From Bacteroidales bacterium (lineage in GTDB: Bacteria > Bacteroidota > Bacteroidia > Bacteroidales > UBA932): 64,000 bases of DNA. Shown here piece after piece: positions 1 through 64,000 of this stretch. How positions within the stretch are numbered: position 1 is the stretch's first letter; the number at the start of each line of letters is the position of its first letter. The stretch is taken from NCBI GenBank assembly GCA_017437755.1, contig JAFRXI010000018.1, positions 24,325 through 88,324 of the forward strand, given 5' to 3'. Position numbers and translations under genes: made by a program. Under the pieces are notes generated by a model, which ran no database searches, was not told the DNA's origin, and worked only from the letters and a program-made list of their open reading frames with translations.

Positions 1-215
1 CGGATAATCTTTTGTCCCTGAGGACTTTCCACCCTTCGTCTGACATCTGGGATGTCATCCTGTGTAAGGTAGAGCCTGGGATGCCCCCTGGGAGGATCCG
101 GGATTGTGACGGGAGCGGAGATGTCATTTGGCGTTTTATGCCGGCATGGCTCTGCAGCGACGCACCCTGTCTGCGACAACAGTGAGACGATAAGGACAGC
201 TATAATAAAAGTCAT
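1..215 (-). CDS. Partial CDS running off the left edge; putative exported protein (MTFIIAVLIVSLLSQTGC...)
   Basis: Manual translation from ATG at 215 is open to position 1. Hydrophobic N-terminus followed by Cys; TATCTTTG -7 promoter box at 247-240. Confidence 0.5.
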   Translation of the reverse strand, partial: MTFIIAVLIVSLLSQTGCVAAEPCRHKTPNDISAPVTIPDPPRGHPRLYLTQDDIPDVRRRVESPQGQKII

Positions 216-239
216 GGCTATACGCGTAGTGTTACTTTA

Positions 240-247
240 CAAAGATA
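240..247 (-). promoter_or_regulatory. Bacteroidetes sigma70 -7 element (TATCTTTG)
   Basis: Exact match to TAnnTTTG in an AT-rich region upstream of the ATG at 215. Confidence 0.55.
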
Positions 248-350
248 AGCAAAACCACTGCATTGCCATTAGGGATTTGTTCAATAAAACTACAATATTG
301 TCCCAAAAAGAATAAATAATGTAGCATATGTTCAGGGGTTTCAGAGTCTC

Positions 351-420
351 CGTCACCCCAGTCACCTTCGTCACCCCCGGCACCTTCGTCACCCCCGGCA
401 CCTTCGTCACCCCCGGCACC
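351..420. repeat. 18-bp tandem repeat CACCTTCGTCACCCCCGG x3 plus partial copies
   Basis: Units at 363-380, 381-398 and 399-416 read directly. Confidence 0.95.
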
Positions 421-565
421 GACCGGGGCTCGGGCGTCTCTGGCCAGGGGGCGGGGATTCCGCTCTCGGCCTCCGGCCTCGGACCCTCCCACGGCTTTGC
501 CGCGGGCCCCTCCCGCTGCATGCGCGGGTGCATACGGCTCCATCCCCGCCCCCCCCTGGCCGGCA
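399..565. repeat. REP/MITE-like GC-rich palindromic element, copy 1
   Basis: Small hairpin GTCACCCCCGG-cacCGA-CCGGGG, then a long stem GGCCAGGGGGCGGGGA...TCCCCGCCCCCCCCTGGCC. The ~100-bp core 457-556 is identical to 862-961. Confidence 0.85.
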
Positions 566-800
566 ACCCACAATGTCACTTGCATCACCACATCGTCCTT
601 CCTCCCACACCACCACCAGCACCGGCACTCACATCCCCGGTTACACTCGAGGCGCGCACGGGCGGCATCGATTTCGGGCAAAATCGGGTCCGTCCATGTC
701 AACGCTGTCACGCTCGGGACTGAAAAACGGGCTTAGCAGGCCCGCCCGTGCACAAGTCCTCCGGTCACACCACCTCCTCAGGTGCCCCACACACGCTCCT

Positions 801-975
801 CACCTTCGTCACCGCCGGCATCGACCGGGGGTCTCGGCATCTCCGGCCAGGGGGGGCGGTTATTCCGCTCTCGGCCTCCGGCCTCGGACCCTCCCACGGC
901 TTTGCCGCGGGCCCCTCCCGCTGCATGCGCGGGTGCATACGGCTCCATCCCCGCCCCCCCCCTGACCGGGGTGCC
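801..975. repeat. REP/MITE-like GC-rich palindromic element, copy 2
   Basis: Direct repeat of 399-565; the outer stem pairs 836-859 with about 951-975. Confidence 0.85.
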
Positions 976-1191
976 AGTGAGCCGTAACGGGAGAATAGGG
1001 CATCAACCGGAAAAACATTGTCCATGCAGAACCCTATTTCGGTTTGGTGCACATGGTGTCCGTGGCGGCGAAATATCTGACATAGAGGCAGATGGAGGAA
1101 ATACCAGTAGCGTCGAAGCGAGATTGTTGTTTCTGGGAACAATCTCTATATCAGCGTATTAGCTGCCACGGCGACCTGTCCCCGCTCGGGC

Positions 1192-2670
1192 TTAAAAACC
1201 CAGAACGGCCATCCTGGAGGAGTACGGGGCGGCTTCCGCTTCGGAAAGGTACAGGCCTAGGCTTGAATGTGAGGAAATGGGATTTCCCGAAGGGTCTTTT
1301 GATCCGAATTCCTTCCAGCCGGAGGTGGCGGTGGGCTTGGACGGGTTGGGTGTCTTGGACTGGTTCCATCCGTCCTTGGAGATTACGGGGAACATTGTGC
1401 AGTTGACGAAGGTGACGTTGTCAAAGTACTTGCTGTCGCCGCCGGAGCGGGCCAGGGCCATCTTGCCGTCGGGGACACCGCCGCCGGAAGTGAGGCGGCA
1501 GCCCAGGAAGACAAAGCCCTTGTCGGTGGCCTTCTGGATACGTGCCTGTACTATGTAACCTTCTGCCAGTGAGCGGATTTCGCAGTCCTCAAAGAGGCAG
1601 GCTGCAGGATAGCCCCAGATGTAGTCGCAGTGTCCTGCGATAAGGCTGCCGTGGACCCATGCGATGCCTTTTGTGAGGAAGGTGTCCTGGAACGACCAGA
1701 GTTCGCAGTTCTCGATGGTGAGCCTGTGGGTGTTGTTTCCGCTATTGAAATAGATGGTCTCGGCCTGGCCTTTCAGTTGCCCGAAGGTGTTCTTGATTGT
1801 GAGGTTCTCCAGGGTGAGGTTGTTGCAGTTCTCAACGAGTATCACGCTCCGTCCTCCGGAACTGCCGATGCCCTTTCCCAGTTTGGGCTCGTCGGTGCCG
1901 GAGCCGCTGCCAAGTTCATAGCTCTCGTTGTTGGCATAGGCGATGATGCTCTGTGTACGACGCCCGGTGCCCTTCAGGGTGAGGTTGTCCTTGTCGCGGA
2001 TATACAGCATCTCGGGGTATGTCCCGGGGGCGATGCTTATGGTCACGGCCTTGTCCTTGCCTTTCCTGCAGGCAAAGTTTATAGCGGCCTGGACGGTGCA
2101 GAAATCCCCTTTGCCGTCGGGTTTGACGGTGAATTCATCCAGAGACGTCGGGGCCGGTTTGGTCTGGAGGCCGATTTCCATGGCTTCCCCTCCCCGGATC
2201 ACCCCGGCGTCCACCTTGACGGTGTATTTGCCGTCGAAGGAGAGGGCGCCGCAGTGGAGCCGTATTTCAAGGCCCTTGTCCGTTACGCGCAGCGGGGTAT
2301 AGTGCACCACGCGCCACTTGCCGGATGTCCCTCCGGGAATCCTGTCGTGGAAGGTGTTGAGGACGGTGGCGTCGGTTATCTGCTCCCGGGGAATCATCTG
2401 TCCGTCGTCCCGGATGGTGACCGTGGCCAGGTCTGCCAGGTCGATTTCATCCACGACCGTTGTGCCGGATTCTTTGTAAACCCTTATCTTTCCGGAGTTT
2501 CCGAGTTCGGGACGCCCCTCCGTGGCGATGAATATGGGGGCGTCGGGACACACGGCGTTTGCGGTGGGGATGTCGGTCTGGTCCTCATTGCCGTTGCCGT
2601 TTCCGGCGGGGGCTTTCCGGCAGGCGGTGAGCGCAATCATTGCGCCCAGCAGGATATAAAGGTGTTTCAC
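1192..2670 (-). CDS. Pectinesterase-family (CE8) lipoprotein with an N-terminal extension
   Basis: Lipobox LTAC; CE8 motifs GDFCTVQAAI, IAPGTYPE, GQAE, FQDTFL, GHCDYIWG; GTG start. Confidence 0.85.
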   Translation of the reverse strand: MKHLYILLGAMIALTACRKAPAGNGNGNEDQTDIPTANAVCPDAPIFIATEGRPELGNSGKIRVYKESGTTVVDEIDLADLATVTIRDDGQMIPREQITDATVLNTFHDRIPGGTSGKWRVVHYTPLRVTDKGLEIRLHCGALSFDGKYTVKVDAGVIRGGEAMEIGLQTKPAPTSLDEFTVKPDGKGDFCTVQAAINFACRKGKDKAVTISIAPGTYPEMLYIRDKDNLTLKGTGRRTQSIIAYANNESYELGSGSGTDEPKLGKGIGSSGGRSVILVENCNNLTLENLTIKNTFGQLKGQAETIYFNSGNNTHRLTIENCELWSFQDTFLTKGIAWVHGSLIAGHCDYIWGYPAACLFEDCEIRSLAEGYIVQARIQKATDKGFVFLGCRLTSGGGVPDGKMALARSGGDSKYFDNVTFVNCTMFPVISKDGWNQSKTPNPSKPTATSGWKEFGSKDPSGNPISSHSSLGLYLSEAEAAPYSSRMAVLGF

Positions 2671-2704
2671 GTGTCTTGTGGTGGTAAGGGTTGTTTTGAT
2701 ATTA

Positions 2705-4318
2705 TTACTCTATGGATTTGACGGCCTCTTCAAAGAGGTCGCGGTCGCCGCGGGCCTTGTTCTTAATCTTGGCCCGGTAGTTATAGATGGTGTTGGCGGA
2801 AAAATGCAGCAGGGAGGCGATCTTTGAGGAATCGTTGATTCCCAGTTTGATAAGGGCGAACACCCTCAGTTCCGGTGTCAGGATGTCGTTCCCTTTTGGG
2901 GTGATTGCCTCTCCGGGGGCGAGCAGGGCGTTGAACTTCTCCACAAAGTCGGGGTAAAGGCTGATGAAGGTCTCGTCAAACATCTTGTTGAAGGAGCGGA
3001 TATCCTCCTCGATGGGCGGGGTGGCCTCGATCTCCTCCACCAGGTATTTGTCGTTTCCGCGACGTATATACTTGAGTACGTGATTCTTATATTGGCGCGA
3101 CGTGGAGATGTTCTCGCTCAGGTTCTGTAGGAACAGGGCTATGTATGTCTGCCGTACCTTGTTGGATTCCTTCAGCTTCCCGTTGACCTCCTCAAGGGCC
3201 TTGTTCCTCCTTTCGATGGAGCCCTTGGATGCTTCCAGCTCCTTTCTGGTCCGGACCAGTATTCGCTGGCGCCTGGAAAGGATGTACAGTGCCACGAGGA
3301 GCATGGCCGACAGGATCAGGGCCAGCCAGACAATCGCCCTGAGCCGCTTTGAGCTCTGGGCGCTCTTGGCGGCATAGGCCTGTTCCAGGGTCGGCAGGAA
3401 CTGGGCTATCTGCCATTGGCGAAGCCTTCCGTTGAAGATGAGGGCGTCGCTCATGCAGTGGTCCACGGCGTATTTGAAAGCCCGGTCGATGTCGCCGCGG
3501 CGGAAAAGCAGGTCGGACAGTTCGTTGAGAGAGGCATAATCCTTTGTGTCGCACATCACGTCGGCGATGGCCGACATTGCCAGGTAGCGGATATTCTCGT
3601 TTTCGTCCTTCTGGTACGAGGCCACGAAGTAGGCCGCCCTTGCATAGTCCTTTGTATTGGGTTTTGTGACCTGCAGGGCCTTCAGGGCGTATTCCATGGC
3701 CAGGTCGTCGTTCTTGTCGGCCTCGGCCTGGACCCTTTTCTGGTCATACCAGTCGTAGGTGCCTTCTTCCAGCGACTGGAGCAGCAGGCTCCGGTACATG
3801 TCCCTTTTCTTCCAGTACATGGCATTGTTGGAAGAATAGGCCGCGAGTTCTCCGTAAAGGTAGTTGGATACTGAATAGAACGACTGTTCCAGCCCGGGCG
3901 GAATATGTTCTATACTGTAGGGGGAAAGCAGGTCCAGCGCGTCGGAATGCAGGCCGGCCCGTCCGAACTGCCTGGCCAGGAGGAAGTCGGTCTCGGCCTT
4001 GAGGTAACCGTCATCCAGGGCCCGGGCGATCTCCCGGTTCCGGTTGAGGTAATGGACGGCCGAATCCAGGCAATGGGCGGAATACTCCTCGGCCATGCGG
4101 AGGTTTATGTCGTATTCCTGGCGCGGGGTGTTCCGCTCAGACAGGAGGCTCCTCAGCGCGTCGGTCCTCTGCATGAAGTAGGTCTCGTAGGTATCCTGCA
4201 TCTCCAGGGTCTGGTCCAGCTTCAGGAGGATTGCGTCTCCCTCGTCCCGGGCGGCAGCGGCGACGGTGACAAGGAGGCAGGCAAGTGTTATCGATAATTT
4301 ATGCGGCAAGTGTTCCAT
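2705..4318 (-). CDS. SusR-like membrane-spanning transcriptional regulator (DUF6377-type, C-terminal HTH)
   Basis: Signal peptide, TPR-like periplasmic region, transmembrane helix, and the C-terminus FDETFISLYPDFV...TPELRVFALIKLGINDSSKIASLLHFSANTIYNYR. Start reassigned to ATG 4318, downstream of TATCTTTG at 4333-4326. Confidence 0.9.
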   Translation of the reverse strand: MEHLPHKLSITLACLLVTVAAAARDEGDAILLKLDQTLEMQDTYETYFMQRTDALRSLLSERNTPRQEYDINLRMAEEYSAHCLDSAVHYLNRNREIARALDDGYLKAETDFLLARQFGRAGLHSDALDLLSPYSIEHIPPGLEQSFYSVSNYLYGELAAYSSNNAMYWKKRDMYRSLLLQSLEEGTYDWYDQKRVQAEADKNDDLAMEYALKALQVTKPNTKDYARAAYFVASYQKDENENIRYLAMSAIADVMCDTKDYASLNELSDLLFRRGDIDRAFKYAVDHCMSDALIFNGRLRQWQIAQFLPTLEQAYAAKSAQSSKRLRAIVWLALILSAMLLVALYILSRRQRILVRTRKELEASKGSIERRNKALEEVNGKLKESNKVRQTYIALFLQNLSENISTSRQYKNHVLKYIRRGNDKYLVEEIEATPPIEEDIRSFNKMFDETFISLYPDFVEKFNALLAPGEAITPKGNDILTPELRVFALIKLGINDSSKIASLLHFSANTIYNYRAKIKNKARGDRDLFEEAVKSIE

Positions 4319-4364
4319 AGGTTTCCAAAGATACTCTTTCCACCGCAAAAAAGCAACTTCCCCC

Positions 4365-4518
4365 GTCCACTCGGTTTTTACTGAAGTCCACTTTTTCTTA
4401 TAGGGGATCCTGAGTGGAATAAACTGATTGTCAGGCAATTATCCATCTTCGTGGGGTGTGTGGCGTCCACTTTGGCCCAAAAGTACGCTTATTATAATAG
4501 GCGATATGACTACTTTTG
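4365..4518. promoter_or_regulatory. Divergent susR/susC control region with GTCCACT repeats and a -7 box TACTTTTG (4511-4518)
   Basis: GTCCACT at 4365, 4386 and 4465; inverted TCCACT at 4413-4418; TAnnTTTG match. Confidence 0.5.
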
Positions 4519-4571
4519 ACTTGTCCGGAACCCCGGAACTACACAGTAATAACCAATCTCTTCAAGGGAAC

Positions 4572-7541
4572 ATGAAAAAAATTCTCGTTTTTGCACTGAT
4601 GCTGCTGGGAACGGTTGCGTTTGCCCAGAAGCAAACCGTTACGGGAAGGATAGTGGATGCCTCGGGAAACCCCGTCCCCGGCCTTACGGTCCTGGAGCAG
4701 GGTACTTCCAACGGTACCACCACCGATGCGGACGGAAAGTATTCCATCTCCGTGTCGCCTTCTTCGGTCCTTTCCTTCGAGGCCCTCGGCTACACTACCG
4801 TAACCGAGACCGTGGGCTCGAGGAATGTAATTGATGTAACCGTTTCAGAAGAGGCCCTCGAGCTGGACGCTGTTGTGGCCATCGGTTACGGTTCGGTCCG
4901 GAAGAAGGACCTTACCACCGCTGTTTCAATCGTTTCCACCGACGATGCGGTTCACCGCCCCATTACCGAGGCTTCGGGTCTCATCCAGGGCAAGGTGGCC
5001 GGTGTCCAGGTCCAGCAGACCAGCGGTCTTCCCGGAGCCGGCATGACGGTCCGTGTCCGCGGAAACAGCTCCATAGCTTCGTCCAACGACCCTCTCTACG
5101 TGGTTGACGGCGTTCCCGTGGGCGAAGGCTCCTATGCGATCGCTTACCTGTCGCCCAATGACATCGAGACGATGCAGATCCTCAAGGACGCCTCCTCTGC
5201 GGCCATTTACGGTTCACGTGCCGCCAACGGCGTGGTGCTCATCACCACCAAGCAGGGCGCAAAGAACCAGGCTCCCCACATCAACTTCACCAGCTACGTG
5301 GGTGTTTCCAACGTCACCCACAAGTTCAACGTGCTCAACACCGAGGAGTACCGCGAATATGCCGGAGAGTTCAACATCAACATCCCCGAAGACCTGACCG
5401 ACCAGACCGACTGGTTCGATTATACCTACAGGACCGGGATCACCCAGAACTACCAGATTGGCGTAAGCGGCGGCGGTGACAGGTTCCGCTATTACCTCGG
5501 CGGCGGCTACAACGACGAAAAGGGTATTATCAAGGTAGCGTTCGCACGCAGGTACAATGTGCGGGCGAGCTTTGACGTGGATATGTACAAATGGCTCACC
5601 GTGGGTGCCAACGTGGCTTATTCGCACTATAAGAACAACGGCATCATCTCCGGTCAGGGCGCCAACCGCGCCGGTGTGGTCCTTTCGGTGATCAGTACCC
5701 CTACCTATGCCCTTATCAAGGACACCGAGAACCCCGAGCAGTATTATTACAATTTCTACGGCCTTGGAGGACTTTCCTCTCCCGCCGAGAACATGGCCCG
5801 CAGCGAGTTCAATTACGATACCACCGACCGTGCCATCCTCACCGGCTACGCCCAGATCAACTTCACAAAGAAGTTCAACTTCAAGAGCACGGTCACCATG
5901 GACCGCCGCTGGGTCCACGGCTGGAGCTACCTCGATCCGGTGCAGACCCAGTACGGCCGCACCCAGCACGGCGAGGCCACCGATACCCGCAGCGACGACC
6001 GCAGGATGATCTACGACAACATCTTCTCCTACAAGGACACCTTTGCCGGGAAGCACAACCTGGACGTGATGGCCGGAACCTCCGCAACCACTTCCGACTG
6101 GCAGCAGCTCTCCGGTTCCCGCAGCAACTTCAATACCGAGTACTACGACAAGATCTGGGGACTCAGCGGCGGCAACAAGGGCGGTCTCCGCGGACAGGAT
6201 ACCGGATGGGCCCAGTGGGCGATAATGTCGTTCCTCGGCCGCGTGGCATACAACTACGACAGCAAGTACTACCTGACGGTGAATTTCCGTGCCGACGGTT
6301 CCTCCAAGCTCGCCCCCGGCCACAAGTGGGGCTTCTTCCCCTCGGCTTCCGCTGCATGGCGGCTCACCGGCGAGGAATGGCTCAAGGACGTGAGCTGGCT
6401 CAACGACCTCAAACTCCGCGCGGGATGGGGCCAGCAGGGCAACCAGAGCGGCCTAGGGGACTATGCCTGGGTACAGACATACAACACCAGCTATTACGAC
6501 TGGACCAAGGACGAATACGCCTATTCCACCCCCGCAATCGGTGACAAGTCCAACTTCGGGAACAAATACCTGACATGGGAGACCACCACCCAGGCCAACG
6601 TGGGTATCGACGCCAGCTTCTTCGGGAGCAGGCTCACCCTCACCCTCGACGGATACTACAAGTACACCAGCAACATGCTGATGAACGTAAGCCTGCCCTC
6701 TCCCTATCCCAGCATCTTCCGCAACGAGGGCGAGATGTCCAACTGGGGCATCGAGGCTGCCCTGAGCAGCGTCAACATCGCCAAGAACGGATTCGAGTGG
6801 ACCACGGACTTCAACATCTCCATGAACCGCAACCGTCTTGAGAAGCTCGACCTCCAGCAGGTATACTATTATGTGAGCCCCGAAATCATCGGCGAGAACA
6901 TCGTCAGGATGACTCCCGGCCAGCCTCTCTCCATGTTCTGGGGCTACAAGGCCCAGGGTGTGGATCCCGAGACCGGCCTCCTCATGTATGAGGACCTCAA
7001 CGGCGACGGCGACATCACCGACGTTGACAAGCAGTATATCGGCAACGCCAACCCCAAGTTCATCTTCGGCCTTACCAACAACTTCAAATACAAGGGGATC
7101 GGCCTGAGCGTGCTCATGACCGGATCGGTGGGCAACGATGTCTTCAATGTGTCCAAAATCAACATGATGGGCATGCAGAACGGGTACAACCAGCTTCATG
7201 ACGTGGTGCGCCGCTGGAGGATCCCCGGGCAGATAACCGACGTCCCCAAGTCGGGGGAACCCTGGAACGCCAAGGCTTCCACCTACTGGGTCGAGAATGG
7301 TTCTTATCTGAAAATCAAGAACATAACCCTCTCGTATGACGTTGAGGCCAGGTGGCTCAAGAAGATCAACGTGGCCCGTATCCAGCCTTACGTCACCCTG
7401 TCCAACTTCATCACCTTTACGAAGTATTCGGGCTTCGACCCTGAAATGAGCCAGTATTCGGCCGCCACCAACACCGGCATCGACTACGGCACCTATCCCA
7501 ACGTGAGGACCGCGATCTTCGGAATCAACATCGATTTCTAA
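4572..7541 (+). CDS. susC: SusC/RagA TonB-dependent transporter (PUL1)
   Basis: Signal peptide MKKILVF, N-terminal carboxypeptidase-regulatory-like domain, LDAVVAIGYG, PLYVVDG, ILKDASSAAIYGSRAANGVVLITTK, C-terminal Phe. Confidence 0.97.
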   Translation: MKKILVFALMLLGTVAFAQKQTVTGRIVDASGNPVPGLTVLEQGTSNGTTTDADGKYSISVSPSSVLSFEALGYTTVTETVGSRNVIDVTVSEEALELDAVVAIGYGSVRKKDLTTAVSIVSTDDAVHRPITEASGLIQGKVAGVQVQQTSGLPGAGMTVRVRGNSSIASSNDPLYVVDGVPVGEGSYAIAYLSPNDIETMQILKDASSAAIYGSRAANGVVLITTKQGAKNQAPHINFTSYVGVSNVTHKFNVLNTEEYREYAGEFNINIPEDLTDQTDWFDYTYRTGITQNYQIGVSGGGDRFRYYLGGGYNDEKGIIKVAFARRYNVRASFDVDMYKWLTVGANVAYSHYKNNGIISGQGANRAGVVLSVISTPTYALIKDTENPEQYYYNFYGLGGLSSPAENMARSEFNYDTTDRAILTGYAQINFTKKFNFKSTVTMDRRWVHGWSYLDPVQTQYGRTQHGEATDTRSDDRRMIYDNIFSYKDTFAGKHNLDVMAGTSATTSDWQQLSGSRSNFNTEYYDKIWGLSGGNKGGLRGQDTGWAQWAIMSFLGRVAYNYDSKYYLTVNFRADGSSKLAPGHKWGFFPSASAAWRLTGEEWLKDVSWLNDLKLRAGWGQQGNQSGLGDYAWVQTYNTSYYDWTKDEYAYSTPAIGDKSNFGNKYLTWETTTQANVGIDASFFGSRLTLTLDGYYKYTSNMLMNVSLPSPYPSIFRNEGEMSNWGIEAALSSVNIAKNGFEWTTDFNISMNRNRLEKLDLQQVYYYVSPEIIGENIVRMTPGQPLSMFWGYKAQGVDPETGLLMYEDLNGDGDITDVDKQYIGNANPKFIFGLTNNFKYKGIGLSVLMTGSVGNDVFNVSKINMMGMQNGYNQLHDVVRRWRIPGQITDVPKSGEPWNAKASTYWVENGSYLKIKNITLSYDVEARWLKKINVARIQPYVTLSNFITFTKYSGFDPEMSQYSAATNTGIDYGTYPNVRTAIFGINIDF

Positions 7542-7554
7542 CATGGAAGGAATT

Positions 7555-9075
7555 ATGAAAAAGATAGTCAACATATTGGCCGCCGTGGCCGCCGTGACCG
7601 GCCTCGCCGCCTGCGACCTCGACCTGTATTCTCCCACTTCCTTCAACAAGGGGAACGTGGAGACCACCGGCGACAATGAAGAAAGCGCTTCCCAGTACAA
7701 GAGCCGCACCGATATGGAGAACCTTCGCAACTCGCTGTACAACAGCTGGGTGAAAGATATCCAGGAGATGGGCCTGGAGGACTGGCTGGTTTATTCCGAA
7801 ACCCGCGCCGACAATGCTTACTGCGGTACCACCACCGCATCCATCATGGCCATCGAGGCCAACAAGCAGGACGGCTCCAACACCAATATCACGCGCGACT
7901 GGAATTGGTATCAGAAGCAGGTCTCGAACGCAAACCAGATCATCTGCAACATCGACCGCATCGCGGAGGAGGATACTTCCCTTTCCGCATCCGAGCGCGA
8001 CCAGTGGAAGGCCGAGGCTCTCATCTGGAGGTCCTTCTGCTTCTTCCGCCTGACCCAGCTCTGGGGAGACGCCCCCATGGTGCTCGAGATACCCCCGACC
8101 ATTACCGTGGAGAACGTATCGGAGGTGTATTCGCTCTATTATCCTGACCGTACGCCCATGAACGACGTATATGCCCAGCTTGTGAAAGACCTCACATGGG
8201 CGGTCCAGTACGCACCCAAGAGCAATCCCAACAACAAGATGCTCATGTCCGACGCCTTTGCATACGGCCTGCTCGCACGCATCTACGCCGAGAAGCCCAT
8301 CCGCGACTGGGGCAAGGTTATCGAGTACTGCAACACCATCGAGGGCATGAACTTCTCGCTGGAACCGTCCTATGGCACCCTCTGGAGCTATGAGGAAGGT
8401 GAAGCCGGCGATGCCTACCGCAATTCCCCGGAGAGCATCTTCGAGGTGCAGTGGACTTCCAAGAGCAGCGGCAACTGGGTGTTCATGATGTATCACCGCA
8501 ATGCCTACAATCCCAACGACAGCTATTCCTGGGCCAAGTGGCAGACCCCTTCGCGCGACCTCATCGAGGCCTATGAGAAGGAAGGCGACACCGAGCGAAT
8601 GAACGCGTCCATCATTTGGGACAGCTGCTCCTGGAGCAATTACTATTCTTCAGACAACTACGCCTTCATGCACAAGGTCCCCACAAACGTTTCCAGCATA
8701 CTTGTCATGAGGCTTGCGGAAATCTACCTGCTTCATGCAGAGGCCTGTGCATGCACTTCCGACTTCGAGGGCGTGAAGACCTATGTGAACAAGGTCCGCA
8801 CCCGTGCGAAGCTCTCGCCGATTCCGGCTCCTGCAAGCGTGGACGAGGCTATCGACGTTGTCCTTCACGAGCGCAGGCTGGAACTCTCCTTCGAGGGCTT
8901 CCGCTTCTTCGACCTCGCCCGTCACGACAGGATAATCGACGTGCATAATTCCATGAACGAAAAGGACAGCTACTGGCAGCAGCGCAAGCCCCTCTTCGAG
9001 AGCCGCATCTTCCTGCCTGTCCCTACCGAGGCCCTGGATGCCAATCCTAATATGTCCCAAAACGCAGGTTATTGA
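7555..9075 (+). CDS. susD: SusD/RagB glycan-binding lipoprotein (PUL1)
   Basis: Lipobox LAAC; MRLAEIYLLHAEA, ERRLELSFEGFRFFDL and QNAGY end; directly follows susC. Confidence 0.96.
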   Translation: MKKIVNILAAVAAVTGLAACDLDLYSPTSFNKGNVETTGDNEESASQYKSRTDMENLRNSLYNSWVKDIQEMGLEDWLVYSETRADNAYCGTTTASIMAIEANKQDGSNTNITRDWNWYQKQVSNANQIICNIDRIAEEDTSLSASERDQWKAEALIWRSFCFFRLTQLWGDAPMVLEIPPTITVENVSEVYSLYYPDRTPMNDVYAQLVKDLTWAVQYAPKSNPNNKMLMSDAFAYGLLARIYAEKPIRDWGKVIEYCNTIEGMNFSLEPSYGTLWSYEEGEAGDAYRNSPESIFEVQWTSKSSGNWVFMMYHRNAYNPNDSYSWAKWQTPSRDLIEAYEKEGDTERMNASIIWDSCSWSNYYSSDNYAFMHKVPTNVSSILVMRLAEIYLLHAEACACTSDFEGVKTYVNKVRTRAKLSPIPAPASVDEAIDVVLHERRLELSFEGFRFFDLARHDRIIDVHNSMNEKDSYWQQRKPLFESRIFLPVPTEALDANPNMSQNAGY

Positions 9076-9077
9076 TT

Positions 9078-10589
9078 ATGAACAGGTTATCTTTACTTGC
9101 GACTATAGGCCTGCTGTCCTTCTGCTCCTGCTCCTGCGGGGGTGGGGAGGATATGCCGGAGCAGACCCCCGGAAAGGATACCGATCCGGTGGAGACCGTA
9201 GAGGACGGCGCCGCTGCCTGGACAACCACCTTCGACAAGTCCAGGGCATTCCAGAAGAGCACCATCGCCTTCGGGAAGGCCGCCACCATGTCGCCGTACG
9301 CGGTCCGTTTCACTGACACTGCGTACCAGAGCGTGGACGGATTCGGCCTTGCGGTGACTCAGGCTTCGTGCTACGTACTCCTGAAGATGACCCAGCAGGA
9401 CCGTACCAAACTCCTCAAGGAGATGTTCTCTCCCACGGAGGGAGCAGGCAGCAGCCTCATCCGCGTATGCATCGGCGGATCGGACTTCTCAATGTCGGAA
9501 TATACCTGGTGCGACACCGAGGGAATCTCCAATTTCAAGATTCACGACAGTGAGTATCAGTATCTTTTCCCCATCCTCGACGAGATCTACGCCATCAATC
9601 CCGACGTGCAGATCATAGGTTCTCCCTGGAGCTGTCCCCGCTGGATGAAAATGGATGTGGCCGGCAATGGAAACGCCTTCAACAGCTGGACTTCCGGCCG
9701 CCTGAATCCCAAGTATTACGCGGATTATGCCCAGTATTTCGTGGGCTGGATCCAGGCCATGGAGAAGCGCGGCTACAAGGTCCTGGCCGTTACCCTGCAG
9801 AACGAGCCCCTTAACCACGGCAATTCCATGTCGCTCTACATGCCATGGGAAGACCAGAGGGATTTTGTCAAGGTTGTCGGTCCGGCATTCAAGTCCAATG
9901 GCATCAAGGCCAAGATCCTGCTGTTCGACCATAACTACAATTACGACAACCAGGCGGGCCAGAAGGAGTATCCGCTCCAGATATACAAGGACTCCGAGGC
10001 GTCGAAGTATGCCGCCGGAAGCGCCTGGCACAACTACGGCGGGTCGGTGTCGGAGCTGGACAAGATCCACGATTCCGCCCCCGACAAGGATATTTACTTT
10101 ACCGAAGCATCCATCGGCCAGTGGAATTACGGCCAGCCCGGCAGGGGATTCGCCTCGCTTTTCGAGGAGGATTTCCGCGACATCTTCCTTGGCACCCTGA
10201 GCCGTTACGGCAAGGGCGTAACCCTTTGGAATATGGCTTTGGACGACGAGGGAAAACCCTACCGTCCGGGAGGATGCCCCACCTGTTACGGTGCCATATC
10301 CATCAACCACAACGGGTGGACCTATGCAGGTGCCGACCGCAAATCCCACTGGTATGACGTCCTTCACGCCTCGGTGGCGGTTAAGCCCGGAGCGGTCCGC
10401 ATCGGAACCGACGGATTCACAAAGAACGGGATGACCTACCTGGCGTTCCGCAACACCGACGGTTCCTATGGCGTGCTCATCCTGAATTCAAATTCGGATG
10501 ACCAGCAGCTGGTATTTGCGACCGACGCGCATTCCGTTCCGGTGAATGTGCCCGGCAAGTCAGTAGTATCGTTAAAATGGAAAGATTAA
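9078..10589 (+). CDS. GH30 lipoprotein, probably subfamily 3 endo-beta-1,6-glucanase
   Basis: IRVCIGGSDFS, SPWSCPRWMK, TLQNEP (acid/base), FTEASIG (nucleophile). Gene order matches the BT3309-BT3313 type locus. Confidence 0.88.
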   Translation: MNRLSLLATIGLLSFCSCSCGGGEDMPEQTPGKDTDPVETVEDGAAAWTTTFDKSRAFQKSTIAFGKAATMSPYAVRFTDTAYQSVDGFGLAVTQASCYVLLKMTQQDRTKLLKEMFSPTEGAGSSLIRVCIGGSDFSMSEYTWCDTEGISNFKIHDSEYQYLFPILDEIYAINPDVQIIGSPWSCPRWMKMDVAGNGNAFNSWTSGRLNPKYYADYAQYFVGWIQAMEKRGYKVLAVTLQNEPLNHGNSMSLYMPWEDQRDFVKVVGPAFKSNGIKAKILLFDHNYNYDNQAGQKEYPLQIYKDSEASKYAAGSAWHNYGGSVSELDKIHDSAPDKDIYFTEASIGQWNYGQPGRGFASLFEEDFRDIFLGTLSRYGKGVTLWNMALDDEGKPYRPGGCPTCYGAISINHNGWTYAGADRKSHWYDVLHASVAVKPGAVRIGTDGFTKNGMTYLAFRNTDGSYGVLILNSNSDDQQLVFATDAHSVPVNVPGKSVVSLKWKD

Positions 10590-10591
10590 AT

Positions 10592-12589
10592 ATGAAAAAG
10601 TTATTTGTTATCCTTCTCGCAGGATCTCTGGCCGTGGTTTCATGCCGGGAGAAAGAGCCCCCCTTCGTTACAACCGACAAGGGTCCGGTCCAGACCATCA
10701 CCTGTGACGCATCGGCCCTGATGGGCGACCGGTTCAACTTCTCGGTCGACCTCAAGGACCAGATAGCCCTGTCCACCCTCAAGGTGGAACTCCTCTTCGA
10801 CGAGTCCGTGGTGGCCTCCAAGACCATCCGTACCAAGGAGGAGGGGACCTACGAGGATTACCTGGAAGTTCCTTTCTACAAGAACGTTCCGGACGGCGTG
10901 GCTACCGCCAGGTTCACCTCGCAGAACATCCAGTTCGGCCTTACCGTCGAGGACAAGGACGTAAGGGTCACCCGTCCCGACTTCGCCTACCTTACCCTCA
11001 AGGCCGCCGACGGCAGTGAGTACAGGATGGAGAAGAAGGAAAACTACGTCTATGCCGTGACTGGGAATTTCCCCGCAGCGGTTGACGCCTTCATCGAAAC
11101 CGCACCATACGGAACGCAGAACCGTACCCTTACCTTCGGGTATGACGCTACCGGCGTGGCCCTGGACGGCGGCAAGGTGATCCCGTTCTCAAACGGCGTG
11201 GCCGGCAATTACGAGATATCCTTCAACACCAAGACCTGGGAGGCGTCCCCGTTCATCAAACTCGAAGTCAACGGCGTTGAAACCGTAATGGCCGAGAAGG
11301 ACGTCTATACCGCCGTGGTCAATGTCAAGAAAGGCGATGTGATAACCATTACCGGTTACGAGCCCGGCTTTGACGACTTCACCTTCGATCCCGACTTCAT
11401 CACCGAAGACAGGAAGTTCGCCGCCCTCGAAGGCCTGTACAAGTTCTCCATCCGCATGGCGGACAAGTGGGTGATAGTTGACAGGATGGCTTCCAGCAGC
11501 GCCCTGGCCACCCTCGGCACCGACGGACACGGCGCCGTATGGATCATCGGCGACAGTTGCTTCGGCAAGCCGGCCATCTTCACCGCCAGCTGGAACACCA
11601 GCTTTGCCGTGTGCATGGCCGAGGTTGAGGACAAGGTCTACCAGGCCACCCTGGTGGGCGGCTTCCAGATCAAGACCGACAACGTAAACATCAAGTTCTT
11701 CCACCAGAAGGGCTGGGGCGGCGAATTCAAGAAGGAGAATTACGCTTCCATCGACAACGCCATCCTCGACATCCCGTCCGACGACGGAAACATCCGTCTT
11801 GCCGAGGGTGTGAAGCTCGAACTGGGCGGAATCTACCGCCTGGTCCTCGACCTCACCGGTGGCAACAGCGCCGCCAAGTTCTCCTGCACCAAGGTAGGAC
11901 AGCAGGAAGTGGAGCTTCCCAAGATGACCGTCAACGGAGTCGAGCTTGAAGGCGGCCCCACCGATTTCTCGGCCGAGGTCGACCTGACCCAGGGTTCCAC
12001 AGTGGCGCTCAGCAACGTCGACGGTCTGGCCTCTTACTGGATCGATCCCGACTTCTGCTCGGCGGCAGGGAAGTTCCTTGCTGTGAGCGGCAAATACAAG
12101 GTGATGCTGAATACCGCCGACAAGACCATCATGGCACGCAGGGTGACCGCATCAGGCGGAGCTCCCAACCTTGAGGAAGGCGGCCTGTACATCCAGGGCT
12201 GGGGAGTTTCCGGGTTCAAGATGACCTCGCAGGTGGGCTGGCCCGGCGCGGGCGGCTACCAGCTGGCCCAGGTTGCTCCCGGCAAGTTCCAGATGACCGG
12301 CAAGGCTGTGGCTGAAACCAGCGCTGAAATCGGCGGCAAGTTCCGTTACGACTATATTTCCGCCAAGTATTTCTTCCAGGACAACTGGGGCGGAGAAGCC
12401 TCCAAGGGTGTGACCATCAGCGGAAATGCCGCAGAACTTCTGAAGCAGGGCAGCGACGCCAATTTCGGCCTCGCATCCAACCTTGAGGAAGGCGCGACCT
12501 ACCGTCTCACCGTGGATTTCTCGGAATGCACAATCTCCGGAAACAGCATAACCGCTGGAAAGGAAACAGTACAGTTTGATAAATTATGA
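10592..12589 (+). CDS. Surface glycan-binding lipoprotein (DUF5125/DUF5121-like, BT3313-like)
   Basis: Lipobox VVSC; LSTLKVELLF, IKFFHQKGWGGEF and WIDPDF motifs; position after GH30. Confidence 0.8.
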   Translation: MKKLFVILLAGSLAVVSCREKEPPFVTTDKGPVQTITCDASALMGDRFNFSVDLKDQIALSTLKVELLFDESVVASKTIRTKEEGTYEDYLEVPFYKNVPDGVATARFTSQNIQFGLTVEDKDVRVTRPDFAYLTLKAADGSEYRMEKKENYVYAVTGNFPAAVDAFIETAPYGTQNRTLTFGYDATGVALDGGKVIPFSNGVAGNYEISFNTKTWEASPFIKLEVNGVETVMAEKDVYTAVVNVKKGDVITITGYEPGFDDFTFDPDFITEDRKFAALEGLYKFSIRMADKWVIVDRMASSSALATLGTDGHGAVWIIGDSCFGKPAIFTASWNTSFAVCMAEVEDKVYQATLVGGFQIKTDNVNIKFFHQKGWGGEFKKENYASIDNAILDIPSDDGNIRLAEGVKLELGGIYRLVLDLTGGNSAAKFSCTKVGQQEVELPKMTVNGVELEGGPTDFSAEVDLTQGSTVALSNVDGLASYWIDPDFCSAAGKFLAVSGKYKVMLNTADKTIMARRVTASGGAPNLEEGGLYIQGWGVSGFKMTSQVGWPGAGGYQLAQVAPGKFQMTGKAVAETSAEIGGKFRYDYISAKYFFQDNWGGEASKGVTISGNAAELLKQGSDANFGLASNLEEGATYRLTVDFSECTISGNSITAGKETVQFDKL

Positions 12590-15500
12590 GAACCAGACTC
12601 CTTTTGACACTGGGTACCCTGGCAGTCCTCTTGGGATGTGCCAGGGAAACCCTTGAGAATGAGAGGCTTGTCCCCCAGGGCAACACCACCCTGAGGGCAA
12701 CAGTCTCCGAGGCGGTCCAGAGCAGGACGGCCTTTACCGACGCAGGCGCTTTCTCCTGGACAGCGGCCGACGCCATCTCGGTATACACCACCAAGGGGGC
12801 TTTCCGGAGGTTCACCCTCACGGGTGGCGACGGGACGGCCAGCGGCGTATTCACCGGCGACTTTACCGACGAGACCTCTTCCACCCTGGCCGTGTATCCG
12901 GCGTCGGAAAGCCATTCCCTCAGCGGGAATGCCCTTACCCTTCATCTTGACGAAAGCTATACATGGTCGGAGGACCTGAATTCCCATGCCCCCATGATGG
13001 CGGTCATCGCCTCCGATGGGGCGGAAAGCTTCTCGTTCAAGCATCTGGGAGGCATCCTGAAGGTTAGTTTCTCCAACGTGCCCGCAACGGCGACGAAGTT
13101 CGTCTTCACCGCCGAGGGCCGCAAGGTCAGCGGCGATTTCTCCGTTGCCGACATCACAGAGGAAAACGCAGTGATAGCAACGGCCGCCTCGGAAGAAGGC
13201 AACACCGTTACCATCAACATCCCCAAGGCTTCGGCGGAGATGGCGTTCTATGTCCCGCTCCCTACCGGTACCTATCCCGGTTTCAGCGTGGAACTGTTTG
13301 ACGCCGCCGGCAACCCGCTGGTCATGAAGACCCGTTATTCCGAGATAACCATTGCCCGGAAGGACCTGGTACTCATGAAGTTGATTGCAGGGGCTGCGAC
13401 CAACGGCAAGAAGTTGCTCTTTGACTTCGGCCACAAGAACGACGGAAACTGCCCTGCAACCACCTCTCCCGATGCCAACGGAAACTACTGGAACAACATC
13501 GAGAAGGCTTCGTCCGGCAAGAACGGGAACGGCCTCTCCTTCGACCTGGCCTATTCCGACAACTCCGCCACCCCTTATAAGCTGACCCTCCTCACCGATT
13601 TCTGGAGCAACGGAAAGGCAAACGGCGGACTTGCCGTGATTTCCGACGCCACGGCAGCGGCTCTCGGCGACCTTGCGATAGTGACCGCGACCCAGGACTA
13701 TTTCTTCTCGCAGGGCGCAGCCGTATCGTGCACCTTCGAGCTGTCCGGCCTCAACCCCGCCAAGGGCTACAAGTTCCACCTGTTCGGAAGCCGTGCCTCC
13801 ACAGTCGCGGACCAGAAACGCGAGGCAAAGTACGCAATCGCGGGCGCCAATGCCTTTGAGGGCCTGCTCTGCATCACCGGACCCGGTGAAAAGGGAACCC
13901 AGAACACCACCGACGTGCTGGAGTCGGATATCATCTATCCCAAGCCCGACGGAACCATCAAGCTGACGCTTTCCAAGGGAACCAATTCCCAGGCCTCCGG
14001 CACAAACGAGTATTACCAGCTCAACTGCATGAAGGTGGAGGAATTCGAAGGCGGACAGATCCCCGTGACTGTGAACTACACAGCCCTCGAGGTAACTTCC
14101 GCCGAAGAGACCTTCCTGATGCACAGGGTGGAGGGCGACGCCAATATCTTCGAGGGTGTCTCCTCCTTCTCTTCGGGCGAGGTTCCCATGAAGGGAATCA
14201 CCGACAAGGGCGTTGAGGTTCCCCTCACCGCCACATCCACGGTCGACGGAGTCGCTTACCTCGTGGCCGACCTGGACAAGGCCGAATACACCTTCACCGC
14301 CGTAGATGCAATCCTCGCCCAGGGTCCCGCGATCCTCGGCTGGAGCAATTCCAACGGTGCCACCCTCGATTACAAGGGAGCCGGCGTGTTCTCGGGAACC
14401 GCCCTGGAGTTCGGCGGCAACGGCGCACCCAAGTACGACCGTTCGCAGTCGTTCAACTTTGTGAAGAAGGGTGCATGGAGTCCGACCTTCAAGAGGGTGA
14501 CCGGGACCAGGCGCGACATCGAGGCCAGCACCTACGGCACGACCCAGGACATCAACCTGAATCCGGGGGTGTACGACGTGTCGCTCGACCTCAGGAACTT
14601 CAAGTACGAGATGGCGCACCACGGCGACCTGGATCCCGACCGTATCACGGTGATGGGCTCCTCGGTCCCTTACGGCCAGGGTGCGACCAACAAGCACGGA
14701 TACATCTGGCTGTATGAGGACGTCCTCAAGGCCCGCACCGGCAACAGCTGGTACATCTCCAACCTCTCCGTTTCCGGAAACAACACCACGACCCTCGGCG
14801 AGAGGTTCGACGAGGAGACCGTGGACGGTGGCAAATACCTCATCGTGGCCCTGTCGCTGGGCAACGAGGGACTTGCCTCGGCAACCACATCCTCCGCTAT
14901 GGAAACGCTTTACAATCAGTGGGAAAACCGGGTCATGCTGGATTCCGACAGCTTTGTGAAGACGGCCCGCGCGGAAGGGAAGCAGGTGGTGGTCACGGGC
15001 AACTATGCCAACAACGGCTACAATTCCGACCACTATTCCTGGATACGCCAGATCAACCTCGACATACAGCAGTGGGACGTTCCGTCGGTCAACCTGATGG
15101 GTGCAATCGACGACGGTACCGGCAAATGGGCCGCAGGGTATTACGACGATGCCCTCCATCCCAACGATGCCGGCCATCTTGAAATGGCCTGTGCCGTGGT
15201 TCCGTCGCTGTTTGACGCCCTCAAGGCCGGAAAAGCCCAGCCAGTGAGGAGCGCCTCCGGCAGCTATACCCTCTCCAACCGCCAGGTTATCGCCGTGGAA
15301 CCCGAAGGCAGGATCCATCCGTTTACTATTTCCTTCGGCGTAAAGACCACCGCGGCCGGAAGCATCCTTACCTTCTTCAACGGTGAGGAGGCCAGGACGG
15401 TCTCCGTATCCGCGTCCGGTACCCTTACCTATGGAACGGTTACCGGCACCAGGGCGGTGAACGACGGGGCATGGCACCAGGTCACCCTGACGCATTTCTA

Positions 15501-16476
15501 TGCCCGCGGCGAAACCCTCCTGTACGTGGACGGCCTGCTTCAGGGCAGCGTTTCGGAGAAGGTCCTTACCACGGCGTTCTACGTGGGATATGCCGGAGCG
15601 GCAACCCAGGCTTCCTGGAGGGAGATTTTCTTCTGGCGCAGCGGTATGAACGCCGACGAGGTGTCGGCAATTTCTTACGGAAAGATGCTTAAGTCCTCGC
15701 TCGAGTTCTACGCACCGCTGGACGGCGCCCTTACCAACCTTGCACAGAGCACGAACACCCTGGACATCGCCGACGGCGCATCCCTCGTCCCGGCCGAGGA
15801 TACCACTCCCCGCCTCAACGGCGAGGCCCTCACCGAGGCAGCGGGAGTCGCCTCCATCGGCAAGATATCCCTGACCCAGGGGGCGACCCTCACCCTCAGC
15901 AATCTTGGCCAGGTGAGCGACTACTGGTGGGATCCGGACTACTTTGAGGTGAACGGTTCAACCGTGACCTTCCTTGCAGTCAGCGGCGACTACGACGTCG
16001 CCTTCCACCCCGGTTACGTGACCGCCGGCAGGGTAACCTCCGACGGAAACAAGCCAAACATCGAGAACGGCGGCCTCTACCTTCTGGGCTGGGGCGTAGC
16101 CAACCCGATGATGAACGGCGGACAGTTCGGCTGGACCCTTTCCAATGCCTACCGCATAGCCCAGGTGGCGGCCAACGTCTACCAGTTCTCCGGCTATGCC
16201 GTAGCCGAGACCAGCGACCTCATAGGCGGGCGTTTCCGTACCGACTATACCGACGGCAAATACTTTTATGCCTATAATTCCTGGGACGGCCAGGGCCCGG
16301 TGACCTTCACCGAGAGGGCTGCGGAACTGCTGGTGCAAAGCAGCGGGAACAACTTCAATTACGCCAAGAACCTCGAGGAGGGGGCATTCTACGTGCTCAG
16401 GATCGATTTCTCCGGCTGCACGATATCCGGGACAACCGTAACTGGCACCCCTACCGTTGATTTCTATAAAAAGTAG
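12586..16476 (+). CDS. Multidomain lipoprotein: fimbrillin (Mfa-like) domain, beta-sandwich, SGNH/GDSL esterase, LamG-like domain, and a copy of the upstream SGBP C-terminal domain
   Basis: Lipobox LLGC; SRTAF..SWTAADAISV, AVYP, FKHLGGILKV (fimbrillin-like); VMGSSVPYG/SGNN/LGNEG/DALHPN (SGNH); DGAWHQVTLT..LYVDG (LamG). C-terminus resembles the protein encoded at 11918-12586. Confidence 0.8.
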   Translation: MRTRLLLTLGTLAVLLGCARETLENERLVPQGNTTLRATVSEAVQSRTAFTDAGAFSWTAADAISVYTTKGAFRRFTLTGGDGTASGVFTGDFTDETSSTLAVYPASESHSLSGNALTLHLDESYTWSEDLNSHAPMMAVIASDGAESFSFKHLGGILKVSFSNVPATATKFVFTAEGRKVSGDFSVADITEENAVIATAASEEGNTVTINIPKASAEMAFYVPLPTGTYPGFSVELFDAAGNPLVMKTRYSEITIARKDLVLMKLIAGAATNGKKLLFDFGHKNDGNCPATTSPDANGNYWNNIEKASSGKNGNGLSFDLAYSDNSATPYKLTLLTDFWSNGKANGGLAVISDATAAALGDLAIVTATQDYFFSQGAAVSCTFELSGLNPAKGYKFHLFGSRASTVADQKREAKYAIAGANAFEGLLCITGPGEKGTQNTTDVLESDIIYPKPDGTIKLTLSKGTNSQASGTNEYYQLNCMKVEEFEGGQIPVTVNYTALEVTSAEETFLMHRVEGDANIFEGVSSFSSGEVPMKGITDKGVEVPLTATSTVDGVAYLVADLDKAEYTFTAVDAILAQGPAILGWSNSNGATLDYKGAGVFSGTALEFGGNGAPKYDRSQSFNFVKKGAWSPTFKRVTGTRRDIEASTYGTTQDINLNPGVYDVSLDLRNFKYEMAHHGDLDPDRITVMGSSVPYGQGATNKHGYIWLYEDVLKARTGNSWYISNLSVSGNNTTTLGERFDEETVDGGKYLIVALSLGNEGLASATTSSAMETLYNQWENRVMLDSDSFVKTARAEGKQVVVTGNYANNGYNSDHYSWIRQINLDIQQWDVPSVNLMGAIDDGTGKWAAGYYDDALHPNDAGHLEMACAVVPSLFDALKAGKAQPVRSASGSYTLSNRQVIAVEPEGRIHPFTISFGVKTTAAGSILTFFNGEEARTVSVSASGTLTYGTVTGTRAVNDGAWHQVTLTHFYARGETLLYVDGLLQGSVSEKVLTTAFYVGYAGAATQASWREIFFWRSGMNADEVSAISYGKMLKSSLEFYAPLDGALTNLAQSTNTLDIADGASLVPAEDTTPRLNGEALTEAAGVASIGKISLTQGATLTLSNLGQVSDYWWDPDYFEVNGSTVTFLAVSGDYDVAFHPGYVTAGRVTSDGNKPNIENGGLYLLGWGVANPMMNGGQFGWTLSNAYRIAQVAANVYQFSGYAVAETSDLIGGRFRTDYTDGKYFYAYNSWDGQGPVTFTERAAELLVQSSGNNFNYAKNLEEGAFYVLRIDFSGCTISGTTVTGTPTVDFYKK

Positions 16477-16481
16477 GAGCC

Positions 16482-16604
16482 ATGGAAAAGAAAATATATA
16501 TCAATCCGGATGTCCGGACCGTGGATTACCGCCTGGAGTATCCAGTGATGTCGCCTGTTTCCAGCGACGGAGAAAACGCCAATCCTTACGAGGAGGATTG
16601 GTAG
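16482..16604 (+). CDS. Unannotated 40-aa YxxP micro-protein MEKKIYINPDVRTVDYRLEYPVMSPVSSDGENANPYEEDW
   Basis: Manual translation. Fills the gap with 5-nt spacers on both sides and shares a pattern with 58444-58578. Confidence 0.8.
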   Translation: MEKKIYINPDVRTVDYRLEYPVMSPVSSDGENANPYEEDW

Positions 16605-16609
16605 GACCG

Positions 16610-17347
16610 GTGGCGGCAGTTCGCATACTGGCGGCGTGGGCTGCCCTGCTTACCCTGGCGGCTTCGTGCCGGACGGGAGAAAGGCAGTCCTGCGCCCCGG
16701 TTGCCGCAGATACCGGATACGATTTTGGAAACATTTCTTTGGACGACGGCCCCGTGTCCTGTACATTCGCGATTGCGAATGACGGCACGGAGCCGTTTTC
16801 CGTCATTTACACCGTACCCTCCTGTGGGTGCGTCGGGGTTGAAGTCCCCGCATCGCCGGTTGTGCCCGGGGATAGCGCTTTGATCCAGGTAACTTACAGT
16901 CACAAGGGACTTCCATCGGTCTTTTCCCATTCGGTGCAGGTTTACCTTTCAAACCGGGTGACCCCGGTCGTCCTGTCGCTGGGGGGTACCGTCCACGGAT
17001 CGAGGCGTATGCTCCGCAAGGAATTCGGCCCTTATGCGACGGGAGACCTTGGCCTCAGGGAGAGGGAATACCGCTCCGCCGACCTTTACCGGGGGTTCTG
17101 CGTGGTGGAACTCGCAACCGTGGCGAACCTCGGCCGGAGGCCGCTGGAAGTTGGTTTTACCGACGTTTCGGACGGACTGGAAATATCCGTTACGCCCAAC
17201 CCGGTTCCTCCGCTATGCACTGCGGAGATGCGAATGACGGTCCATTCAGGACCATCAGTCTCCGGTGAAATCACAAGCCGGGCCACCCCTGTCCTTAACG
17301 GAAAGGTCCAGGGTGGCGGCATCAGTGTTAAAACCAGGATAAAATGA
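16610..17347 (+). CDS. DUF1573-domain lipoprotein (tandem Ig-like domains)
   Basis: YDFGNI..F..ANDG..P..PSCGC motif. Start reassigned to GTG 16610, giving MAAVRILAAWAALLTLAASC. Confidence 0.8.
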   Translation: MAAVRILAAWAALLTLAASCRTGERQSCAPVAADTGYDFGNISLDDGPVSCTFAIANDGTEPFSVIYTVPSCGCVGVEVPASPVVPGDSALIQVTYSHKGLPSVFSHSVQVYLSNRVTPVVLSLGGTVHGSRRMLRKEFGPYATGDLGLREREYRSADLYRGFCVVELATVANLGRRPLEVGFTDVSDGLEISVTPNPVPPLCTAEMRMTVHSGPSVSGEITSRATPVLNGKVQGGGISVKTRIK

Positions 17348-17350
17348 ATC

Positions 17351-18718
17351 TCAGAGGGCGTAACTGAAGCCCTTTACCTTGTCCCAAGCGCCGCGGGTGA
17401 AATCGGGGATTTCCACGGGAACCGAGCCGTTTTCCAGGGATATTGCCGACAGTTCGGTGATGCAGCACCATTCGGCCAGGTCGTATACGTCCATGTCCAG
17501 GGGCAGTCCCCGGTTGAGGCAATACATCAGGCGGTAGTCCATGATGTAGTCCATTCCGCCATGTCCGCCGGCCGCCTTTGCGTCGCTCCGGAGCTCGGGG
17601 GTAAGGATGGGATTGGGGTATTTCGCCATAAGCGAGTCCAGGTCCTTCCCGGTAAATACCAGTTCCTTTCCGGTGGAGTCGAAGGTGACGTCGGCGGTGG
17701 TTCCGCCACCGAGGCAGATCTGCCTGGTGGGATATTTCCCTATATAACCGTCGGTGCCCACAAGCTGATACATACGGCTGTATGGACGCGGGGTCATGAC
17801 ATCGTGCTCCAGCAGGATGGTCTTTCCCTTTGCGGTACGGATCATGGTGGTGGTGACGTCGCCGTTCTTGAAATCATTGCAGGGCTTTCCGTCCCGCGCC
17901 TCTACGTTCCTGGGGCCGTTGAACGGGTCGGTATCCATGGATACCAGGGTTGTGAGGCGGTCGCCACGGTGTATATCGAGGGCCTGGCAGACCGGACCGA
18001 ATCCGTGGGTGGGATAGAGGTCGCCCCTGTGGGTCCGGTTGAAATCAAGCCTCCAGTTTCTCCAGTAGAGGTCCCACCAGGGCTCCAGGTTATGGTTGTA
18101 GGCCCCTTCCACGTGGATTATCTCGCCAAGCACGCCGGCCTGGGCCATGGCGAGTGACTGAAGTTCAAAGAAGTCGTAGCAGCAGTTCTCCAGTATGGTG
18201 CAGTGGCGGCGGGTGCGCTCGGCAGTGTTTACAAGGTCCCAGCAGTCCTTTACGCTCTCGGCCGACGGGACCTCGATGGCCACGTGCTTCCCGTGCTCCA
18301 TGGCGTACAGGGCCACCGGAACGTGGTGCGCCCAGTCGGTGCAAACGTACACCAGGTCCACCGAAGGATCCTCACAGAGTTCCTGATAGGAGGTTTCCCC
18401 GCCGGAATACTCATTGGCGCTCAGGCCCTTGCCGGAGAGGAATTCCAGCATCTTGCCGGTCCTGTCGGGCTCCACGTCGCAGATTGCGGCAATATGGCAG
18501 CCCGGGACCAGGGTGAGGCGCTTGACGGCGCTCGAACCTCTCATGCCCACTCCTACTATTCCGACTCCGACGTCGGGAATGGGATCGGCCGTAAAACCAA
18601 GCATGTCTTCCTGCCCGGCCGGTCGGGAAGGGGTTGCGGTGCGGATTACGGAAGGACCCCTGCCGCAGGACGGCAGGATAAGGCTGACAGCCAGCAGGAT
18701 TATGCAGATCTTTTTCAT
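17351..18718 (-). CDS. GH109-family NAD+-dependent glycosidase (Gfo/Idh/MocA fold), lipoprotein
   Basis: GIVGVGMRG Rossmann motif, GKHVAIEVP, LENCCY, YPTHG, GGHGGMD. Confidence 0.92.
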   Translation of the reverse strand: MKKICIILLAVSLILPSCGRGPSVIRTATPSRPAGQEDMLGFTADPIPDVGVGIVGVGMRGSSAVKRLTLVPGCHIAAICDVEPDRTGKMLEFLSGKGLSANEYSGGETSYQELCEDPSVDLVYVCTDWAHHVPVALYAMEHGKHVAIEVPSAESVKDCWDLVNTAERTRRHCTILENCCYDFFELQSLAMAQAGVLGEIIHVEGAYNHNLEPWWDLYWRNWRLDFNRTHRGDLYPTHGFGPVCQALDIHRGDRLTTLVSMDTDPFNGPRNVEARDGKPCNDFKNGDVTTTMIRTAKGKTILLEHDVMTPRPYSRMYQLVGTDGYIGKYPTRQICLGGGTTADVTFDSTGKELVFTGKDLDSLMAKYPNPILTPELRSDAKAAGGHGGMDYIMDYRLMYCLNRGLPLDMDVYDLAEWCCITELSAISLENGSVPVEIPDFTRGAWDKVKGFSYAL

Positions 18719-18802
18719 AAGGCTAAGGTATGAAGATATTTTTGAAAAGGGGAGGAATAGCGGAAAGATTTTATTATGTTTGCAAACAGGGCTTTGTGTA
18801 AT

Positions 18803-20020
18803 ATGCTGAGAATGACCAGGGTTATATTGCTTCTGCTGCTTGCCTCCGCGTTTACGGCTGCGGGGCAGGGAACGGGCGGGCTGGTCTATTCGGCGCAGGG
18901 AACGGTTTACGAGGGAAAGACCGGAAAGCCCATGGAGGGCGTGAACGTGTCCCTGCCGGACCGATATTACGCAACGGTGACCAACGCCGACGGCTTCTTC
19001 ACCATCAAGTCCGACACCCCGCTCTCCGAGGTGGTCTTTTCCTTCCTCGGATACAGGACCCTTAGGAAGAAGGCCGACGGCTCATACATGGATGTGCGGC
19101 TTTTCCGCGAGGCGCTTCCGCTTCCCGGCGCCAGAATCGTCACCGGGGACCCGTTTGAGATAGTCCGGGCGGCCATAGGCAGCATAAGGGACAATTACAG
19201 CCAGTCCCCGGAGCTGATGGAGTGTTTTTACAGGGAAACCATCCGGAAAAGGCAGCGGTTCACGTTCATTTCGGAGGCTACGGCACGACTTTACAAGACC
19301 GGGTACAACGGGAATATCGGCCAGGACAGGACCGCCCTGTCAAAGAGCAGGGTGCTCCTCAGCCAGCGCAGGGGCGACACCCTCTGCGTAAGGGTGATTG
19401 GCGGCCCCACCCAGGCCATAACGCAGGACGTTGTCAAGAATCCCGACATAATCCTCGGCGAGGACCTCAAAAACTATAGGTTTGAGATGCTTCCGCCCGA
19501 GATCATCGACGGGAGGGTGCAGTTTGCGATAAAGATGACCCCTGCCGCCCTGTGTGACTGGGCGTTATATGACGGGATCCTTTATATAGACCAGGAGACC
19601 CTTTCGTTCACAAGGGTGGAACTCTCCCTGGATGTGTCGGACCCGGTCAAGGCCACCCGCATGATGCTGGTGAGGAAACCCCTGACGCTCAGGTTCAAAC
19701 CCAAGGAGATGTCGATGACTGTAAGCTACCGAAGGGACGGCGGCGTGTCCAGGCTGGAGTATTTCAAGTCGGTATTCGTCTTTGACTGCGACTGGCGGAA
19801 AAGGCTTCTCTCAACCCAGTATACCGTTGTGAACGAGCTGGTTGTGACCGACCTTTATCCGGAGGCCGTGCCCATTTCCCGGAACGACGCCTTCCGCTTT
19901 GGCGACTCCCTGAGCGAGAAGGCGGCCGAGTTCTCGGACCCTGATTTCTGGAAGGAATACAATATAATCGAACCGTCCGAAAGCCTTGAACATGCAATCG
20001 GACGGTTGAAGAGGCGTTGA
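18803..20020 (+). CDS. Exported protein with a carboxypeptidase-regulatory-like N-terminal domain
   Basis: TVTNADGFFTI..FSFLGY, FYRET and DPDFWKEYNIIEP motifs. The -7 box TATGTTTG at 18775-18782 argues for a start at 18803 or 18812. Confidence 0.8.
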   Translation: MLRMTRVILLLLLASAFTAAGQGTGGLVYSAQGTVYEGKTGKPMEGVNVSLPDRYYATVTNADGFFTIKSDTPLSEVVFSFLGYRTLRKKADGSYMDVRLFREALPLPGARIVTGDPFEIVRAAIGSIRDNYSQSPELMECFYRETIRKRQRFTFISEATARLYKTGYNGNIGQDRTALSKSRVLLSQRRGDTLCVRVIGGPTQAITQDVVKNPDIILGEDLKNYRFEMLPPEIIDGRVQFAIKMTPAALCDWALYDGILYIDQETLSFTRVELSLDVSDPVKATRMMLVRKPLTLRFKPKEMSMTVSYRRDGGVSRLEYFKSVFVFDCDWRKRLLSTQYTVVNELVVTDLYPEAVPISRNDAFRFGDSLSEKAAEFSDPDFWKEYNIIEPSESLEHAIGRLKRR

Positions 20021-20042
20021 GCCCTTTCCACGGTACGGATTA

Positions 20043-22412
20043 TTACCTGTACAGCGACAGCAGTATATCGTTGAGGAGGCCTCCTGCGGTCTGGCGGGTG
20101 CCGGCTCCGGCGCCCTGGATCAGCATGGGCGAGGGATAGTCGCCGGTGGTGATGAGGATGGCGTTGTCGGTGCCCTTTAGGGAGAAGAGCGGACTGTCGG
20201 GCCCCACTTCCCTCAGGCCGACCGATGCGTGCCCGCAGGCGTCTACGGTGGCCACATAGCGCAGTTTCTTCCCTTCCGATGCGGCTGCATGGTAGCGGGC
20301 CTCGATATCGGACGGAATGGGTTCCAGGGTTACCTGCGACTCTTCCAGCGGAATGCCGGCCTGCCGGCTCAGTATCAGTATTTTCCTCAGAACGTCTTTC
20401 CCGAAGAGGTCCACCGACGGGTCGGGCTCGGTGTAACCCTTTATCCTGGCATCCTCCACGAGGGCGTCCCATCCGGAGCCCTTGTAATTGTCCAGCAGGT
20501 AGTTGAGCGTTCCTGAGAGGACGGCTTCCATCTTTATAAGGGTATCTCCCGACTGGACCACGCGGTCGAGGGTGACGAGCACGGGAAGGGCGGCTCCCGC
20601 CGTGGTCTCGTAACGTAGCGACACCCCGCAGCGCTTGGCTTCCTTAAGCAGGTTCCGGAACTGGGCCCAGGTCCCGGAGAACGGAATCTTGTTGCATGCA
20701 ACTACGCTGAAGCCGCTCCCGAAGAGGTCTGGATAGCGGAAGCCCATCTCCTCGTTGGCGGTGCAGTCCACGAAGATGGGATTCTCCAGCGACAGCGAGC
20801 AGAGGGCGTCGACGTATGACCCCGGGGTCCCGTTTTCCAGTTGTTCCGGAACGTTGGAAAGGTCTATCCCCTCGGTGTTTATGACATATTTGGTGCTGCG
20901 TGCTATCCCGCATACCCTGAGGTCCTTGCCGGACCGTTTGGCGATTGATGCGGCATTGTCGCGGAGCATCTGCACCAGGGCCTTTCCCACCCGGCCGTAA
21001 CCGGCGATGAAGAGGGGGATCACCTTGTCGGTGAGGCGGTCGAAGAATTCGTGATGGATGGCGCGGATGGCCTCCGACACCCTGTCGGAAGGAACAATCA
21101 CGGAGATGTTCCGTTCCGACGATCCCTGCGCCGTGGCCCTTACGGGAATGCTGTGGCGGCCCAGGGCGGCGAGCATCCTGCCGGTGGTTCCGCTGCGGCC
21201 GAGTATGTCGTCGCCGATTACGCATACAATCGAGTAGCCGGCCGGTTCGACTTTCAGCGGATTCAGTTTGCCGATTGATATTTCATAGGCGAAGGTCTCG
21301 TCGGCGGCTTTCCTGGCGCGCTCGGCGTCGGCTTCCGATATGGCGATGCACATGGAATGTACCGACGAAGCCTGGGTAATCAGGATTATGTTGATCCCCT
21401 CGCGGGCCAGGGTGTCGAACAGGCGGGAGCTGAATCCGGGGACGCCCACCATTCCGCTTCCTTCCAGCGAGATAAGTGCGATCCCTTCCGAGTGGGCGAT
21501 TCCAACTACTCCTCCTCCGGCCCTGGGCGGGTTCCTTTCCACCAGGGTTCCGGGTTGTTCCGGATGGAAGGTGTCCTTCACAAGGATGGGGATGCCTTCT
21601 TCCACAACCGGCTGGATGGTAGGGGGATAGATCACCTTGGCCCCGAAGTGGGACAGTTCCTGCGCGGCCCTGTAGGATATGTTCCGGATTGTCTGGGCGG
21701 ATGGAACCACCTTGGGGTGGGCTGTCATTATACCCGGGACGTCGGTCCATATTTCCACCCTCCGGGCATGGAGCGCGGCCGCAAAGAGCGATGCCGTGTA
21801 GTCGGAGCCGCCCCTCCCGAGCGTGGTAACCCTGTTCCGCTCGTCCCTGCCGATGAATCCGGGGACTATGAACAGCTCCGCATGGGGATGGGCCTCCATG
21901 ACGGCGCGGATGTTGGAATATGTGACGGGGACATTCACGTTCCCTTCTTCCAGTCGGATTATATCCCTGGAATCCAGCCACCTTGCGGCAATCCCGAGCG
22001 AGAGGAACCGGTCGGTGATTATCCTGGACGAGAGCAGCTCGCCGTGGCTTTCAATAGCGCTCAGGCTGGAAGGGGAGAACTCGCCCAGCAGGAAAACGCC
22101 GCGACTGATGTTCTCCAGGCTCGAAAACAGGGTTTCAATGGCCTCGGAGGTCTTTTTCCGGTATCCGTCCGGGATGATTCCGGCCACTATTTCCTGGTGC
22201 CGGCGCTTCAGGTCGGCAATGCGCTGGAGGTAAGACTCATCCTGCTTTGCAGCCAGATGGCATATCTCTATCAGGCCGTCGGTGCACCGGGCGATGGCGG
22301 AACAAACCACGATTGTCCGGTCTCCCTCCAGGGCCTTTTCTACTATATCCACCATGCGGGCGATTGCCGCGGAGTCGGCAAGGGAAGTCCCTCCGAATTT
22401 AAGTACTTGCAT
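20043..22412 (-). CDS. thrA: Bifunctional aspartokinase/homoserine dehydrogenase (in the met operon, so functionally MetL-like)
   Basis: VLKFGGTS, TTLGRGGSDYTA, two ACT domains, GYGRVG, LSGTLNY, GYTEPDP, GAGAG. Confidence 0.95.
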   Translation of the reverse strand: MQVLKFGGTSLADSAAIARMVDIVEKALEGDRTIVVCSAIARCTDGLIEICHLAAKQDESYLQRIADLKRRHQEIVAGIIPDGYRKKTSEAIETLFSSLENISRGVFLLGEFSPSSLSAIESHGELLSSRIITDRFLSLGIAARWLDSRDIIRLEEGNVNVPVTYSNIRAVMEAHPHAELFIVPGFIGRDERNRVTTLGRGGSDYTASLFAAALHARRVEIWTDVPGIMTAHPKVVPSAQTIRNISYRAAQELSHFGAKVIYPPTIQPVVEEGIPILVKDTFHPEQPGTLVERNPPRAGGGVVGIAHSEGIALISLEGSGMVGVPGFSSRLFDTLAREGINIILITQASSVHSMCIAISEADAERARKAADETFAYEISIGKLNPLKVEPAGYSIVCVIGDDILGRSGTTGRMLAALGRHSIPVRATAQGSSERNISVIVPSDRVSEAIRAIHHEFFDRLTDKVIPLFIAGYGRVGKALVQMLRDNAASIAKRSGKDLRVCGIARSTKYVINTEGIDLSNVPEQLENGTPGSYVDALCSLSLENPIFVDCTANEEMGFRYPDLFGSGFSVVACNKIPFSGTWAQFRNLLKEAKRCGVSLRYETTAGAALPVLVTLDRVVQSGDTLIKMEAVLSGTLNYLLDNYKGSGWDALVEDARIKGYTEPDPSVDLFGKDVLRKILILSRQAGIPLEESQVTLEPIPSDIEARYHAAASEGKKLRYVATVDACGHASVGLREVGPDSPLFSLKGTDNAILITTGDYPSPMLIQGAGAGTRQTAGGLLNDILLSLYR

Positions 22413-22421
22413 AGGAAGCTG

Positions 22422-23417
22422 TTATTTCATTATGATAGCGGTGAGCTTGCCTGTTTCCAGCAGGAAGCCGTCGTGTCCGTAATTCGATGATATCTCAATG
22501 TAGTCCGCACCCGGTATCCATGCCGCCCATTCCCGGCCCTCGGAAGGGGGAAAGAGGTTGTCGGTGTCGATCGACACGACGGTGCAGCGGGCCTTGATCC
22601 GGAGCAGGGCCTGTTTTACCCCGCCCCGTCCCCGGCCGGTGTTGTGGCTGTCAAGGGCTCCGCAGAGGGTGTGGTAGCAATAGGCGTCAAAACCGCGCCT
22701 TACCAGTTTCTCCCCCTGGTATCTCTGGTAAGAGCCCACCCTGGAGGCGAAAAGCGTGTCGGGGTCCTGCTCGGCCTGGGTCAGGCGGTAGCTGGTGAAG
22801 CATCGGTAGCTGATGAGGGCCTGGGCCCTGGCGCAGCGGAGTCCTGCCGCCCCCGATTCCAGGGATTCCGCCTGACGGAAAGTGGGGTCGGCCTCGAGGG
22901 CCATCCTCTGGGTTTCCACGGTCGCCCCCAGGTAAGGAGAGATCCTCGGGGCGGTGGCGATGAACAGGCAGCGGCGTATCCTGTCAGGTTCCATTATGGC
23001 CCATTCCATTGCGTGGAACCCTCCTATGGAGCTGCCTATAAGAAGGTCTACTTTGTTGATTCCCAGATGTTTCCGTACGGCGATAAAGGCCTGGACAGTG
23101 TCGCGGATAGTGATAGGGGGAAAGGAGAGCAACCGGGGCTTCCCCGTGGCCGGGTCGATGCTCCTGGGGCTTTCCGACCCATAGGGTGAGCCGAGGAAAT
23201 TGACGCATACCACAAAGTCCTTTTCGGGGTCGATGGCCTTTCCCGCGCCCACCATCTCCGGCCACCATTCCTCCGGATCGCTGTTTGCCGTGAGTGCGTG
23301 GCAGATCCAGATGACACGGCCCTTCCTGCTTTCCGATGTATGGAAGACTATGCGCGCATTTTCCAGCGAGCCGCCCGCCTCGAGGGCAATGTCTGTCCGT
23401 ATCTCGTGTAGTGTCAT
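22422..23417 (-). CDS. metX: Homoserine O-acyltransferase (MetX, alpha/beta hydrolase fold)
   Basis: CHALTANSD, GSSIGG nucleophile motif, YGHDGFLLE. Acetyl versus succinyl specificity not determined. Confidence 0.93.
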   Translation of the reverse strand: MTLHEIRTDIALEAGGSLENARIVFHTSESRKGRVIWICHALTANSDPEEWWPEMVGAGKAIDPEKDFVVCVNFLGSPYGSESPRSIDPATGKPRLLSFPPITIRDTVQAFIAVRKHLGINKVDLLIGSSIGGFHAMEWAIMEPDRIRRCLFIATAPRISPYLGATVETQRMALEADPTFRQAESLESGAAGLRCARAQALISYRCFTSYRLTQAEQDPDTLFASRVGSYQRYQGEKLVRRGFDAYCYHTLCGALDSHNTGRGRGGVKQALLRIKARCTVVSIDTDNLFPPSEGREWAAWIPGADYIEISSNYGHDGFLLETGKLTAIIMK

Positions 23418-24694
23418 CTTGCGGCGGCTTCCAGGGCCTGCTGAAGGTCTGCGATTATGTCGTCGGGGTTTTCAAGGCCGATGGAAAGGCGGATAAGGTC
23501 GGGGGCGATCCCGGCGGCGCGGAGCTGTTCGTCGGAAAGCTGCCTGTGGGTGTGCGAAGCCGGGTGCAGGACGCAGCTGTAGCAGTCGGCCACATGGGTT
23601 TCGATGGTGATGAGCCTTAGGGCGTCCAGGAAACGGTTGTTGAAGTCCCTGCCGCCCTTGAGCCCGAAGGCCATTACACCGCAGGTCCCGTCGGGGCAGT
23701 ATTTCTGCTGGAGGGCGTGAAGCGGTGAGCTTTCCAGGTCGGAATACCTTATCCAGGCCACTTCAGGGCGGCTTTCCAGCCACCGGGCCACGGTGAGGGC
23801 GCTTTTTGCATGCCGCTCTGTCCTGAGGGCCAGCGTCTGCAGTCCGAGCCCTATGTAGAAGGCGTTCTGCGGGCTCTGGATCGCTCCGATGTCCCTCATC
23901 AGGTGAGTGACAGCCTTGGTGATGTAGGCCGCCTTTCCGAACTGCTTGGTGTAGGTGAGCCCGTGGTAGGACTCGTCGGGCGTTGTGAGTCCGGGGAACT
24001 TGTCGGCGTGCTTGTCCCATGGGAAGTTGCCGCTGTCGACGATGGCGCCGCCGACGGTGGTACCGTGTCCGTCGATGTACTTGGTGGTGGAGTGGGTGAC
24101 GATGTCGGCGCCCCACTCAAAGGGACGGCAGTGTATGGGAGTGGCAAAGGTATTGTCGATGACCAGGGGGATGCCGGCCTCGTGGGCTACGGCCGCCCAG
24201 CGCTCTATATCAAGTACTTCCACTCCCGGGTTGGAAATGGTTTCGCCGAATATGAGCTTTGTTTCCGGCCTGATTGCGGCGCGGATCTCGTCGTCGGTGG
24301 AGCTTTCGCTGATGAACGTGGTCTCGATCCCCAGCTGTTTCAGGGTGACCCCGAGCAGGTTGAACGTACCGCCGTAGATGTTGTTGGCCGCCACTATATG
24401 GTCGCCGGCCTTGGCTATGTTGATGCAGGCGAAAAGGTTTGCAGCCTGTCCGGACGAGGTGAGGATGGCACCTACGCCTCCCTCGAGGTCGGCGAGTCTT
24501 GCAGCCACCTTGTCCACGGTGGGGTTTTGCAGCCGTGAATAGAAATACCCCGAGTCTTCAAGGTCGAAGAGCCGGCCCATCTGGTCCGAAGTCTCATACT
24601 TGAAAGTGGTACTCTGGATGATGGGGATCTGCCGCGGCTCTCCCTTTCCGGGGGTGTATCCGGCATGTATGCAGCGGGTATCAATCTTTGTCAT
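23414..24694 (-). CDS. metY: O-acetylhomoserine aminocarboxypropyltransferase (sulfhydrylase)
   Basis: YSRLQNPT, DNTFATP, HSTTKY (PLP lysine), HPASHTHRQL, IRLSIGLE. Confidence 0.94.
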   Translation of the reverse strand: MTKIDTRCIHAGYTPGKGEPRQIPIIQSTTFKYETSDQMGRLFDLEDSGYFYSRLQNPTVDKVAARLADLEGGVGAILTSSGQAANLFACINIAKAGDHIVAANNIYGGTFNLLGVTLKQLGIETTFISESSTDDEIRAAIRPETKLIFGETISNPGVEVLDIERWAAVAHEAGIPLVIDNTFATPIHCRPFEWGADIVTHSTTKYIDGHGTTVGGAIVDSGNFPWDKHADKFPGLTTPDESYHGLTYTKQFGKAAYITKAVTHLMRDIGAIQSPQNAFYIGLGLQTLALRTERHAKSALTVARWLESRPEVAWIRYSDLESSPLHALQQKYCPDGTCGVMAFGLKGGRDFNNRFLDALRLITIETHVADCYSCVLHPASHTHRQLSDEQLRAAGIAPDLIRLSIGLENPDDIIADLQQALEAAAR

Positions 24695-24710
24695 ACGATA
24701 TTGTTTTCAG

Positions 24711-24843
24711 CAAAGGTAGTTCTTGTAGAAAAAACGTACAAGGTTTTATGAAACTTCAGAAAATATTTCTATTTTTACCGGAAATATCGGAAAATATACA
24801 ATTACGGGCCATTGCCGGGCCCCTTTTGCAGAATAACATTCTT
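24711..24843. promoter_or_regulatory. Divergent metY/lrp promoter with Lrp-type boxes
   Basis: Minus-strand -7 box TACCTTTG at 24718-24711; CAGAAAATATTTCTA at 24757-24771 and CAGAATAACATTCTT at 24829-24843. Confidence 0.65.
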
Positions 24844-25311
24844 ATGCAGGAAATCCAAATCGACTCCACCGACCTCCAGATACTCCGGGTCCTTCAGGAA
24901 AACGCCAGGCTCACTACCAAGGAACTGGCCGCCAGGGTGCATCTCTCCACCACTCCCGTATTCGACCGACTCAAGCGCCTGGAACGGTCGGGATTCATCA
25001 AGAAATATGTTGCGGTGCTGGATGCGGAAAAGCTTGGCCGTGGTTTCACAGTATTCTGCTCGGTAAAACTCAAGCAGATGAACCGGTCCGTGGCAAGGGA
25101 CTTCATTTCGGTTATCAAGGATATCCCCCAGGTGGCGGAATGCTACAATATTTCAGGAGAGTACGACTATCTACTGAAAATCCAGGCGCCCGACATGAAA
25201 TATTATAACGAATTCATAATTAACGTGTTGGGGACGATTGACTCCATCGGATCCATACTCTCCACCTTTGTGATGGCGGAAATCAAGAACACCAGGGCGC
25301 TGTATCTCTGA
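24844..25311 (+). CDS. Lrp/AsnC family transcriptional regulator
   Basis: IDSTDLQILRVLQENARLTTKELAARVHLSTTPVFDRLKRLE and ECYNISGEYDYLLK; start reassigned to ATG 24844. Confidence 0.95.
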   Translation: MQEIQIDSTDLQILRVLQENARLTTKELAARVHLSTTPVFDRLKRLERSGFIKKYVAVLDAEKLGRGFTVFCSVKLKQMNRSVARDFISVIKDIPQVAECYNISGEYDYLLKIQAPDMKYYNEFIINVLGTIDSIGSILSTFVMAEIKNTRALYL

Positions 25312-26559
25312 TCAGCTGCGCCTGAGGATTTCCCGGATCCGGGAACCGACGTCTTCCCAGCGGTAGAAAGGACCGTGCACCTGTTCCAGGCCGCTGAATG
25401 TCACCGCTTCCCCGTTAAGGTATGGGAGAACCAGGATGCTTTTACCGTTGCCGTAGAAGAACAGTTCCAGGTTTGCGGCCATGGGGGTCATCCAGCAGTG
25501 CCATGTCTCCGAAAGGTCTTGAAGCCTTTCTGGGACGATTCCGAGTTCCTCCACCTGCATCATGTGCATGATGGCCAGCAGGTTGACATCGTGCCCGAAC
25601 TTGAGGCGGACGGTCTTTTGGCCGGAAGCCATGTCGGCGGTGGCCTCGTTCAGTATGGTTGCCAGTAAGGGTTTGCAGCTCTGGGCCTTGAGGGCGCTCC
25701 ATTCGAAGAACCCGTAGTTGATGGCCTTGTAGAACCGGACCAGCTCTTCTTCCGTGAATACGTCGTCGATCAGCAGGTCATCGCTGACGCAGCCCATTCC
25801 GGCGATCATGTTGTAGAGCGCCGAGCAGTAATTCACCGGAGACTTGACATGGTTCATCACCGCATCCCGGTCCTTGAACAGCCTGAGCAGGATTGAAACG
25901 GCGTCCTCCCTGCTTACCTCGGACTTAAGCACGCTGGAATATGATGCGTCCCAGGGGGACGGGAGGGGCGTGGTGGCCACATAATTCACGTTGGCCTCGT
26001 CGCCTGGATTGGTTGCATCCAGGAGAGTGCGGCTGGTGCAGGCGTATATGTCAAGCCCGGGATCCTTTGATGCAAGGCCTGTGCAGAAAGCCGCCATGGT
26101 CATCATGCATCTTTTTGAAAAACTGGAAGTGGCTGTGATCCTGGCCTTTTTCCAGAAGGAATGCGGCGCAGCCCTGTACAGGTTCCCGGCTATGGTGATT
26201 GCCTGGTCCCAGCCCTTTCGGGTAAGCTCCCCGTAATGGTTCCGGCAAAGCTCAAAGAACTCTTCCGTGCGGTTGAATACGCTTTCCCCGAGGGGGGTGA
26301 GGGCGTTGCGGGCATGTGCGTCGGCAAGGGGGGCAAGAACTCTCACGTATGCGTCCTCGGAGTCCTGATAACGGGCGCCGTGCCTTCCGTAGTGATTGAT
26401 TGACAGGAGTTTATACCCAGAGGGGACCTTTACCTTTTCAAAGGGGGAAAAGTTGTACATGTGGTAAACCCCGTAGAGTTGACCGGGCTCCAGGTACACC
26501 TGTGCCATTGCGGCAGTCACGGAAAGGAGGGCCAGTACGGCGAGGATGGCTTTTTTCAT
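25312..26559 (-). CDS. Exported histidine acid phosphatase (clade 2)
   Basis: Signal peptide MKKAILA; RHGARY and KFGHD motifs. Confidence 0.9.
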   Translation of the reverse strand: MKKAILAVLALLSVTAAMAQVYLEPGQLYGVYHMYNFSPFEKVKVPSGYKLLSINHYGRHGARYQDSEDAYVRVLAPLADAHARNALTPLGESVFNRTEEFFELCRNHYGELTRKGWDQAITIAGNLYRAAPHSFWKKARITATSSFSKRCMMTMAAFCTGLASKDPGLDIYACTSRTLLDATNPGDEANVNYVATTPLPSPWDASYSSVLKSEVSREDAVSILLRLFKDRDAVMNHVKSPVNYCSALYNMIAGMGCVSDDLLIDDVFTEEELVRFYKAINYGFFEWSALKAQSCKPLLATILNEATADMASGQKTVRLKFGHDVNLLAIMHMMQVEELGIVPERLQDLSETWHCWMTPMAANLELFFYGNGKSILVLPYLNGEAVTFSGLEQVHGPFYRWEDVGSRIREILRRS

Positions 26560-26560
26560 G

Positions 26561-27853
26561 TCAGTGCTCAAGTATTTTCATGTAGAAGGCCCTTACATCA
26601 TCCCATCTGTAGTAGGGCCAGGTGTCTGTGGGAACCGGAATCCTTTGCTCGCGTTCGTTGAGGAGGATTTTCACCAGGACGTTTCCGGAGCGGTTCCGGT
26701 AGAATATCCACTGGATGTTGGATGCCATCGTGGTAACCCGGTAATCCTGCCATGTGACGGCGATGGAATCGGGTTGGGAACAGACTCCGGATGCTTCTTC
26801 AAGGCACATCAGTCCGGCCAGCGGCATCAGTCCTTCTCCGTGTCCGAACCGGAGGTCTGCGGAGATGTCGGCCGCACCTGTCTCAACGGCGATGCAGGCC
26901 TTCCTTACAAAGTCCTGGAGCAGGGGTTTGGCAATAGCCAGGGCAAGGCCTCCGGAAACAGGGCTGGGGCCCTTCCTCATGTACTGGTCCATGTTCCCGG
27001 CCTGCCAGAGGGCGTATAGTTCATCTTCGGAGAAGACATCGTAAAGGGTTATCCCCAAGCCGCTTGCGGGCATTATCTTGGCCAGGGAATACAGGTCCTG
27101 GGCAAAGGATGTAGCGGCTTTTCCGGCGGCTTTCCCGCCAAAGGGGCCGGCCGACGTGAAAAGCCTTGAAACCAGGCCGGAAGGGTCGATATTGGCCTTT
27201 ACCCAGTCATTCCGGATTTGCCTCCAGGGGCCGTCCTTGTAGTACTCCTTGTACTCGGCCGTGTAATGGTTCAGATAGCCGGAGGTGGAATGCCCGGCCT
27301 CGCAGGTGATGTCCAGGCTGGGATTGAAAACCTTGAGTGCCGAGCAGAACGATGCCATGCTGAGTATCACCCTCGGAGAGGTGGTGGACTGTGCTAGTAT
27401 GTGCTTCCCCTTTCCGGAAAACACCCGTTTGCAGGAAGACACCATCCTCCCGGCGATTTCCCCGTGCTCGCGGGCGCCCACCCGGGTAAGGTCGCCGTCC
27501 TTCTGCCTGGTTGCGGTGTCAATGGCCGTGAGCCTTTCCAGCACATCCTTCCCGAGAGGGGTAAGCTGGCCCTTGGAACCGGCATCCTCCATGAGGGACC
27601 TGAGCGACGGACACAGGTCCGCGCTGGTGTGATACCGTGAGCCATGGCGCCCGAAATGACTGACATAGAACGGTTTATACCCTTTTGGCGGCTGGTGTGA
27701 CTGGCTTTTTACAAGCTCATACGGGGCGGATGAACCGCCATACCTGTTTGGGTTGGCCGACAGCTCCCGCCTAATGTCCCTGTTGCCTGCCGATGCGTAC
27801 AGGGCCAGGGAAAGCAGGATGGGCAGGACTGATATTCTTTTGAGCCGTATCAT
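26561..27853 (-). CDS. Exported histidine acid phosphatase (clade 2) with an HGE variant motif
   Basis: RHGSRY, RFGHGE, MASNIQWIFY; signal peptide. Confidence 0.9.
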   Translation of the reverse strand: MIRLKRISVLPILLSLALYASAGNRDIRRELSANPNRYGGSSAPYELVKSQSHQPPKGYKPFYVSHFGRHGSRYHTSADLCPSLRSLMEDAGSKGQLTPLGKDVLERLTAIDTATRQKDGDLTRVGAREHGEIAGRMVSSCKRVFSGKGKHILAQSTTSPRVILSMASFCSALKVFNPSLDITCEAGHSTSGYLNHYTAEYKEYYKDGPWRQIRNDWVKANIDPSGLVSRLFTSAGPFGGKAAGKAATSFAQDLYSLAKIMPASGLGITLYDVFSEDELYALWQAGNMDQYMRKGPSPVSGGLALAIAKPLLQDFVRKACIAVETGAADISADLRFGHGEGLMPLAGLMCLEEASGVCSQPDSIAVTWQDYRVTTMASNIQWIFYRNRSGNVLVKILLNEREQRIPVPTDTWPYYRWDDVRAFYMKILEH

Positions 27854-29610
27854 TTCCTTACAAATATATACAATCCCGGTTTCAGTTTGAAATTCCCGGT
27901 CCCTTCGTATGACGATATCTCCGTCCTGTTCCCGTCCCTGTCCACCGAATACAGGATGCCGGGGGCGTCCTTCCAGCGGTCAAGGCCTATCGACAAGGTG
28001 TTTTCCACGGTGGTTACAAGCTCCGTCACGGTGGTCTGATAATCCGGTTTGAAGAACCTGTCGCCCTTTATCACGATGTCGGGCATAAGGTTGATGAGAA
28101 GGCCGGAGTCGGTCTCGTCGATAAAGTAAATCCCTGATCCCGAGTATGTTACCAGGGGAGAGCTGCCAAGGCCACTGATGTGCTTGACTCCGGCGGAAGG
28201 CTTTATCCCGCTCCATCCCGACAGGGTCTCGCCCGAGGTACAGTAGTATTCCCCGTCGGAATACACTGCGGCGTTGTGCTGCTTGGAGATGCACCACCCG
28301 TCGCCGGACATCTCATCCGAAACCGTGATCGGGAAATCCGGTTTTGTGCTGTGGAAAATCCGGCTTGCGACCATGAACGACGCGGCTTTTGCCGGAGTGC
28401 AGCGGAGGTTGAGGAAGTGCGACCCGCCGAACAGCGGGGCGATTTCGGCGAAGGTATAGGTCCACATCGTGGCTGCCTGGCCGCCCAGGGCCTTGATATA
28501 CAGTGCCTGGACGGGATAAAGGTAGCCGCTCTGGTTGAAGAAGGTCTCGAATTCATAGGCCACCTTGGCCTTTGAGGCAAAGGTCTTGGTCCTGGCCCAT
28601 CCGTAACCGTCTTCCAGGGAGAAATACTTGTTGAACCAGTCGCTGAAGCTCCGGTCGGTGAAGTCGTACCGGTAGTTTGAGTAGTTCCGTTCCACGTAAT
28701 CCTGCCCCGGATAGTTGCAGAACGAGACGATCTCCGCCTTGGACCGGACCACGCCGTCGAACAGGTCCTTGTTGTCACGGCGGAAGCGGTGCCAGTTGAG
28801 ACCCCAGCATACGGGGTGGCCGTCGCCCGCGTCCCGGAGGGTTTTGACCATGCCGTCGATATATGAGCGGACGGTCTCCGTCCTGTAGGCGGCATAGTTT
28901 GCGGCGGTGTCGTCCTTGCCGGCCTTTTGCAGCCAGGACTTGTAGGCGGGGGCGTATCCCGAGTCGGAAATTTCTGAATATGAATACATTTCAGGCTCGT
29001 TGACCAGTTCCCAGAAAACTATTGACTTATTGTCCTTGTAGGCGATTCCGTTGCAGGGATTCACCCTTTTAACAAGCTGGGAGATATAATTGGCGGTGCA
29101 TCGGACCACATCCGGGTCATGGATCCATGTCTCGGCACCCTTCCCGGCCCATTCGGCTCCGGGACCCTTCTGCCCCATGTGGTTCAGGAAGGCGAAGCAC
29201 AGGCTGATTCCCTTTTCCCCGGCCCTTGCCACCAGGTAGTCGAGGGCGTGGAGGTATGCCGTTTCCGTAAGATTGCCCTTGGCATCGGTGAAATCGGCAG
29301 GGGTGAGGTGGCAGCGGAGAAGGTTGGCACCGAGCCGGACGACATCGTCCAGATTGTTGTCCGTCACGGCGTTAAGACCCTGTTCTGTTTTCTGTACTCC
29401 GGCCTTTCCAAGCCGGTTGGCCTCCCAGGACAGGGGAGTCTGGAAGTTCACGCCCCATAACGAGAGGGGCTTGCCTTCCGGATTATACAGCACCCCGTCC
29501 TTTACATGGCAGAAGCCGCTGGCCGACGTTTCGCCGGCGATTGTTTCACTGTCCCTGCTGCACGACAGAACCGCCAGGCAGAGGACGGCCGTGGTAAAGA
29601 ATCTATTCAT
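27850..29610 (-). CDS. GH5-like (clan GH-A) glycoside hydrolase lipoprotein
   Basis: Lipobox VLSC; LWGVNF, LRCHL, WELVNEP, AYEFE. Confidence 0.7.
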   Translation of the reverse strand: MNRFFTTAVLCLAVLSCSRDSETIAGETSASGFCHVKDGVLYNPEGKPLSLWGVNFQTPLSWEANRLGKAGVQKTEQGLNAVTDNNLDDVVRLGANLLRCHLTPADFTDAKGNLTETAYLHALDYLVARAGEKGISLCFAFLNHMGQKGPGAEWAGKGAETWIHDPDVVRCTANYISQLVKRVNPCNGIAYKDNKSIVFWELVNEPEMYSYSEISDSGYAPAYKSWLQKAGKDDTAANYAAYRTETVRSYIDGMVKTLRDAGDGHPVCWGLNWHRFRRDNKDLFDGVVRSKAEIVSFCNYPGQDYVERNYSNYRYDFTDRSFSDWFNKYFSLEDGYGWARTKTFASKAKVAYEFETFFNQSGYLYPVQALYIKALGGQAATMWTYTFAEIAPLFGGSHFLNLRCTPAKAASFMVASRIFHSTKPDFPITVSDEMSGDGWCISKQHNAAVYSDGEYYCTSGETLSGWSGIKPSAGVKHISGLGSSPLVTYSGSGIYFIDETDSGLLINLMPDIVIKGDRFFKPDYQTTVTELVTTVENTLSIGLDRWKDAPGILYSVDRDGNRTEISSYEGTGNFKLKPGLYIFVRK

Positions 29611-30970
29611 TGTATCTGATGGTTTTAACCTCGAATCCTTTAAGAGTGGTCTCAATTTCCTTCCCGTCGACGGTAATCACGACGTTATGGGTGGAGCCGT
29701 GTTTGTTGATCAGCATCATATCGTGTTCGCCGGCAAGGGTTTCCACCCATTCCGACGAGGAAACGGATTCGACTATCCTGGTTCCCCTGGGGAAGAAATC
29801 CCTGAATGCCTTGAAAACATAGAACGACGGCAGCGGCTGGGCCCCGTCTTCGGAATCGGTGTGAGTATACAGGCCTTCGGGTGCAATCTGTTCTGTGTCG
29901 GTACTTTCGCTCCCTTCGTCCTCGGGCTGCCACTTGTCCACGTAGGCGGCCCCGCCGAGCAGGTGCCACCGGAACATGGAGGCAAGTCCGGCCGCCTCCA
30001 CCTCCACCGGGTAATGCCCCTTGAGGCATTGGTTGTCAACCACCCATACCGGAACATCGCTGAACCTTTCCTCAAGGAGCTCCCTTAACTGTTTGTGAAC
30101 CACTCCGTTGAAGGAGGTGTAACTGAGGACCTGGTTCCTGCCGTAAGGTGTTTTGTCGGCATTTTCCATGAGGTTGCGGTCTATGCTGAAAAAATCCAGG
30201 GCCACGGCGTTTTGGATGAACGCTTCAAGCGCTTTCCGGTCGGAACTGCTGATGCTTCCGTCAAACAGCGACATGTCCTTCCCCTTGGGCGATGATTCTA
30301 TATGCATGAAGGGTCCTCCCACAAGGACGTCCGGGTTGGCCTGCTTGATGGCGGCATAAACCTTATTGTAAAGCACTGCGTAGTCTTCAAGTTCCCATCT
30401 GCCAAGGTCATGTGACCAGTATCCGCGGGTTTCACTCCAAACGTTGACTGCGTAGATATCAAGACCTTCCGATTTGAAATGCCGTATGAAATCGGCGGCC
30501 ATGAGGGCGAATTCGTCATACATGTCCACCCGCGGTGCGGCATCTTTCCCCTTTGACGGATCGTCCCGCCTCATCCATTCCGGACAGCGGCAGAAGGTGA
30601 GCACCACTTTCTTTCCGAGCCTCCGAATGAGGCGGACCCTCTTGTCGAGGTTGGTGAAATTGTAATTACCCTTTGACGGACAGGTGTTTCCGGCACCCCA
30701 GTCCATGGTGAACTGCCCGATGCAGTCAACGGCCTGGCCGAGGAGGTTTTCGGCCCTTGCCACGGCTTCAGTGTTCTTGGGATAATTGAATGTCTTGTGG
30801 GTGAGGGTGGTACCGAGTTCGAGCGAGGACACCAGTACTGTGCGGGAAGGAAATACCTCCACCTTCACCGGCGGGATTGCGTTCCCGGCATCATGGCCGC
30901 CGTCGTTTCCCTTGGCCCCGCACGACAGTGCGAGGAGCGGAAGCAGTAATGCGGCTATAATCCTTTTCAT
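29603..30970 (-). CDS. GH39-like (clan GH-A) lipoprotein with atypical catalytic motifs
   Basis: Lipobox ALSC; YNFTNLDKRV, TFCRCPEWM, NVWSETRGYW, YAAIKQANPDVLVGGP; -7 box TATTTTTG at 30998-30991. Confidence 0.65.
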   Translation of the reverse strand: MKRIIAALLLPLLALSCGAKGNDGGHDAGNAIPPVKVEVFPSRTVLVSSLELGTTLTHKTFNYPKNTEAVARAENLLGQAVDCIGQFTMDWGAGNTCPSKGNYNFTNLDKRVRLIRRLGKKVVLTFCRCPEWMRRDDPSKGKDAAPRVDMYDEFALMAADFIRHFKSEGLDIYAVNVWSETRGYWSHDLGRWELEDYAVLYNKVYAAIKQANPDVLVGGPFMHIESSPKGKDMSLFDGSISSSDRKALEAFIQNAVALDFFSIDRNLMENADKTPYGRNQVLSYTSFNGVVHKQLRELLEERFSDVPVWVVDNQCLKGHYPVEVEAAGLASMFRWHLLGGAAYVDKWQPEDEGSESTDTEQIAPEGLYTHTDSEDGAQPLPSFYVFKAFRDFFPRGTRIVESVSSSEWVETLAGEHDMMLINKHGSTHNVVITVDGKEIETTLKGFEVKTIRYNE

Positions 30971-31024
30971 CCCGGGTAGTAAATCTATGGCAAAAATAAA
31001 TATCGTATCGGCTATTTCGTGCCC

Positions 31025-31071
31025 CAAATCTTTCATAAGTCGGTTAATTTTTAAGTATTCTGAAAGATTTG
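31025..31071. promoter_or_regulatory. Perfect 11-bp inverted repeat in the PUL2 divergent promoter
   Basis: CAAATCTTTCA-N25-TGAAAGATTTG lies between -7 boxes at 30998-30991 (-) and 31119-31126 (+). Confidence 0.55.
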
Positions 31072-31146
31072 AGGTAATAATTATAAAAAAACTACAATAA
31101 TTTCTTTGTGTCACTGGATAATTTTGTAAAAGACAAATATCATAAA

Positions 31147-33132
31147 ATGAAGAAAAGGATATTATCTGCTTTTTTCTGCCTTTTTCTCGGCCTGGTTTCG
31201 AGGGCCGGGGTCCCTTCCGTAGGCGCCCAGGTTTTCATCGAGCCGGGCCAGAGTCCCGGGCAGATCGATTCGTGGTTCTCAACCCTTGAGGACTGCGGAT
31301 TCAAGTTTGCGAGGATAAGGATGTTCGGGACCCACATGCTGCGTGACGGAAAGTGGGATTTCTCCCTTTACGACGAGGCTTTCGCTTCGGCCGAAAGGCA
31401 TGGCATCAAGGTGTTTGCCACCCTTTTCCCTACTACCGACGAGCTTTCCGACGTGGGGGGATTCAAGTTTCCCCATGACAGGAAGCTGCTTGGGGAGGTC
31501 GCGGAGTACATCGACGCCGTGGTGGGGCATTTCAGCGGTTCTCCGGCCCTTTGCGAGTGGGTCCTGCAGAATGAACCCGGAACCGGAAGGCTGTCGGTGG
31601 CCGAGACCCCTCTTTCGGCCGAAATCCGCAGGGAGTGGGAAGCGTCCAGGCCGCAGAAGGAGCGTACCGGCTATCTGGAAGCCGATTATTCCGACCAGGA
31701 GTTCCTCCGGTACTATACCTGCCGTTACCTGGGATGGATAGCGGAAAGGGTGAAAGCCCTGGATCCGGTCCACGGAAGGCACATCAACCCCCATCAGATC
31801 CTGGATACCCTGCCGGAGTATGACTTCGAGGGTCTTCGTGGAACCATTACATCCCTGGGGTCGTCGATGCATTTCTCATGGCATTTCCAGGATTTCCGGA
31901 GGGATCAGTATCCGCTGGGGATATCGCTCATGGCTGACCTCATTGCGACCAACAGCCTGGGCCTGCCATACTGGGTTACCGAATTCCAGGGCGGAAACGT
32001 CACCGCCAGCGGGAACGAGGTCCTGTGCCCCACGGCCAGCGAGGTGACCCAGAGCATCTGGACTGCCGTGGGTGCCGGGGTCAGCGGCTTCATGTTCTGG
32101 ACCCTCAACCAGAGGAAGGCTGTGAGGGAAGCCGGTGAATGGGGACTCCTGAATTATTCCGGAAAGCCTTCGGACAGGATGGAAGCTGCCTCGGAAGTGG
32201 CCGGATGCATTGCCGGGAACGAAGCCCTTTTTACAGGTGCAACTCCCGTACATTCAAATATTTACCTGCTCTACAACGACGAATCCCTTTGGATACAGAA
32301 ACTGAATGCTGCGGCACAGAGGGATCCGGTCAACGATGGCCGTGGCAAGGGTGCGGTCATGGCTTCACTGGCTTCGGCCTACGGGGCTCTCTGCAGCCTT
32401 GGAACGGTTCCGGAAATAGTCAGGATGGACCGCTTTGACTGGTCTTCCCCTCAGGGAAAGGTGGTGATCATGCCGCATACGGTCTGCATCCCGCAGGAGT
32501 TCTACCCCCGTATCCGTTCTTTCGTGGAAGAAGGGGGCATCCTCATCGCCACCGGGCTTACCGGATATTACGACAGGTCCATGGCATGCGCGTTCATGGA
32601 CGGCTGGCCCCTTGCCGGAGTTTTCGGAGCCGGCCTTGAGGAGATCAAGGCGTCCGGAGATTATTTCCCCCTTCCGCCGGTCGGGGGCGTCCGGCTCACG
32701 TCCCATCTGTGGAAAGGCTTTATCCGGCCAGAAGGGGCGAAGGTCATCTCCGGTGACCGCGACGGAGTGTATGCGACTGAGTATCAGCTTGGCAAGGGGA
32801 AGGCAATCTGGCTTCCCTCGGCAATCGACCTGGGTTGCCGCAATCATGACGAAAAGGCCCTGGCAGCCTTCTATAATACCCTGGTTTCCGGTTTGTCCAC
32901 CTCTCCGGTTCGGTTCTCGAAGCCCCGGGAGGGAATCCTGATGAGAACAATGGAAAGCGGGGATAAGATAATTACGGTCCTGGTAAACAAGAGCGGCCGG
33001 AACTCATGCGTCCGCCTCAAGACTTCGTGCACCGGCCCCCGTGTCCTGTTCAGGGACGGCCGTGGATCGGTAAGGGGACGGCGCGTGAGGCTGGGCTCCG
33101 AGGCGACCATGGTCATCGAATGGAATAATTAA
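31147..33132 (+). CDS. GH164-like beta-mannosidase (GH42-like fold with trimerisation domain)
   Basis: GAQVFIEPGQ, RIRMF, GGFKFP, WVLQNEPG, WVTEFQGGN and EAGEW resemble Bacteroides GH164 as recalled; not searched. Confidence 0.75.
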   Translation: MKKRILSAFFCLFLGLVSRAGVPSVGAQVFIEPGQSPGQIDSWFSTLEDCGFKFARIRMFGTHMLRDGKWDFSLYDEAFASAERHGIKVFATLFPTTDELSDVGGFKFPHDRKLLGEVAEYIDAVVGHFSGSPALCEWVLQNEPGTGRLSVAETPLSAEIRREWEASRPQKERTGYLEADYSDQEFLRYYTCRYLGWIAERVKALDPVHGRHINPHQILDTLPEYDFEGLRGTITSLGSSMHFSWHFQDFRRDQYPLGISLMADLIATNSLGLPYWVTEFQGGNVTASGNEVLCPTASEVTQSIWTAVGAGVSGFMFWTLNQRKAVREAGEWGLLNYSGKPSDRMEAASEVAGCIAGNEALFTGATPVHSNIYLLYNDESLWIQKLNAAAQRDPVNDGRGKGAVMASLASAYGALCSLGTVPEIVRMDRFDWSSPQGKVVIMPHTVCIPQEFYPRIRSFVEEGGILIATGLTGYYDRSMACAFMDGWPLAGVFGAGLEEIKASGDYFPLPPVGGVRLTSHLWKGFIRPEGAKVISGDRDGVYATEYQLGKGKAIWLPSAIDLGCRNHDEKALAAFYNTLVSGLSTSPVRFSKPREGILMRTMESGDKIITVLVNKSGRNSCVRLKTSCTGPRVLFRDGRGSVRGRRVRLGSEATMVIEWNN

Positions 33133-33152
33133 CTATTAACCAATATCCTGAA

Positions 33153-35630
33153 ATGAAACAAAAATTTGCCATTCTTACCAGATCATTGGCGGCAGTCTGC
33201 CTGACGGGCTTTACGGCCTTTTGGGCGGGCGCCCAAAATGATTCGGTCAGGGAAATGATTGCCGGAGAGTTTGCCGGTGTTCAGGTCCTTTCGGATGACG
33301 GGGCCCCCGGCGCGGCGTTTTCCTTAAGGATACGCGGGGTGAGGAGCCTCAGGGGTGATACCCAGCCCCTTTACGTCCTGGACGGGGTCATCCTCAATCC
33401 GGCCACCTGGGACGCCGACAAGACCTTCTGGTCCGATCCTCAAGATTATCAGGCACTTCAGAGCACCCTGGACGCTATCAATCCGGCGGACATCGAGGAT
33501 ATAAAGATCCTGAAGGATGCCGCGGCCACCGCCTTGTACGGCAGCATGGGAGGTAACGGCGTGGTGGTTATCACCACCAAGCACGGAAAGGCCCTCAGCC
33601 GCACGGCGCAGTGGCGTTCGATCTTGAAGCTGAATGAAAAGATGCGGTTCTCGCACAGTCATCATGCCTCCGTCGGAGGCGGCGCGGCCAAGAGCACTTA
33701 CTATGTGTCGGCCGGCTATTCCGACGAAAACGGTACCCTCAAGGGGAGTTCGCTGGACGTGGCCACAGTCAATGCCAAATTCGACCAGATGGTCCTCAAG
33801 GACGGTTCGTTCGGGGTTTCCCTTTCATTTGGAATGAGGAACAACGACATGGTGATGGCCACCTCTCCCCTCGGAAGCAACAGTGCGGTAAAAGCCGCAT
33901 GGGACGTGCATCCGGTACAGTATGAAGACCAGGCTGCCTGGCTTTCCGCATACGACGACCACAGCACCCAGTACTCGGTATCGCCGGGTTTCCATGCCGA
34001 CATACCGATAGTGGCCGGTCTCCGTTTCAAGGCGGAGGGCGGTCTTGACTTCAGGAACAAGACGCGCTACCGCTGGGTCGGGTCCGCCCTTGACAGGGCC
34101 GCTGCCATCCAGGGCGAGGCGGGGCAGTCCAACGCGACCCTGCTCCGTTTCAACGCCGACGCCTCCCTTGCCTACAACCTCTCGGCCAGCGGCCACAAGG
34201 TTGACATCTACGCCGGGGGAGGCATCTACGGAAATACTTTCAACGAGTACATCTACGAAGGCCAGACCTTCTTCAGCCAGGACCTCCGTGCGCCCGGAAT
34301 CAGCATCGCGGAAAAGGTCGCCCCTTACCGTCACACAAGCAGGGAAGCCCTTACCACGGCCGTCTTTGCCGGTGCTTCCTACAGCTACAGTGACCGCTAT
34401 TTCATAGGCGGTTCGGTGAGGGTTGAGCACCTTTCAAAGTTCGATCCCAAATTCGTGGGCGGAATATTCCCCTCGGCGTATGCCGCATGGGACCTTGCCA
34501 AGGAAGGATTCATGGAGTCTCAGAACGTGCTGAGCACCCTGAAACTGAGGGGGGCATGGGGAAAGAGCGGCTCGCAGGAAGTGCTGCCTTACGGCTATAC
34601 TCCATATTATATCACGGGTGTGGCGCCGGAATTCACCGTGGACGGCCTTTCCAACTATTATGACCTCAGATGGAGGAACCTGGGCACCCAGATCGACGCC
34701 GGGGTGGACCTCGGCTTCCTTGACGACAGGATCAAGGCTTCGGTAAACCTTTACCGGAACATCTCCACCGACAACATGGAATACTATTACCATGAGCTCA
34801 AGGGAGAATATGAAAGCGTCTATTCCAATTCGGCTTCGGTCCGGAACATGGGCGTGGAACTCTCCCTGGACGCCAGGGTGATCGACCGCGAGTCGGTGCA
34901 GTGGAGCCTGGGCGGCAATTTCTCGTTCAACCAGAACCGGGTGCTTTCAACGGGCTGCGAAGGCGACCTCATGGGTACGTCCGTGGGTGTTTGGAACGAC
35001 GGCGGCCTGACAGCTACCGTGAACCGGGAAGGAGAGAGCGTGGGCTCGTTCTACGGATACAAGTCACAGGGAACCGTAGGCAAGGAGCACACCCTGCTGA
35101 CCCCGATGTACCAGGGTGGAAGACAGGGAATCGGCGACGTGAAATTCATTGACATTACTGGTGACGGAAACGTCACCGAAGAGGACCTTACGGTGATAGG
35201 ACACCCTCTGCCGCGTTTCCTTGCAGGGTTCAATACCTGCCTGAAGGTAAAGGGCTTCACATTCAGGGCCGCGCTTGACGGAGCCTTCGGGTTTGACGTG
35301 GTGAACCTCCGGAAGTTCTACTCCGATCCCGACGTGGACATGTCGGCTTGCAGGGGTGCGGACGTCTTTTCGTCGAGGCTGGTTGAGAACGCAAGCTACG
35401 TGAGGCTTTCCAACCTTTCCCTCTCCTATGACATTCCCGTAGACCGGGTTAAGTTCCTGCAGGCCTTGACAGTTTTCCTGCAGGGAGGCAACCTGCTCAC
35501 CGTCACTTCCTATTCCGGCAAGGCCCCGTACGTCAATTCGTACGGCTTTGACATCACCAGGCCGGGCTTTGACAACGGAGCATATCCGGCCTACAGGAGT
35601 TTTCTGCTTGGTTTGACCGTGAGGTTTTAA
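33153..35630 (+). CDS. Shortened SusC-like TonB-dependent receptor lacking the N-terminal domain and TonB-box region
   Basis: Signal peptide directly followed by plug motifs AGVQV, IRG, PLYVLDG, ILKDAAATALYGS; C-terminal Phe; 825 aa. Confidence 0.9.
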   Translation: MKQKFAILTRSLAAVCLTGFTAFWAGAQNDSVREMIAGEFAGVQVLSDDGAPGAAFSLRIRGVRSLRGDTQPLYVLDGVILNPATWDADKTFWSDPQDYQALQSTLDAINPADIEDIKILKDAAATALYGSMGGNGVVVITTKHGKALSRTAQWRSILKLNEKMRFSHSHHASVGGGAAKSTYYVSAGYSDENGTLKGSSLDVATVNAKFDQMVLKDGSFGVSLSFGMRNNDMVMATSPLGSNSAVKAAWDVHPVQYEDQAAWLSAYDDHSTQYSVSPGFHADIPIVAGLRFKAEGGLDFRNKTRYRWVGSALDRAAAIQGEAGQSNATLLRFNADASLAYNLSASGHKVDIYAGGGIYGNTFNEYIYEGQTFFSQDLRAPGISIAEKVAPYRHTSREALTTAVFAGASYSYSDRYFIGGSVRVEHLSKFDPKFVGGIFPSAYAAWDLAKEGFMESQNVLSTLKLRGAWGKSGSQEVLPYGYTPYYITGVAPEFTVDGLSNYYDLRWRNLGTQIDAGVDLGFLDDRIKASVNLYRNISTDNMEYYYHELKGEYESVYSNSASVRNMGVELSLDARVIDRESVQWSLGGNFSFNQNRVLSTGCEGDLMGTSVGVWNDGGLTATVNREGESVGSFYGYKSQGTVGKEHTLLTPMYQGGRQGIGDVKFIDITGDGNVTEEDLTVIGHPLPRFLAGFNTCLKVKGFTFRAALDGAFGFDVVNLRKFYSDPDVDMSACRGADVFSSRLVENASYVRLSNLSLSYDIPVDRVKFLQALTVFLQGGNLLTVTSYSGKAPYVNSYGFDITRPGFDNGAYPAYRSFLLGLTVRF

Positions 35631-35642
35631 ATAGAGAGAGTT

Positions 35643-38600
35643 ATGAAGAACAATATATTCATAAAGACCATTTGTCTGATTCTCTTACTGGCGATGACGG
35701 CCTTGCCTTCATCCGCGCAGGGACGCCATTCCATATCGGGAAAGGTCGTTGACGGGAGTTCCGCTCCGGTGTGGGGCGCAACCGTTTCCGTCAAGGGAAC
35801 CACAACCGGGGCCATTACCGGTCAGGACGGCTCTTTCACCCTTGATACCGGACGGGAGGGCAACGTGGAGATCGAGGTTCAGTGCCTTGGTTATAATTCG
35901 GTGAGCCAGACCGTTGCTTCGGGCACGAAAGGACTTGTGTTTGTTGTGGAGGAATCAACCGAATTCCTGGAGGATGCCGTGGTCATAGGCTACGGTACCG
36001 TAAGGAAAAGCGACATGACGGGCTCCGTTTCGTCGGTGAAGATCGACGAGGTCCAGGCCGCCCAGGCGGTTTCATTCGACAAACTGCTCCAGGGAAGGGC
36101 AGCCGGTGTGCAAGTCACTACCGGAAGTGCCGCCCCTGGCGGAGCCGTCAGCATAAAGATTCGCGGAACCAGCACCTTCAACGGCACCAGCGAGCCCCTT
36201 TACGTGGTTGACGGAATAATCCTCAACCCGGCCTCGCAGGACGTGTCAAACCCCATCGGGTCCACCGGACAGGAGAGCCAGAACGCCCTCACTTCCATCA
36301 ACCCCAACGATATTGCCAGCATGGAGATCCTGAAGGATGCCTCCGCAACGGCCATCTACGGTTCAATGGGCGCCAACGGTGTTGTGCTTATCACCACAAA
36401 ATCAGGTACTTCCAGCAAGCCGCAGATCAGTTTCAGCAGTAATGTGGAGATAAGCCAGGCCTACAAGAAGATCCGCCTCCTCAATTTTGAGGAATTCAAG
36501 GAATACGCCGGCGCCGTGGGCTACACGGTCAAGGATCCCGACTATCTTACTCCGATGGACTGGCAGGACTACACCTTGAGGACGGCCGTCAGCACCAACA
36601 ACCGCGTTACGGTGAGCGGCAAGAGCAAGGAAACCAATTACTACCTTGCCGTGGGCTTCCTGAACAACCAGGGTATCCTCAAGAACACCGGCGTGAGCCA
36701 GGGCGACCTCAGGATGAACATCGACCAGAAGGTGGGTTCCCGCCTGAAGGTGGGCCTCAGGACCTCGCTCGTAAGCCGTGGCAACACGATGACCCAGGGT
36801 ACCGAACCCGGAGGAACGCAGAACGCCACCAGGGCCACCAACATGCTCCGGCAGATGCTGGGTTCAAAGCCTTACCTCATCAACGAAGGGGCCGAGGATT
36901 TTGAGGAGGACGCCCTGAGGGGAACCGACATCTGGCTCAAGAACTACGACGACAAGGCCCGGGAATACAGGGCCAACGTGGCGGCCTACGCCGACGTCAA
37001 GATACTCGAAGAACTGTCGTTCAAGAGCACTTTCGGCGTGGACTACCGTTTCAAGGAGAGGACCAGGTGGTACGGCGACAAGATAGACAACGCCCGCAAC
37101 GGCCGCGGCGGTTATTCAAGTCTCAACGCCTTCCGGTACAACTGGGATAACGTCCTTTCCTGGAACAGGAAGTTCGGGCGTCATCACAGGCTGAATGCAA
37201 CTGCCGGTATGTCAACCACTTATTACTCGGTTCACAATCACACGGTGGATGCGCAGGACTTCCCGGACCACGGGTTCAGGGCCGCCGGCATCTACATGGC
37301 AAAGACGCAGTCGCCGTATTATTCGGAAGAGGAGAGTTCGCTGCTGTCGTTCTTCGTCCGCGGCATCTACAGCTACCGCGACCGGTATATCCTCACTGCA
37401 ACGTTCCGTGCCGATGGTTCCAGCAAATTCTCCAAGTCGAACAGGTTCAGTTACTTCCCGTCCTTCGCCTTTGCCTGGAACGTGAAGAAGGAAGGGTTCA
37501 TGAAGAACGTTGATGCGATCTCCGCACTGAAGCTCAGGCTCGGATGGGGACTCGTGGGCAACCAGGGTGTGTCGCCCTATCAGACGCTCACCGTCTACAA
37601 CAGCATCTGGATGGCTTCGCCCACAAGCGATTATACGGCAAATCCCAACGGGGAGTACCTCATTGGAATCAAGCCGTCCCTGATGTCCAACAGCGCCCTC
37701 AAGTGGGAGACGACCGAGCAGTACAACATCGGCCTTGACCTGAGCATGTTCCACGACAGGCTCAACCTCACTGCCGACCTTTACCAGAAATACACCAAGG
37801 ACCTCCTGCAGTCCATCTCGATCCCGCCCAGCACCGGTTTCTCCTCCATGTGGGTAAACCGCGGCGAGATCGACAACAAGGGACTTGAGATATCGGTTGA
37901 CGGTATTCCCGTGGACACCAGGGATTTCTCCTGGACCATCGGCGGCAACATCTCCTTCAACAGGAACAAGATCGCCGACATCGGAATCCCCGAGGCCGAG
38001 TGGGGCGCCCTCTACGGGTCGGCCTTCCTCGGATCGGATATCGGGAACGACGCCACCTATTTCAAGATGCCGGCCAATATCTATATGAAAGACCAGCCGT
38101 TCGGAATGTTCTACGGCTTCAAGACCGACGGCCTGGTGCAGCAGTCCGACATCGACGCCGGCAACCTTCCCACCTACAGGGGAGTGGCGTTCAAGCCCGG
38201 CGATGTCAAATATCTGGACACCAACAAAGACGGCGACATCACCGACCTCGACAAGACTATAATCGGCAACCCCAACCCCAAGTTCACTTACGGGTTCAAC
38301 ACCTCGTTCATCTACAGGAACTGGACCCTCTCGGCAACGTTCTACGGGGTTTACGGGAACCAGATCGTCAACGGCAACCTTATGCAGGAGAACGATACCA
38401 ATCCCGCCAATCCGGGACAGAACATCAACAACATAAGGGCCGACGCATTCTACAAGGCCTGGACCGAGGACAATACCGACACGTGGTATCCCCGCCTCCG
38501 GAGCACCACCAAGGTGGGAGAGTTCACCGACAGGCTCATCGAGGACGGAAGCTATCTGAGGATATCGAGCGTCTCGCTCGGCTATTCCCTCTCATTTGAA

Positions 38601-38786
38601 AGGGTGAAGTGGATCAAGGGCCTGGACGTAAGCTTTACGGTCCGCAATCCGTATGTGTTCACAAAGTATTCCGGATGGGATCCCGACGTGAGCAGCTACA
38701 CCAACGACAGCAAGAGAGTGGGCGTGGACTGGGGTTCGTACCCTTCCGCCAGGGCCTATGTGCTTGGATTAGTTTTGACCTTCTAA
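35643..38786 (+). CDS. susC: SusC/RagA TonB-dependent transporter (PUL2)
   Basis: Complete architecture: LEDAVVIGYG, ILKDASATAIYGS, C-terminal Phe. Confidence 0.97.
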   Translation: MKNNIFIKTICLILLLAMTALPSSAQGRHSISGKVVDGSSAPVWGATVSVKGTTTGAITGQDGSFTLDTGREGNVEIEVQCLGYNSVSQTVASGTKGLVFVVEESTEFLEDAVVIGYGTVRKSDMTGSVSSVKIDEVQAAQAVSFDKLLQGRAAGVQVTTGSAAPGGAVSIKIRGTSTFNGTSEPLYVVDGIILNPASQDVSNPIGSTGQESQNALTSINPNDIASMEILKDASATAIYGSMGANGVVLITTKSGTSSKPQISFSSNVEISQAYKKIRLLNFEEFKEYAGAVGYTVKDPDYLTPMDWQDYTLRTAVSTNNRVTVSGKSKETNYYLAVGFLNNQGILKNTGVSQGDLRMNIDQKVGSRLKVGLRTSLVSRGNTMTQGTEPGGTQNATRATNMLRQMLGSKPYLINEGAEDFEEDALRGTDIWLKNYDDKAREYRANVAAYADVKILEELSFKSTFGVDYRFKERTRWYGDKIDNARNGRGGYSSLNAFRYNWDNVLSWNRKFGRHHRLNATAGMSTTYYSVHNHTVDAQDFPDHGFRAAGIYMAKTQSPYYSEEESSLLSFFVRGIYSYRDRYILTATFRADGSSKFSKSNRFSYFPSFAFAWNVKKEGFMKNVDAISALKLRLGWGLVGNQGVSPYQTLTVYNSIWMASPTSDYTANPNGEYLIGIKPSLMSNSALKWETTEQYNIGLDLSMFHDRLNLTADLYQKYTKDLLQSISIPPSTGFSSMWVNRGEIDNKGLEISVDGIPVDTRDFSWTIGGNISFNRNKIADIGIPEAEWGALYGSAFLGSDIGNDATYFKMPANIYMKDQPFGMFYGFKTDGLVQQSDIDAGNLPTYRGVAFKPGDVKYLDTNKDGDITDLDKTIIGNPNPKFTYGFNTSFIYRNWTLSATFYGVYGNQIVNGNLMQENDTNPANPGQNINNIRADAFYKAWTEDNTDTWYPRLRSTTKVGEFTDRLIEDGSYLRISSVSLGYSLSFERVKWIKGLDVSFTVRNPYVFTKYSGWDPDVSSYTNDSKRVGVDWGSYPSARAYVLGLVLTF

Positions 38787-38798
38787 TCGACTCGGATC

Positions 38799-40466
38799 AT
38801 GAAAAAGATAATTGCAATAACAATGGCTGCGGCCATGATGGCATCCTGCTCGGGCTTCCTGGAAGAACACCCTGCCACGCAGTTCAGCCGCGACCAGGCT
38901 TACTCCACCAACGAAAGCGCCCAGGCTACGGTCAACGCATGCTATGCCTACCTGTCCAATTACCGGCTTTACGGTCAGAAGCTCCAGATAGTCCTGTGCG
39001 GAAGCGCGGCCACAATGAGCATCGGAAACACCACGTCGCAGTATCTGGTGGACCTTTCTTCGCTTAATATCCAGACCAACAATTCCGCCGTGGACGATGT
39101 ATACCATGGCTCGTACCAGACCATCAACGCCGTGAATGACGTGCTCCTGAACCTGCCGGAGTATTCTTCCGTGGACCAGGACATAAAACAGCGGCTCCTG
39201 GGAGAGTGCCACTTCATCCGCGCGCTGGTCTATTTCAACCTGGTAAGGATGATCGGGCCGGTTCCCCTTGTGGAAACCCCGGCGACTTCAATAGAGAGCG
39301 CCCACCGTTCCCGTACTCCCATAGACAAGATTTACGAGCTGATAATCAGCGACCTGGACAAGGCGTTCGAAATGCTTCCGGATCCGGGCTCGCAACCCAA
39401 GGGAAGGCCCAGCAAGTACGCCGCCGAAGCCCTTCTTTCCAAGGTGCACGTGGCCATGGCCTGCATCAAGGAACATCCCGGAGATCCGTTTGACGCCTCG
39501 TGGCTTACCGACGCCTCATCGGCCTACTGGCAGAAGGCGTATGACGAAGCGCTGGATGTGGTTACGAACGGCGGATACTCGCTCGTCTCCAACTTCGCGG
39601 ACCTGTGGAAATGGGACAACAAGTACTCGAGCGAGTCCATCTTCGAACTTGAGGAGAACAAGGTCACCGGAAGCTGCTCGTTCATGTACCATTACCTGCC
39701 CGGTTACTGGGAAGGCGTGCCGCTTACCTCTTCCAGCAACAACTACGGCCGTATAAGGGCGCTGAGGGAGAGCTGGGACCTCCACCACGACACTTATCCC
39801 GGCGACTGGAGGATGGACGTTACCTATATCGATTCCACCTATCATCGTAACACGGCTACGGCATCGAGTCCCGGAAAGCTTTATTACACATATCCTTACA
39901 CCACCGACAACATTCCGGAAGGAGCGTCCGCTTCGGACCTTTCCACGTCGGAGGAACTGCCTTACATAAAGAAATACGTCGACCCCAACTTTACGGCGAC
40001 CGACGCCAATGTGAACGTTATCGTGCTCAGGCTGGCCGACGTTATCCTGACTCTTGCCGAGGCGGCCAACGAACTTGGGAAGACCCCCGAGGCAATAGGA
40101 TATGTCAACCGCCTGATGCTGAGGGCCCGGACTGCCGACGACGGCTTCAGGGATGTCCCGGCCGACTGGCCACTGACGATGAGCCAGCAGGAGGTCCGGG
40201 ACAGGATCATGACCGAAAGGCTGATAGAACTGAAGGCCGAATTCACCGAGTGGTTCGACAACCGCCGCCGCGGGACCGCCCACCTGCTTGACATAATGAC
40301 AAAGCACAACCAGAGGATTACGGGCCTTACCAAGAACAGTACGTACGACTATTTCTTCGAGCTTACCGAAAGGAACGCGAAGAAGAACCTGCTGCTGCCC
40401 TTCCCGTTGTCGGAGATATCCACCAACAACAACATTACCGAGAAGGACCAGAACCTGTATTACTAA
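38799..40466 (+). CDS. susD: SusD/RagB lipoprotein (PUL2)
   Basis: Lipobox MASC; GECHFIRALVYFNLVR, LRLADVIL, ERLIEL..E..WFD. Confidence 0.95.
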   Translation: MKKIIAITMAAAMMASCSGFLEEHPATQFSRDQAYSTNESAQATVNACYAYLSNYRLYGQKLQIVLCGSAATMSIGNTTSQYLVDLSSLNIQTNNSAVDDVYHGSYQTINAVNDVLLNLPEYSSVDQDIKQRLLGECHFIRALVYFNLVRMIGPVPLVETPATSIESAHRSRTPIDKIYELIISDLDKAFEMLPDPGSQPKGRPSKYAAEALLSKVHVAMACIKEHPGDPFDASWLTDASSAYWQKAYDEALDVVTNGGYSLVSNFADLWKWDNKYSSESIFELEENKVTGSCSFMYHYLPGYWEGVPLTSSSNNYGRIRALRESWDLHHDTYPGDWRMDVTYIDSTYHRNTATASSPGKLYYTYPYTTDNIPEGASASDLSTSEELPYIKKYVDPNFTATDANVNVIVLRLADVILTLAEAANELGKTPEAIGYVNRLMLRARTADDGFRDVPADWPLTMSQQEVRDRIMTERLIELKAEFTEWFDNRRRGTAHLLDIMTKHNQRITGLTKNSTYDYFFELTERNAKKNLLLPFPLSEISTNNNITEKDQNLYY

Positions 40467-40485
40467 TCAGTAAAATCGCAACATT

Positions 40486-42801
40486 ATGAAATACAGAGCA
40501 TTAATGGCCGCCAGCCTCCTTATTGCCTTTATCTCGTGCAATAAGGAGCAGGACTGGTACAACGCCGGCACCACCACTCCGGACGCCGCGATAAGCGAGA
40601 CAGAACTTGTCCTTGACGGAAAGAGTGAGAGCGCCGAGATAAACCTGGCCACGAACATGTGGTGGAAGGCCCGGGTGGAATATCCTGCGGGAACCACCGA
40701 CAAGTGGTGCATCCTCGAGCCCGACCACGGTTTCGGAAAGGTTCAGATCAAGGTCACCAGCACCAGGAACTATCTTGAAAAGGACAGGTCTGCGGTGATA
40801 GTGGTCGAGGGGGATGACGAGAACACCCATTTCCGCAAGGAGTTCACCGTCACCCAGAAGGCATCCAACCCCTATGTGGAAATAACCGGGATGGAGGGGA
40901 CGGAACTGCAGGTTCCGATCGTGAGGAGCGTCAACACGGTGGCTGTAAAGTCCAACAACGAGTGGACGGCCACCTCCGACAAGGACTGGTGCAAGGTTAC
41001 CGGTTCCGGAGCCAAGGGAGACGGATCCCTTGAGGTGGAATGCCAGATCAACACCACAGGGGCTGTGAGGACCGCGCAGGTGAACATCGTTTCAAAGACG
41101 AATTCCGCCGTCACCGGAAGGATCACGGTCATACAGAGCGAGAAGTTCGATGCCGCAGTACTTCAGGTGGAGAAGACCCCCACGGTATTCAAGGCCACCT
41201 GGACCAGCGTGGTGGGAGCCGCCAAGTACGAGATCCACGTGTTGAAGTCCGACGGAACCGAGTCGGTTATCGACGCCGGCCTGGAAACCTCCTGTGACCT
41301 GGCAGCGGATCCCCTGTTCGCGACCCCTGAATATGCCGGACATGTGGTCCTGAGCATCGTCACCGTATCGGAAGACCCTTCCGTTTTCTCCACCAGCAAC
41401 ACCGTTGAGGCAAACAGCCACTTCACTTCCGGAAAGGGAACCGCCGCAGATCCGTTCGTGATTGGCGACAAGGAGAGCCTCGCCAATATAGGCATCGCCA
41501 ACAAGGTACTGCCGGGGGCTTGCTATAAACTGTCGTATGTCCCTGAAATGGGCGGGTTTATGCCTCTTTGCTCCGCTGCCGACCCGTTTGCCGGGAACTT
41601 CGACGGCGACGGAAAGACCATCTCGGGCTGGAAGCCCACGGTCATGGCCGACGAGGATCCGGCCTACGGATTCTTCAGGGCCGTGGCCGAAGGCGCATCG
41701 GTCAAAAACCTCAAGTTCTCCGGCTGCATCCTGTCGCTCACCAAGGGAGAGGGAAGCGTGTCGTCCAGCAATAACGGAATGGGATTCGTGGCCGGTATCA
41801 ATGCCGGGGAGATTTCGGACATCACCCTGAACGAGTGTTCCGTGTCCACCGAGGCAGGGACATCTCCCATCACCATAGGCGCTGTGGCGGGACAGAATTC
41901 GGGCAAGGTCCTGAGGTGTTCCTCTGCTGGAGGCCGCCTGAGCGCCGCTGAGGACAGGAACAAGTCCGACGAGTTCAACTGCGGCGGAATAGTTGGCTAC
42001 AACACCGCCACGGGCGAAATCAACGGATGCACAAACGCCAATGAGATAATAGCGATGAACATCGTGGGCGGAATAGCCGGATACAACGACGGAAAGATCG
42101 TTTCCTGCGGCAACAGGGGAAAGATTACCGCCAACTACTATTTCGGAGGCGTAGCCGGTTACGTAAAGACCACCGGAAAGGGGACCTTCAAGATTTCAAA
42201 ATGCTACAATACCGGAACCCTGGTAATGGACGAACCCGCCGGATTCGGCCGTGGAGCTGCGTACGTGGGTGGAATCGTCTCCAGGGTACACAGTACCGGA
42301 ACTGCCGTGGAGCAGTGCTTCAACAGCGGGGAACTCATCATAGGAACAACCGTTTCATCCTCGGCGATGAGGATCGGTGGTATTGTGGGCCACATGAACA
42401 ACACCGGAACGGTCACCGACTGCTATTTCTGCGGGAACGCCACAATCGCCGGAAATGCCAACTACGGCGGAATAGTGGGTGAGTTTGCCGACAAGGCCTG
42501 CACCATCCAGAACTGCTACAGCGTTGGCAAGCTGACAAAGACCGAAACGGCCGGAGGTATCCTGAACGACGGATTCGGCAAGTGCGCCAAGAGTGCCAAG
42601 ATCAAGTCCTGCTACGCCCTGTCCAACGGCGGCAGCACATTCATCGGCGGTACCACCACAAATGTGTCGTCGGAGTGCGCATACAAGACCGACGCCGAAC
42701 TCAAGACGCAGTCCACGTTCTCCGGTTGGGACTTCTCAACTGTCTGGAAGATAGGTGGTTCTTACGCATATCCCCAGCTGGTTGAGGTGCCGCACATGTG
42801 A
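40486..42801 (+). CDS. Surface lipoprotein with two BACON domains and a GLUG-repeat beta-helix
   Basis: Lipobox FISC; W...W..R.A.I...TVTQ BACON pattern twice; GKGTAADPFVI, FDGDGKTI, repeated GGIVG-N. Confidence 0.82.
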   Translation: MKYRALMAASLLIAFISCNKEQDWYNAGTTTPDAAISETELVLDGKSESAEINLATNMWWKARVEYPAGTTDKWCILEPDHGFGKVQIKVTSTRNYLEKDRSAVIVVEGDDENTHFRKEFTVTQKASNPYVEITGMEGTELQVPIVRSVNTVAVKSNNEWTATSDKDWCKVTGSGAKGDGSLEVECQINTTGAVRTAQVNIVSKTNSAVTGRITVIQSEKFDAAVLQVEKTPTVFKATWTSVVGAAKYEIHVLKSDGTESVIDAGLETSCDLAADPLFATPEYAGHVVLSIVTVSEDPSVFSTSNTVEANSHFTSGKGTAADPFVIGDKESLANIGIANKVLPGACYKLSYVPEMGGFMPLCSAADPFAGNFDGDGKTISGWKPTVMADEDPAYGFFRAVAEGASVKNLKFSGCILSLTKGEGSVSSSNNGMGFVAGINAGEISDITLNECSVSTEAGTSPITIGAVAGQNSGKVLRCSSAGGRLSAAEDRNKSDEFNCGGIVGYNTATGEINGCTNANEIIAMNIVGGIAGYNDGKIVSCGNRGKITANYYFGGVAGYVKTTGKGTFKISKCYNTGTLVMDEPAGFGRGAAYVGGIVSRVHSTGTAVEQCFNSGELIIGTTVSSSAMRIGGIVGHMNNTGTVTDCYFCGNATIAGNANYGGIVGEFADKACTIQNCYSVGKLTKTETAGGILNDGFGKCAKSAKIKSCYALSNGGSTFIGGTTTNVSSECAYKTDAELKTQSTFSGWDFSTVWKIGGSYAYPQLVEVPHM

Positions 42802-42822
42802 TTTATTCAAGATTATTCAATG

Positions 42823-42849
42823 AGGCCGGCTGCAATGTCGGCCTTTTTT
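42823..42849 (+). terminator. Rho-independent terminator after the PUL2 susC/D operon
   Basis: AGGCCGGC-tgcaat-GTCGGCCT stem followed by a T run. Confidence 0.8.
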
Positions 42850-42864
42850 CTTATCTTGACGGGG

Positions 42865-45800
42865 ATGAAAAAGACGCTCCTTCTGATAACAGCCTGCATC
42901 CTGGCCGGTCTGCCCCTCATGGCCGGCAGGCTGCACTTTGACAATATCTCCACCGAGTCCGGCCTGTCCAACAAGATGGTGCTTTCAATAGCGCAGGATA
43001 CCACGGGCTTTATCTGGATAGCTACGGCCGAGGGCCTTAACCGCTACGACGGCTCGGTGTTCAAGGTATACCTCCACCGGCCGGGAGATGAACTCAGCCT
43101 TGGGGCGTCGTGGGTGAACGACCTGCTTGTGACCAGGGAGGGAACACTTCTGGTGGCGACGGAAATGGGCCTGAATGTGTTTGATCCCGTGAGCGACTCC
43201 TTTTCCGTGGCGGAGGCATCGGACGATTCGCAACACCTGCTTTCCACCATGCGTTTCAAATGCCTTTTCGAGGATTCGGGAGGCATATGGGCGGGCACTT
43301 CCGAGGGCCTTGTAAGGCTCAGGTATCCCGACAGGTCGGTTTCCCTGACAAAGCTCTCCGCCTCTTCCGGCGACGCCCGGGCCAACGAGGTCAAGGGCAT
43401 CCTGCGCGACGGCCTGGGCCGTCTCTGGGCCGCCTCCTTCGACGGCCTCTACCTGCTGGACGGGAACGGAAACCCAATCCGGAGATTCATCGTCCGTCCC
43501 CAGGGAAACTATTATCAGAAAAACAATTACGTGTCGTCGCTCTGTTATGTCAAGGAGGATCCGGACCACCTTTACATTGGCACGTCCAACGGTCTGGCCA
43601 TAATGGATACCGATGATTTTACCTGCCGTTACCTTACCAGCCAGGGCTCCGGGCTCTGCGACGACGACCTGAAATTCATCAGTTCCCTGGATGCCGGTCA
43701 CCTGATAATAGGCACGTCCAACGGACTTTCGGTCTTTTCCCTCTCTTCAGGCGGGTTCGAGAATTATTCCAGTACGCTTCTGGACAGGACCTCAATCGCC
43801 AGCCAGACGGTATGGTGCTCGTTTGAGGACCGCCTTGGGGTGGTATGGCTTGGTACCAGCAACGGTATCTCCAAGATGGACAAGAACCGCAAGAGCCTGG
43901 ATTTCTTCAGGATAGTGACAACCGAAAAAGAGATGGTGAGGGAGGTGATGGTAAACGACCTGGCTTTCGTTCCCGGCGGGAACCTCTGGATCGGGACCAA
44001 CGGGGGAATCAGGGTTTACGGTCCCGGGATGAACCGTGAAAAGAGTTACAGTCTTGGCAGCAGCGGCCTGCCCCATAACATCATAAAGAGGATACTGGTC
44101 TGCGCCGGCGGTACCGTCTGGGTGGGGACCAACAACGGAATCGCTTATTACGACAGGGTCCGGGACCGCTTTGTCCCCGTTCCGCCCAACCTTCCCGACG
44201 TAAGCCTGAATTATGTCTACGACATGATCGAGACTCCCGACGGGAAAATAGTGGTGAACATAAGCAACGGGCTGTGCATCTTTTCTCCGTCCTATACCCG
44301 CTCCGGAACCGTTTCCTCCTATAGTTGTAAGGCCGTGAGGCTGGGGGGAATGGTGGCGTCGGACAATACCGACATAACCTATCTTGACTGCGGGGCCGAC
44401 GGAAGGATATGGTTCGGTACCATCAACGACGGTCTGTTCTCCTATGACGATGCTTCCGGAAAGATCGTGCAGTATCCTTTCCGCAAGGATGATCCCAAAA
44501 GCATCAGCAGCAACCGCATATATACCATCCATGTGGATTCCTCGGGTGCGGTATGGGTGGGTACGGACATGGGCCTTTGCCGGCTGGACCCCGCGACCGG
44601 GGAATTCCGCCGCTTCCAGGACGACCCGGTGCTTTCCAGGGCGGTGAGGACGATTACGTCGGACCCGCAGGGCAGGATCTGGCTGTGCCTGCTTAACAAG
44701 ATTGTGATGCTGGATTACGCCACCGGGAATAAGACGGTTTGCGACGTGGGACATGACGTTGATTGTAACGAGCTGGAATACAATAGCTTCTGCAATAACG
44801 GAGACCTGCTCTATTTTGGAGGATACGGCGGATTCGTGAAGGTGAATCCCTTTTCGGTGAAGGTCAACAACGTAAGGGCGCCCATGAGGATAACCGGCGT
44901 GGGAATAGCGGGGAAGGGCGATTATCCTTCCGTGCCGAGGGAGAAGCTGGTGCTCTCTCCCCGGAACAATACCGTCTCCATTTCCTTCTCGCTCCTGTAC
45001 TATTCGTCGGAGGCCAACAACAGCTACGACTACCGCCTGGAGGGCCACGACCAGATGTGGCATCACACCGAGGGCTCCCGGAACATGGTCACCTTTTCAA
45101 ACCTCAGCCCGGGGAACTACCGTTTTGTAGTGAGGGGATATAACTCCGACGGGGTGTTCGGGGGCGTGGACTCGTTCAGTTTCAGGATTCAGAAGCCCAT
45201 GTGGGTCCGGTGGTGGGCGATTCTGCTCTACCTGGCCGTCATTGCGGCCATAATAGGGATAGTGGTATGGCAGATGATGGTACACCGGCGACTTTCCAGC
45301 CAGCTGGACGCTGAAAAGGAGGAAAGGAGCCGCGTTGAATCGCTCAACAAGGTGAAAATGAATTTCTTCACCAATATCTCCCATGAGTTCAAGACTCCGC
45401 TTTCACTGATCCTGGGGCCGCTGGAGAGCATGATGGAGGGCGCTTCGGACCGGAAGCAGCTTGCCATGATGGAACTCATGAAGCAGAACGGGGAGAGGAT
45501 GCTCAGGCAGATAAACCAGATACTGGAACTCAGGGAGGTTGACAACGACAAGCTTTCCTTCGTGCCGTCGTCAGGGGACCTGGTACCTTTTGCCAGGCAT
45601 GTGTTCGACTCCTTCCAGGAAAACGCCAGGAGACGGAACATGACCTGCGAGTTCATCGCAGAGGATGAGCTGCCGTGCACCTTCGACAAGGAGAAGATGG
45701 AGCATATCCTCTATAACCTGCTGTCAAACGCCTTCAAGTTCACTCCTGACGGGGGAACGGTCCAGCTGAGCCTGTCGTATCAGGACACCAAGCCGGAGCC

Positions 45801-46842
45801 CAAGGTGAAGGTCTCCGTCACGGATTCCGGGCAGGGGATAACCGAGGCCGACCTGCCGCATATCTTCGACCGTTTCTACCAGGGCGAGGCGCGGTGTTAC
45901 GAAAAGATCAGCAGCACGGGGATCGGACTGGGGCTTACAAAGGATTTCGTGGAACTCCACGGTGGCAGCATTTCGGTGGAAAGCGTCCGCGGTGAGGGCA
46001 GTTCCTTTACCTTTACCATACCTTGCCGGCTCGGAGAGGTTGATGGCCAGGGTCCGGAACCGGCCTTGTCCGACCCTTCGGACAGGAAGATAGTGGTCAT
46101 CGACGACAATGCCGATATCATTTCATTCATCAAGCTCAATCTCGGGGAGACTTTCACGGTCCTGTCGAGTACATCGCCCGAAAAGGGACTGGCACTGATC
46201 AGGGAGACCTGTCCCGACGTCGTCATCCTGGACGTCATGATGCCGGACATGGACGGAATAGAACTCTGCCGCAGGCTGCGTTCCGACCAGCTGACATCCC
46301 ATATCCCGGTCATTTTCCTGACGGCGAAGGGTACTGAGGACGACATCGCCAGGGGATACGGGGCCGGGGCCGACGGGTATCTGACAAAACCGTTCTCAAT
46401 CAAGGTATTGACCGCCAAGATAGACATATTGATCAAGTCCAGGGAAAGCCTCAAGGAATATTACCGGAACATGATCCAGAACCGCGGGGCGGAAATAAGC
46501 ATGGAGACGGAGGACGACCGTTTCATGGGATCGCTGATAGGGGAGATAGAGAAGAATATCGACAATTCCGAGTATTCTGTCCAGGACCTTTGCCGTGACC
46601 TTGGCTATTCCTATCTCCAGATATACCGGAAGGTGAAGGCCCTGACCGGCATCACAATCAACGAGTTCATCCGGAACCTCAGGCTGTCAAAGGCGGCGTA
46701 CCTGCTGGAGAATTCGGAAATGCGGGTGTCGGAAATCATGTACAGCGTGGGATTCAGTACGCATTCCTATTTTACACGCTGCTTCAAGGACCTGTACGGG
46801 GTGACCCCCAAGGAGTATTCGGCCGGCCGCCGGGAAGAATGA
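42865..46842 (+). CDS. Hybrid two-component system (beta-propeller sensor, YYY, histidine kinase, receiver, AraC)
   Basis: Repeated W.GT..GL blades, FSNLSPGNYRF, FFTNISHEFKTPL, LDVMMPDMDG, GFSTHSYFTRCFK. Confidence 0.97.
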   Translation: MKKTLLLITACILAGLPLMAGRLHFDNISTESGLSNKMVLSIAQDTTGFIWIATAEGLNRYDGSVFKVYLHRPGDELSLGASWVNDLLVTREGTLLVATEMGLNVFDPVSDSFSVAEASDDSQHLLSTMRFKCLFEDSGGIWAGTSEGLVRLRYPDRSVSLTKLSASSGDARANEVKGILRDGLGRLWAASFDGLYLLDGNGNPIRRFIVRPQGNYYQKNNYVSSLCYVKEDPDHLYIGTSNGLAIMDTDDFTCRYLTSQGSGLCDDDLKFISSLDAGHLIIGTSNGLSVFSLSSGGFENYSSTLLDRTSIASQTVWCSFEDRLGVVWLGTSNGISKMDKNRKSLDFFRIVTTEKEMVREVMVNDLAFVPGGNLWIGTNGGIRVYGPGMNREKSYSLGSSGLPHNIIKRILVCAGGTVWVGTNNGIAYYDRVRDRFVPVPPNLPDVSLNYVYDMIETPDGKIVVNISNGLCIFSPSYTRSGTVSSYSCKAVRLGGMVASDNTDITYLDCGADGRIWFGTINDGLFSYDDASGKIVQYPFRKDDPKSISSNRIYTIHVDSSGAVWVGTDMGLCRLDPATGEFRRFQDDPVLSRAVRTITSDPQGRIWLCLLNKIVMLDYATGNKTVCDVGHDVDCNELEYNSFCNNGDLLYFGGYGGFVKVNPFSVKVNNVRAPMRITGVGIAGKGDYPSVPREKLVLSPRNNTVSISFSLLYYSSEANNSYDYRLEGHDQMWHHTEGSRNMVTFSNLSPGNYRFVVRGYNSDGVFGGVDSFSFRIQKPMWVRWWAILLYLAVIAAIIGIVVWQMMVHRRLSSQLDAEKEERSRVESLNKVKMNFFTNISHEFKTPLSLILGPLESMMEGASDRKQLAMMELMKQNGERMLRQINQILELREVDNDKLSFVPSSGDLVPFARHVFDSFQENARRRNMTCEFIAEDELPCTFDKEKMEHILYNLLSNAFKFTPDGGTVQLSLSYQDTKPEPKVKVSVTDSGQGITEADLPHIFDRFYQGEARCYEKISSTGIGLGLTKDFVELHGGSISVESVRGEGSSFTFTIPCRLGEVDGQGPEPALSDPSDRKIVVIDDNADIISFIKLNLGETFTVLSSTSPEKGLALIRETCPDVVILDVMMPDMDGIELCRRLRSDQLTSHIPVIFLTAKGTEDDIARGYGAGADGYLTKPFSIKVLTAKIDILIKSRESLKEYYRNMIQNRGAEISMETEDDRFMGSLIGEIEKNIDNSEYSVQDLCRDLGYSYLQIYRKVKALTGITINEFIRNLRLSKAAYLLENSEMRVSEIMYSVGFSTHSYFTRCFKDLYGVTPKEYSAGRREE

Positions 46843-46901
46843 CATGCCGGGAAGGGACGATAATTAATTATTCATTATATTTGCGGAAACAGTTATAGAT
46901 C

Positions 46902-47531
46902 ATGAAGAAACTGATAATTGCATTGTTTGGCCTGTGTGCCTTTGCCGCAGGTGTTTTTGCCCAGACTCACCAAGAGATCCTTGACAGGATGTGCCAGGTC
47001 GTCAACGAGGGGGAGACAAAGGGCCTGTCCATGGTAATTGATATGAAGATCCCCATCATCGGGACCCTTTCCTCGACTATCATAAGCAAGGGCGACAAGA
47101 GCCGTATTGACAGCAAGCTGATGGGCAAGCAGATAATCGTCTGGACCGACAAGGATACCGAATGGGAGTATTCCGGCGTCGATAACGAGATAACGATCAA
47201 GACTCTCCCTCCCGACAAGAAGACCGAGGCGGCGGAAAACCTGGATATGTTTGACGGATTGACCGTGGGTTACGACACCGTGTTGAATAAGGAGACCGAC
47301 ACCACCTGGGAGTTCAGGCTGAACAAGAGAAGGGACAACACCGAGAAAGACGACCCGAAGCGCGTTGACGTGGTGGTGGAAAAGGGCACGTACTTGCCTA
47401 GGAGTATAACCACCAGCCTGTCCGGAGTCAAGATGACCATGCGGAACTTCACATTCAAGATATCCGAAAAGGACCTGACTTTCAACAAGGCCGATTTCCC
47501 TGACGCCAAGATCGTGGACAACCGGAACTAA
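46902..47531 (+). CDS. LolA-like exported protein
   Basis: Signal peptide; KGDKSR..WTDKDTEWEY..NEITI; FNKADFPDAKIVDNR end; -7 box TATATTTG at 46876-46883. Confidence 0.65.
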   Translation: MKKLIIALFGLCAFAAGVFAQTHQEILDRMCQVVNEGETKGLSMVIDMKIPIIGTLSSTIISKGDKSRIDSKLMGKQIIVWTDKDTEWEYSGVDNEITIKTLPPDKKTEAAENLDMFDGLTVGYDTVLNKETDTTWEFRLNKRRDNTEKDDPKRVDVVVEKGTYLPRSITTSLSGVKMTMRNFTFKISEKDLTFNKADFPDAKIVDNRN

Positions 47532-48436
47532 AACGCTGCCCGGAGGACTTCGGCCACGTTGCCGGATTTACCCATCGTGTAGAAATGTATTGCAGGGACT
47601 CCATGGGACAGGAGATCCCTGCATTGCGTTATGCACCAGTCGATTCCGATACGCCTGACCTCCTCTTTTGAGTTTCCCGCACTGCGGACCGCTTCAGTGA
47701 GGGCCACGGGTATGTCGATAGAGAAGGATTCCGGAAGGAGTTCCACCTGGCGGGCGGTTGTGAGCGGCTTCAGGCCGGGGATTATGGGCACGGTGATTCC
47801 GGCTGCGCGGCACATCTCCACAAAACGGTAGAAAACGCCGTTGTCGAAGAACATCTGTGTGATTATGTAGTGGGCGCCCGCGTCCACCTTTGCCTTCAGG
47901 CAGGCTATGTCCGTCTGGAGGTTGGGGGCCTCGAAATGCTTCTCGGGGTATCCTCCCACACCCACGCAGAAGCCCCCATGCTCCCGGATGGCGCTTACCA
48001 GCTCGCTCGCATGCGAATATCCGTCAGGCTCAGGGGAAAAGCGTTTTTCGCCGGCCAGGGAGTCCCCGCGGAGAGCCATCACGTTCTCTATGCCCATGAA
48101 GCGGAAGTCCTGCAGCAGCCATTCGATTTTCCTGGCGCTTTGTCCGGCGCAGATTATATGCGGGACCACCTCCACGGGGAAATTGGCCTGAATGCAGGCG
48201 CAGACGGCTACGGGGGAGACCCGGCTCCGGACCACTTCGCGCCTGAAGCTGCCGTCGGCCTGGGGGATGAAACTGAGCTCGTCGCGGTGGTTGGTTACAT
48301 TTATGTAGCGGGGCTGGAACTCCATCAGGGGACGTATGCTGTCCAGAAGTTCCTGCTGGGTGATGCCGCTCAGCGGCGGAACGATTTCCAGGGAAGGGAA
48401 AGGATGCCCGGAGGAGAGTAGGTCGGTGATTTTCAT
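47528..48436 (-). CDS. metF: 5,10-methylenetetrahydrofolate reductase
   Basis: SLEIVPP, MALRGD, GYPEKH, KVDAGA..ITQMFFD, HFYTM. Confidence 0.96.
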   Translation of the reverse strand: MKITDLLSSGHPFPSLEIVPPLSGITQQELLDSIRPLMEFQPRYINVTNHRDELSFIPQADGSFRREVVRSRVSPVAVCACIQANFPVEVVPHIICAGQSARKIEWLLQDFRFMGIENVMALRGDSLAGEKRFSPEPDGYSHASELVSAIREHGGFCVGVGGYPEKHFEAPNLQTDIACLKAKVDAGAHYIITQMFFDNGVFYRFVEMCRAAGITVPIIPGLKPLTTARQVELLPESFSIDIPVALTEAVRSAGNSKEEVRRIGIDWCITQCRDLLSHGVPAIHFYTMGKSGNVAEVLRAAF

Positions 48437-51400
48437 AGCAGATGACTAAGGAAGGTGCGGGCCTCGTCGGGGGAAAAGCCCCTTGCCCGGGAATAAGACC
48501 GGTATTGTCCGGCGGAGATATGGCGGATTTCAGGGTAGCCCGCCTTTGGGTGCAGTATCACGAATCCGCAGATGGCGGCATCCGGTTGCATGGCGCAGTT
48601 ACCCACCAGGGTGATGCCCAGGCCGTCGGGAAGCATGGAGAGTATGTCGCGCTTGAGGCTGTGGTCGGGGCATGAGGCGTAGCCGGCGGCCGGTTTGGTT
48701 ACCGGAACGCCGTAGCCGGAAAGACGGCCGTCCAGCCATTTTGATGCCGCTTCCGCGAGGGTTACGAACACCGCGCGGCGCATCAGGCCGGCAGACCCCT
48801 CCCGGCAGGCTTCACAGGTGCATCCCCCGGCATGTGCCCCATGCACGGCAAGGGCGAATATTCCGAACGGTCCTCTTCCTTCCGCAGGTACATAATCGGC
48901 CAGGGAACGGCCCTCACCTTCTTCCTGCCGGAGCATGGGGAGCCGCAGGCCGTCGTCCAGGACTATGGTGTCATCCTCGCGGCGGGCGGCGAAAAAACGG
49001 GCTGCGAGCCTCACTTCCACGGAATTGCCCTCCAGCATGTCATTCAGCATTTCCAAACCTTGGGCTTCCAGGCCGGGTGAAGGCTTCTTCACGCCCATCG
49101 CCATCAGGAACATTCCCTTGTCAAAGAGCGGCACCAGTTCCCGGAGCGGGATCCGCGTGAGCGGAATGTCCGGAGGAATGACAGATAGATAGCTTTCCGC
49201 AGGGAACGGGACCGGCTTCAGTGGGCGTGGCCTGCGGCTCTGGTGAAGGGCGCGGATTTCCGCCTGGCGGGAGTGCTGTTCGGCTTCAAAGGCATTGCGG
49301 TCCTGCATGCAGCGCTGGGCCATTACCGCTCCGGCCGATGCGTCTGGTGCATGGAAAACATGGTCATAGAGGGGCGCCAGCTTGACGGCCGTATGGAGGT
49401 CCGACGTTGTGGCCCCTCCCACGAAAAGCGGAGTGGAGAGGCCCCTGGCCTTCATTTCGCGGCAGAGCTCTTCCATCTGGTAGAGCGACGGCGTAATCAG
49501 TCCGCTCACTCCGATGAGGGCGGCGCCGTGCTCCGCTGCGGCGGCGAGGATCGTCTCCTTGTCCACCATAACGCCAAGGTCGATCACATCGAAACCGTTG
49601 CACCGCAGAACCGTTCCGGCTATGTTTTTACCGATGTCGTGCACGTCGCCCTTTACCGTGGCATTGATGACCACGGGCCGTTTCTTCCTCTCGTCGCTCT
49701 CCTTCATGTAGGGCTCCAGCAGGGCTACGGCGTCTTTCATCACCCTGGCGCTTTCAACCACCTGGGGGAGGAACATGCGGCCTTCGCCGAAGCGTCGGCC
49801 GACTTCTTCCATGCCGTCCATGAGCGGGCCTTCGATGACCTTTATGGCGCTGCCCGTTTCCTGCAGCGACGCCATAAGGTCGGCCTCGAGGGTGGCGGAA
49901 CGGCCGTGGATTACGGCATCTTGCAAGCGTTCCCAGGGCGATCCGTGAAGTTCCTGTGTCACAGGAGCTTCCGTCTGTCCTGGCGCTCCGATGCGCCCGG
50001 CCAGCGCCGTAAGGCGGGCGGTTGCATCGGGATGGCGGCAAAGTATGACGTCCTCGGCCGCATCCCTCAGTTCCGGATCGATGTCGTCGTACTGCCGGAG
50101 CATCGCCGGATTCACAATGGCCATGTCCAGTCCTGCCCGGATGGCGTGGTAAAGGAATACGGCGTGCATGGCTCCGCGTACGGTGTTGTTGCCCCGGAAG
50201 GCGAACGAGAGGTTGGAGATGCCGCCGGAGGTATAGGCTCCGGGAAGATTCGACTTGATCCACCGGACTGCCTCAATGAAATCAATTCCGTAGCGGTCGT
50301 GTTCGGGGATGCCGGTTCCCACCGACAGCACGTTCACGTCGAATATGATATCCCCGGGCGGGATGCCCGCACCGGTAAGGAGGCGGTAGGCACGGCTGCA
50401 GATGGCTGTTTTCCGGTCCAGGGTGGTGGCCTGTCCTTCCTCGTCGAACGCCATCACCACCATCGCGGCGCCCAGGCGGTGGATTTCGGCCGCTTTTTCA
50501 AGGAAGGCCGCTTCGCCGTCCTTGAGGCTGATGGAGTTTACGATGCATCGGCCCTGGGCGTTCTTTAGGCCTTTCAGTATGGTTTCCCAGTTGGACGAAT
50601 CGATCATCAGGGCGGCGCGGGCCACGGAAGGGTCGTTCTGGGTCCTGCGCACGAAGGTTTCCATGGCGGCAGGGCCGTCCAGCATGGCGTCGTCCATGTT
50701 GATGTCGATGATTCCCGCTCCGCCCTCAATCTGGCCGGCCGCTATATGCAGGGCCTCGTCGTAGTCGCCCTGGGCTATGAGCCTTGCGAATTTGCGCGAC
50801 CCCGCCACGTTGGTGCGCTCTCCTATCAGGGTGAAGTTCCTGGATCCGGCATCCACGGTCCAAGCCTCCAATCCGCTGACAGTGAGGTGGTTGCCTGTTG
50901 GAGGAACAGTCCTTGGCCTAAGGTCAGGGAGGGCGCGGATGTGGTCGGGGGTGGTGCCGCAGCATCCTCCGGCGATATTTACCATACCGTCCAGCTTTGC
51001 CATTTCGGCGGCCATTATCTCCGGCGTCTGGGTGTATTCGCCCATCTCGTCCGGGAGGCCGGCGTTGGGATAGAAGATAACCGGTACGGGGCACCATGCG
51101 GCGAGGCTCTTCACCAGCGGCAGCAGTTCCCTGGCACCCAGCGAGCAGTTGAGCCCGAAGGCGAGCAGCGGATAATGGCTTACCGCTGCATAGAAGGCTT
51201 CCAGCGTCTGGCCGGTGAGGGTGCGTCCGCTGCGGTTGCTGACGGAAACGGATACAGCCACGGGAAACCCCGGCTGCACTTCCTGGACGGCATACAGGGC
51301 CGCCTTGGTGTTCAGGGCGTCAAAAGCCGTTTCCAGCAGCAGGAAATCCACGCCGCCCCGGATAAGGGCCCGTGCCTGCTCCCGGTATGCATCCGCCATC

Positions 51401-51774
51401 TGGTCAAAGGAATATGGGCGCCACGACGGGCGGGAGAGGTCGGTTGACAGCGTCAGCGACTTTGACGTAGGACCCATGCTGCCCGCCACCCACACTTTGC
51501 GGGAAGCCCCGTCCGCCGCCTTCCGGGCCAGGCGGGCCCCTTCCAGCGCAAAGGCCGGAGCCAGACCTTCCAGGCCGTATTCTCTCTGGCTTATGGCGTT
51601 GGCGCTGAAGGTGTTGGACTCCAGGATGTCGGCTCCGGCGTCGATATATTCACGGTGGATGGCCAGGATTACGTCGGGGCGGGACAGGTTAAGGCGTTCA
51701 TAGTTACCGAAATCGTCCCCGGAAAGGCCGTATTGCTGGATACGGGTACCCATGGCTCCGTCAAGACGGAGCAC
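48433..51774 (-). CDS. metH: Cobalamin-dependent methionine synthase
   Basis: LDGAMGT, GLNCS and GGCCGTT (Zn ligands), IGERTNVAGS (pterin-binding), KGDVHDIGKN (B12). Start uncertain (GTG 51774). Confidence 0.95.
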   Translation of the reverse strand: MLRLDGAMGTRIQQYGLSGDDFGNYERLNLSRPDVILAIHREYIDAGADILESNTFSANAISQREYGLEGLAPAFALEGARLARKAADGASRKVWVAGSMGPTSKSLTLSTDLSRPSWRPYSFDQMADAYREQARALIRGGVDFLLLETAFDALNTKAALYAVQEVQPGFPVAVSVSVSNRSGRTLTGQTLEAFYAAVSHYPLLAFGLNCSLGARELLPLVKSLAAWCPVPVIFYPNAGLPDEMGEYTQTPEIMAAEMAKLDGMVNIAGGCCGTTPDHIRALPDLRPRTVPPTGNHLTVSGLEAWTVDAGSRNFTLIGERTNVAGSRKFARLIAQGDYDEALHIAAGQIEGGAGIIDINMDDAMLDGPAAMETFVRRTQNDPSVARAALMIDSSNWETILKGLKNAQGRCIVNSISLKDGEAAFLEKAAEIHRLGAAMVVMAFDEEGQATTLDRKTAICSRAYRLLTGAGIPPGDIIFDVNVLSVGTGIPEHDRYGIDFIEAVRWIKSNLPGAYTSGGISNLSFAFRGNNTVRGAMHAVFLYHAIRAGLDMAIVNPAMLRQYDDIDPELRDAAEDVILCRHPDATARLTALAGRIGAPGQTEAPVTQELHGSPWERLQDAVIHGRSATLEADLMASLQETGSAIKVIEGPLMDGMEEVGRRFGEGRMFLPQVVESARVMKDAVALLEPYMKESDERKKRPVVINATVKGDVHDIGKNIAGTVLRCNGFDVIDLGVMVDKETILAAAAEHGAALIGVSGLITPSLYQMEELCREMKARGLSTPLFVGGATTSDLHTAVKLAPLYDHVFHAPDASAGAVMAQRCMQDRNAFEAEQHSRQAEIRALHQSRRPRPLKPVPFPAESYLSVIPPDIPLTRIPLRELVPLFDKGMFLMAMGVKKPSPGLEAQGLEMLNDMLEGNSVEVRLAARFFAARREDDTIVLDDGLRLPMLRQEEGEGRSLADYVPAEGRGPFGIFALAVHGAHAGGCTCEACREGSAGLMRRAVFVTLAEAASKWLDGRLSGYGVPVTKPAAGYASCPDHSLKRDILSMLPDGLGITLVGNCAMQPDAAICGFVILHPKAGYPEIRHISAGQYRSYSRARGFSPDEARTFLSHLL

Positions 51775-51820
51775 GCGGGAAAACGGTATGGAGTGTGACG
51801 GTTTCAGGGCTGCGGGTCAT
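51761..51820 (-). other. 19-aa out-of-frame upstream ORF overlapping the metH start (MTRSPETVTLHTVFPRAPS)
   Basis: ATG at 51820 lies 8 nt after the -7 box TACTTTTG (51836-51829); its TGA stop at 51763-51761 falls inside metH. Confidence 0.45.
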
Positions 51821-51986
51821 TTATTTGCCAAAAGTACAAATAAAAAACCAATGTTTGGGCTGCAAATAAGTCCAAAAACAAGGATGACAGTATGCGTTTG
51901 TACAAAATGAAACCATTTCCGGATGATATTAACCCATTGGACAGGAACCTTTTGAGTAGTTTTACTCATTAATTAAAAATAAAAAT

Positions 51987-54900
51987 ATGATTCCTTTAAA
52001 ACAACCCGGGTTACTGGTCGCTGTCCTTGCTGGACTGCTGGGAACGGTCTGTGCTTCGGCTGCTCCCGCTGTAGGCAGCGTCCCTGCACAGGAGGCACAG
52101 GAGCAGGTAACCCACAAGGTGACGGGTAACGTTGTCGATTCCAAGGGCGAGCCTCTCGTGGGCGCCGCCATCGTCATGAAGGGGAACGACAAGGTCCATG
52201 CCATCACCGACCTTGATGGTAATTACGCCATCGATGTCCCTGAGGCAAACGCCGTCCTCGTATTCTCATTCATCGGTTTTACGACAACCGAAGAACGCGT
52301 TTCCGGCCGCAAGATCCTCAATGTCCAGCTTTCGGAGGAGAGCACCGAACTTGGCGATGCCGTGGTCGTGGCTTATGGTCGTCAGAAGAGGGAATCGGTG
52401 GTTGCGTCAATCACCACCATTGAACCCACGCAACTGAAGGTTTCCACTAGCCGTTCCATCTCCAATAATCTGGCAGGAACCGTTGCCGGTGTCCTGGCAA
52501 TCCAGAGGTCCGGTGAGCCGGGATACGACAACTCGACATTCTGGATCCGTGGTATCAGTACCTTCCAGGGTGCCGGTGGCGACCCTCTCGTCCTCATAGA
52601 CGGTATCGAGCGCGACATCAACAATATCGACGTGGAGGAAATCGAATCGTTCTCCGTTCTCAAGGATGCTGCCGCGAGTGCGGTGTATGGCGTGCGCGGT
52701 GCGAACGGCGTGATCCTCATCAATACCAAAAGAGGGCAGGTCGGCAAGCCGAGGGTAACAATCAAGGCGGAGATTGCCGGGACGGCTCCGGTGAAACTTC
52801 CCCAATACATCGGGGCGGCCGATTTCATGCAGCTGATCGACGATACCCTCGTTGATACGGGAGCATCTCCTATGTATACCCAGAACATCGCCCGTACACG
52901 CGCCAACTACGATCCTGACCTTTATCCGGACGTGAACTGGATAAAGGCCGTATCCAAGGATTATGCTTCCAACCAGCGTGTGACCGCGGAGTTCTCGGGC
53001 GGTAATGATGTCCTCCGGTACTCTTTTGTCGCTGCCGCATTCAACGAGCAGGGTATCCTTACCCGCGACCCCAACAAGGAATGGGATCCTTCCATCAAGC
53101 TCCAGAGGTACAACGTCCGTTCCAATGTGGACCTGAAAATCACCAAGACAACCAACCTCCGTTTCAATATCGGCGGTTACCTCCAGGACAGGAATTCCAC
53201 CACCCAGAGCGTGAGCGAAATCTTCACCAGGGCGTTCCGTCATGTTCCTTTCTCTTTCCCCGTCCAGTATTCCACCGGGCAGATTGCGGGTAACGAGGAA
53301 TCGAACGTGTGGGCGATGGCAACCCAGATGGGTTATCAGAGAACCAGCCAGCATAAGATCGAGACACTGTTCAGCCTGGACCAGGACCTCTCGTTCATCA
53401 CCCCGGGCCTCAGGGCCAGCGCAACTTTTTCGTTTGACCGCCTGTCTTCCGGAACAGTTTCCAGAAGCACGGCTCCGGATATGTACAACCCTGCCTCCAA
53501 CCGTAACGAGGAAGGAATGCTGATGATCACCAAGAAGTCAAACGGATCAAATACCCTCGGCCACTCCACCAGCGGTTCATTCGGTACCAAGAGCCTCTAT
53601 CTTGAGGCAAACCTCAACTACAACCGTACAATCGCCAAGAAGCACGCCCTTCAGGGACTCCTCCTCTTCAACCGGCGCAACTACGACAACGGATCCAAGC
53701 TTCCTTACAGGAACCAGGGTCTTGCCGGCCGTGCGGCATATACCTATGACAGCCGTTATGTGGCCGAATTCAACTTCGGCTACAACGGAAGCGAGAACTT
53801 CGCCAAGGGTCACAGGTATGGTTTCTTCCCGTCAGTAGCCCTTGGCTGGGTGGTTACGGAGGAACCGTTCATGCGTCCGGTAAAGGAGTATGTAAACAAG
53901 CTGAAGTTCAGGGCATCTTATGGTCAGACCGGTAATGCCACGCTTGACGGCCGCCGTTTCGCATACCTTTCCACCATTACGGACGACTGGGATACCCTCA
54001 GAGAGTACAGATGGGGCGAGGAGACCTCCTACAACCGGAACGGTATGGCGGAAGGTGAATTCGCCGTGGCGGACCTGACCTGGGAGAAGGTGAACAAGGC
54101 CAACCTTGGTTTTGAGCTTGGACTTTTCAAGGGCGCCGTGGATCTTCAGGTGGATGTGTTCGACGAAAGGAGGAACAACATCTTCATGGAACGCGAGTCC
54201 ATCCCTTCCACCGCCGGTTTCATCAAGATGCCTTGGCAGAACTACGGCAAGGTGAAGAACCAGGGCGCCGAGATCAGCCTAAAGATAAACAAACAATTCG
54301 CTAACGGACTCTTCCTCAGTGCCATAGGTACTTTCACCTACGCCCATAACACCATCGTGGAGATGGACGAGGCGGCTTCCGTGGTGGGAACCAACCGCGC
54401 AAAGACCGGACATCCGGTCAATCAGCTTTTCGGATATATCGATGACGGGCTCTATACCTACGACGACTTTGTTGATGTGGAGAACGGAATCCTCCGCTCG
54501 GACCTCCCCGAGGTTACTCTCGTGAGCAAGGTGCGTCCCGGAGACATCAAGTACAAGGACATCGGCGGCGTGGACGGCAAGCCGGACGGCAAGATCGACG
54601 TATATGACAAGACGGCGATTGGCGGAACGGTGGATCCCGAACTCGTCTATGGCTTCGGCCTCAACCTTTCTTTCAAAGGCTTCGACCTGGGCGTGCTCTT
54701 CTCCGGTGTTGGCAGGACGTGGAACATCCTTTCGGGAAACGTGATCCCCGTATCGAACAAGGGTGTTTACTACAATGTTTTCACGAACTACCAGGATCGC
54801 TGGACCGTGGACAACCCTTCCCAGGACGTGTTCTATCCGCGTTTGGATTACGGTACGAATGCAAACAACAACCAGGCTTCCACGTGGTGGCTCAAGGATA

Positions 54901-55118
54901 TGAGTTTCCTTCGTCTCAAGAACGTCGAACTGGGATACTCTTTTCCCAAGAAGATTACGGACAAGATCCGCATGTCAGGCATAAGGGTATACCTGAGGGG
55001 AACCAACCTCCTCACTTTCTCTTCGTTCAAGCTGTGGGATCCCGAACTCAAATCCACGACCGGTGCGGCATATCCGGCCATGAAGAGCGTTTCTGCCGGT
55101 CTTGAATTCAAATTCTAA
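51987..55118 (+). CDS. susC: SusC/RagA TonB-dependent transporter (PUL3)
   Basis: LGDAVVVAYG, SGEPGYD, VLKDAAASAVYGVRGANGVILINTK, C-terminal Phe. Confidence 0.97.
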   Translation: MIPLKQPGLLVAVLAGLLGTVCASAAPAVGSVPAQEAQEQVTHKVTGNVVDSKGEPLVGAAIVMKGNDKVHAITDLDGNYAIDVPEANAVLVFSFIGFTTTEERVSGRKILNVQLSEESTELGDAVVVAYGRQKRESVVASITTIEPTQLKVSTSRSISNNLAGTVAGVLAIQRSGEPGYDNSTFWIRGISTFQGAGGDPLVLIDGIERDINNIDVEEIESFSVLKDAAASAVYGVRGANGVILINTKRGQVGKPRVTIKAEIAGTAPVKLPQYIGAADFMQLIDDTLVDTGASPMYTQNIARTRANYDPDLYPDVNWIKAVSKDYASNQRVTAEFSGGNDVLRYSFVAAAFNEQGILTRDPNKEWDPSIKLQRYNVRSNVDLKITKTTNLRFNIGGYLQDRNSTTQSVSEIFTRAFRHVPFSFPVQYSTGQIAGNEESNVWAMATQMGYQRTSQHKIETLFSLDQDLSFITPGLRASATFSFDRLSSGTVSRSTAPDMYNPASNRNEEGMLMITKKSNGSNTLGHSTSGSFGTKSLYLEANLNYNRTIAKKHALQGLLLFNRRNYDNGSKLPYRNQGLAGRAAYTYDSRYVAEFNFGYNGSENFAKGHRYGFFPSVALGWVVTEEPFMRPVKEYVNKLKFRASYGQTGNATLDGRRFAYLSTITDDWDTLREYRWGEETSYNRNGMAEGEFAVADLTWEKVNKANLGFELGLFKGAVDLQVDVFDERRNNIFMERESIPSTAGFIKMPWQNYGKVKNQGAEISLKINKQFANGLFLSAIGTFTYAHNTIVEMDEAASVVGTNRAKTGHPVNQLFGYIDDGLYTYDDFVDVENGILRSDLPEVTLVSKVRPGDIKYKDIGGVDGKPDGKIDVYDKTAIGGTVDPELVYGFGLNLSFKGFDLGVLFSGVGRTWNILSGNVIPVSNKGVYYNVFTNYQDRWTVDNPSQDVFYPRLDYGTNANNNQASTWWLKDMSFLRLKNVELGYSFPKKITDKIRMSGIRVYLRGTNLLTFSSFKLWDPELKSTTGAAYPAMKSVSAGLEFKF

Positions 55119-55129
55119 TCCTTGTCGAA

Positions 55130-57058
55130 ATGAAACTGAAATACATCATAATAAGTGTTCTGGCTCTCGCGGGCATTTCGGGCTGCGATTCTTATCTGGA
55201 CAAGCAACCGGATGACCAGCTCACTATCGAAACCGTATTTGAGAACAGGACGAACATGGAGCGCTGGCTTGCGTACATCTATACCGGTATCCCCAAATAC
55301 TACAGCTACGACGGTCCGGACGCCATCGCCGACGAACTTGCCCCCTCTGTGGGCTGGGAGTCACAGGGCTTCAAGGCCATACTTTACCAGAACGGCAACT
55401 GGACACCGTCACAGCCGGGTGTGATCACCTACTGGCAGACTCTCCCCAAACTCATCCGTCAGGCATACATATTCATACAGAACGCCCATCCCCTCGAGGA
55501 TGTGAGCGAAACCGAGGTCAACTACATGAAGGCTGAGTGCCGTTTCATGATTGCCTACTACCATTCGCTCCTTGTGATGAACTACGGATCCGTGCCCATG
55601 ATCAAGGATGCCGCCGTGGGTACCAACGCCGCCGACATGATGCTCAAGCAGGAGAAGTTCTATGAGGTTGTGGACTGGATTGCCGAGGAACTGGAGGAGA
55701 CTGCGGAACAGCTTCCCAACTTCTACGACGACGCCAGCAAATACGGACGCGCAACCGCGCTTTGGTGCTATGCCATAAGGGCTCGTCTCCTCACATTTGC
55801 CGCCAGTCCCCTGGTGAACGGCAACCCTGCGATGCAGAATGTCAAGAACATCGATGGCGTGAACATATTCTCTTCCGAGTTCGACCCCGAGCGTTGGAGG
55901 GTTGCGGCTGACGCAAACAAGACCCTCATCGTCAAGGCTGAAGAGGCCGGACACGCCCTTTATATAGAGAGGACGGACGGCGACATCGATCCGTTCCAGT
56001 CATACCAGAACGCGGTGATGCTCCGTTACAACCAGGGCAATACCGAGGTGATCATCCCCCGTACCTATGACGACGCAGGTTATTTCGACCGTCAGGCCAA
56101 TCCCCGTTCCATGGGCGGCGCGGGTGCCATCGGTATCACCCAGAACCTCGTGGACGCCTTCTTCATGAAGAACGGCCTCGTTCCCATCACCGGTTACAAT
56201 GCCGACGGCAGCCCGATAATCAACTCCGATTCCGGCTACTCCGAAACTGGATACTCAACGGCCAACGAGGTCGCAAAGACTACCTGGATCTATGCCGACA
56301 AGTCAACCACGACCGAGTCCAAGAGCGAGGTCAACCATGTAATCGTCCCAAGCGAGACATTCAACATGTACTGCAACCGCGAGCCGAGGTTCTATATCTC
56401 GGTCCTCTACAATGAGCAGTATCACTACGGAAAGCGCCAGCACGGCTCCCAGAACTGGTACACGAACTTCTTCTCCGGCGGAGAGGACGGAGGACCCAGC
56501 CATGACTCCCCGTCTGCGGGTTACCTCATCCGCAAGCGTGTGGACCCGTCGGCCATCCCTTCGGACAGCAAGGGAACATACATCAAGCGTCAGGGTATCG
56601 TATACCGCCTAGCAGAGGCTTATCTCAGCTATTCGGAATGCCTTCTCGAGTATGCCATCGCCAAGGGAACATACAATCAGGCGCAGAATGAAGTAGTCCA
56701 GTATGTGAACAAGATCCGTGAGCGCGCGGGCATACCTGTCTATGGCTCTGACAGCCAAGAGATTCCAGTCCCTGCCGATCCCCTGGTGATGAGGGACCTC
56801 GTGCACAGGGAACGCCGCGTGGAACTCAACTGTGAATATGGAAACCGCTGGTATGACCTCCGCCGCTGGAATGAGGCCGAGAAAGTCCTCAACGGGAACT
56901 TCTATGGCATGAACACCCTTGCCGACAAGGACCATAGGAACGATTTCTACAAGAGGACCAGGTACCAGACCCGTAAGTTCATCAGCTACTGGTGGCCCAT
57001 CCCGCAGGACGATATCGACAAGAACGTCAATCTTGTCCAGCTCCCTGAATGGAACTAA
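55130..57058 (+). CDS. susD: SusD/RagB lipoprotein (PUL3)
   Basis: Lipobox ISGC; AASPL, REPRFY, YRLAEAYL, ERRVEL..E..RWYDLRRW. Confidence 0.96.
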   Translation: MKLKYIIISVLALAGISGCDSYLDKQPDDQLTIETVFENRTNMERWLAYIYTGIPKYYSYDGPDAIADELAPSVGWESQGFKAILYQNGNWTPSQPGVITYWQTLPKLIRQAYIFIQNAHPLEDVSETEVNYMKAECRFMIAYYHSLLVMNYGSVPMIKDAAVGTNAADMMLKQEKFYEVVDWIAEELEETAEQLPNFYDDASKYGRATALWCYAIRARLLTFAASPLVNGNPAMQNVKNIDGVNIFSSEFDPERWRVAADANKTLIVKAEEAGHALYIERTDGDIDPFQSYQNAVMLRYNQGNTEVIIPRTYDDAGYFDRQANPRSMGGAGAIGITQNLVDAFFMKNGLVPITGYNADGSPIINSDSGYSETGYSTANEVAKTTWIYADKSTTTESKSEVNHVIVPSETFNMYCNREPRFYISVLYNEQYHYGKRQHGSQNWYTNFFSGGEDGGPSHDSPSAGYLIRKRVDPSAIPSDSKGTYIKRQGIVYRLAEAYLSYSECLLEYAIAKGTYNQAQNEVVQYVNKIRERAGIPVYGSDSQEIPVPADPLVMRDLVHRERRVELNCEYGNRWYDLRRWNEAEKVLNGNFYGMNTLADKDHRNDFYKRTRYQTRKFISYWWPIPQDDIDKNVNLVQLPEWN

Positions 57059-57082
57059 GAAGTAGTTTAGAATTTTTCAGAT

Positions 57083-58420
57083 ATGAAAAAGACATATATC
57101 ATACTATTATCCCTTCTCTGTATCGCCTCCTGCCAGAGGCCGGTCAACTACCTTGAGCAGGCGCAGAACTTTTTTAAGGCGGAAGAGAAAATGCAGCTCT
57201 CGGCATCTTCCACCAAGATAGATCTCGACAGGGATAAACCCGACGACATCGCCCTTACCTTTGACTGGACAAGCGCCCGGGAGATGCCGGACGACTACAT
57301 TCCTACCTATATCACCAAGATCGATATAGCCGGGAACAACTTCAACACCTGTGTGAGGACGGTCGAAGACGACGGAACCTTCTCCAAGAGCTTCACCAAC
57401 GCCCAGCTCCAGAGCTACATCCTTGACAAGTGGGGCAAGTCCTATGTGCGCCCGGTCACCGTTCAGTTCGGCGTCGTTTGCAAGTGGGACGGCGGCGATA
57501 AATACGTCATGCCCGAGGTCCGTACCCTCAATGTCGAGATCAGGCCGTTCAGGCCCCTCACCTTCGATGTAGACAAACTCTATGTCTCCGGCGATGCGGT
57601 AATGGGCGCCACCCGTATCCTTATGAAGCAGACTCCGGAGAACGAATTCCAGTATGCCGCCCATGTCGCCCTTAAAAAGGGTCTCCTTACCCTTCCCGTG
57701 GTTTACGACGGGATGACGACCTACATAGCTCCTGCCGACCTCGACGGTTCAACCATCATGGATGCGGAGGATGAGGCGGTTACGATGAGGACGGATGCGG
57801 CGGGCTGGACCATTCCGGAAGAAGGGACGTATCGTATAGTCGTCAATATCCAGAACAAGACGGTACGTATCTACAGCCCGGCAACTGACCTCAAGCCCAA
57901 GACCTTCCAGGGTCACTTTGGGCCGGTCGGCACTTATAACGAGGATGTTGAGTTTACGCTCAATCCGGAAGGAAACGTCAACGGAACCCCGTGGCTGTTC
58001 GGCTTCAAGGGCGACAATATGGACGGAAGCGGATGGCTTACCAAGGAAGTCAGGTTTGAATTCAGCGAGGCCGATCCCCAGCTTCTGGTATACAGCGGCG
58101 CCGATGTCAAGGGAGACAAGTGCATCGCCCTTATCAACTGGCTCACATCGGACGGGAAGCCATATACCAACTATGACTCGGCCTTCTATATCGTGCCCAG
58201 GAAGAGTGCGACGGGGACCTATCAGGTAAACAAGAATACGTGGTACGACATTGCCTACGGTTTCCTCCGCGATCCGAACCTCATGGTTGACGGTGTGCCT
58301 ATCGGAGCTGATCTCCGTGCGATCAAGTTCCTGTTCAGAAACGACCAGAACACTTCCACGCCGGTGAACTTCATCATGATCGATTTCCGCAACGACAGGA
58401 TATATTTTGACAAGAAATAA
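57083..58420 (+). CDS. SusE-domain surface glycan-binding lipoprotein
   Basis: Lipobox IASC; ALTFDWT, KSFTNAQLQ, LYVSGDA, WTIPEEGTYRIVVN. Confidence 0.78.
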   Translation: MKKTYIILLSLLCIASCQRPVNYLEQAQNFFKAEEKMQLSASSTKIDLDRDKPDDIALTFDWTSAREMPDDYIPTYITKIDIAGNNFNTCVRTVEDDGTFSKSFTNAQLQSYILDKWGKSYVRPVTVQFGVVCKWDGGDKYVMPEVRTLNVEIRPFRPLTFDVDKLYVSGDAVMGATRILMKQTPENEFQYAAHVALKKGLLTLPVVYDGMTTYIAPADLDGSTIMDAEDEAVTMRTDAAGWTIPEEGTYRIVVNIQNKTVRIYSPATDLKPKTFQGHFGPVGTYNEDVEFTLNPEGNVNGTPWLFGFKGDNMDGSGWLTKEVRFEFSEADPQLLVYSGADVKGDKCIALINWLTSDGKPYTNYDSAFYIVPRKSATGTYQVNKNTWYDIAYGFLRDPNLMVDGVPIGADLRAIKFLFRNDQNTSTPVNFIMIDFRNDRIYFDKK

Positions 58421-58443
58421 GTCACATATAATAAATTTATAAC

Positions 58444-58578
58444 ATGACAACCCCAAAATTTTACATTACGCCAGAAGTGCGTATATTTATGCTGGCCGGC
58501 CTTGAAGCAGTCCTCGTTGCCAGTCCCCGTGGAAGCCTTCCGAGTGTGGAAGAAGTAGAAAATGAATACACTTATTAA
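58444..58578 (+). CDS. Unannotated 44-aa YxxP micro-protein MTTPKFYITPEVRIFMLAGLEAVLVASPRGSLPSVEEVENEYTY
   Basis: Manual translation. AT-rich start context, fills the intergenic gap, and shares a pattern with 16482-16604. Confidence 0.78.
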   Translation: MTTPKFYITPEVRIFMLAGLEAVLVASPRGSLPSVEEVENEYTY

Positions 58579-58591
58579 AACAGGCAGAAAG

Positions 58592-60331
58592 ATGAAAAAG
58601 ATTGTTTTATCAGTAGCAGCAGTTGCAATGCTGTTCGTTTCCTGCACAAAGGAAAACACTGCAGGTTCATCTGAGAACCTGGTCAAGATTACCGTAAATA
58701 CCGGCTTTGACACAAAGACGCAGTTCGGAACGATCTCCGAGGGAACATACCCCGTCCTCTGGTCAGAGGGCGACAAGATCCAGATCGCGCTGGCTTCTGT
58801 AGATGGCGACGGCAAGGCAACCCGGTCCGTGTTCGTCCAGGCATCCGGTGAGGCCATCCTTTCCGACGGCGGAGCGAACGCCAAATTCGACGTGGAAGTA
58901 TCCGAAATCGCCGACGCCACCCGCTACCAGTATTTCTCATATGCTCCTGCAGGAGTTCAGGGTCAATGGGGCTGCTGGCAGATAGATAAGAGCCAGAGCC
59001 GACTCGATATCCCTCCGGTGCAGACCCCGCTCGCCGGTTCTCCGGATCCGCATGCGATGGCTTTCTACGGAAAGAGCGTCGTGTATGACTCATTCGTCAC
59101 CAACCCCGAGATAACCTATACCCATCTTACCGGATATGGCTGCCTTTCTTTCCAGAACCTCAAGCTTGATGACGGCGACTCGGTCGAGAAGGTTGTGATT
59201 TCAACCCCTGACAATATCATTGCAGGAATGTATTCCATAATGTACGGCAATGACTATCAGGCGTCACGCCAGTTCCGTGAAATTACCATCAATACCTCGG
59301 CCACCCAGAATATCTACTTTGCCGTGAATACTGTAAATCCCCAGACCAATACCGTCAAGACAAGCATGAAGGTCACGGTCATCACGGTCAAGGGCAATAC
59401 CCTGGAGAAGGACCTGGACGTAGCAAGCCATCCGATTGAATTCAAACAGGGCCGGTGCGTGAAGTTCACCGTTGACATGAGCAGTGTCGGAGAGACCGAT
59501 CCGGTGTTCGAGTCAGGATATTATCTCCTTGGAAATGCCGCTGCAGGAGGCAAGGAGCTCAAGGCCGCCCTCGAGGATGCCAGCAAGTACGCATGGTTCG
59601 GTGAACTGAAGGCCGGCGACCTCAAGATCGCACGCTTCGAGGATTCGGTCCCTACCTATATCAACCACGACGGCGCCTTTGCATTCGGCGTAGCGGAGGA
59701 TATCGCTACCAGCGGAACGGCTGCTGTCTGGACCATACCTGCGGACGGCAACTATCGTGTAGTCTATGACAAGGCGAATGAAACCGTTACCGTTTATGAT
59801 CCCACAGAGGATGCCAAACTCTACAAGACCATTTCCGGACATTTCAAGGCGGGAGGTTTCGATGAGGATGTGACATTCACCCTCGCTCCCGGTCAGGGAC
59901 TCATCTTCGGCCGCAAGGGGAACAACATCAATGGCGGCGGCTGGAATTCAAAGGATATCAATATCCAGTTCAGCGCGGCAGACCCTCAGATTCTCGTGTA
60001 TTCGGGAAGTGACATCAAGGGTGACCAGGTATTTGCCATCTATGGATGGAAGACCGCCAACGGAGCGGCATATACCAATATCGACAGCTGTTTCTATATC
60101 GCGATTGATAAAGACACAAAGGGGAATTACAAGGTCAACCTGAATGAATGGATCGGATTCGCATACGGTTTCTGCGGTGATACCGTGGATCCCAAGTTCA
60201 ATGGGGATGACGACAAGGATTATGTCAGGGACTATAAGTTCCTGTTCCAGGCTGAGGACGATACGGTTACTCCCACGAACTTCATAATCTTTGATTTCCA
60301 TAACAATAAGGTACGCTTTGAAAAGAGGTAA
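58592..60331 (+). CDS. Fimbrillin (Mfa-like) lipoprotein carrying a C-terminal copy of the upstream SGBP domains
   Basis: Lipobox FVSC; DTKT..LWSEGDKIQI, YFSYAP, YTHL; C-terminal half paralogous to the protein encoded at 57570-58420. Confidence 0.78.
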   Translation: MKKIVLSVAAVAMLFVSCTKENTAGSSENLVKITVNTGFDTKTQFGTISEGTYPVLWSEGDKIQIALASVDGDGKATRSVFVQASGEAILSDGGANAKFDVEVSEIADATRYQYFSYAPAGVQGQWGCWQIDKSQSRLDIPPVQTPLAGSPDPHAMAFYGKSVVYDSFVTNPEITYTHLTGYGCLSFQNLKLDDGDSVEKVVISTPDNIIAGMYSIMYGNDYQASRQFREITINTSATQNIYFAVNTVNPQTNTVKTSMKVTVITVKGNTLEKDLDVASHPIEFKQGRCVKFTVDMSSVGETDPVFESGYYLLGNAAAGGKELKAALEDASKYAWFGELKAGDLKIARFEDSVPTYINHDGAFAFGVAEDIATSGTAAVWTIPADGNYRVVYDKANETVTVYDPTEDAKLYKTISGHFKAGGFDEDVTFTLAPGQGLIFGRKGNNINGGGWNSKDINIQFSAADPQILVYSGSDIKGDQVFAIYGWKTANGAAYTNIDSCFYIAIDKDTKGNYKVNLNEWIGFAYGFCGDTVDPKFNGDDDKDYVRDYKFLFQAEDDTVTPTNFIIFDFHNNKVRFEKR

Positions 60332-60343
60332 TTCCAATCGCAG

Positions 60344-61921
60344 ATGAGTCATCTCAAAGCAATACTTCTTTTTGCCGGCGTGGCATTGGCGGTCTCCTGT
60401 GATAAGGAGCCCGCCGGTGCCGGCGCAGGCAGCGACACTCTTTTGAAGAACAAGGAAATCGTCATTTCCCCGGAGAGGAACAAGGTTTACCGCAATCCTC
60501 TCAACGGCTTTGTCCTTTACTCGGGTCTGGGTAACGACATGTCCCATTTCTGGGAGAGATACGACGCCTTCCAGTCCGCCAACGGAATCGTAAACGCATG
60601 CGACTATGCTAATACGCTCCTTATCCGCGGCAACTGGGCCCAGCTAAACCCCGAGGAGGGCCTCTACATCTGGATGGACGAGTGCCAGACCGAGGTGTCC
60701 AAACGATACAAGATGCTTGTGAAAGGGGCTTGGGAAAGAGGTATGCGCGTGGGGTTCGGCTACACTATCGACAGCCGTGACAAGCATGAATGGTGTTCGC
60801 CAAAATACGTGAAGGACAAGGGCGCAAAGGGATACACGACCCAGACTGGATCGGCGACGGTATGGACTCCGTACCCAGACGATCCTGTGTTCCAGAAGTG
60901 CTATGAAAAATTCATCCACGACTTTGCGCAGCACATCAATGACCCCGAGCACTATGAATTCGTACACGGCGTAGGTATCGGCCTGTGGGGAGAGTATCAC
61001 CGGTGCATCTATTCCACCGGAGATGAAAAACCCAAGATTCCGGTGTTCGAATGGGTGACGGATCTGTTCGTGAAAGAATTCACCAGGATCCCGACTTTCA
61101 TCAACTACCACAGGCACGTGGGTGCGCTTAAAAGCGAGGGGGGTGCCAATCCGGATTCCGAAGGAATGATAGACAGTGCCGTAAAGAAAGGCATGTCAAT
61201 CGGCAGCGGAGCGTTCGGGATGGGCGACTACTACGGCTCGTGGGAGAAGCGCATAGTCGCAAAATACAGGTATAAGAGGCCTGTCGTGGCTGAAGGCGGA
61301 TGGGTAAAGTCGTCGCACGGATCGTCGGCGTTCAAGGATCCCCATGGGTACAAGACCTGGTACGATGTCCGCAAGGGCGAATACGACGACGCCATAGATG
61401 CGTGCGCCAACACCCTGGATCTCCGGTATAACGACAACCCGGAGGATTCCGAGGCGTATTCATGGTTCAACGAGGGCTTCTCGCTTCTGGAACAGTTCCT
61501 TCAGACGGGAACTTACAGAATCTACCCCCAGAAGGTGTCTGTCCCTACGGAAATCGGCAACGGTGACAATATCACCATCGTACACAGATGGGTGAACCTG
61601 GGCAACGCCTATTGTCCTACAAACATCCCCCAGTTCGAGGGAAAATACAAGGTCGCTTTCGCCCTCATCAGGGCCACGAGCGGCAAGATAGAGAAACTGT
61701 TCTATGACGAAGCGGCACGCCCGTGCGACTGGATCAAGGGCAAGACCTCGTCGTATGAACTGAAGACCGTCGTGAAGGATGTCTCTCCCGGTACCTATAT
61801 CTGGGCCGTGGGCATAGTAAACGACCATTCGGAAGAAAAGAACATAGGTATTTATATCTCTGCTAAGGGGGATTTTACGGAAGATAACTGGCTGCGGCTC
61901 ACAACCGTAACCGTTAAATAG
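60344..61921 (+). CDS. DUF4832/DUF4874-like lipoprotein, putative glycoside hydrolase
   Basis: Lipobox AVSC; RNPLNG, W..LNPEEG.Y.W, GLWGEYH, AEGGW, YRIYP, W.NLG. Confidence 0.7.
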   Translation: MSHLKAILLFAGVALAVSCDKEPAGAGAGSDTLLKNKEIVISPERNKVYRNPLNGFVLYSGLGNDMSHFWERYDAFQSANGIVNACDYANTLLIRGNWAQLNPEEGLYIWMDECQTEVSKRYKMLVKGAWERGMRVGFGYTIDSRDKHEWCSPKYVKDKGAKGYTTQTGSATVWTPYPDDPVFQKCYEKFIHDFAQHINDPEHYEFVHGVGIGLWGEYHRCIYSTGDEKPKIPVFEWVTDLFVKEFTRIPTFINYHRHVGALKSEGGANPDSEGMIDSAVKKGMSIGSGAFGMGDYYGSWEKRIVAKYRYKRPVVAEGGWVKSSHGSSAFKDPHGYKTWYDVRKGEYDDAIDACANTLDLRYNDNPEDSEAYSWFNEGFSLLEQFLQTGTYRIYPQKVSVPTEIGNGDNITIVHRWVNLGNAYCPTNIPQFEGKYKVAFALIRATSGKIEKLFYDEAARPCDWIKGKTSSYELKTVVKDVSPGTYIWAVGIVNDHSEEKNIGIYISAKGDFTEDNWLRLTTVTVK

Positions 61922-61929
61922 ATTTCAAA

Positions 61930-63498
61930 ATGATCAATATAAGGCATACCTTGTCGCTGGCTGTGGCGATGTTCATGGCTGTGTCGTGTCATGGCAGGTC
62001 GGAGACAGGAGGGGAGGTGAACACTGGCGCGTCCAATGTGATTACCCTTTCCATAAGTCCCGACAGGACTTCGGCCCTAAAGAACCCGCTCAACGGTTGG
62101 GTGATGTATGTTTCGGCCACATCGGATCCATCCTACTTCGATACAAAGATCTATGTGCCCGAACTTGGCAGGGAAGTGCTGGTGCGGGATTATGCATCCG
62201 CTTGCTATATCCGCACCGGCTGGAAGGCCTTCAACCCTGCCGACGGCAAGTATGCATGGGACGATCCCTCCACAAACCTCTATAAGTTGATAAACAAGGC
62301 CCGGGAACTTGGAATCCCTATAGCTTTCCGGGTTGTGGTAGACGGCCGCGACCAGAGGGAGAATACCCCTCAGTTCGTATTCGATGCCGGAGCGAAGTAC
62401 TGGCTCTCCGATTCAAAATACCCTGACAGGAAGACCCCTCTGGCGATCGATCCTGTTTGGAGAAGGTACTACGAGAAATTTGTGAAAGCCTTCGCGGAGC
62501 GTTTCAATGACCCTTCGGTCTGCGCTTTCATTGATGCCTATGGACTTGGAAAATGGGGTGAGGGACATAACGTATGCTATGAGCAGAACAATGCCGTCAC
62601 CTCAAAGACTGCTGATTATAAGGCAGATACAATGGAGTGGATTACAAAACTGTACAGCAGTAACTTTACAAGGATTCCACTTGTCATCAACTATCACCGT
62701 CATATCGGGCACCCGGTGAGCGAAGGGGCCAAGGCGGAGTCCGACAGCGAACACGTGCTTCAGATAGCTATCAATAACGGGTATTGCCTGCGTTCTGACG
62801 CTTTTGGCATGAACAACAACAGCTGGGGGTACAACGATTGGGAGCGGGCATTTGTGAAGAAATGGGAACTCAGACTCCCCATACTCATGGAGGGAGGATG
62901 GATTGTCGGACAGCACTCGTACTGGAACGATGAACAGGGTTACCGCAGGGATCATCCGGAGGATGTGCGTAAGGGAGAATTTGAAGCATCTGCCAACGCC
63001 CATGTCAACATGATGGATTTCCGTGTGGGCGATGAGACCAGATCGTGGTTCCAGACCAGTTTTACGCTTGTTGAGAGATTCATTTCCGAGGGAGGATACC
63101 GGCTTTATCCTGACAAGGTGTCGCTTCCTTCCAAAATGAAAAAGGGTGTCAAGTCCCAGATTACTCATCGCTGGCGCAATCTCGGATGGGGTTATCTGCC
63201 AAATAACATCAAGCAGTGGAATTACAAGTACAAGGTGGCATTTGCACTTATCGATTCGGAAGGAAAGGTTGCCCAGCTATTCATCGACGACGAATGTGAG
63301 CCGTCGGATTGGCATCAGGGTGCTCCTATGGCGTATACTATCGATGTGAAGGCGGATGTGAAGGCCGGCATATATCTGTGGGCTGTGGCAATCGTGGACA
63401 CCTCCCTCAAGAACACTCCCGGAATACGGCTTGCTGCCGCCAAGCTGAGCACCACGACGGATGGTTGGACAAAACTTGCTGACGTAACGGTTGAATGA
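61930..63498 (+). CDS. DUF4832/DUF4874-like lipoprotein, paralog of the upstream gene
   Basis: KNPLNGW, W..FNPADGKYAW, GKWGEGH, MEGGW, GYRLYP, WRNLG. Confidence 0.7.
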   Translation: MINIRHTLSLAVAMFMAVSCHGRSETGGEVNTGASNVITLSISPDRTSALKNPLNGWVMYVSATSDPSYFDTKIYVPELGREVLVRDYASACYIRTGWKAFNPADGKYAWDDPSTNLYKLINKARELGIPIAFRVVVDGRDQRENTPQFVFDAGAKYWLSDSKYPDRKTPLAIDPVWRRYYEKFVKAFAERFNDPSVCAFIDAYGLGKWGEGHNVCYEQNNAVTSKTADYKADTMEWITKLYSSNFTRIPLVINYHRHIGHPVSEGAKAESDSEHVLQIAINNGYCLRSDAFGMNNNSWGYNDWERAFVKKWELRLPILMEGGWIVGQHSYWNDEQGYRRDHPEDVRKGEFEASANAHVNMMDFRVGDETRSWFQTSFTLVERFISEGGYRLYPDKVSLPSKMKKGVKSQITHRWRNLGWGYLPNNIKQWNYKYKVAFALIDSEGKVAQLFIDDECEPSDWHQGAPMAYTIDVKADVKAGIYLWAVAIVDTSLKNTPGIRLAAAKLSTTTDGWTKLADVTVE

Positions 63499-63499
63499 T

Positions 63500-64000
63500 A
63501 TGAAAATTGAGAAAACAATACTGACAATTGCGGCCGTAGCGGCGCTCTTTGTTTCTATCGAATCGTGCCGGAAACCGGAACTCCCGGAAGAAGGCAATAA
63601 ACCCGGAGAGGAACAGGTGGACCCCGGTACTGACCCCGGTACTGACCCTGGGACCGATCCGGGAACTGATCCTGGGACCGATCCGGGAACCGATCCTGGG
63701 ACCGATCCGGGAACTGATCCTGGCACCGACCCTGGAACCGATCCGGAGCCAAGAGTATTATCCGTGCCAAAGCCCGTAACGGCTTCTGACGGCAATACCC
63801 TCAGGATACTTGCCATCGGCAACAGTTTTTCGCAGGATGCCGCGGAGCAGTATATTTATGAGCTCTTCAAGGCCTCCGGTCAGGAAACCATCATAGGAAA
63901 CATGTACATCGGCGGCTGCACAATCGACACCCATCTGGCAAAGGCGAACAATGGCGCCAAGGACTATGAGTACCGCAAGGTTGTAAGCGGCACCAAGACC
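63500..64000 (+). CDS. Partial DUF4886-like SGNH-fold lipoprotein with a (DPGT)10 linker
   Basis: Manual translation from ATG 63500: MKIEKTILTIAAVAALFVSIESC...LRILAIGNSFSQDA...GNMYIGGC; open to the window end and absent from the ORF track. Confidence 0.85.
   Translation, partial: MKIEKTILTIAAVAALFVSIESCRKPELPEEGNKPGEEQVDPGTDPGTDPGTDPGTDPGTDPGTDPGTDPGTDPGTDPGTDPEPRVLSVPKPVTASDGNTLRILAIGNSFSQDAAEQYIYELFKASGQETIIGNMYIGGCTIDTHLAKANNGAKDYEYRKVVSGTKT
63620..63745 (+). repeat. 12-bp coding tandem repeat GAY-CCN-GGN-ACY x10 (DPGT)
   Basis: Units read directly; variation only at third codon positions. Confidence 0.95.

Follow-up and report, generated by a model that had tools for sequence, protein, structure and literature searches.

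The most probable reading of two loci in a 64,000-nucleotide stretch (the window) of a Bacteroidales genome, G000, is that a RiPP-type processed peptide serves as the donor strand of tip pilins that have no stalk; we put its probability at roughly 0.6. The large lipoproteins FIM1 and FIM3 would each consist of a predicted tip-type type V pilin module and passenger domains copied from neighbouring genes. The small gene beside each likely encodes a two-part precursor, a YxxP leader followed by an acidic core. An LPP-type RRE/signal-peptidase pathway, whose genes lie elsewhere in the genome, likely takes off the leader, and a core of about 21 residues would remain. Modelling predicts that this core acts in trans as the donor strand of the pilin, lying across both pilin domains. 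One common machinery would serve about 37 dispersed precursors.

The features of the two loci are collected in Table 1. The six open reading frames of the original prediction lie where it had placed them. The common three-part layout proposed for the two loci holds for the parts, all of which are present, but not for the gene order, which is SGBP–FIM–peptide in PUL1 and SGBP–peptide–FIM in PUL3. Peptide 1 is the sole member of its family of 37 in the genome to be placed downstream of its own pilin gene; its orthologues in L042 and L043 are likewise downstream of FIM1. Four nucleotides after the end of peptide 1 there is a possible GTG start of a DUF1573 lipoprotein. SGBP1 and SGBP3 have the position after SusD and the domain content (Pfam) of SusE/SusF-like SGBPs (DUF5016/5125/5121; SusE); unlike at ordinary SGBP loci, the C-terminal module is present a second time, fused after a pilin module; in FIM1 an SGNH hydrolase is part of the same protein. 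The combination of GH30 and an SGBP1-type SGBP presumably resembles the β-1,6-glucan PUL of Bacteroides thetaiotaomicron. Neither PUL1 nor PUL3 contains a gene for a stalk or anchor pilin; a handful of stalk-like Mfa_like_1 pilin genes are located elsewhere in the genome, on contigs C69 and C25.

Table 1. Features of the two loci (window positions) and LPP-type genes elsewhere in the genome (contig, with position where given).
Feature	Position	Strand	Basis or remark
PUL1 context: SusC, SusD, GH30	4428..10589	+	domain matches
SGBP1, lipoprotein at SusE/F position	10592..12589	+	DUF5016, DUF5125, DUF5121; two DUF5125/5121-type repeats
SGBP1 C-terminal module, residues 462-664, source of FIM1 copy	11975..12583	+	sequence comparison
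FIM1, 1296 aa lipoprotein: predicted tip-type type V pilin module, middle region, SGNH hydrolase, LamG-like domain, SGBP copy	12586..16476	+	
FIM1 predicted pilin module including basic site R47/T48	12640..13410	+	model pLDDT 80, Foldseek
GDSL/SGNH hydrolase domain of FIM1, residues 690-864	14653..15177	+	PF13472, E 1.5e-11, over cut-off
FIM1 copy of SGBP1 module, residues 1093-1295	15862..16470	+	50% identity
Shine-Dalgarno-like AGGAG, overlapping FIM1 stop codon and preceding peptide 1 start	16475..16479	+	sequence
Peptide 1, 40 aa: YxxP leader and acidic core with terminal Trp	16482..16604	+	sequence
PUL3 context: SusC, SusD	51987..57058	+	domain matches
SGBP3, SusE-domain lipoprotein; residues 167-445 are source of FIM3 copy	57083..58420	+	
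Peptide 3 predicted leader, residues 1-22, YxxP ... LEA	58444..58509	+	cut site inferred from LPP register
Peptide 3 predicted core and predicted donor strand, residues 23-44	58510..58578	+	conserved Ser, core position 5
FIM3, 579 aa lipoprotein: predicted tip-type type V pilin module, SGBP3 copy	58592..60331	+	
FIM3 predicted pilin module, residues 19-302	58646..59497	+	model pLDDT 83, structure match to 4K4K
FIM3 copy of SGBP3 C-terminal region, residues 311-579	59522..60328	+	42% identity, E 3e-62
378 aa lipoprotein (start; runs off window): PGTD repeats, DUF4886 domain	63500..64000	+	
LPP-type genes: peptidase, RRE, nucleotidyltransferase, ABC	C63		
LPP-type genes: peptidase, RRE, ABC start	C39		
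LPP-type kinase	C21:90788		similarity to G409 cluster gene
LPP-type nucleotidyltransferase	C41:174026		

Both large lipoproteins are predicted to start with a tip-type type V pilin fold, as had been proposed for their N-termini. The sequences of both contain a lipoprotein signal with a lipidated Cys18. In a comparison of the FIM3 model with known structures, the best match was 4K4K (Z 13.5, rmsd 4.6, 231 aligned residues); Bacteroidales pilin-type structures occupied the first 22 rows, and the first unrelated row had a Z of 5.5. For the FIM1 module such structures made up the top nine Foldseek rows (best E 1e-6), and comparison with the FIM3 family gave 99.7%. The suggested search with PF13149 (Mfa_like_1) matched neither protein, which sets them apart from Mfa_like_1 pilins, so their assignment as pilins rests on structure. 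The PF13149 cut-off is passed by three peptide-coupled paralogues (C41:130194, C45:46136 and C4:5944) and by the pilin of G409. In the FIM3 model, the anchor strand comprises model residues 13–20 and is followed by a low-confidence loop (22–28) with K42/T43; R47/T48 of FIM1 aligns with this site, the FIM1 anchor strand itself being poorly modelled. The basic residue expected at the cleavage position is therefore found in both sequences. The same site is present in 29 of 31 parsed peptide-coupled pilins and in 12 of 22 other pilins (P 0.002; 5 and 6 unparsed, respectively). The FIM1 orthologue of G176 has a basic site too but no adjacent peptide, which speaks against the donor-strand reading. 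A C11 clostripain gene is encoded in the genome. The LamG-like match in FIM1 is under the Pfam cut-off; with this domain and the SGNH hydrolase, FIM1 is more than an adhesin alone.

Type V tip pilins (Mfa4/Mfa5 and FimC-E of Porphyromonas gingivalis; Bacteroides structures 4K4K, 3T2L, 3UFI, 3SY6 and 4EPS) are lipoproteins of two β-sandwiches, as FIM1 and FIM3 are predicted to be. They are described (PMC13655056; PMC12632263) as carrying a basic site that follows the anchor strand, lacking a C-terminal donor strand and ending in a passenger domain. All three features are shared by FIM1 and FIM3; the FIM3 pilin module ends near residue 300 and is followed by passenger domains, with no C-terminal donor strand of its own. 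In described type V pili, a stalk, adaptor or anchor pilin supplies the donor strand from its C-terminus. The loci of FIM1 and FIM3 lack a stalk gene, and here a free micropeptide, or the tail of a non-pilin lipoprotein, is predicted to be the donor.

The genome contains 37 YxxP peptide genes, annotated as hypothetical proteins at most or unnamed. The proposed enrichment of small ORFs beside fimbrillin-like genes is borne out: 36 of the 37 lie directly upstream of one pilin-like lipoprotein family, which accounts for 64 of 1959 genes (3%), and a leave-one-out profile of this family recovers 34 of the 36 at E<1e-7. The small ORFs are also conserved, the peptide being present at 10/10 FIM3 orthologue loci and at 16/23 more distant pilin loci. 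Numbers are matched one to one, with the order FIM1–peptide–peptide–pilin in L042 and three peptides for three pilins in L043. The median gap between peptide and pilin gene is 12 nt, and an SD-like site precedes 56% of the 36 coupled pilin starts versus 17% of those of 556 other lipoproteins. The unit is a peptide and a pilin, found genome-wide, and not a PUL-specific three-gene module. The family is also represented in two cultured bacteria, Porphyromonas pasteri and Dysgonomonas sp. 511.

Peptides 1 and 3 have in common YxxP and a Glu 13–14 residues past the Tyr. Among the 37 leaders, YxxP is universal (it was the selection criterion), Glu is found at +13/+14 in 29 and Ser at +18 to +21 in 34. 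The core has a median length of 21 residues (16–30), which fits the 21-residue donor region of Mfa1, Thr543–Leu563 (PMC13655056); 31 of 37 peptides have an aromatic residue within the last five positions. The amino-acid pattern keeps a fixed register across 20 positions, and the Glu codons of the tail are GAA-rich (GAG 0.36 versus 0.55 genome-wide). Nonsynonymous divergence is below synonymous divergence in 9 of 10 orthologue pairs. All nine differences between peptide 3 and its L001 orthologue are in the leader, the core being identical. Peptide identity is 34–50% in nine of ten orthologue pairs, as against 76–86% for the pilins; such fast divergence matches a tight cognate fit poorly.

The YxxP half of the peptides resembles the leader of the LPP system of Bacillota (genes lppA-K-B-S-D-N, 1–3 precursors per cluster; Popov et al. 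2026, PMC13381572); the consensus of that leader is YxxPxVLxHQxIxFETxxS, and the paper also gives its cut site. The function of LPP peptides is stated to be unknown in the Discussion of that paper, and its main text contains no occurrence of 'Bacteroid', 'pilin' or 'fimbri'. The YxxP leader, the conserved Glu and the following Ser match LPP in part: the H, Q and T of the consensus and its exact spacing are not kept in the 37 leaders. In 26 of these the Glu is closer by one residue, and the Ser occupies core position 5 where LPP has it at position 3; these departures weigh against the LPP link. The 37 precursors of G000 are dispersed, each beside a pilin-like gene. YxxP is also bound by B1/RRE in lasso-peptide leaders (PMC13381572). 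The lasso macrolactam cyclase and B2 cysteine peptidase were not seen in the machinery clusters examined, where the peptidase is of the S24/S26 type. The RiPP-type leader and its machinery had been missed by the original prediction.

All five LPP-type genes are present in G000: a discrete RRE, an SpI-like peptidase, an HprK-like kinase, an NTP_transf_5 nucleotidyltransferase and an MsbA-like exporter. In total there are a kinase, two S26-type peptidases, two RREs, two nucleotidyltransferases and ABC genes. The peptidase Ser, His and Asp are invariant in 5/5 aligned rows and were matched by motif order to the catalytic S29/H68/D93 of LppS (PMC13381572), LppS being outside the alignment. As in LPP, some machinery genes are beside capsule loci; both nucleotidyltransferase genes adjoin Wza/Wzc-type genes. 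The peptidase occurs in 28 of 30 peptide-positive genomes versus 34 of 370 others, and in 18 of 20 peptide-positive genomes after the 10 seed genomes are left out, counts whose significance is overstated because the genomes are related. In G409 and G558, the peptide, pilin and machinery genes adjoin one another, and a precursor lies inside the machinery cluster in these two genomes and in G458. No precursor was found in the machinery clusters of G000, where machinery and peptides are unlinked, and 17 of 20 peptidase loci had no peptide within the stretch examined; both points weigh against the main reading. Neither peptidase nor nucleotidyltransferase was found in G494 (99% complete), in which the peptide-like ORF has no Met ahead of YxxP and reads past the expected stop.

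The suggested modelling of peptide and pilin was carried out for one pair and gave a predicted complex. The processed FIM3 pilin module with peptide 3 scored 0.85, and three controls, which include no non-cognate family peptide, scored 0.00–0.01. Of 157 solved complexes, 116 come up to the score mark, as do 2 of 215 mismatched pairs; the mark is roughly valid here, where own alignments were used. Runs agree in at least 84% of contacts, with a partner pLDDT of at least 56. The predicted interface joins peptide 3 residues 21–44 to FIM3 residues 77–87, 151–160 and 255–277, strands of both pilin domains; leader residues 1–20, the YxxP half, are absent from the listed interface. The peptide 3 core is thus predicted to fill the donor-strand groove of processed FIM3. 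The anchor strand was removed before modelling, so the groove was offered empty, and the complex may pass by its likeness to solved FimA/Mfa1 donor-strand filaments.

By analogy with LPP biochemistry, the leader would be bound by the RRE and cut one residue past the conserved Glu, and the core Ser would be phosphorylated. By analogy with LPP and type V pili, the core would be exported by the MsbA-like ABC transporter and would meet the pilin in the periplasm or at the surface; the pilin would be cut after Arg/Lys, possibly by clostripain, and its lipid-bearing anchor strand displaced. The product would be a capped one-subunit pilin, off its own lipid anchor, bearing the binding or hydrolase domain of the PUL. 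A donor strand fused to a neighbouring lipoprotein would instead keep the pilin tethered. Core-like tails are found on lipoproteins preceding peptide-less pilins (ranks 1, 6 and 8 among 1959 C-termini); 3 of 21 such lipoprotein genes are in the top 30 C-termini (P 0.004). The tail of the 378 aa lipoprotein at 63500, whose DUF4886 assignment comes from its L006 orthologue, resembles the peptide 3 core (rank 7/1959) and is, by sequence, a candidate lipid-anchored donor strand. A bolder version, which we hold to be possible though doubtful, is suggested by the Wza/Wzc-type neighbours of both nucleotidyltransferase genes: the nucleotidyltransferase would couple the phosphorylated core Ser to a capsule/LPS-type glycan. 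The micropeptide would then strip the tip pilin, with its PUL-derived binding or enzyme domain as passenger, off the lipid anchor and, as an adaptor, hang it on surface polysaccharide.

The predicted complex and the 36/37 pairing would equally be expected if the peptide were a transient chaperone or plug, filling the pilin groove during folding and transit until a stalk pilin or a fused donor tail takes its place. Fast peptide divergence suits such a loose fit, fused core-like tails exist, one of them in PUL3, and a few stalk-like pilins are encoded elsewhere. This is nevertheless unlikely, as the predicted interface includes the N-domain groove, free only once the anchor strand leaves, and 37 peptide-linked tip-type genes face only a handful of stalk-like ones. 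Somewhat less credible still is that the peptides, as LPP-type RiPP precursors, have an independent role, as a signal or matrix component, the pilin adjacency reflecting co-regulation and the complex mere groove-filling by the model. The LPP paper assigns its peptides no function, and across the order a pilin-family gene follows 8 of 20 further top peptide loci but not the other 12, so the leader has other uses; peptides border on machinery genes in G458, where no pilin is present, and in G142, where a radical SAM gene accompanies them. Against this are the pairing with a single fold family, the one-to-one counts, the basic-site link, the fused tails and the near-zero control scores. It is improbable that the small ORFs act in cis, their translation delivering ribosomes to the downstream lipoprotein gene and the product being incidental. 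The short gaps, the SD-like sites and the GTG start beyond peptide 1 would suit it, but the fixed register, terminal aromatics, GAA-rich codons, constrained divergence and co-occurrence with the peptidase argue against it, and what follows the peptide 1 orthologues is a second peptide rather than a lipoprotein. Translational coupling more likely serves a 1:1 output of peptide and pilin.

The original prediction itself, a dedicated PUL system of SGBP, pilin and peptide that grafts glycan specificity onto a true pilus tip, now appears very improbable, although the domain copies on which it drew are real. SGBP1 462–664 and FIM1 1093–1295 align with E 1e-49, and SGBP3 167–445 corresponds to FIM3 311–579; no cross pair between the PULs is significant (best E 0.16), so that each FIM does end in a diverged copy of its own SGBP. 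For 15 of 39 passengers the best non-family homologue is no more than 12 kb away, versus about 0.7% by chance, and SGBP domains were captured independently in G351 (75% identity) and G087 (55%). This copying is, however, recurrent local duplication whether or not a peptide is present, being seen in 8 of 16 pilins without a peptide and 7 of 23 with one. A SusC gene is within 10 kb of 15 of 37 peptide-linked pilins (background 28.5% of genes), most pairs thus being away from SusC, and among 14 related SGBP loci a pilin-like gene is present at only five and absent from nine. Identity of the FIM1 copies to their own SGBP (40%) does not exceed that to the SGBPs of other genomes (56%), and neither PUL has a stalk gene.

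A micropeptide donor strand for stalk-less pilins, if true, would mean that sugar-binding and enzyme proteins can be completed and deployed in a new way that needs no pilus, and that a RiPP can be a structural component of a protein. A RiPP-made free donor strand would explain why so many tip-type pilin genes of Bacteroidales lack an adjacent stalk gene; it would also give a role to LPP-type peptides. In the glycan-adaptor version, this would be their first function, and a RiPP pathway would make the structural subunit of a stalk-less, cellulosome-like display with about 37 interchangeable heads. The donor-strand reading, if true, would show how dozens of glycan-binding and enzyme domains are deployed at or beyond the cell surface.

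The two small YxxP proteins of the window, peptide 1 of PUL1 and peptide 3 of PUL3, belong to a family that is coupled to pilin-like lipoproteins. A six-frame scan of the window's genome (G000) followed by two profile rounds yielded 37 members, 36 of which lie directly upstream of a gene of one lipoprotein family (64 of the 1959 genes of G000), as the predicted enrichment next to fimbrillin-like genes had implied. Of the 36 peptide-coupled family members, 34 are picked up at E<1e-7 by leave-one-out profiles and the other two at 0.008 and 0.018. The sole exception among the 37 is peptide 1, located downstream of the lipoprotein FIM1 and preceded by an AGGAG that overlaps the FIM1 stop; its orthologs are also downstream of FIM1 orthologs. 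One related locus (L042) has the order FIM1-peptide-peptide-pilin, and another (L043) encodes three of each, peptides and pilins. No peptide adjoins the FIM1 ortholog of genome G176, while peptides are present at 10/10 FIM3 ortholog loci and at 16/23 more distant pilin loci. One peptide-coupled pilin-like gene, on contig C4, is broken into two frames of 170 and 431 aa by a frameshift or an assembly error.

All six open reading frames of the two PULs are found where the original prediction placed them, and SusC/SusD pairs precede both SGBP1 and SGBP3. Each FIM ends, as predicted, in a copy of its own PUL's SGBP: FIM1 1093–1295 is 50% identical to SGBP1 462–664, FIM3 311–579 is 42% identical to SGBP3 167–445, and the copied domains show no significant match between the two PULs. 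SGBP1 consists of DUF5016, DUF5125 and DUF5121 domains and SGBP3 contains a SusE domain; FIM1 also carries an SGNH hydrolase domain, which passes the Pfam cut-off, and a LamG-like domain, which does not. The organism-named records among related loci are Bacteroidales, one of them from sheep rumen. The paralogous DUF4832-type lipoproteins that follow FIM3 have counterparts next to SGBP3-type genes in relatives and are likely glycoside hydrolases.

The SGBP copy is a recurrent local duplication. Independent captures were found in genomes G351 (75% identity) and G087 (55%), each grouping with the SGBPs of its own clade. The idea that copy and SGBP evolve in concert was rejected for each window pair, since both copies are old: the copy at L043 shares 40% identity with the SGBP of that locus and 56% with that of the window, and the orthologs of FIM3 and of SGBP3 form separate groups in long-branched trees built from roughly cut C-terminal segments of 205 and 270 residues. 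The SGBP1 module is present in 67/301 genomes of the genus, and a pilin gene occurs at 5/14 of the related SGBP loci that were read. Outside the pilin family, the closest homolog of the passenger domain is at most 12 kb away in 7/23 peptide-linked and 8/16 other pilins (chance about 0.7%); since nearby homologs are common with and without a peptide, local pick-up of passengers by pilin modules is frequent and peptide-independent.

The N-termini of FIM1 and FIM3 are, by predicted fold, type V pilin modules. The Mfa_like_1 HMM (PF13149), proposed as a check, matched neither; sequence searches of Pfam, NCBIfam and PDB assigned neither the modules nor the peptide to a family, and the ESM Atlas returned unnamed clusters only. 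The FIM3 model (pLDDT 83, alignment of 150 rows) was compared with 48,161 chains, and the first 22 rows were all Bacteroidales pilin-type structures (best match Z 13.5, rmsd 4.6, 231 aligned), the first unrelated structure appearing at Z 5.5; Foldseek agreed. The FIM1 model (pLDDT 80, first 28 residues unresolved) retrieved the same top structures with Foldseek, and the two pilin profiles match each other at 99.7%. The basic site of FIM3, K42|T43, is located in a low-confidence loop following the first strand of the model. In both proteins the passenger domains directly continue the pilin module, an anatomy shared with tip pilins, which two reports (PMC13655056, PMC12632263) describe as lacking a donor strand. 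No stalk or anchor pilin gene was found in PUL1 or PUL3; stalk-like pilin genes are on other contigs of G000. FIM1 and FIM3 may work like tip pilins: the structural comparisons agree with this, PF13149 missed them, and the pilus locus is absent.

A complex was modelled for one pair, peptide 3 with the FIM3 module starting at T43 (anchor strand removed), each with its own alignment. The score was 0.85 (0.88, 0.81 and 0.85) against 0.01 for the best of three controls; the mark is reached by 116/157 solved complexes and 2/215 mismatched pairs, counts that are roughly valid with these alignments. At least 84% of contacts are shared between the runs, with a partner pLDDT of at least 56. Residues 21–44 of peptide 3 contact strands of both FIM3 pilin domains (77–87, 151–160, 255–277), and residues 1–20 are absent from the listed interface. 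The geometry is that of Mfa1, and the median core length, 21, equals the 21-residue donor region given for Mfa1 in PMC13655056. The model predicts that the peptide core acts as a donor strand. Resemblance to pilus filaments of solved structure may have contributed to the score, and the FIM3 groove was empty when offered to peptide 3.

Two independent sequence observations point in the same direction. The basic site occurs in 29/31 peptide-coupled pilins that could be parsed (5 could not) against 12/22 of the others (6 could not). Lipoproteins that immediately precede pilins without a peptide may carry fused cores: core-like tails rank 1, 6 and 8 of 1959 C-termini, placing 3/21 such lipoproteins within the top 30, by a weak profile (top scores 4–9 bits) that also ranks acidic tails of unrelated genes high. 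The tail of the PGTD lipoprotein at the window's end resembles the peptide 3 core and is kept in both orthologs read (L003, L006); V-G-E occurs in both tail and peptide at L003, and V-E-E in both in the window. This tail is a candidate anchored donor for FIM3.

Coordinates of the features in the window and elsewhere in G000
Feature	Location	Content
SGBP1, FIM1, peptide 1 (PUL1)	window 10592-16604	
DUF1573 gene	window 16457-17347	probable GTG start near 16609, 4 nt past peptide 1 stop; lipoprotein signal
Middle PUL	window 33153-38786	tandem pair of SusC-like genes, the first without the usual N-terminal domain; then SusD and BACON/GLUG lipoprotein
SGBP3, peptide 3, FIM3 (PUL3)	window 57083-60331	
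Paralogous lipoproteins	window 60344-63498	two genes, 38% identical, DUF4832-type (below cut-off)
PGTD lipoprotein	window 63500-64000 (C55:87824-88960)	about ten PGTD repeats, DUF4886, core-like tail
Core-like acidic-tail lipoprotein	C42:21693	directly before peptide-less pilin-like gene
Core-like acidic-tail lipoprotein	C56:57266	directly before peptide-less pilin-like gene
Core-like acidic-tail lipoprotein	C1:115843	directly before peptide-less pilin-like gene
Core-like acidic-tail lipoprotein	C45:35833	directly before peptide-less pilin-like gene
Core-like acidic-tail lipoprotein	C37:88573	directly before peptide-less pilin-like gene
Core-like acidic-tail lipoprotein	C49:75844	directly before peptide-less pilin-like gene
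Split pilin-like gene	C4:5525-7287	
Peptidase cluster	C63:13950-22532	peptidase, RRE, nucleotidyltransferase, ABC; adjoins Wza/Wzc-type capsule genes (names from sequence features)
Second nucleotidyltransferase	C41:174026-180537	adjoins Wza/Wzc-type capsule genes (names from sequence features)

The peptides consist of two parts. A fixed register counted from the Tyr in 37 peptides comprises Arg/Glu at +6 (31/37), a hydrophobic residue at +10 (35/37), Glu at +13 (26/37), hydrophobic residues at +16 (36/37) and +17 (33/37), and Ser at +19 (19/37; within +18 to +21 in 34/37). After it come a variable linker and then an acidic tail, whose last five positions include an aromatic residue in 31/37. 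All nine differences of the closest peptide 3 ortholog pair are confined to the leader. The acidic tail as a by-product of Shine–Dalgarno-like (SD-like) coding was rejected, since the tail Glu codons are GAA-rich. A 296-aa reading frame at 16457, overlapping peptide 1, was likewise rejected as a rival frame and is probably a DUF1573 lipoprotein with a later start. Of 13 listed sequencing runs, 10 contain a small part of the PUL3 stretch, 0.15 of it at most. In four runs a 263-nt contig covers peptide 3 together with the beginning of FIM3, at two differences, although contigs cannot show transcription.

The leader points to a pathway of the type that produces linear polyphosphorylated peptides (LPP). 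According to PMC13381572, LPP precursors of Bacillota have a leader YxxPxVLxHQxIxFETxxS that is cut after Thr by an SpI-like peptidase dependent on a PqqD-like leader-binding protein (RRE), core Ser3 is phosphorylated, and no role is assigned to the peptides. G000 contains the same core gene set: two PqqD/RRE genes, each adjoining an S24/S26-type peptidase and an ABC gene, together with two NTP_transf_5 genes and one HprK-like kinase. Transferring the LPP register to peptide 3 would place the cut after A22, so that the core (23–44) coincides with the predicted interface. The C63 and C41 loci lie beside capsule genes, as do reported Bacillota LPP clusters. Among 400 genomes of the order, the peptidase is present in 28/30 with a peptide match against 34/370 without, a contrast whose significance is inflated by relatedness; with the 10 alignment-seeding genomes left out, it is present in 18/20 peptide-positive genomes. 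In G409 and G558 the peptide and pilin genes form an uninterrupted run with the machinery genes on a single strand, and in G458 the peptide heads the machinery operon; at 17/20 peptidase loci no peptide was found nearby. One of the two peptide-positive exceptions, G494 (99% complete), has no peptidase or nucleotidyltransferase match, and its peptide-like frame lacks Met and overruns its stop. Of the first 20 PqqD loci, most are unrelated cassettes and 3/20 are of S26 type; another widely repeated cassette (L092-L094, L096-L106), encoding PqqD, ATP-grasp-like, decarboxylase-like and membrane proteins (names guessed from sequence), is unrelated to the peptide-pilin system. The peptides would work like LPP precursors, yet are not strict members. 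No link between small YxxP proteins or a RiPP pathway and type V pilins was found in the literature covered, which included few subscription papers; the supplementary sequence network of the LPP paper may list Bacteroidota members.

The reading preferred here is that the processed core is a lasting donor strand, with a probability of roughly 0.6. A peptide acting as a transient chaperone is rather unlikely, the foremost of the alternatives. Next in rank, and also unlikely, is a RiPP with an unrelated role. Only 8 of the next 20 peptide loci across the order precede a pilin-family gene, which counts against a single role, and one YxxP precursor with three cysteines (L072, G142:C84) adjoins an S26-type peptidase, a radical SAM/SPASM gene and a PqqD gene, apparently a variant of this leader system in which the product is crosslinked. 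Peptides at L068, L139, L144, L147, L148 and L152-L154, alone or before non-pilin secreted proteins, appear to be a second use of the leader.

Coupling in cis alone is improbable. In favour of coupling, SD-like sites precede 56% of 36 coupled pilin starts against 17% of 556 other lipoproteins, and the median peptide-pilin gap is 12 nt, although some of the chosen starts are imprecise. Against it, nonsynonymous divergence is lower than synonymous divergence in 9/10 peptide ortholog pairs. In those nine, peptide sequences have changed much more quickly than the pilin module (34–50% vs 76–86% identity). The module dedicated to PULs and pilus tips of the original prediction is the least probable reading: the pair is not PUL-specific, since 15/37 have a SusC gene no more than 10 kb away, compared with 28.5% of genes overall.

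With the core as a lasting donor strand, leader processing would be followed by export, strand exchange, and release or re-tethering of the pilin. Passengers acquired locally may give the pilins the specificity of the PUL.
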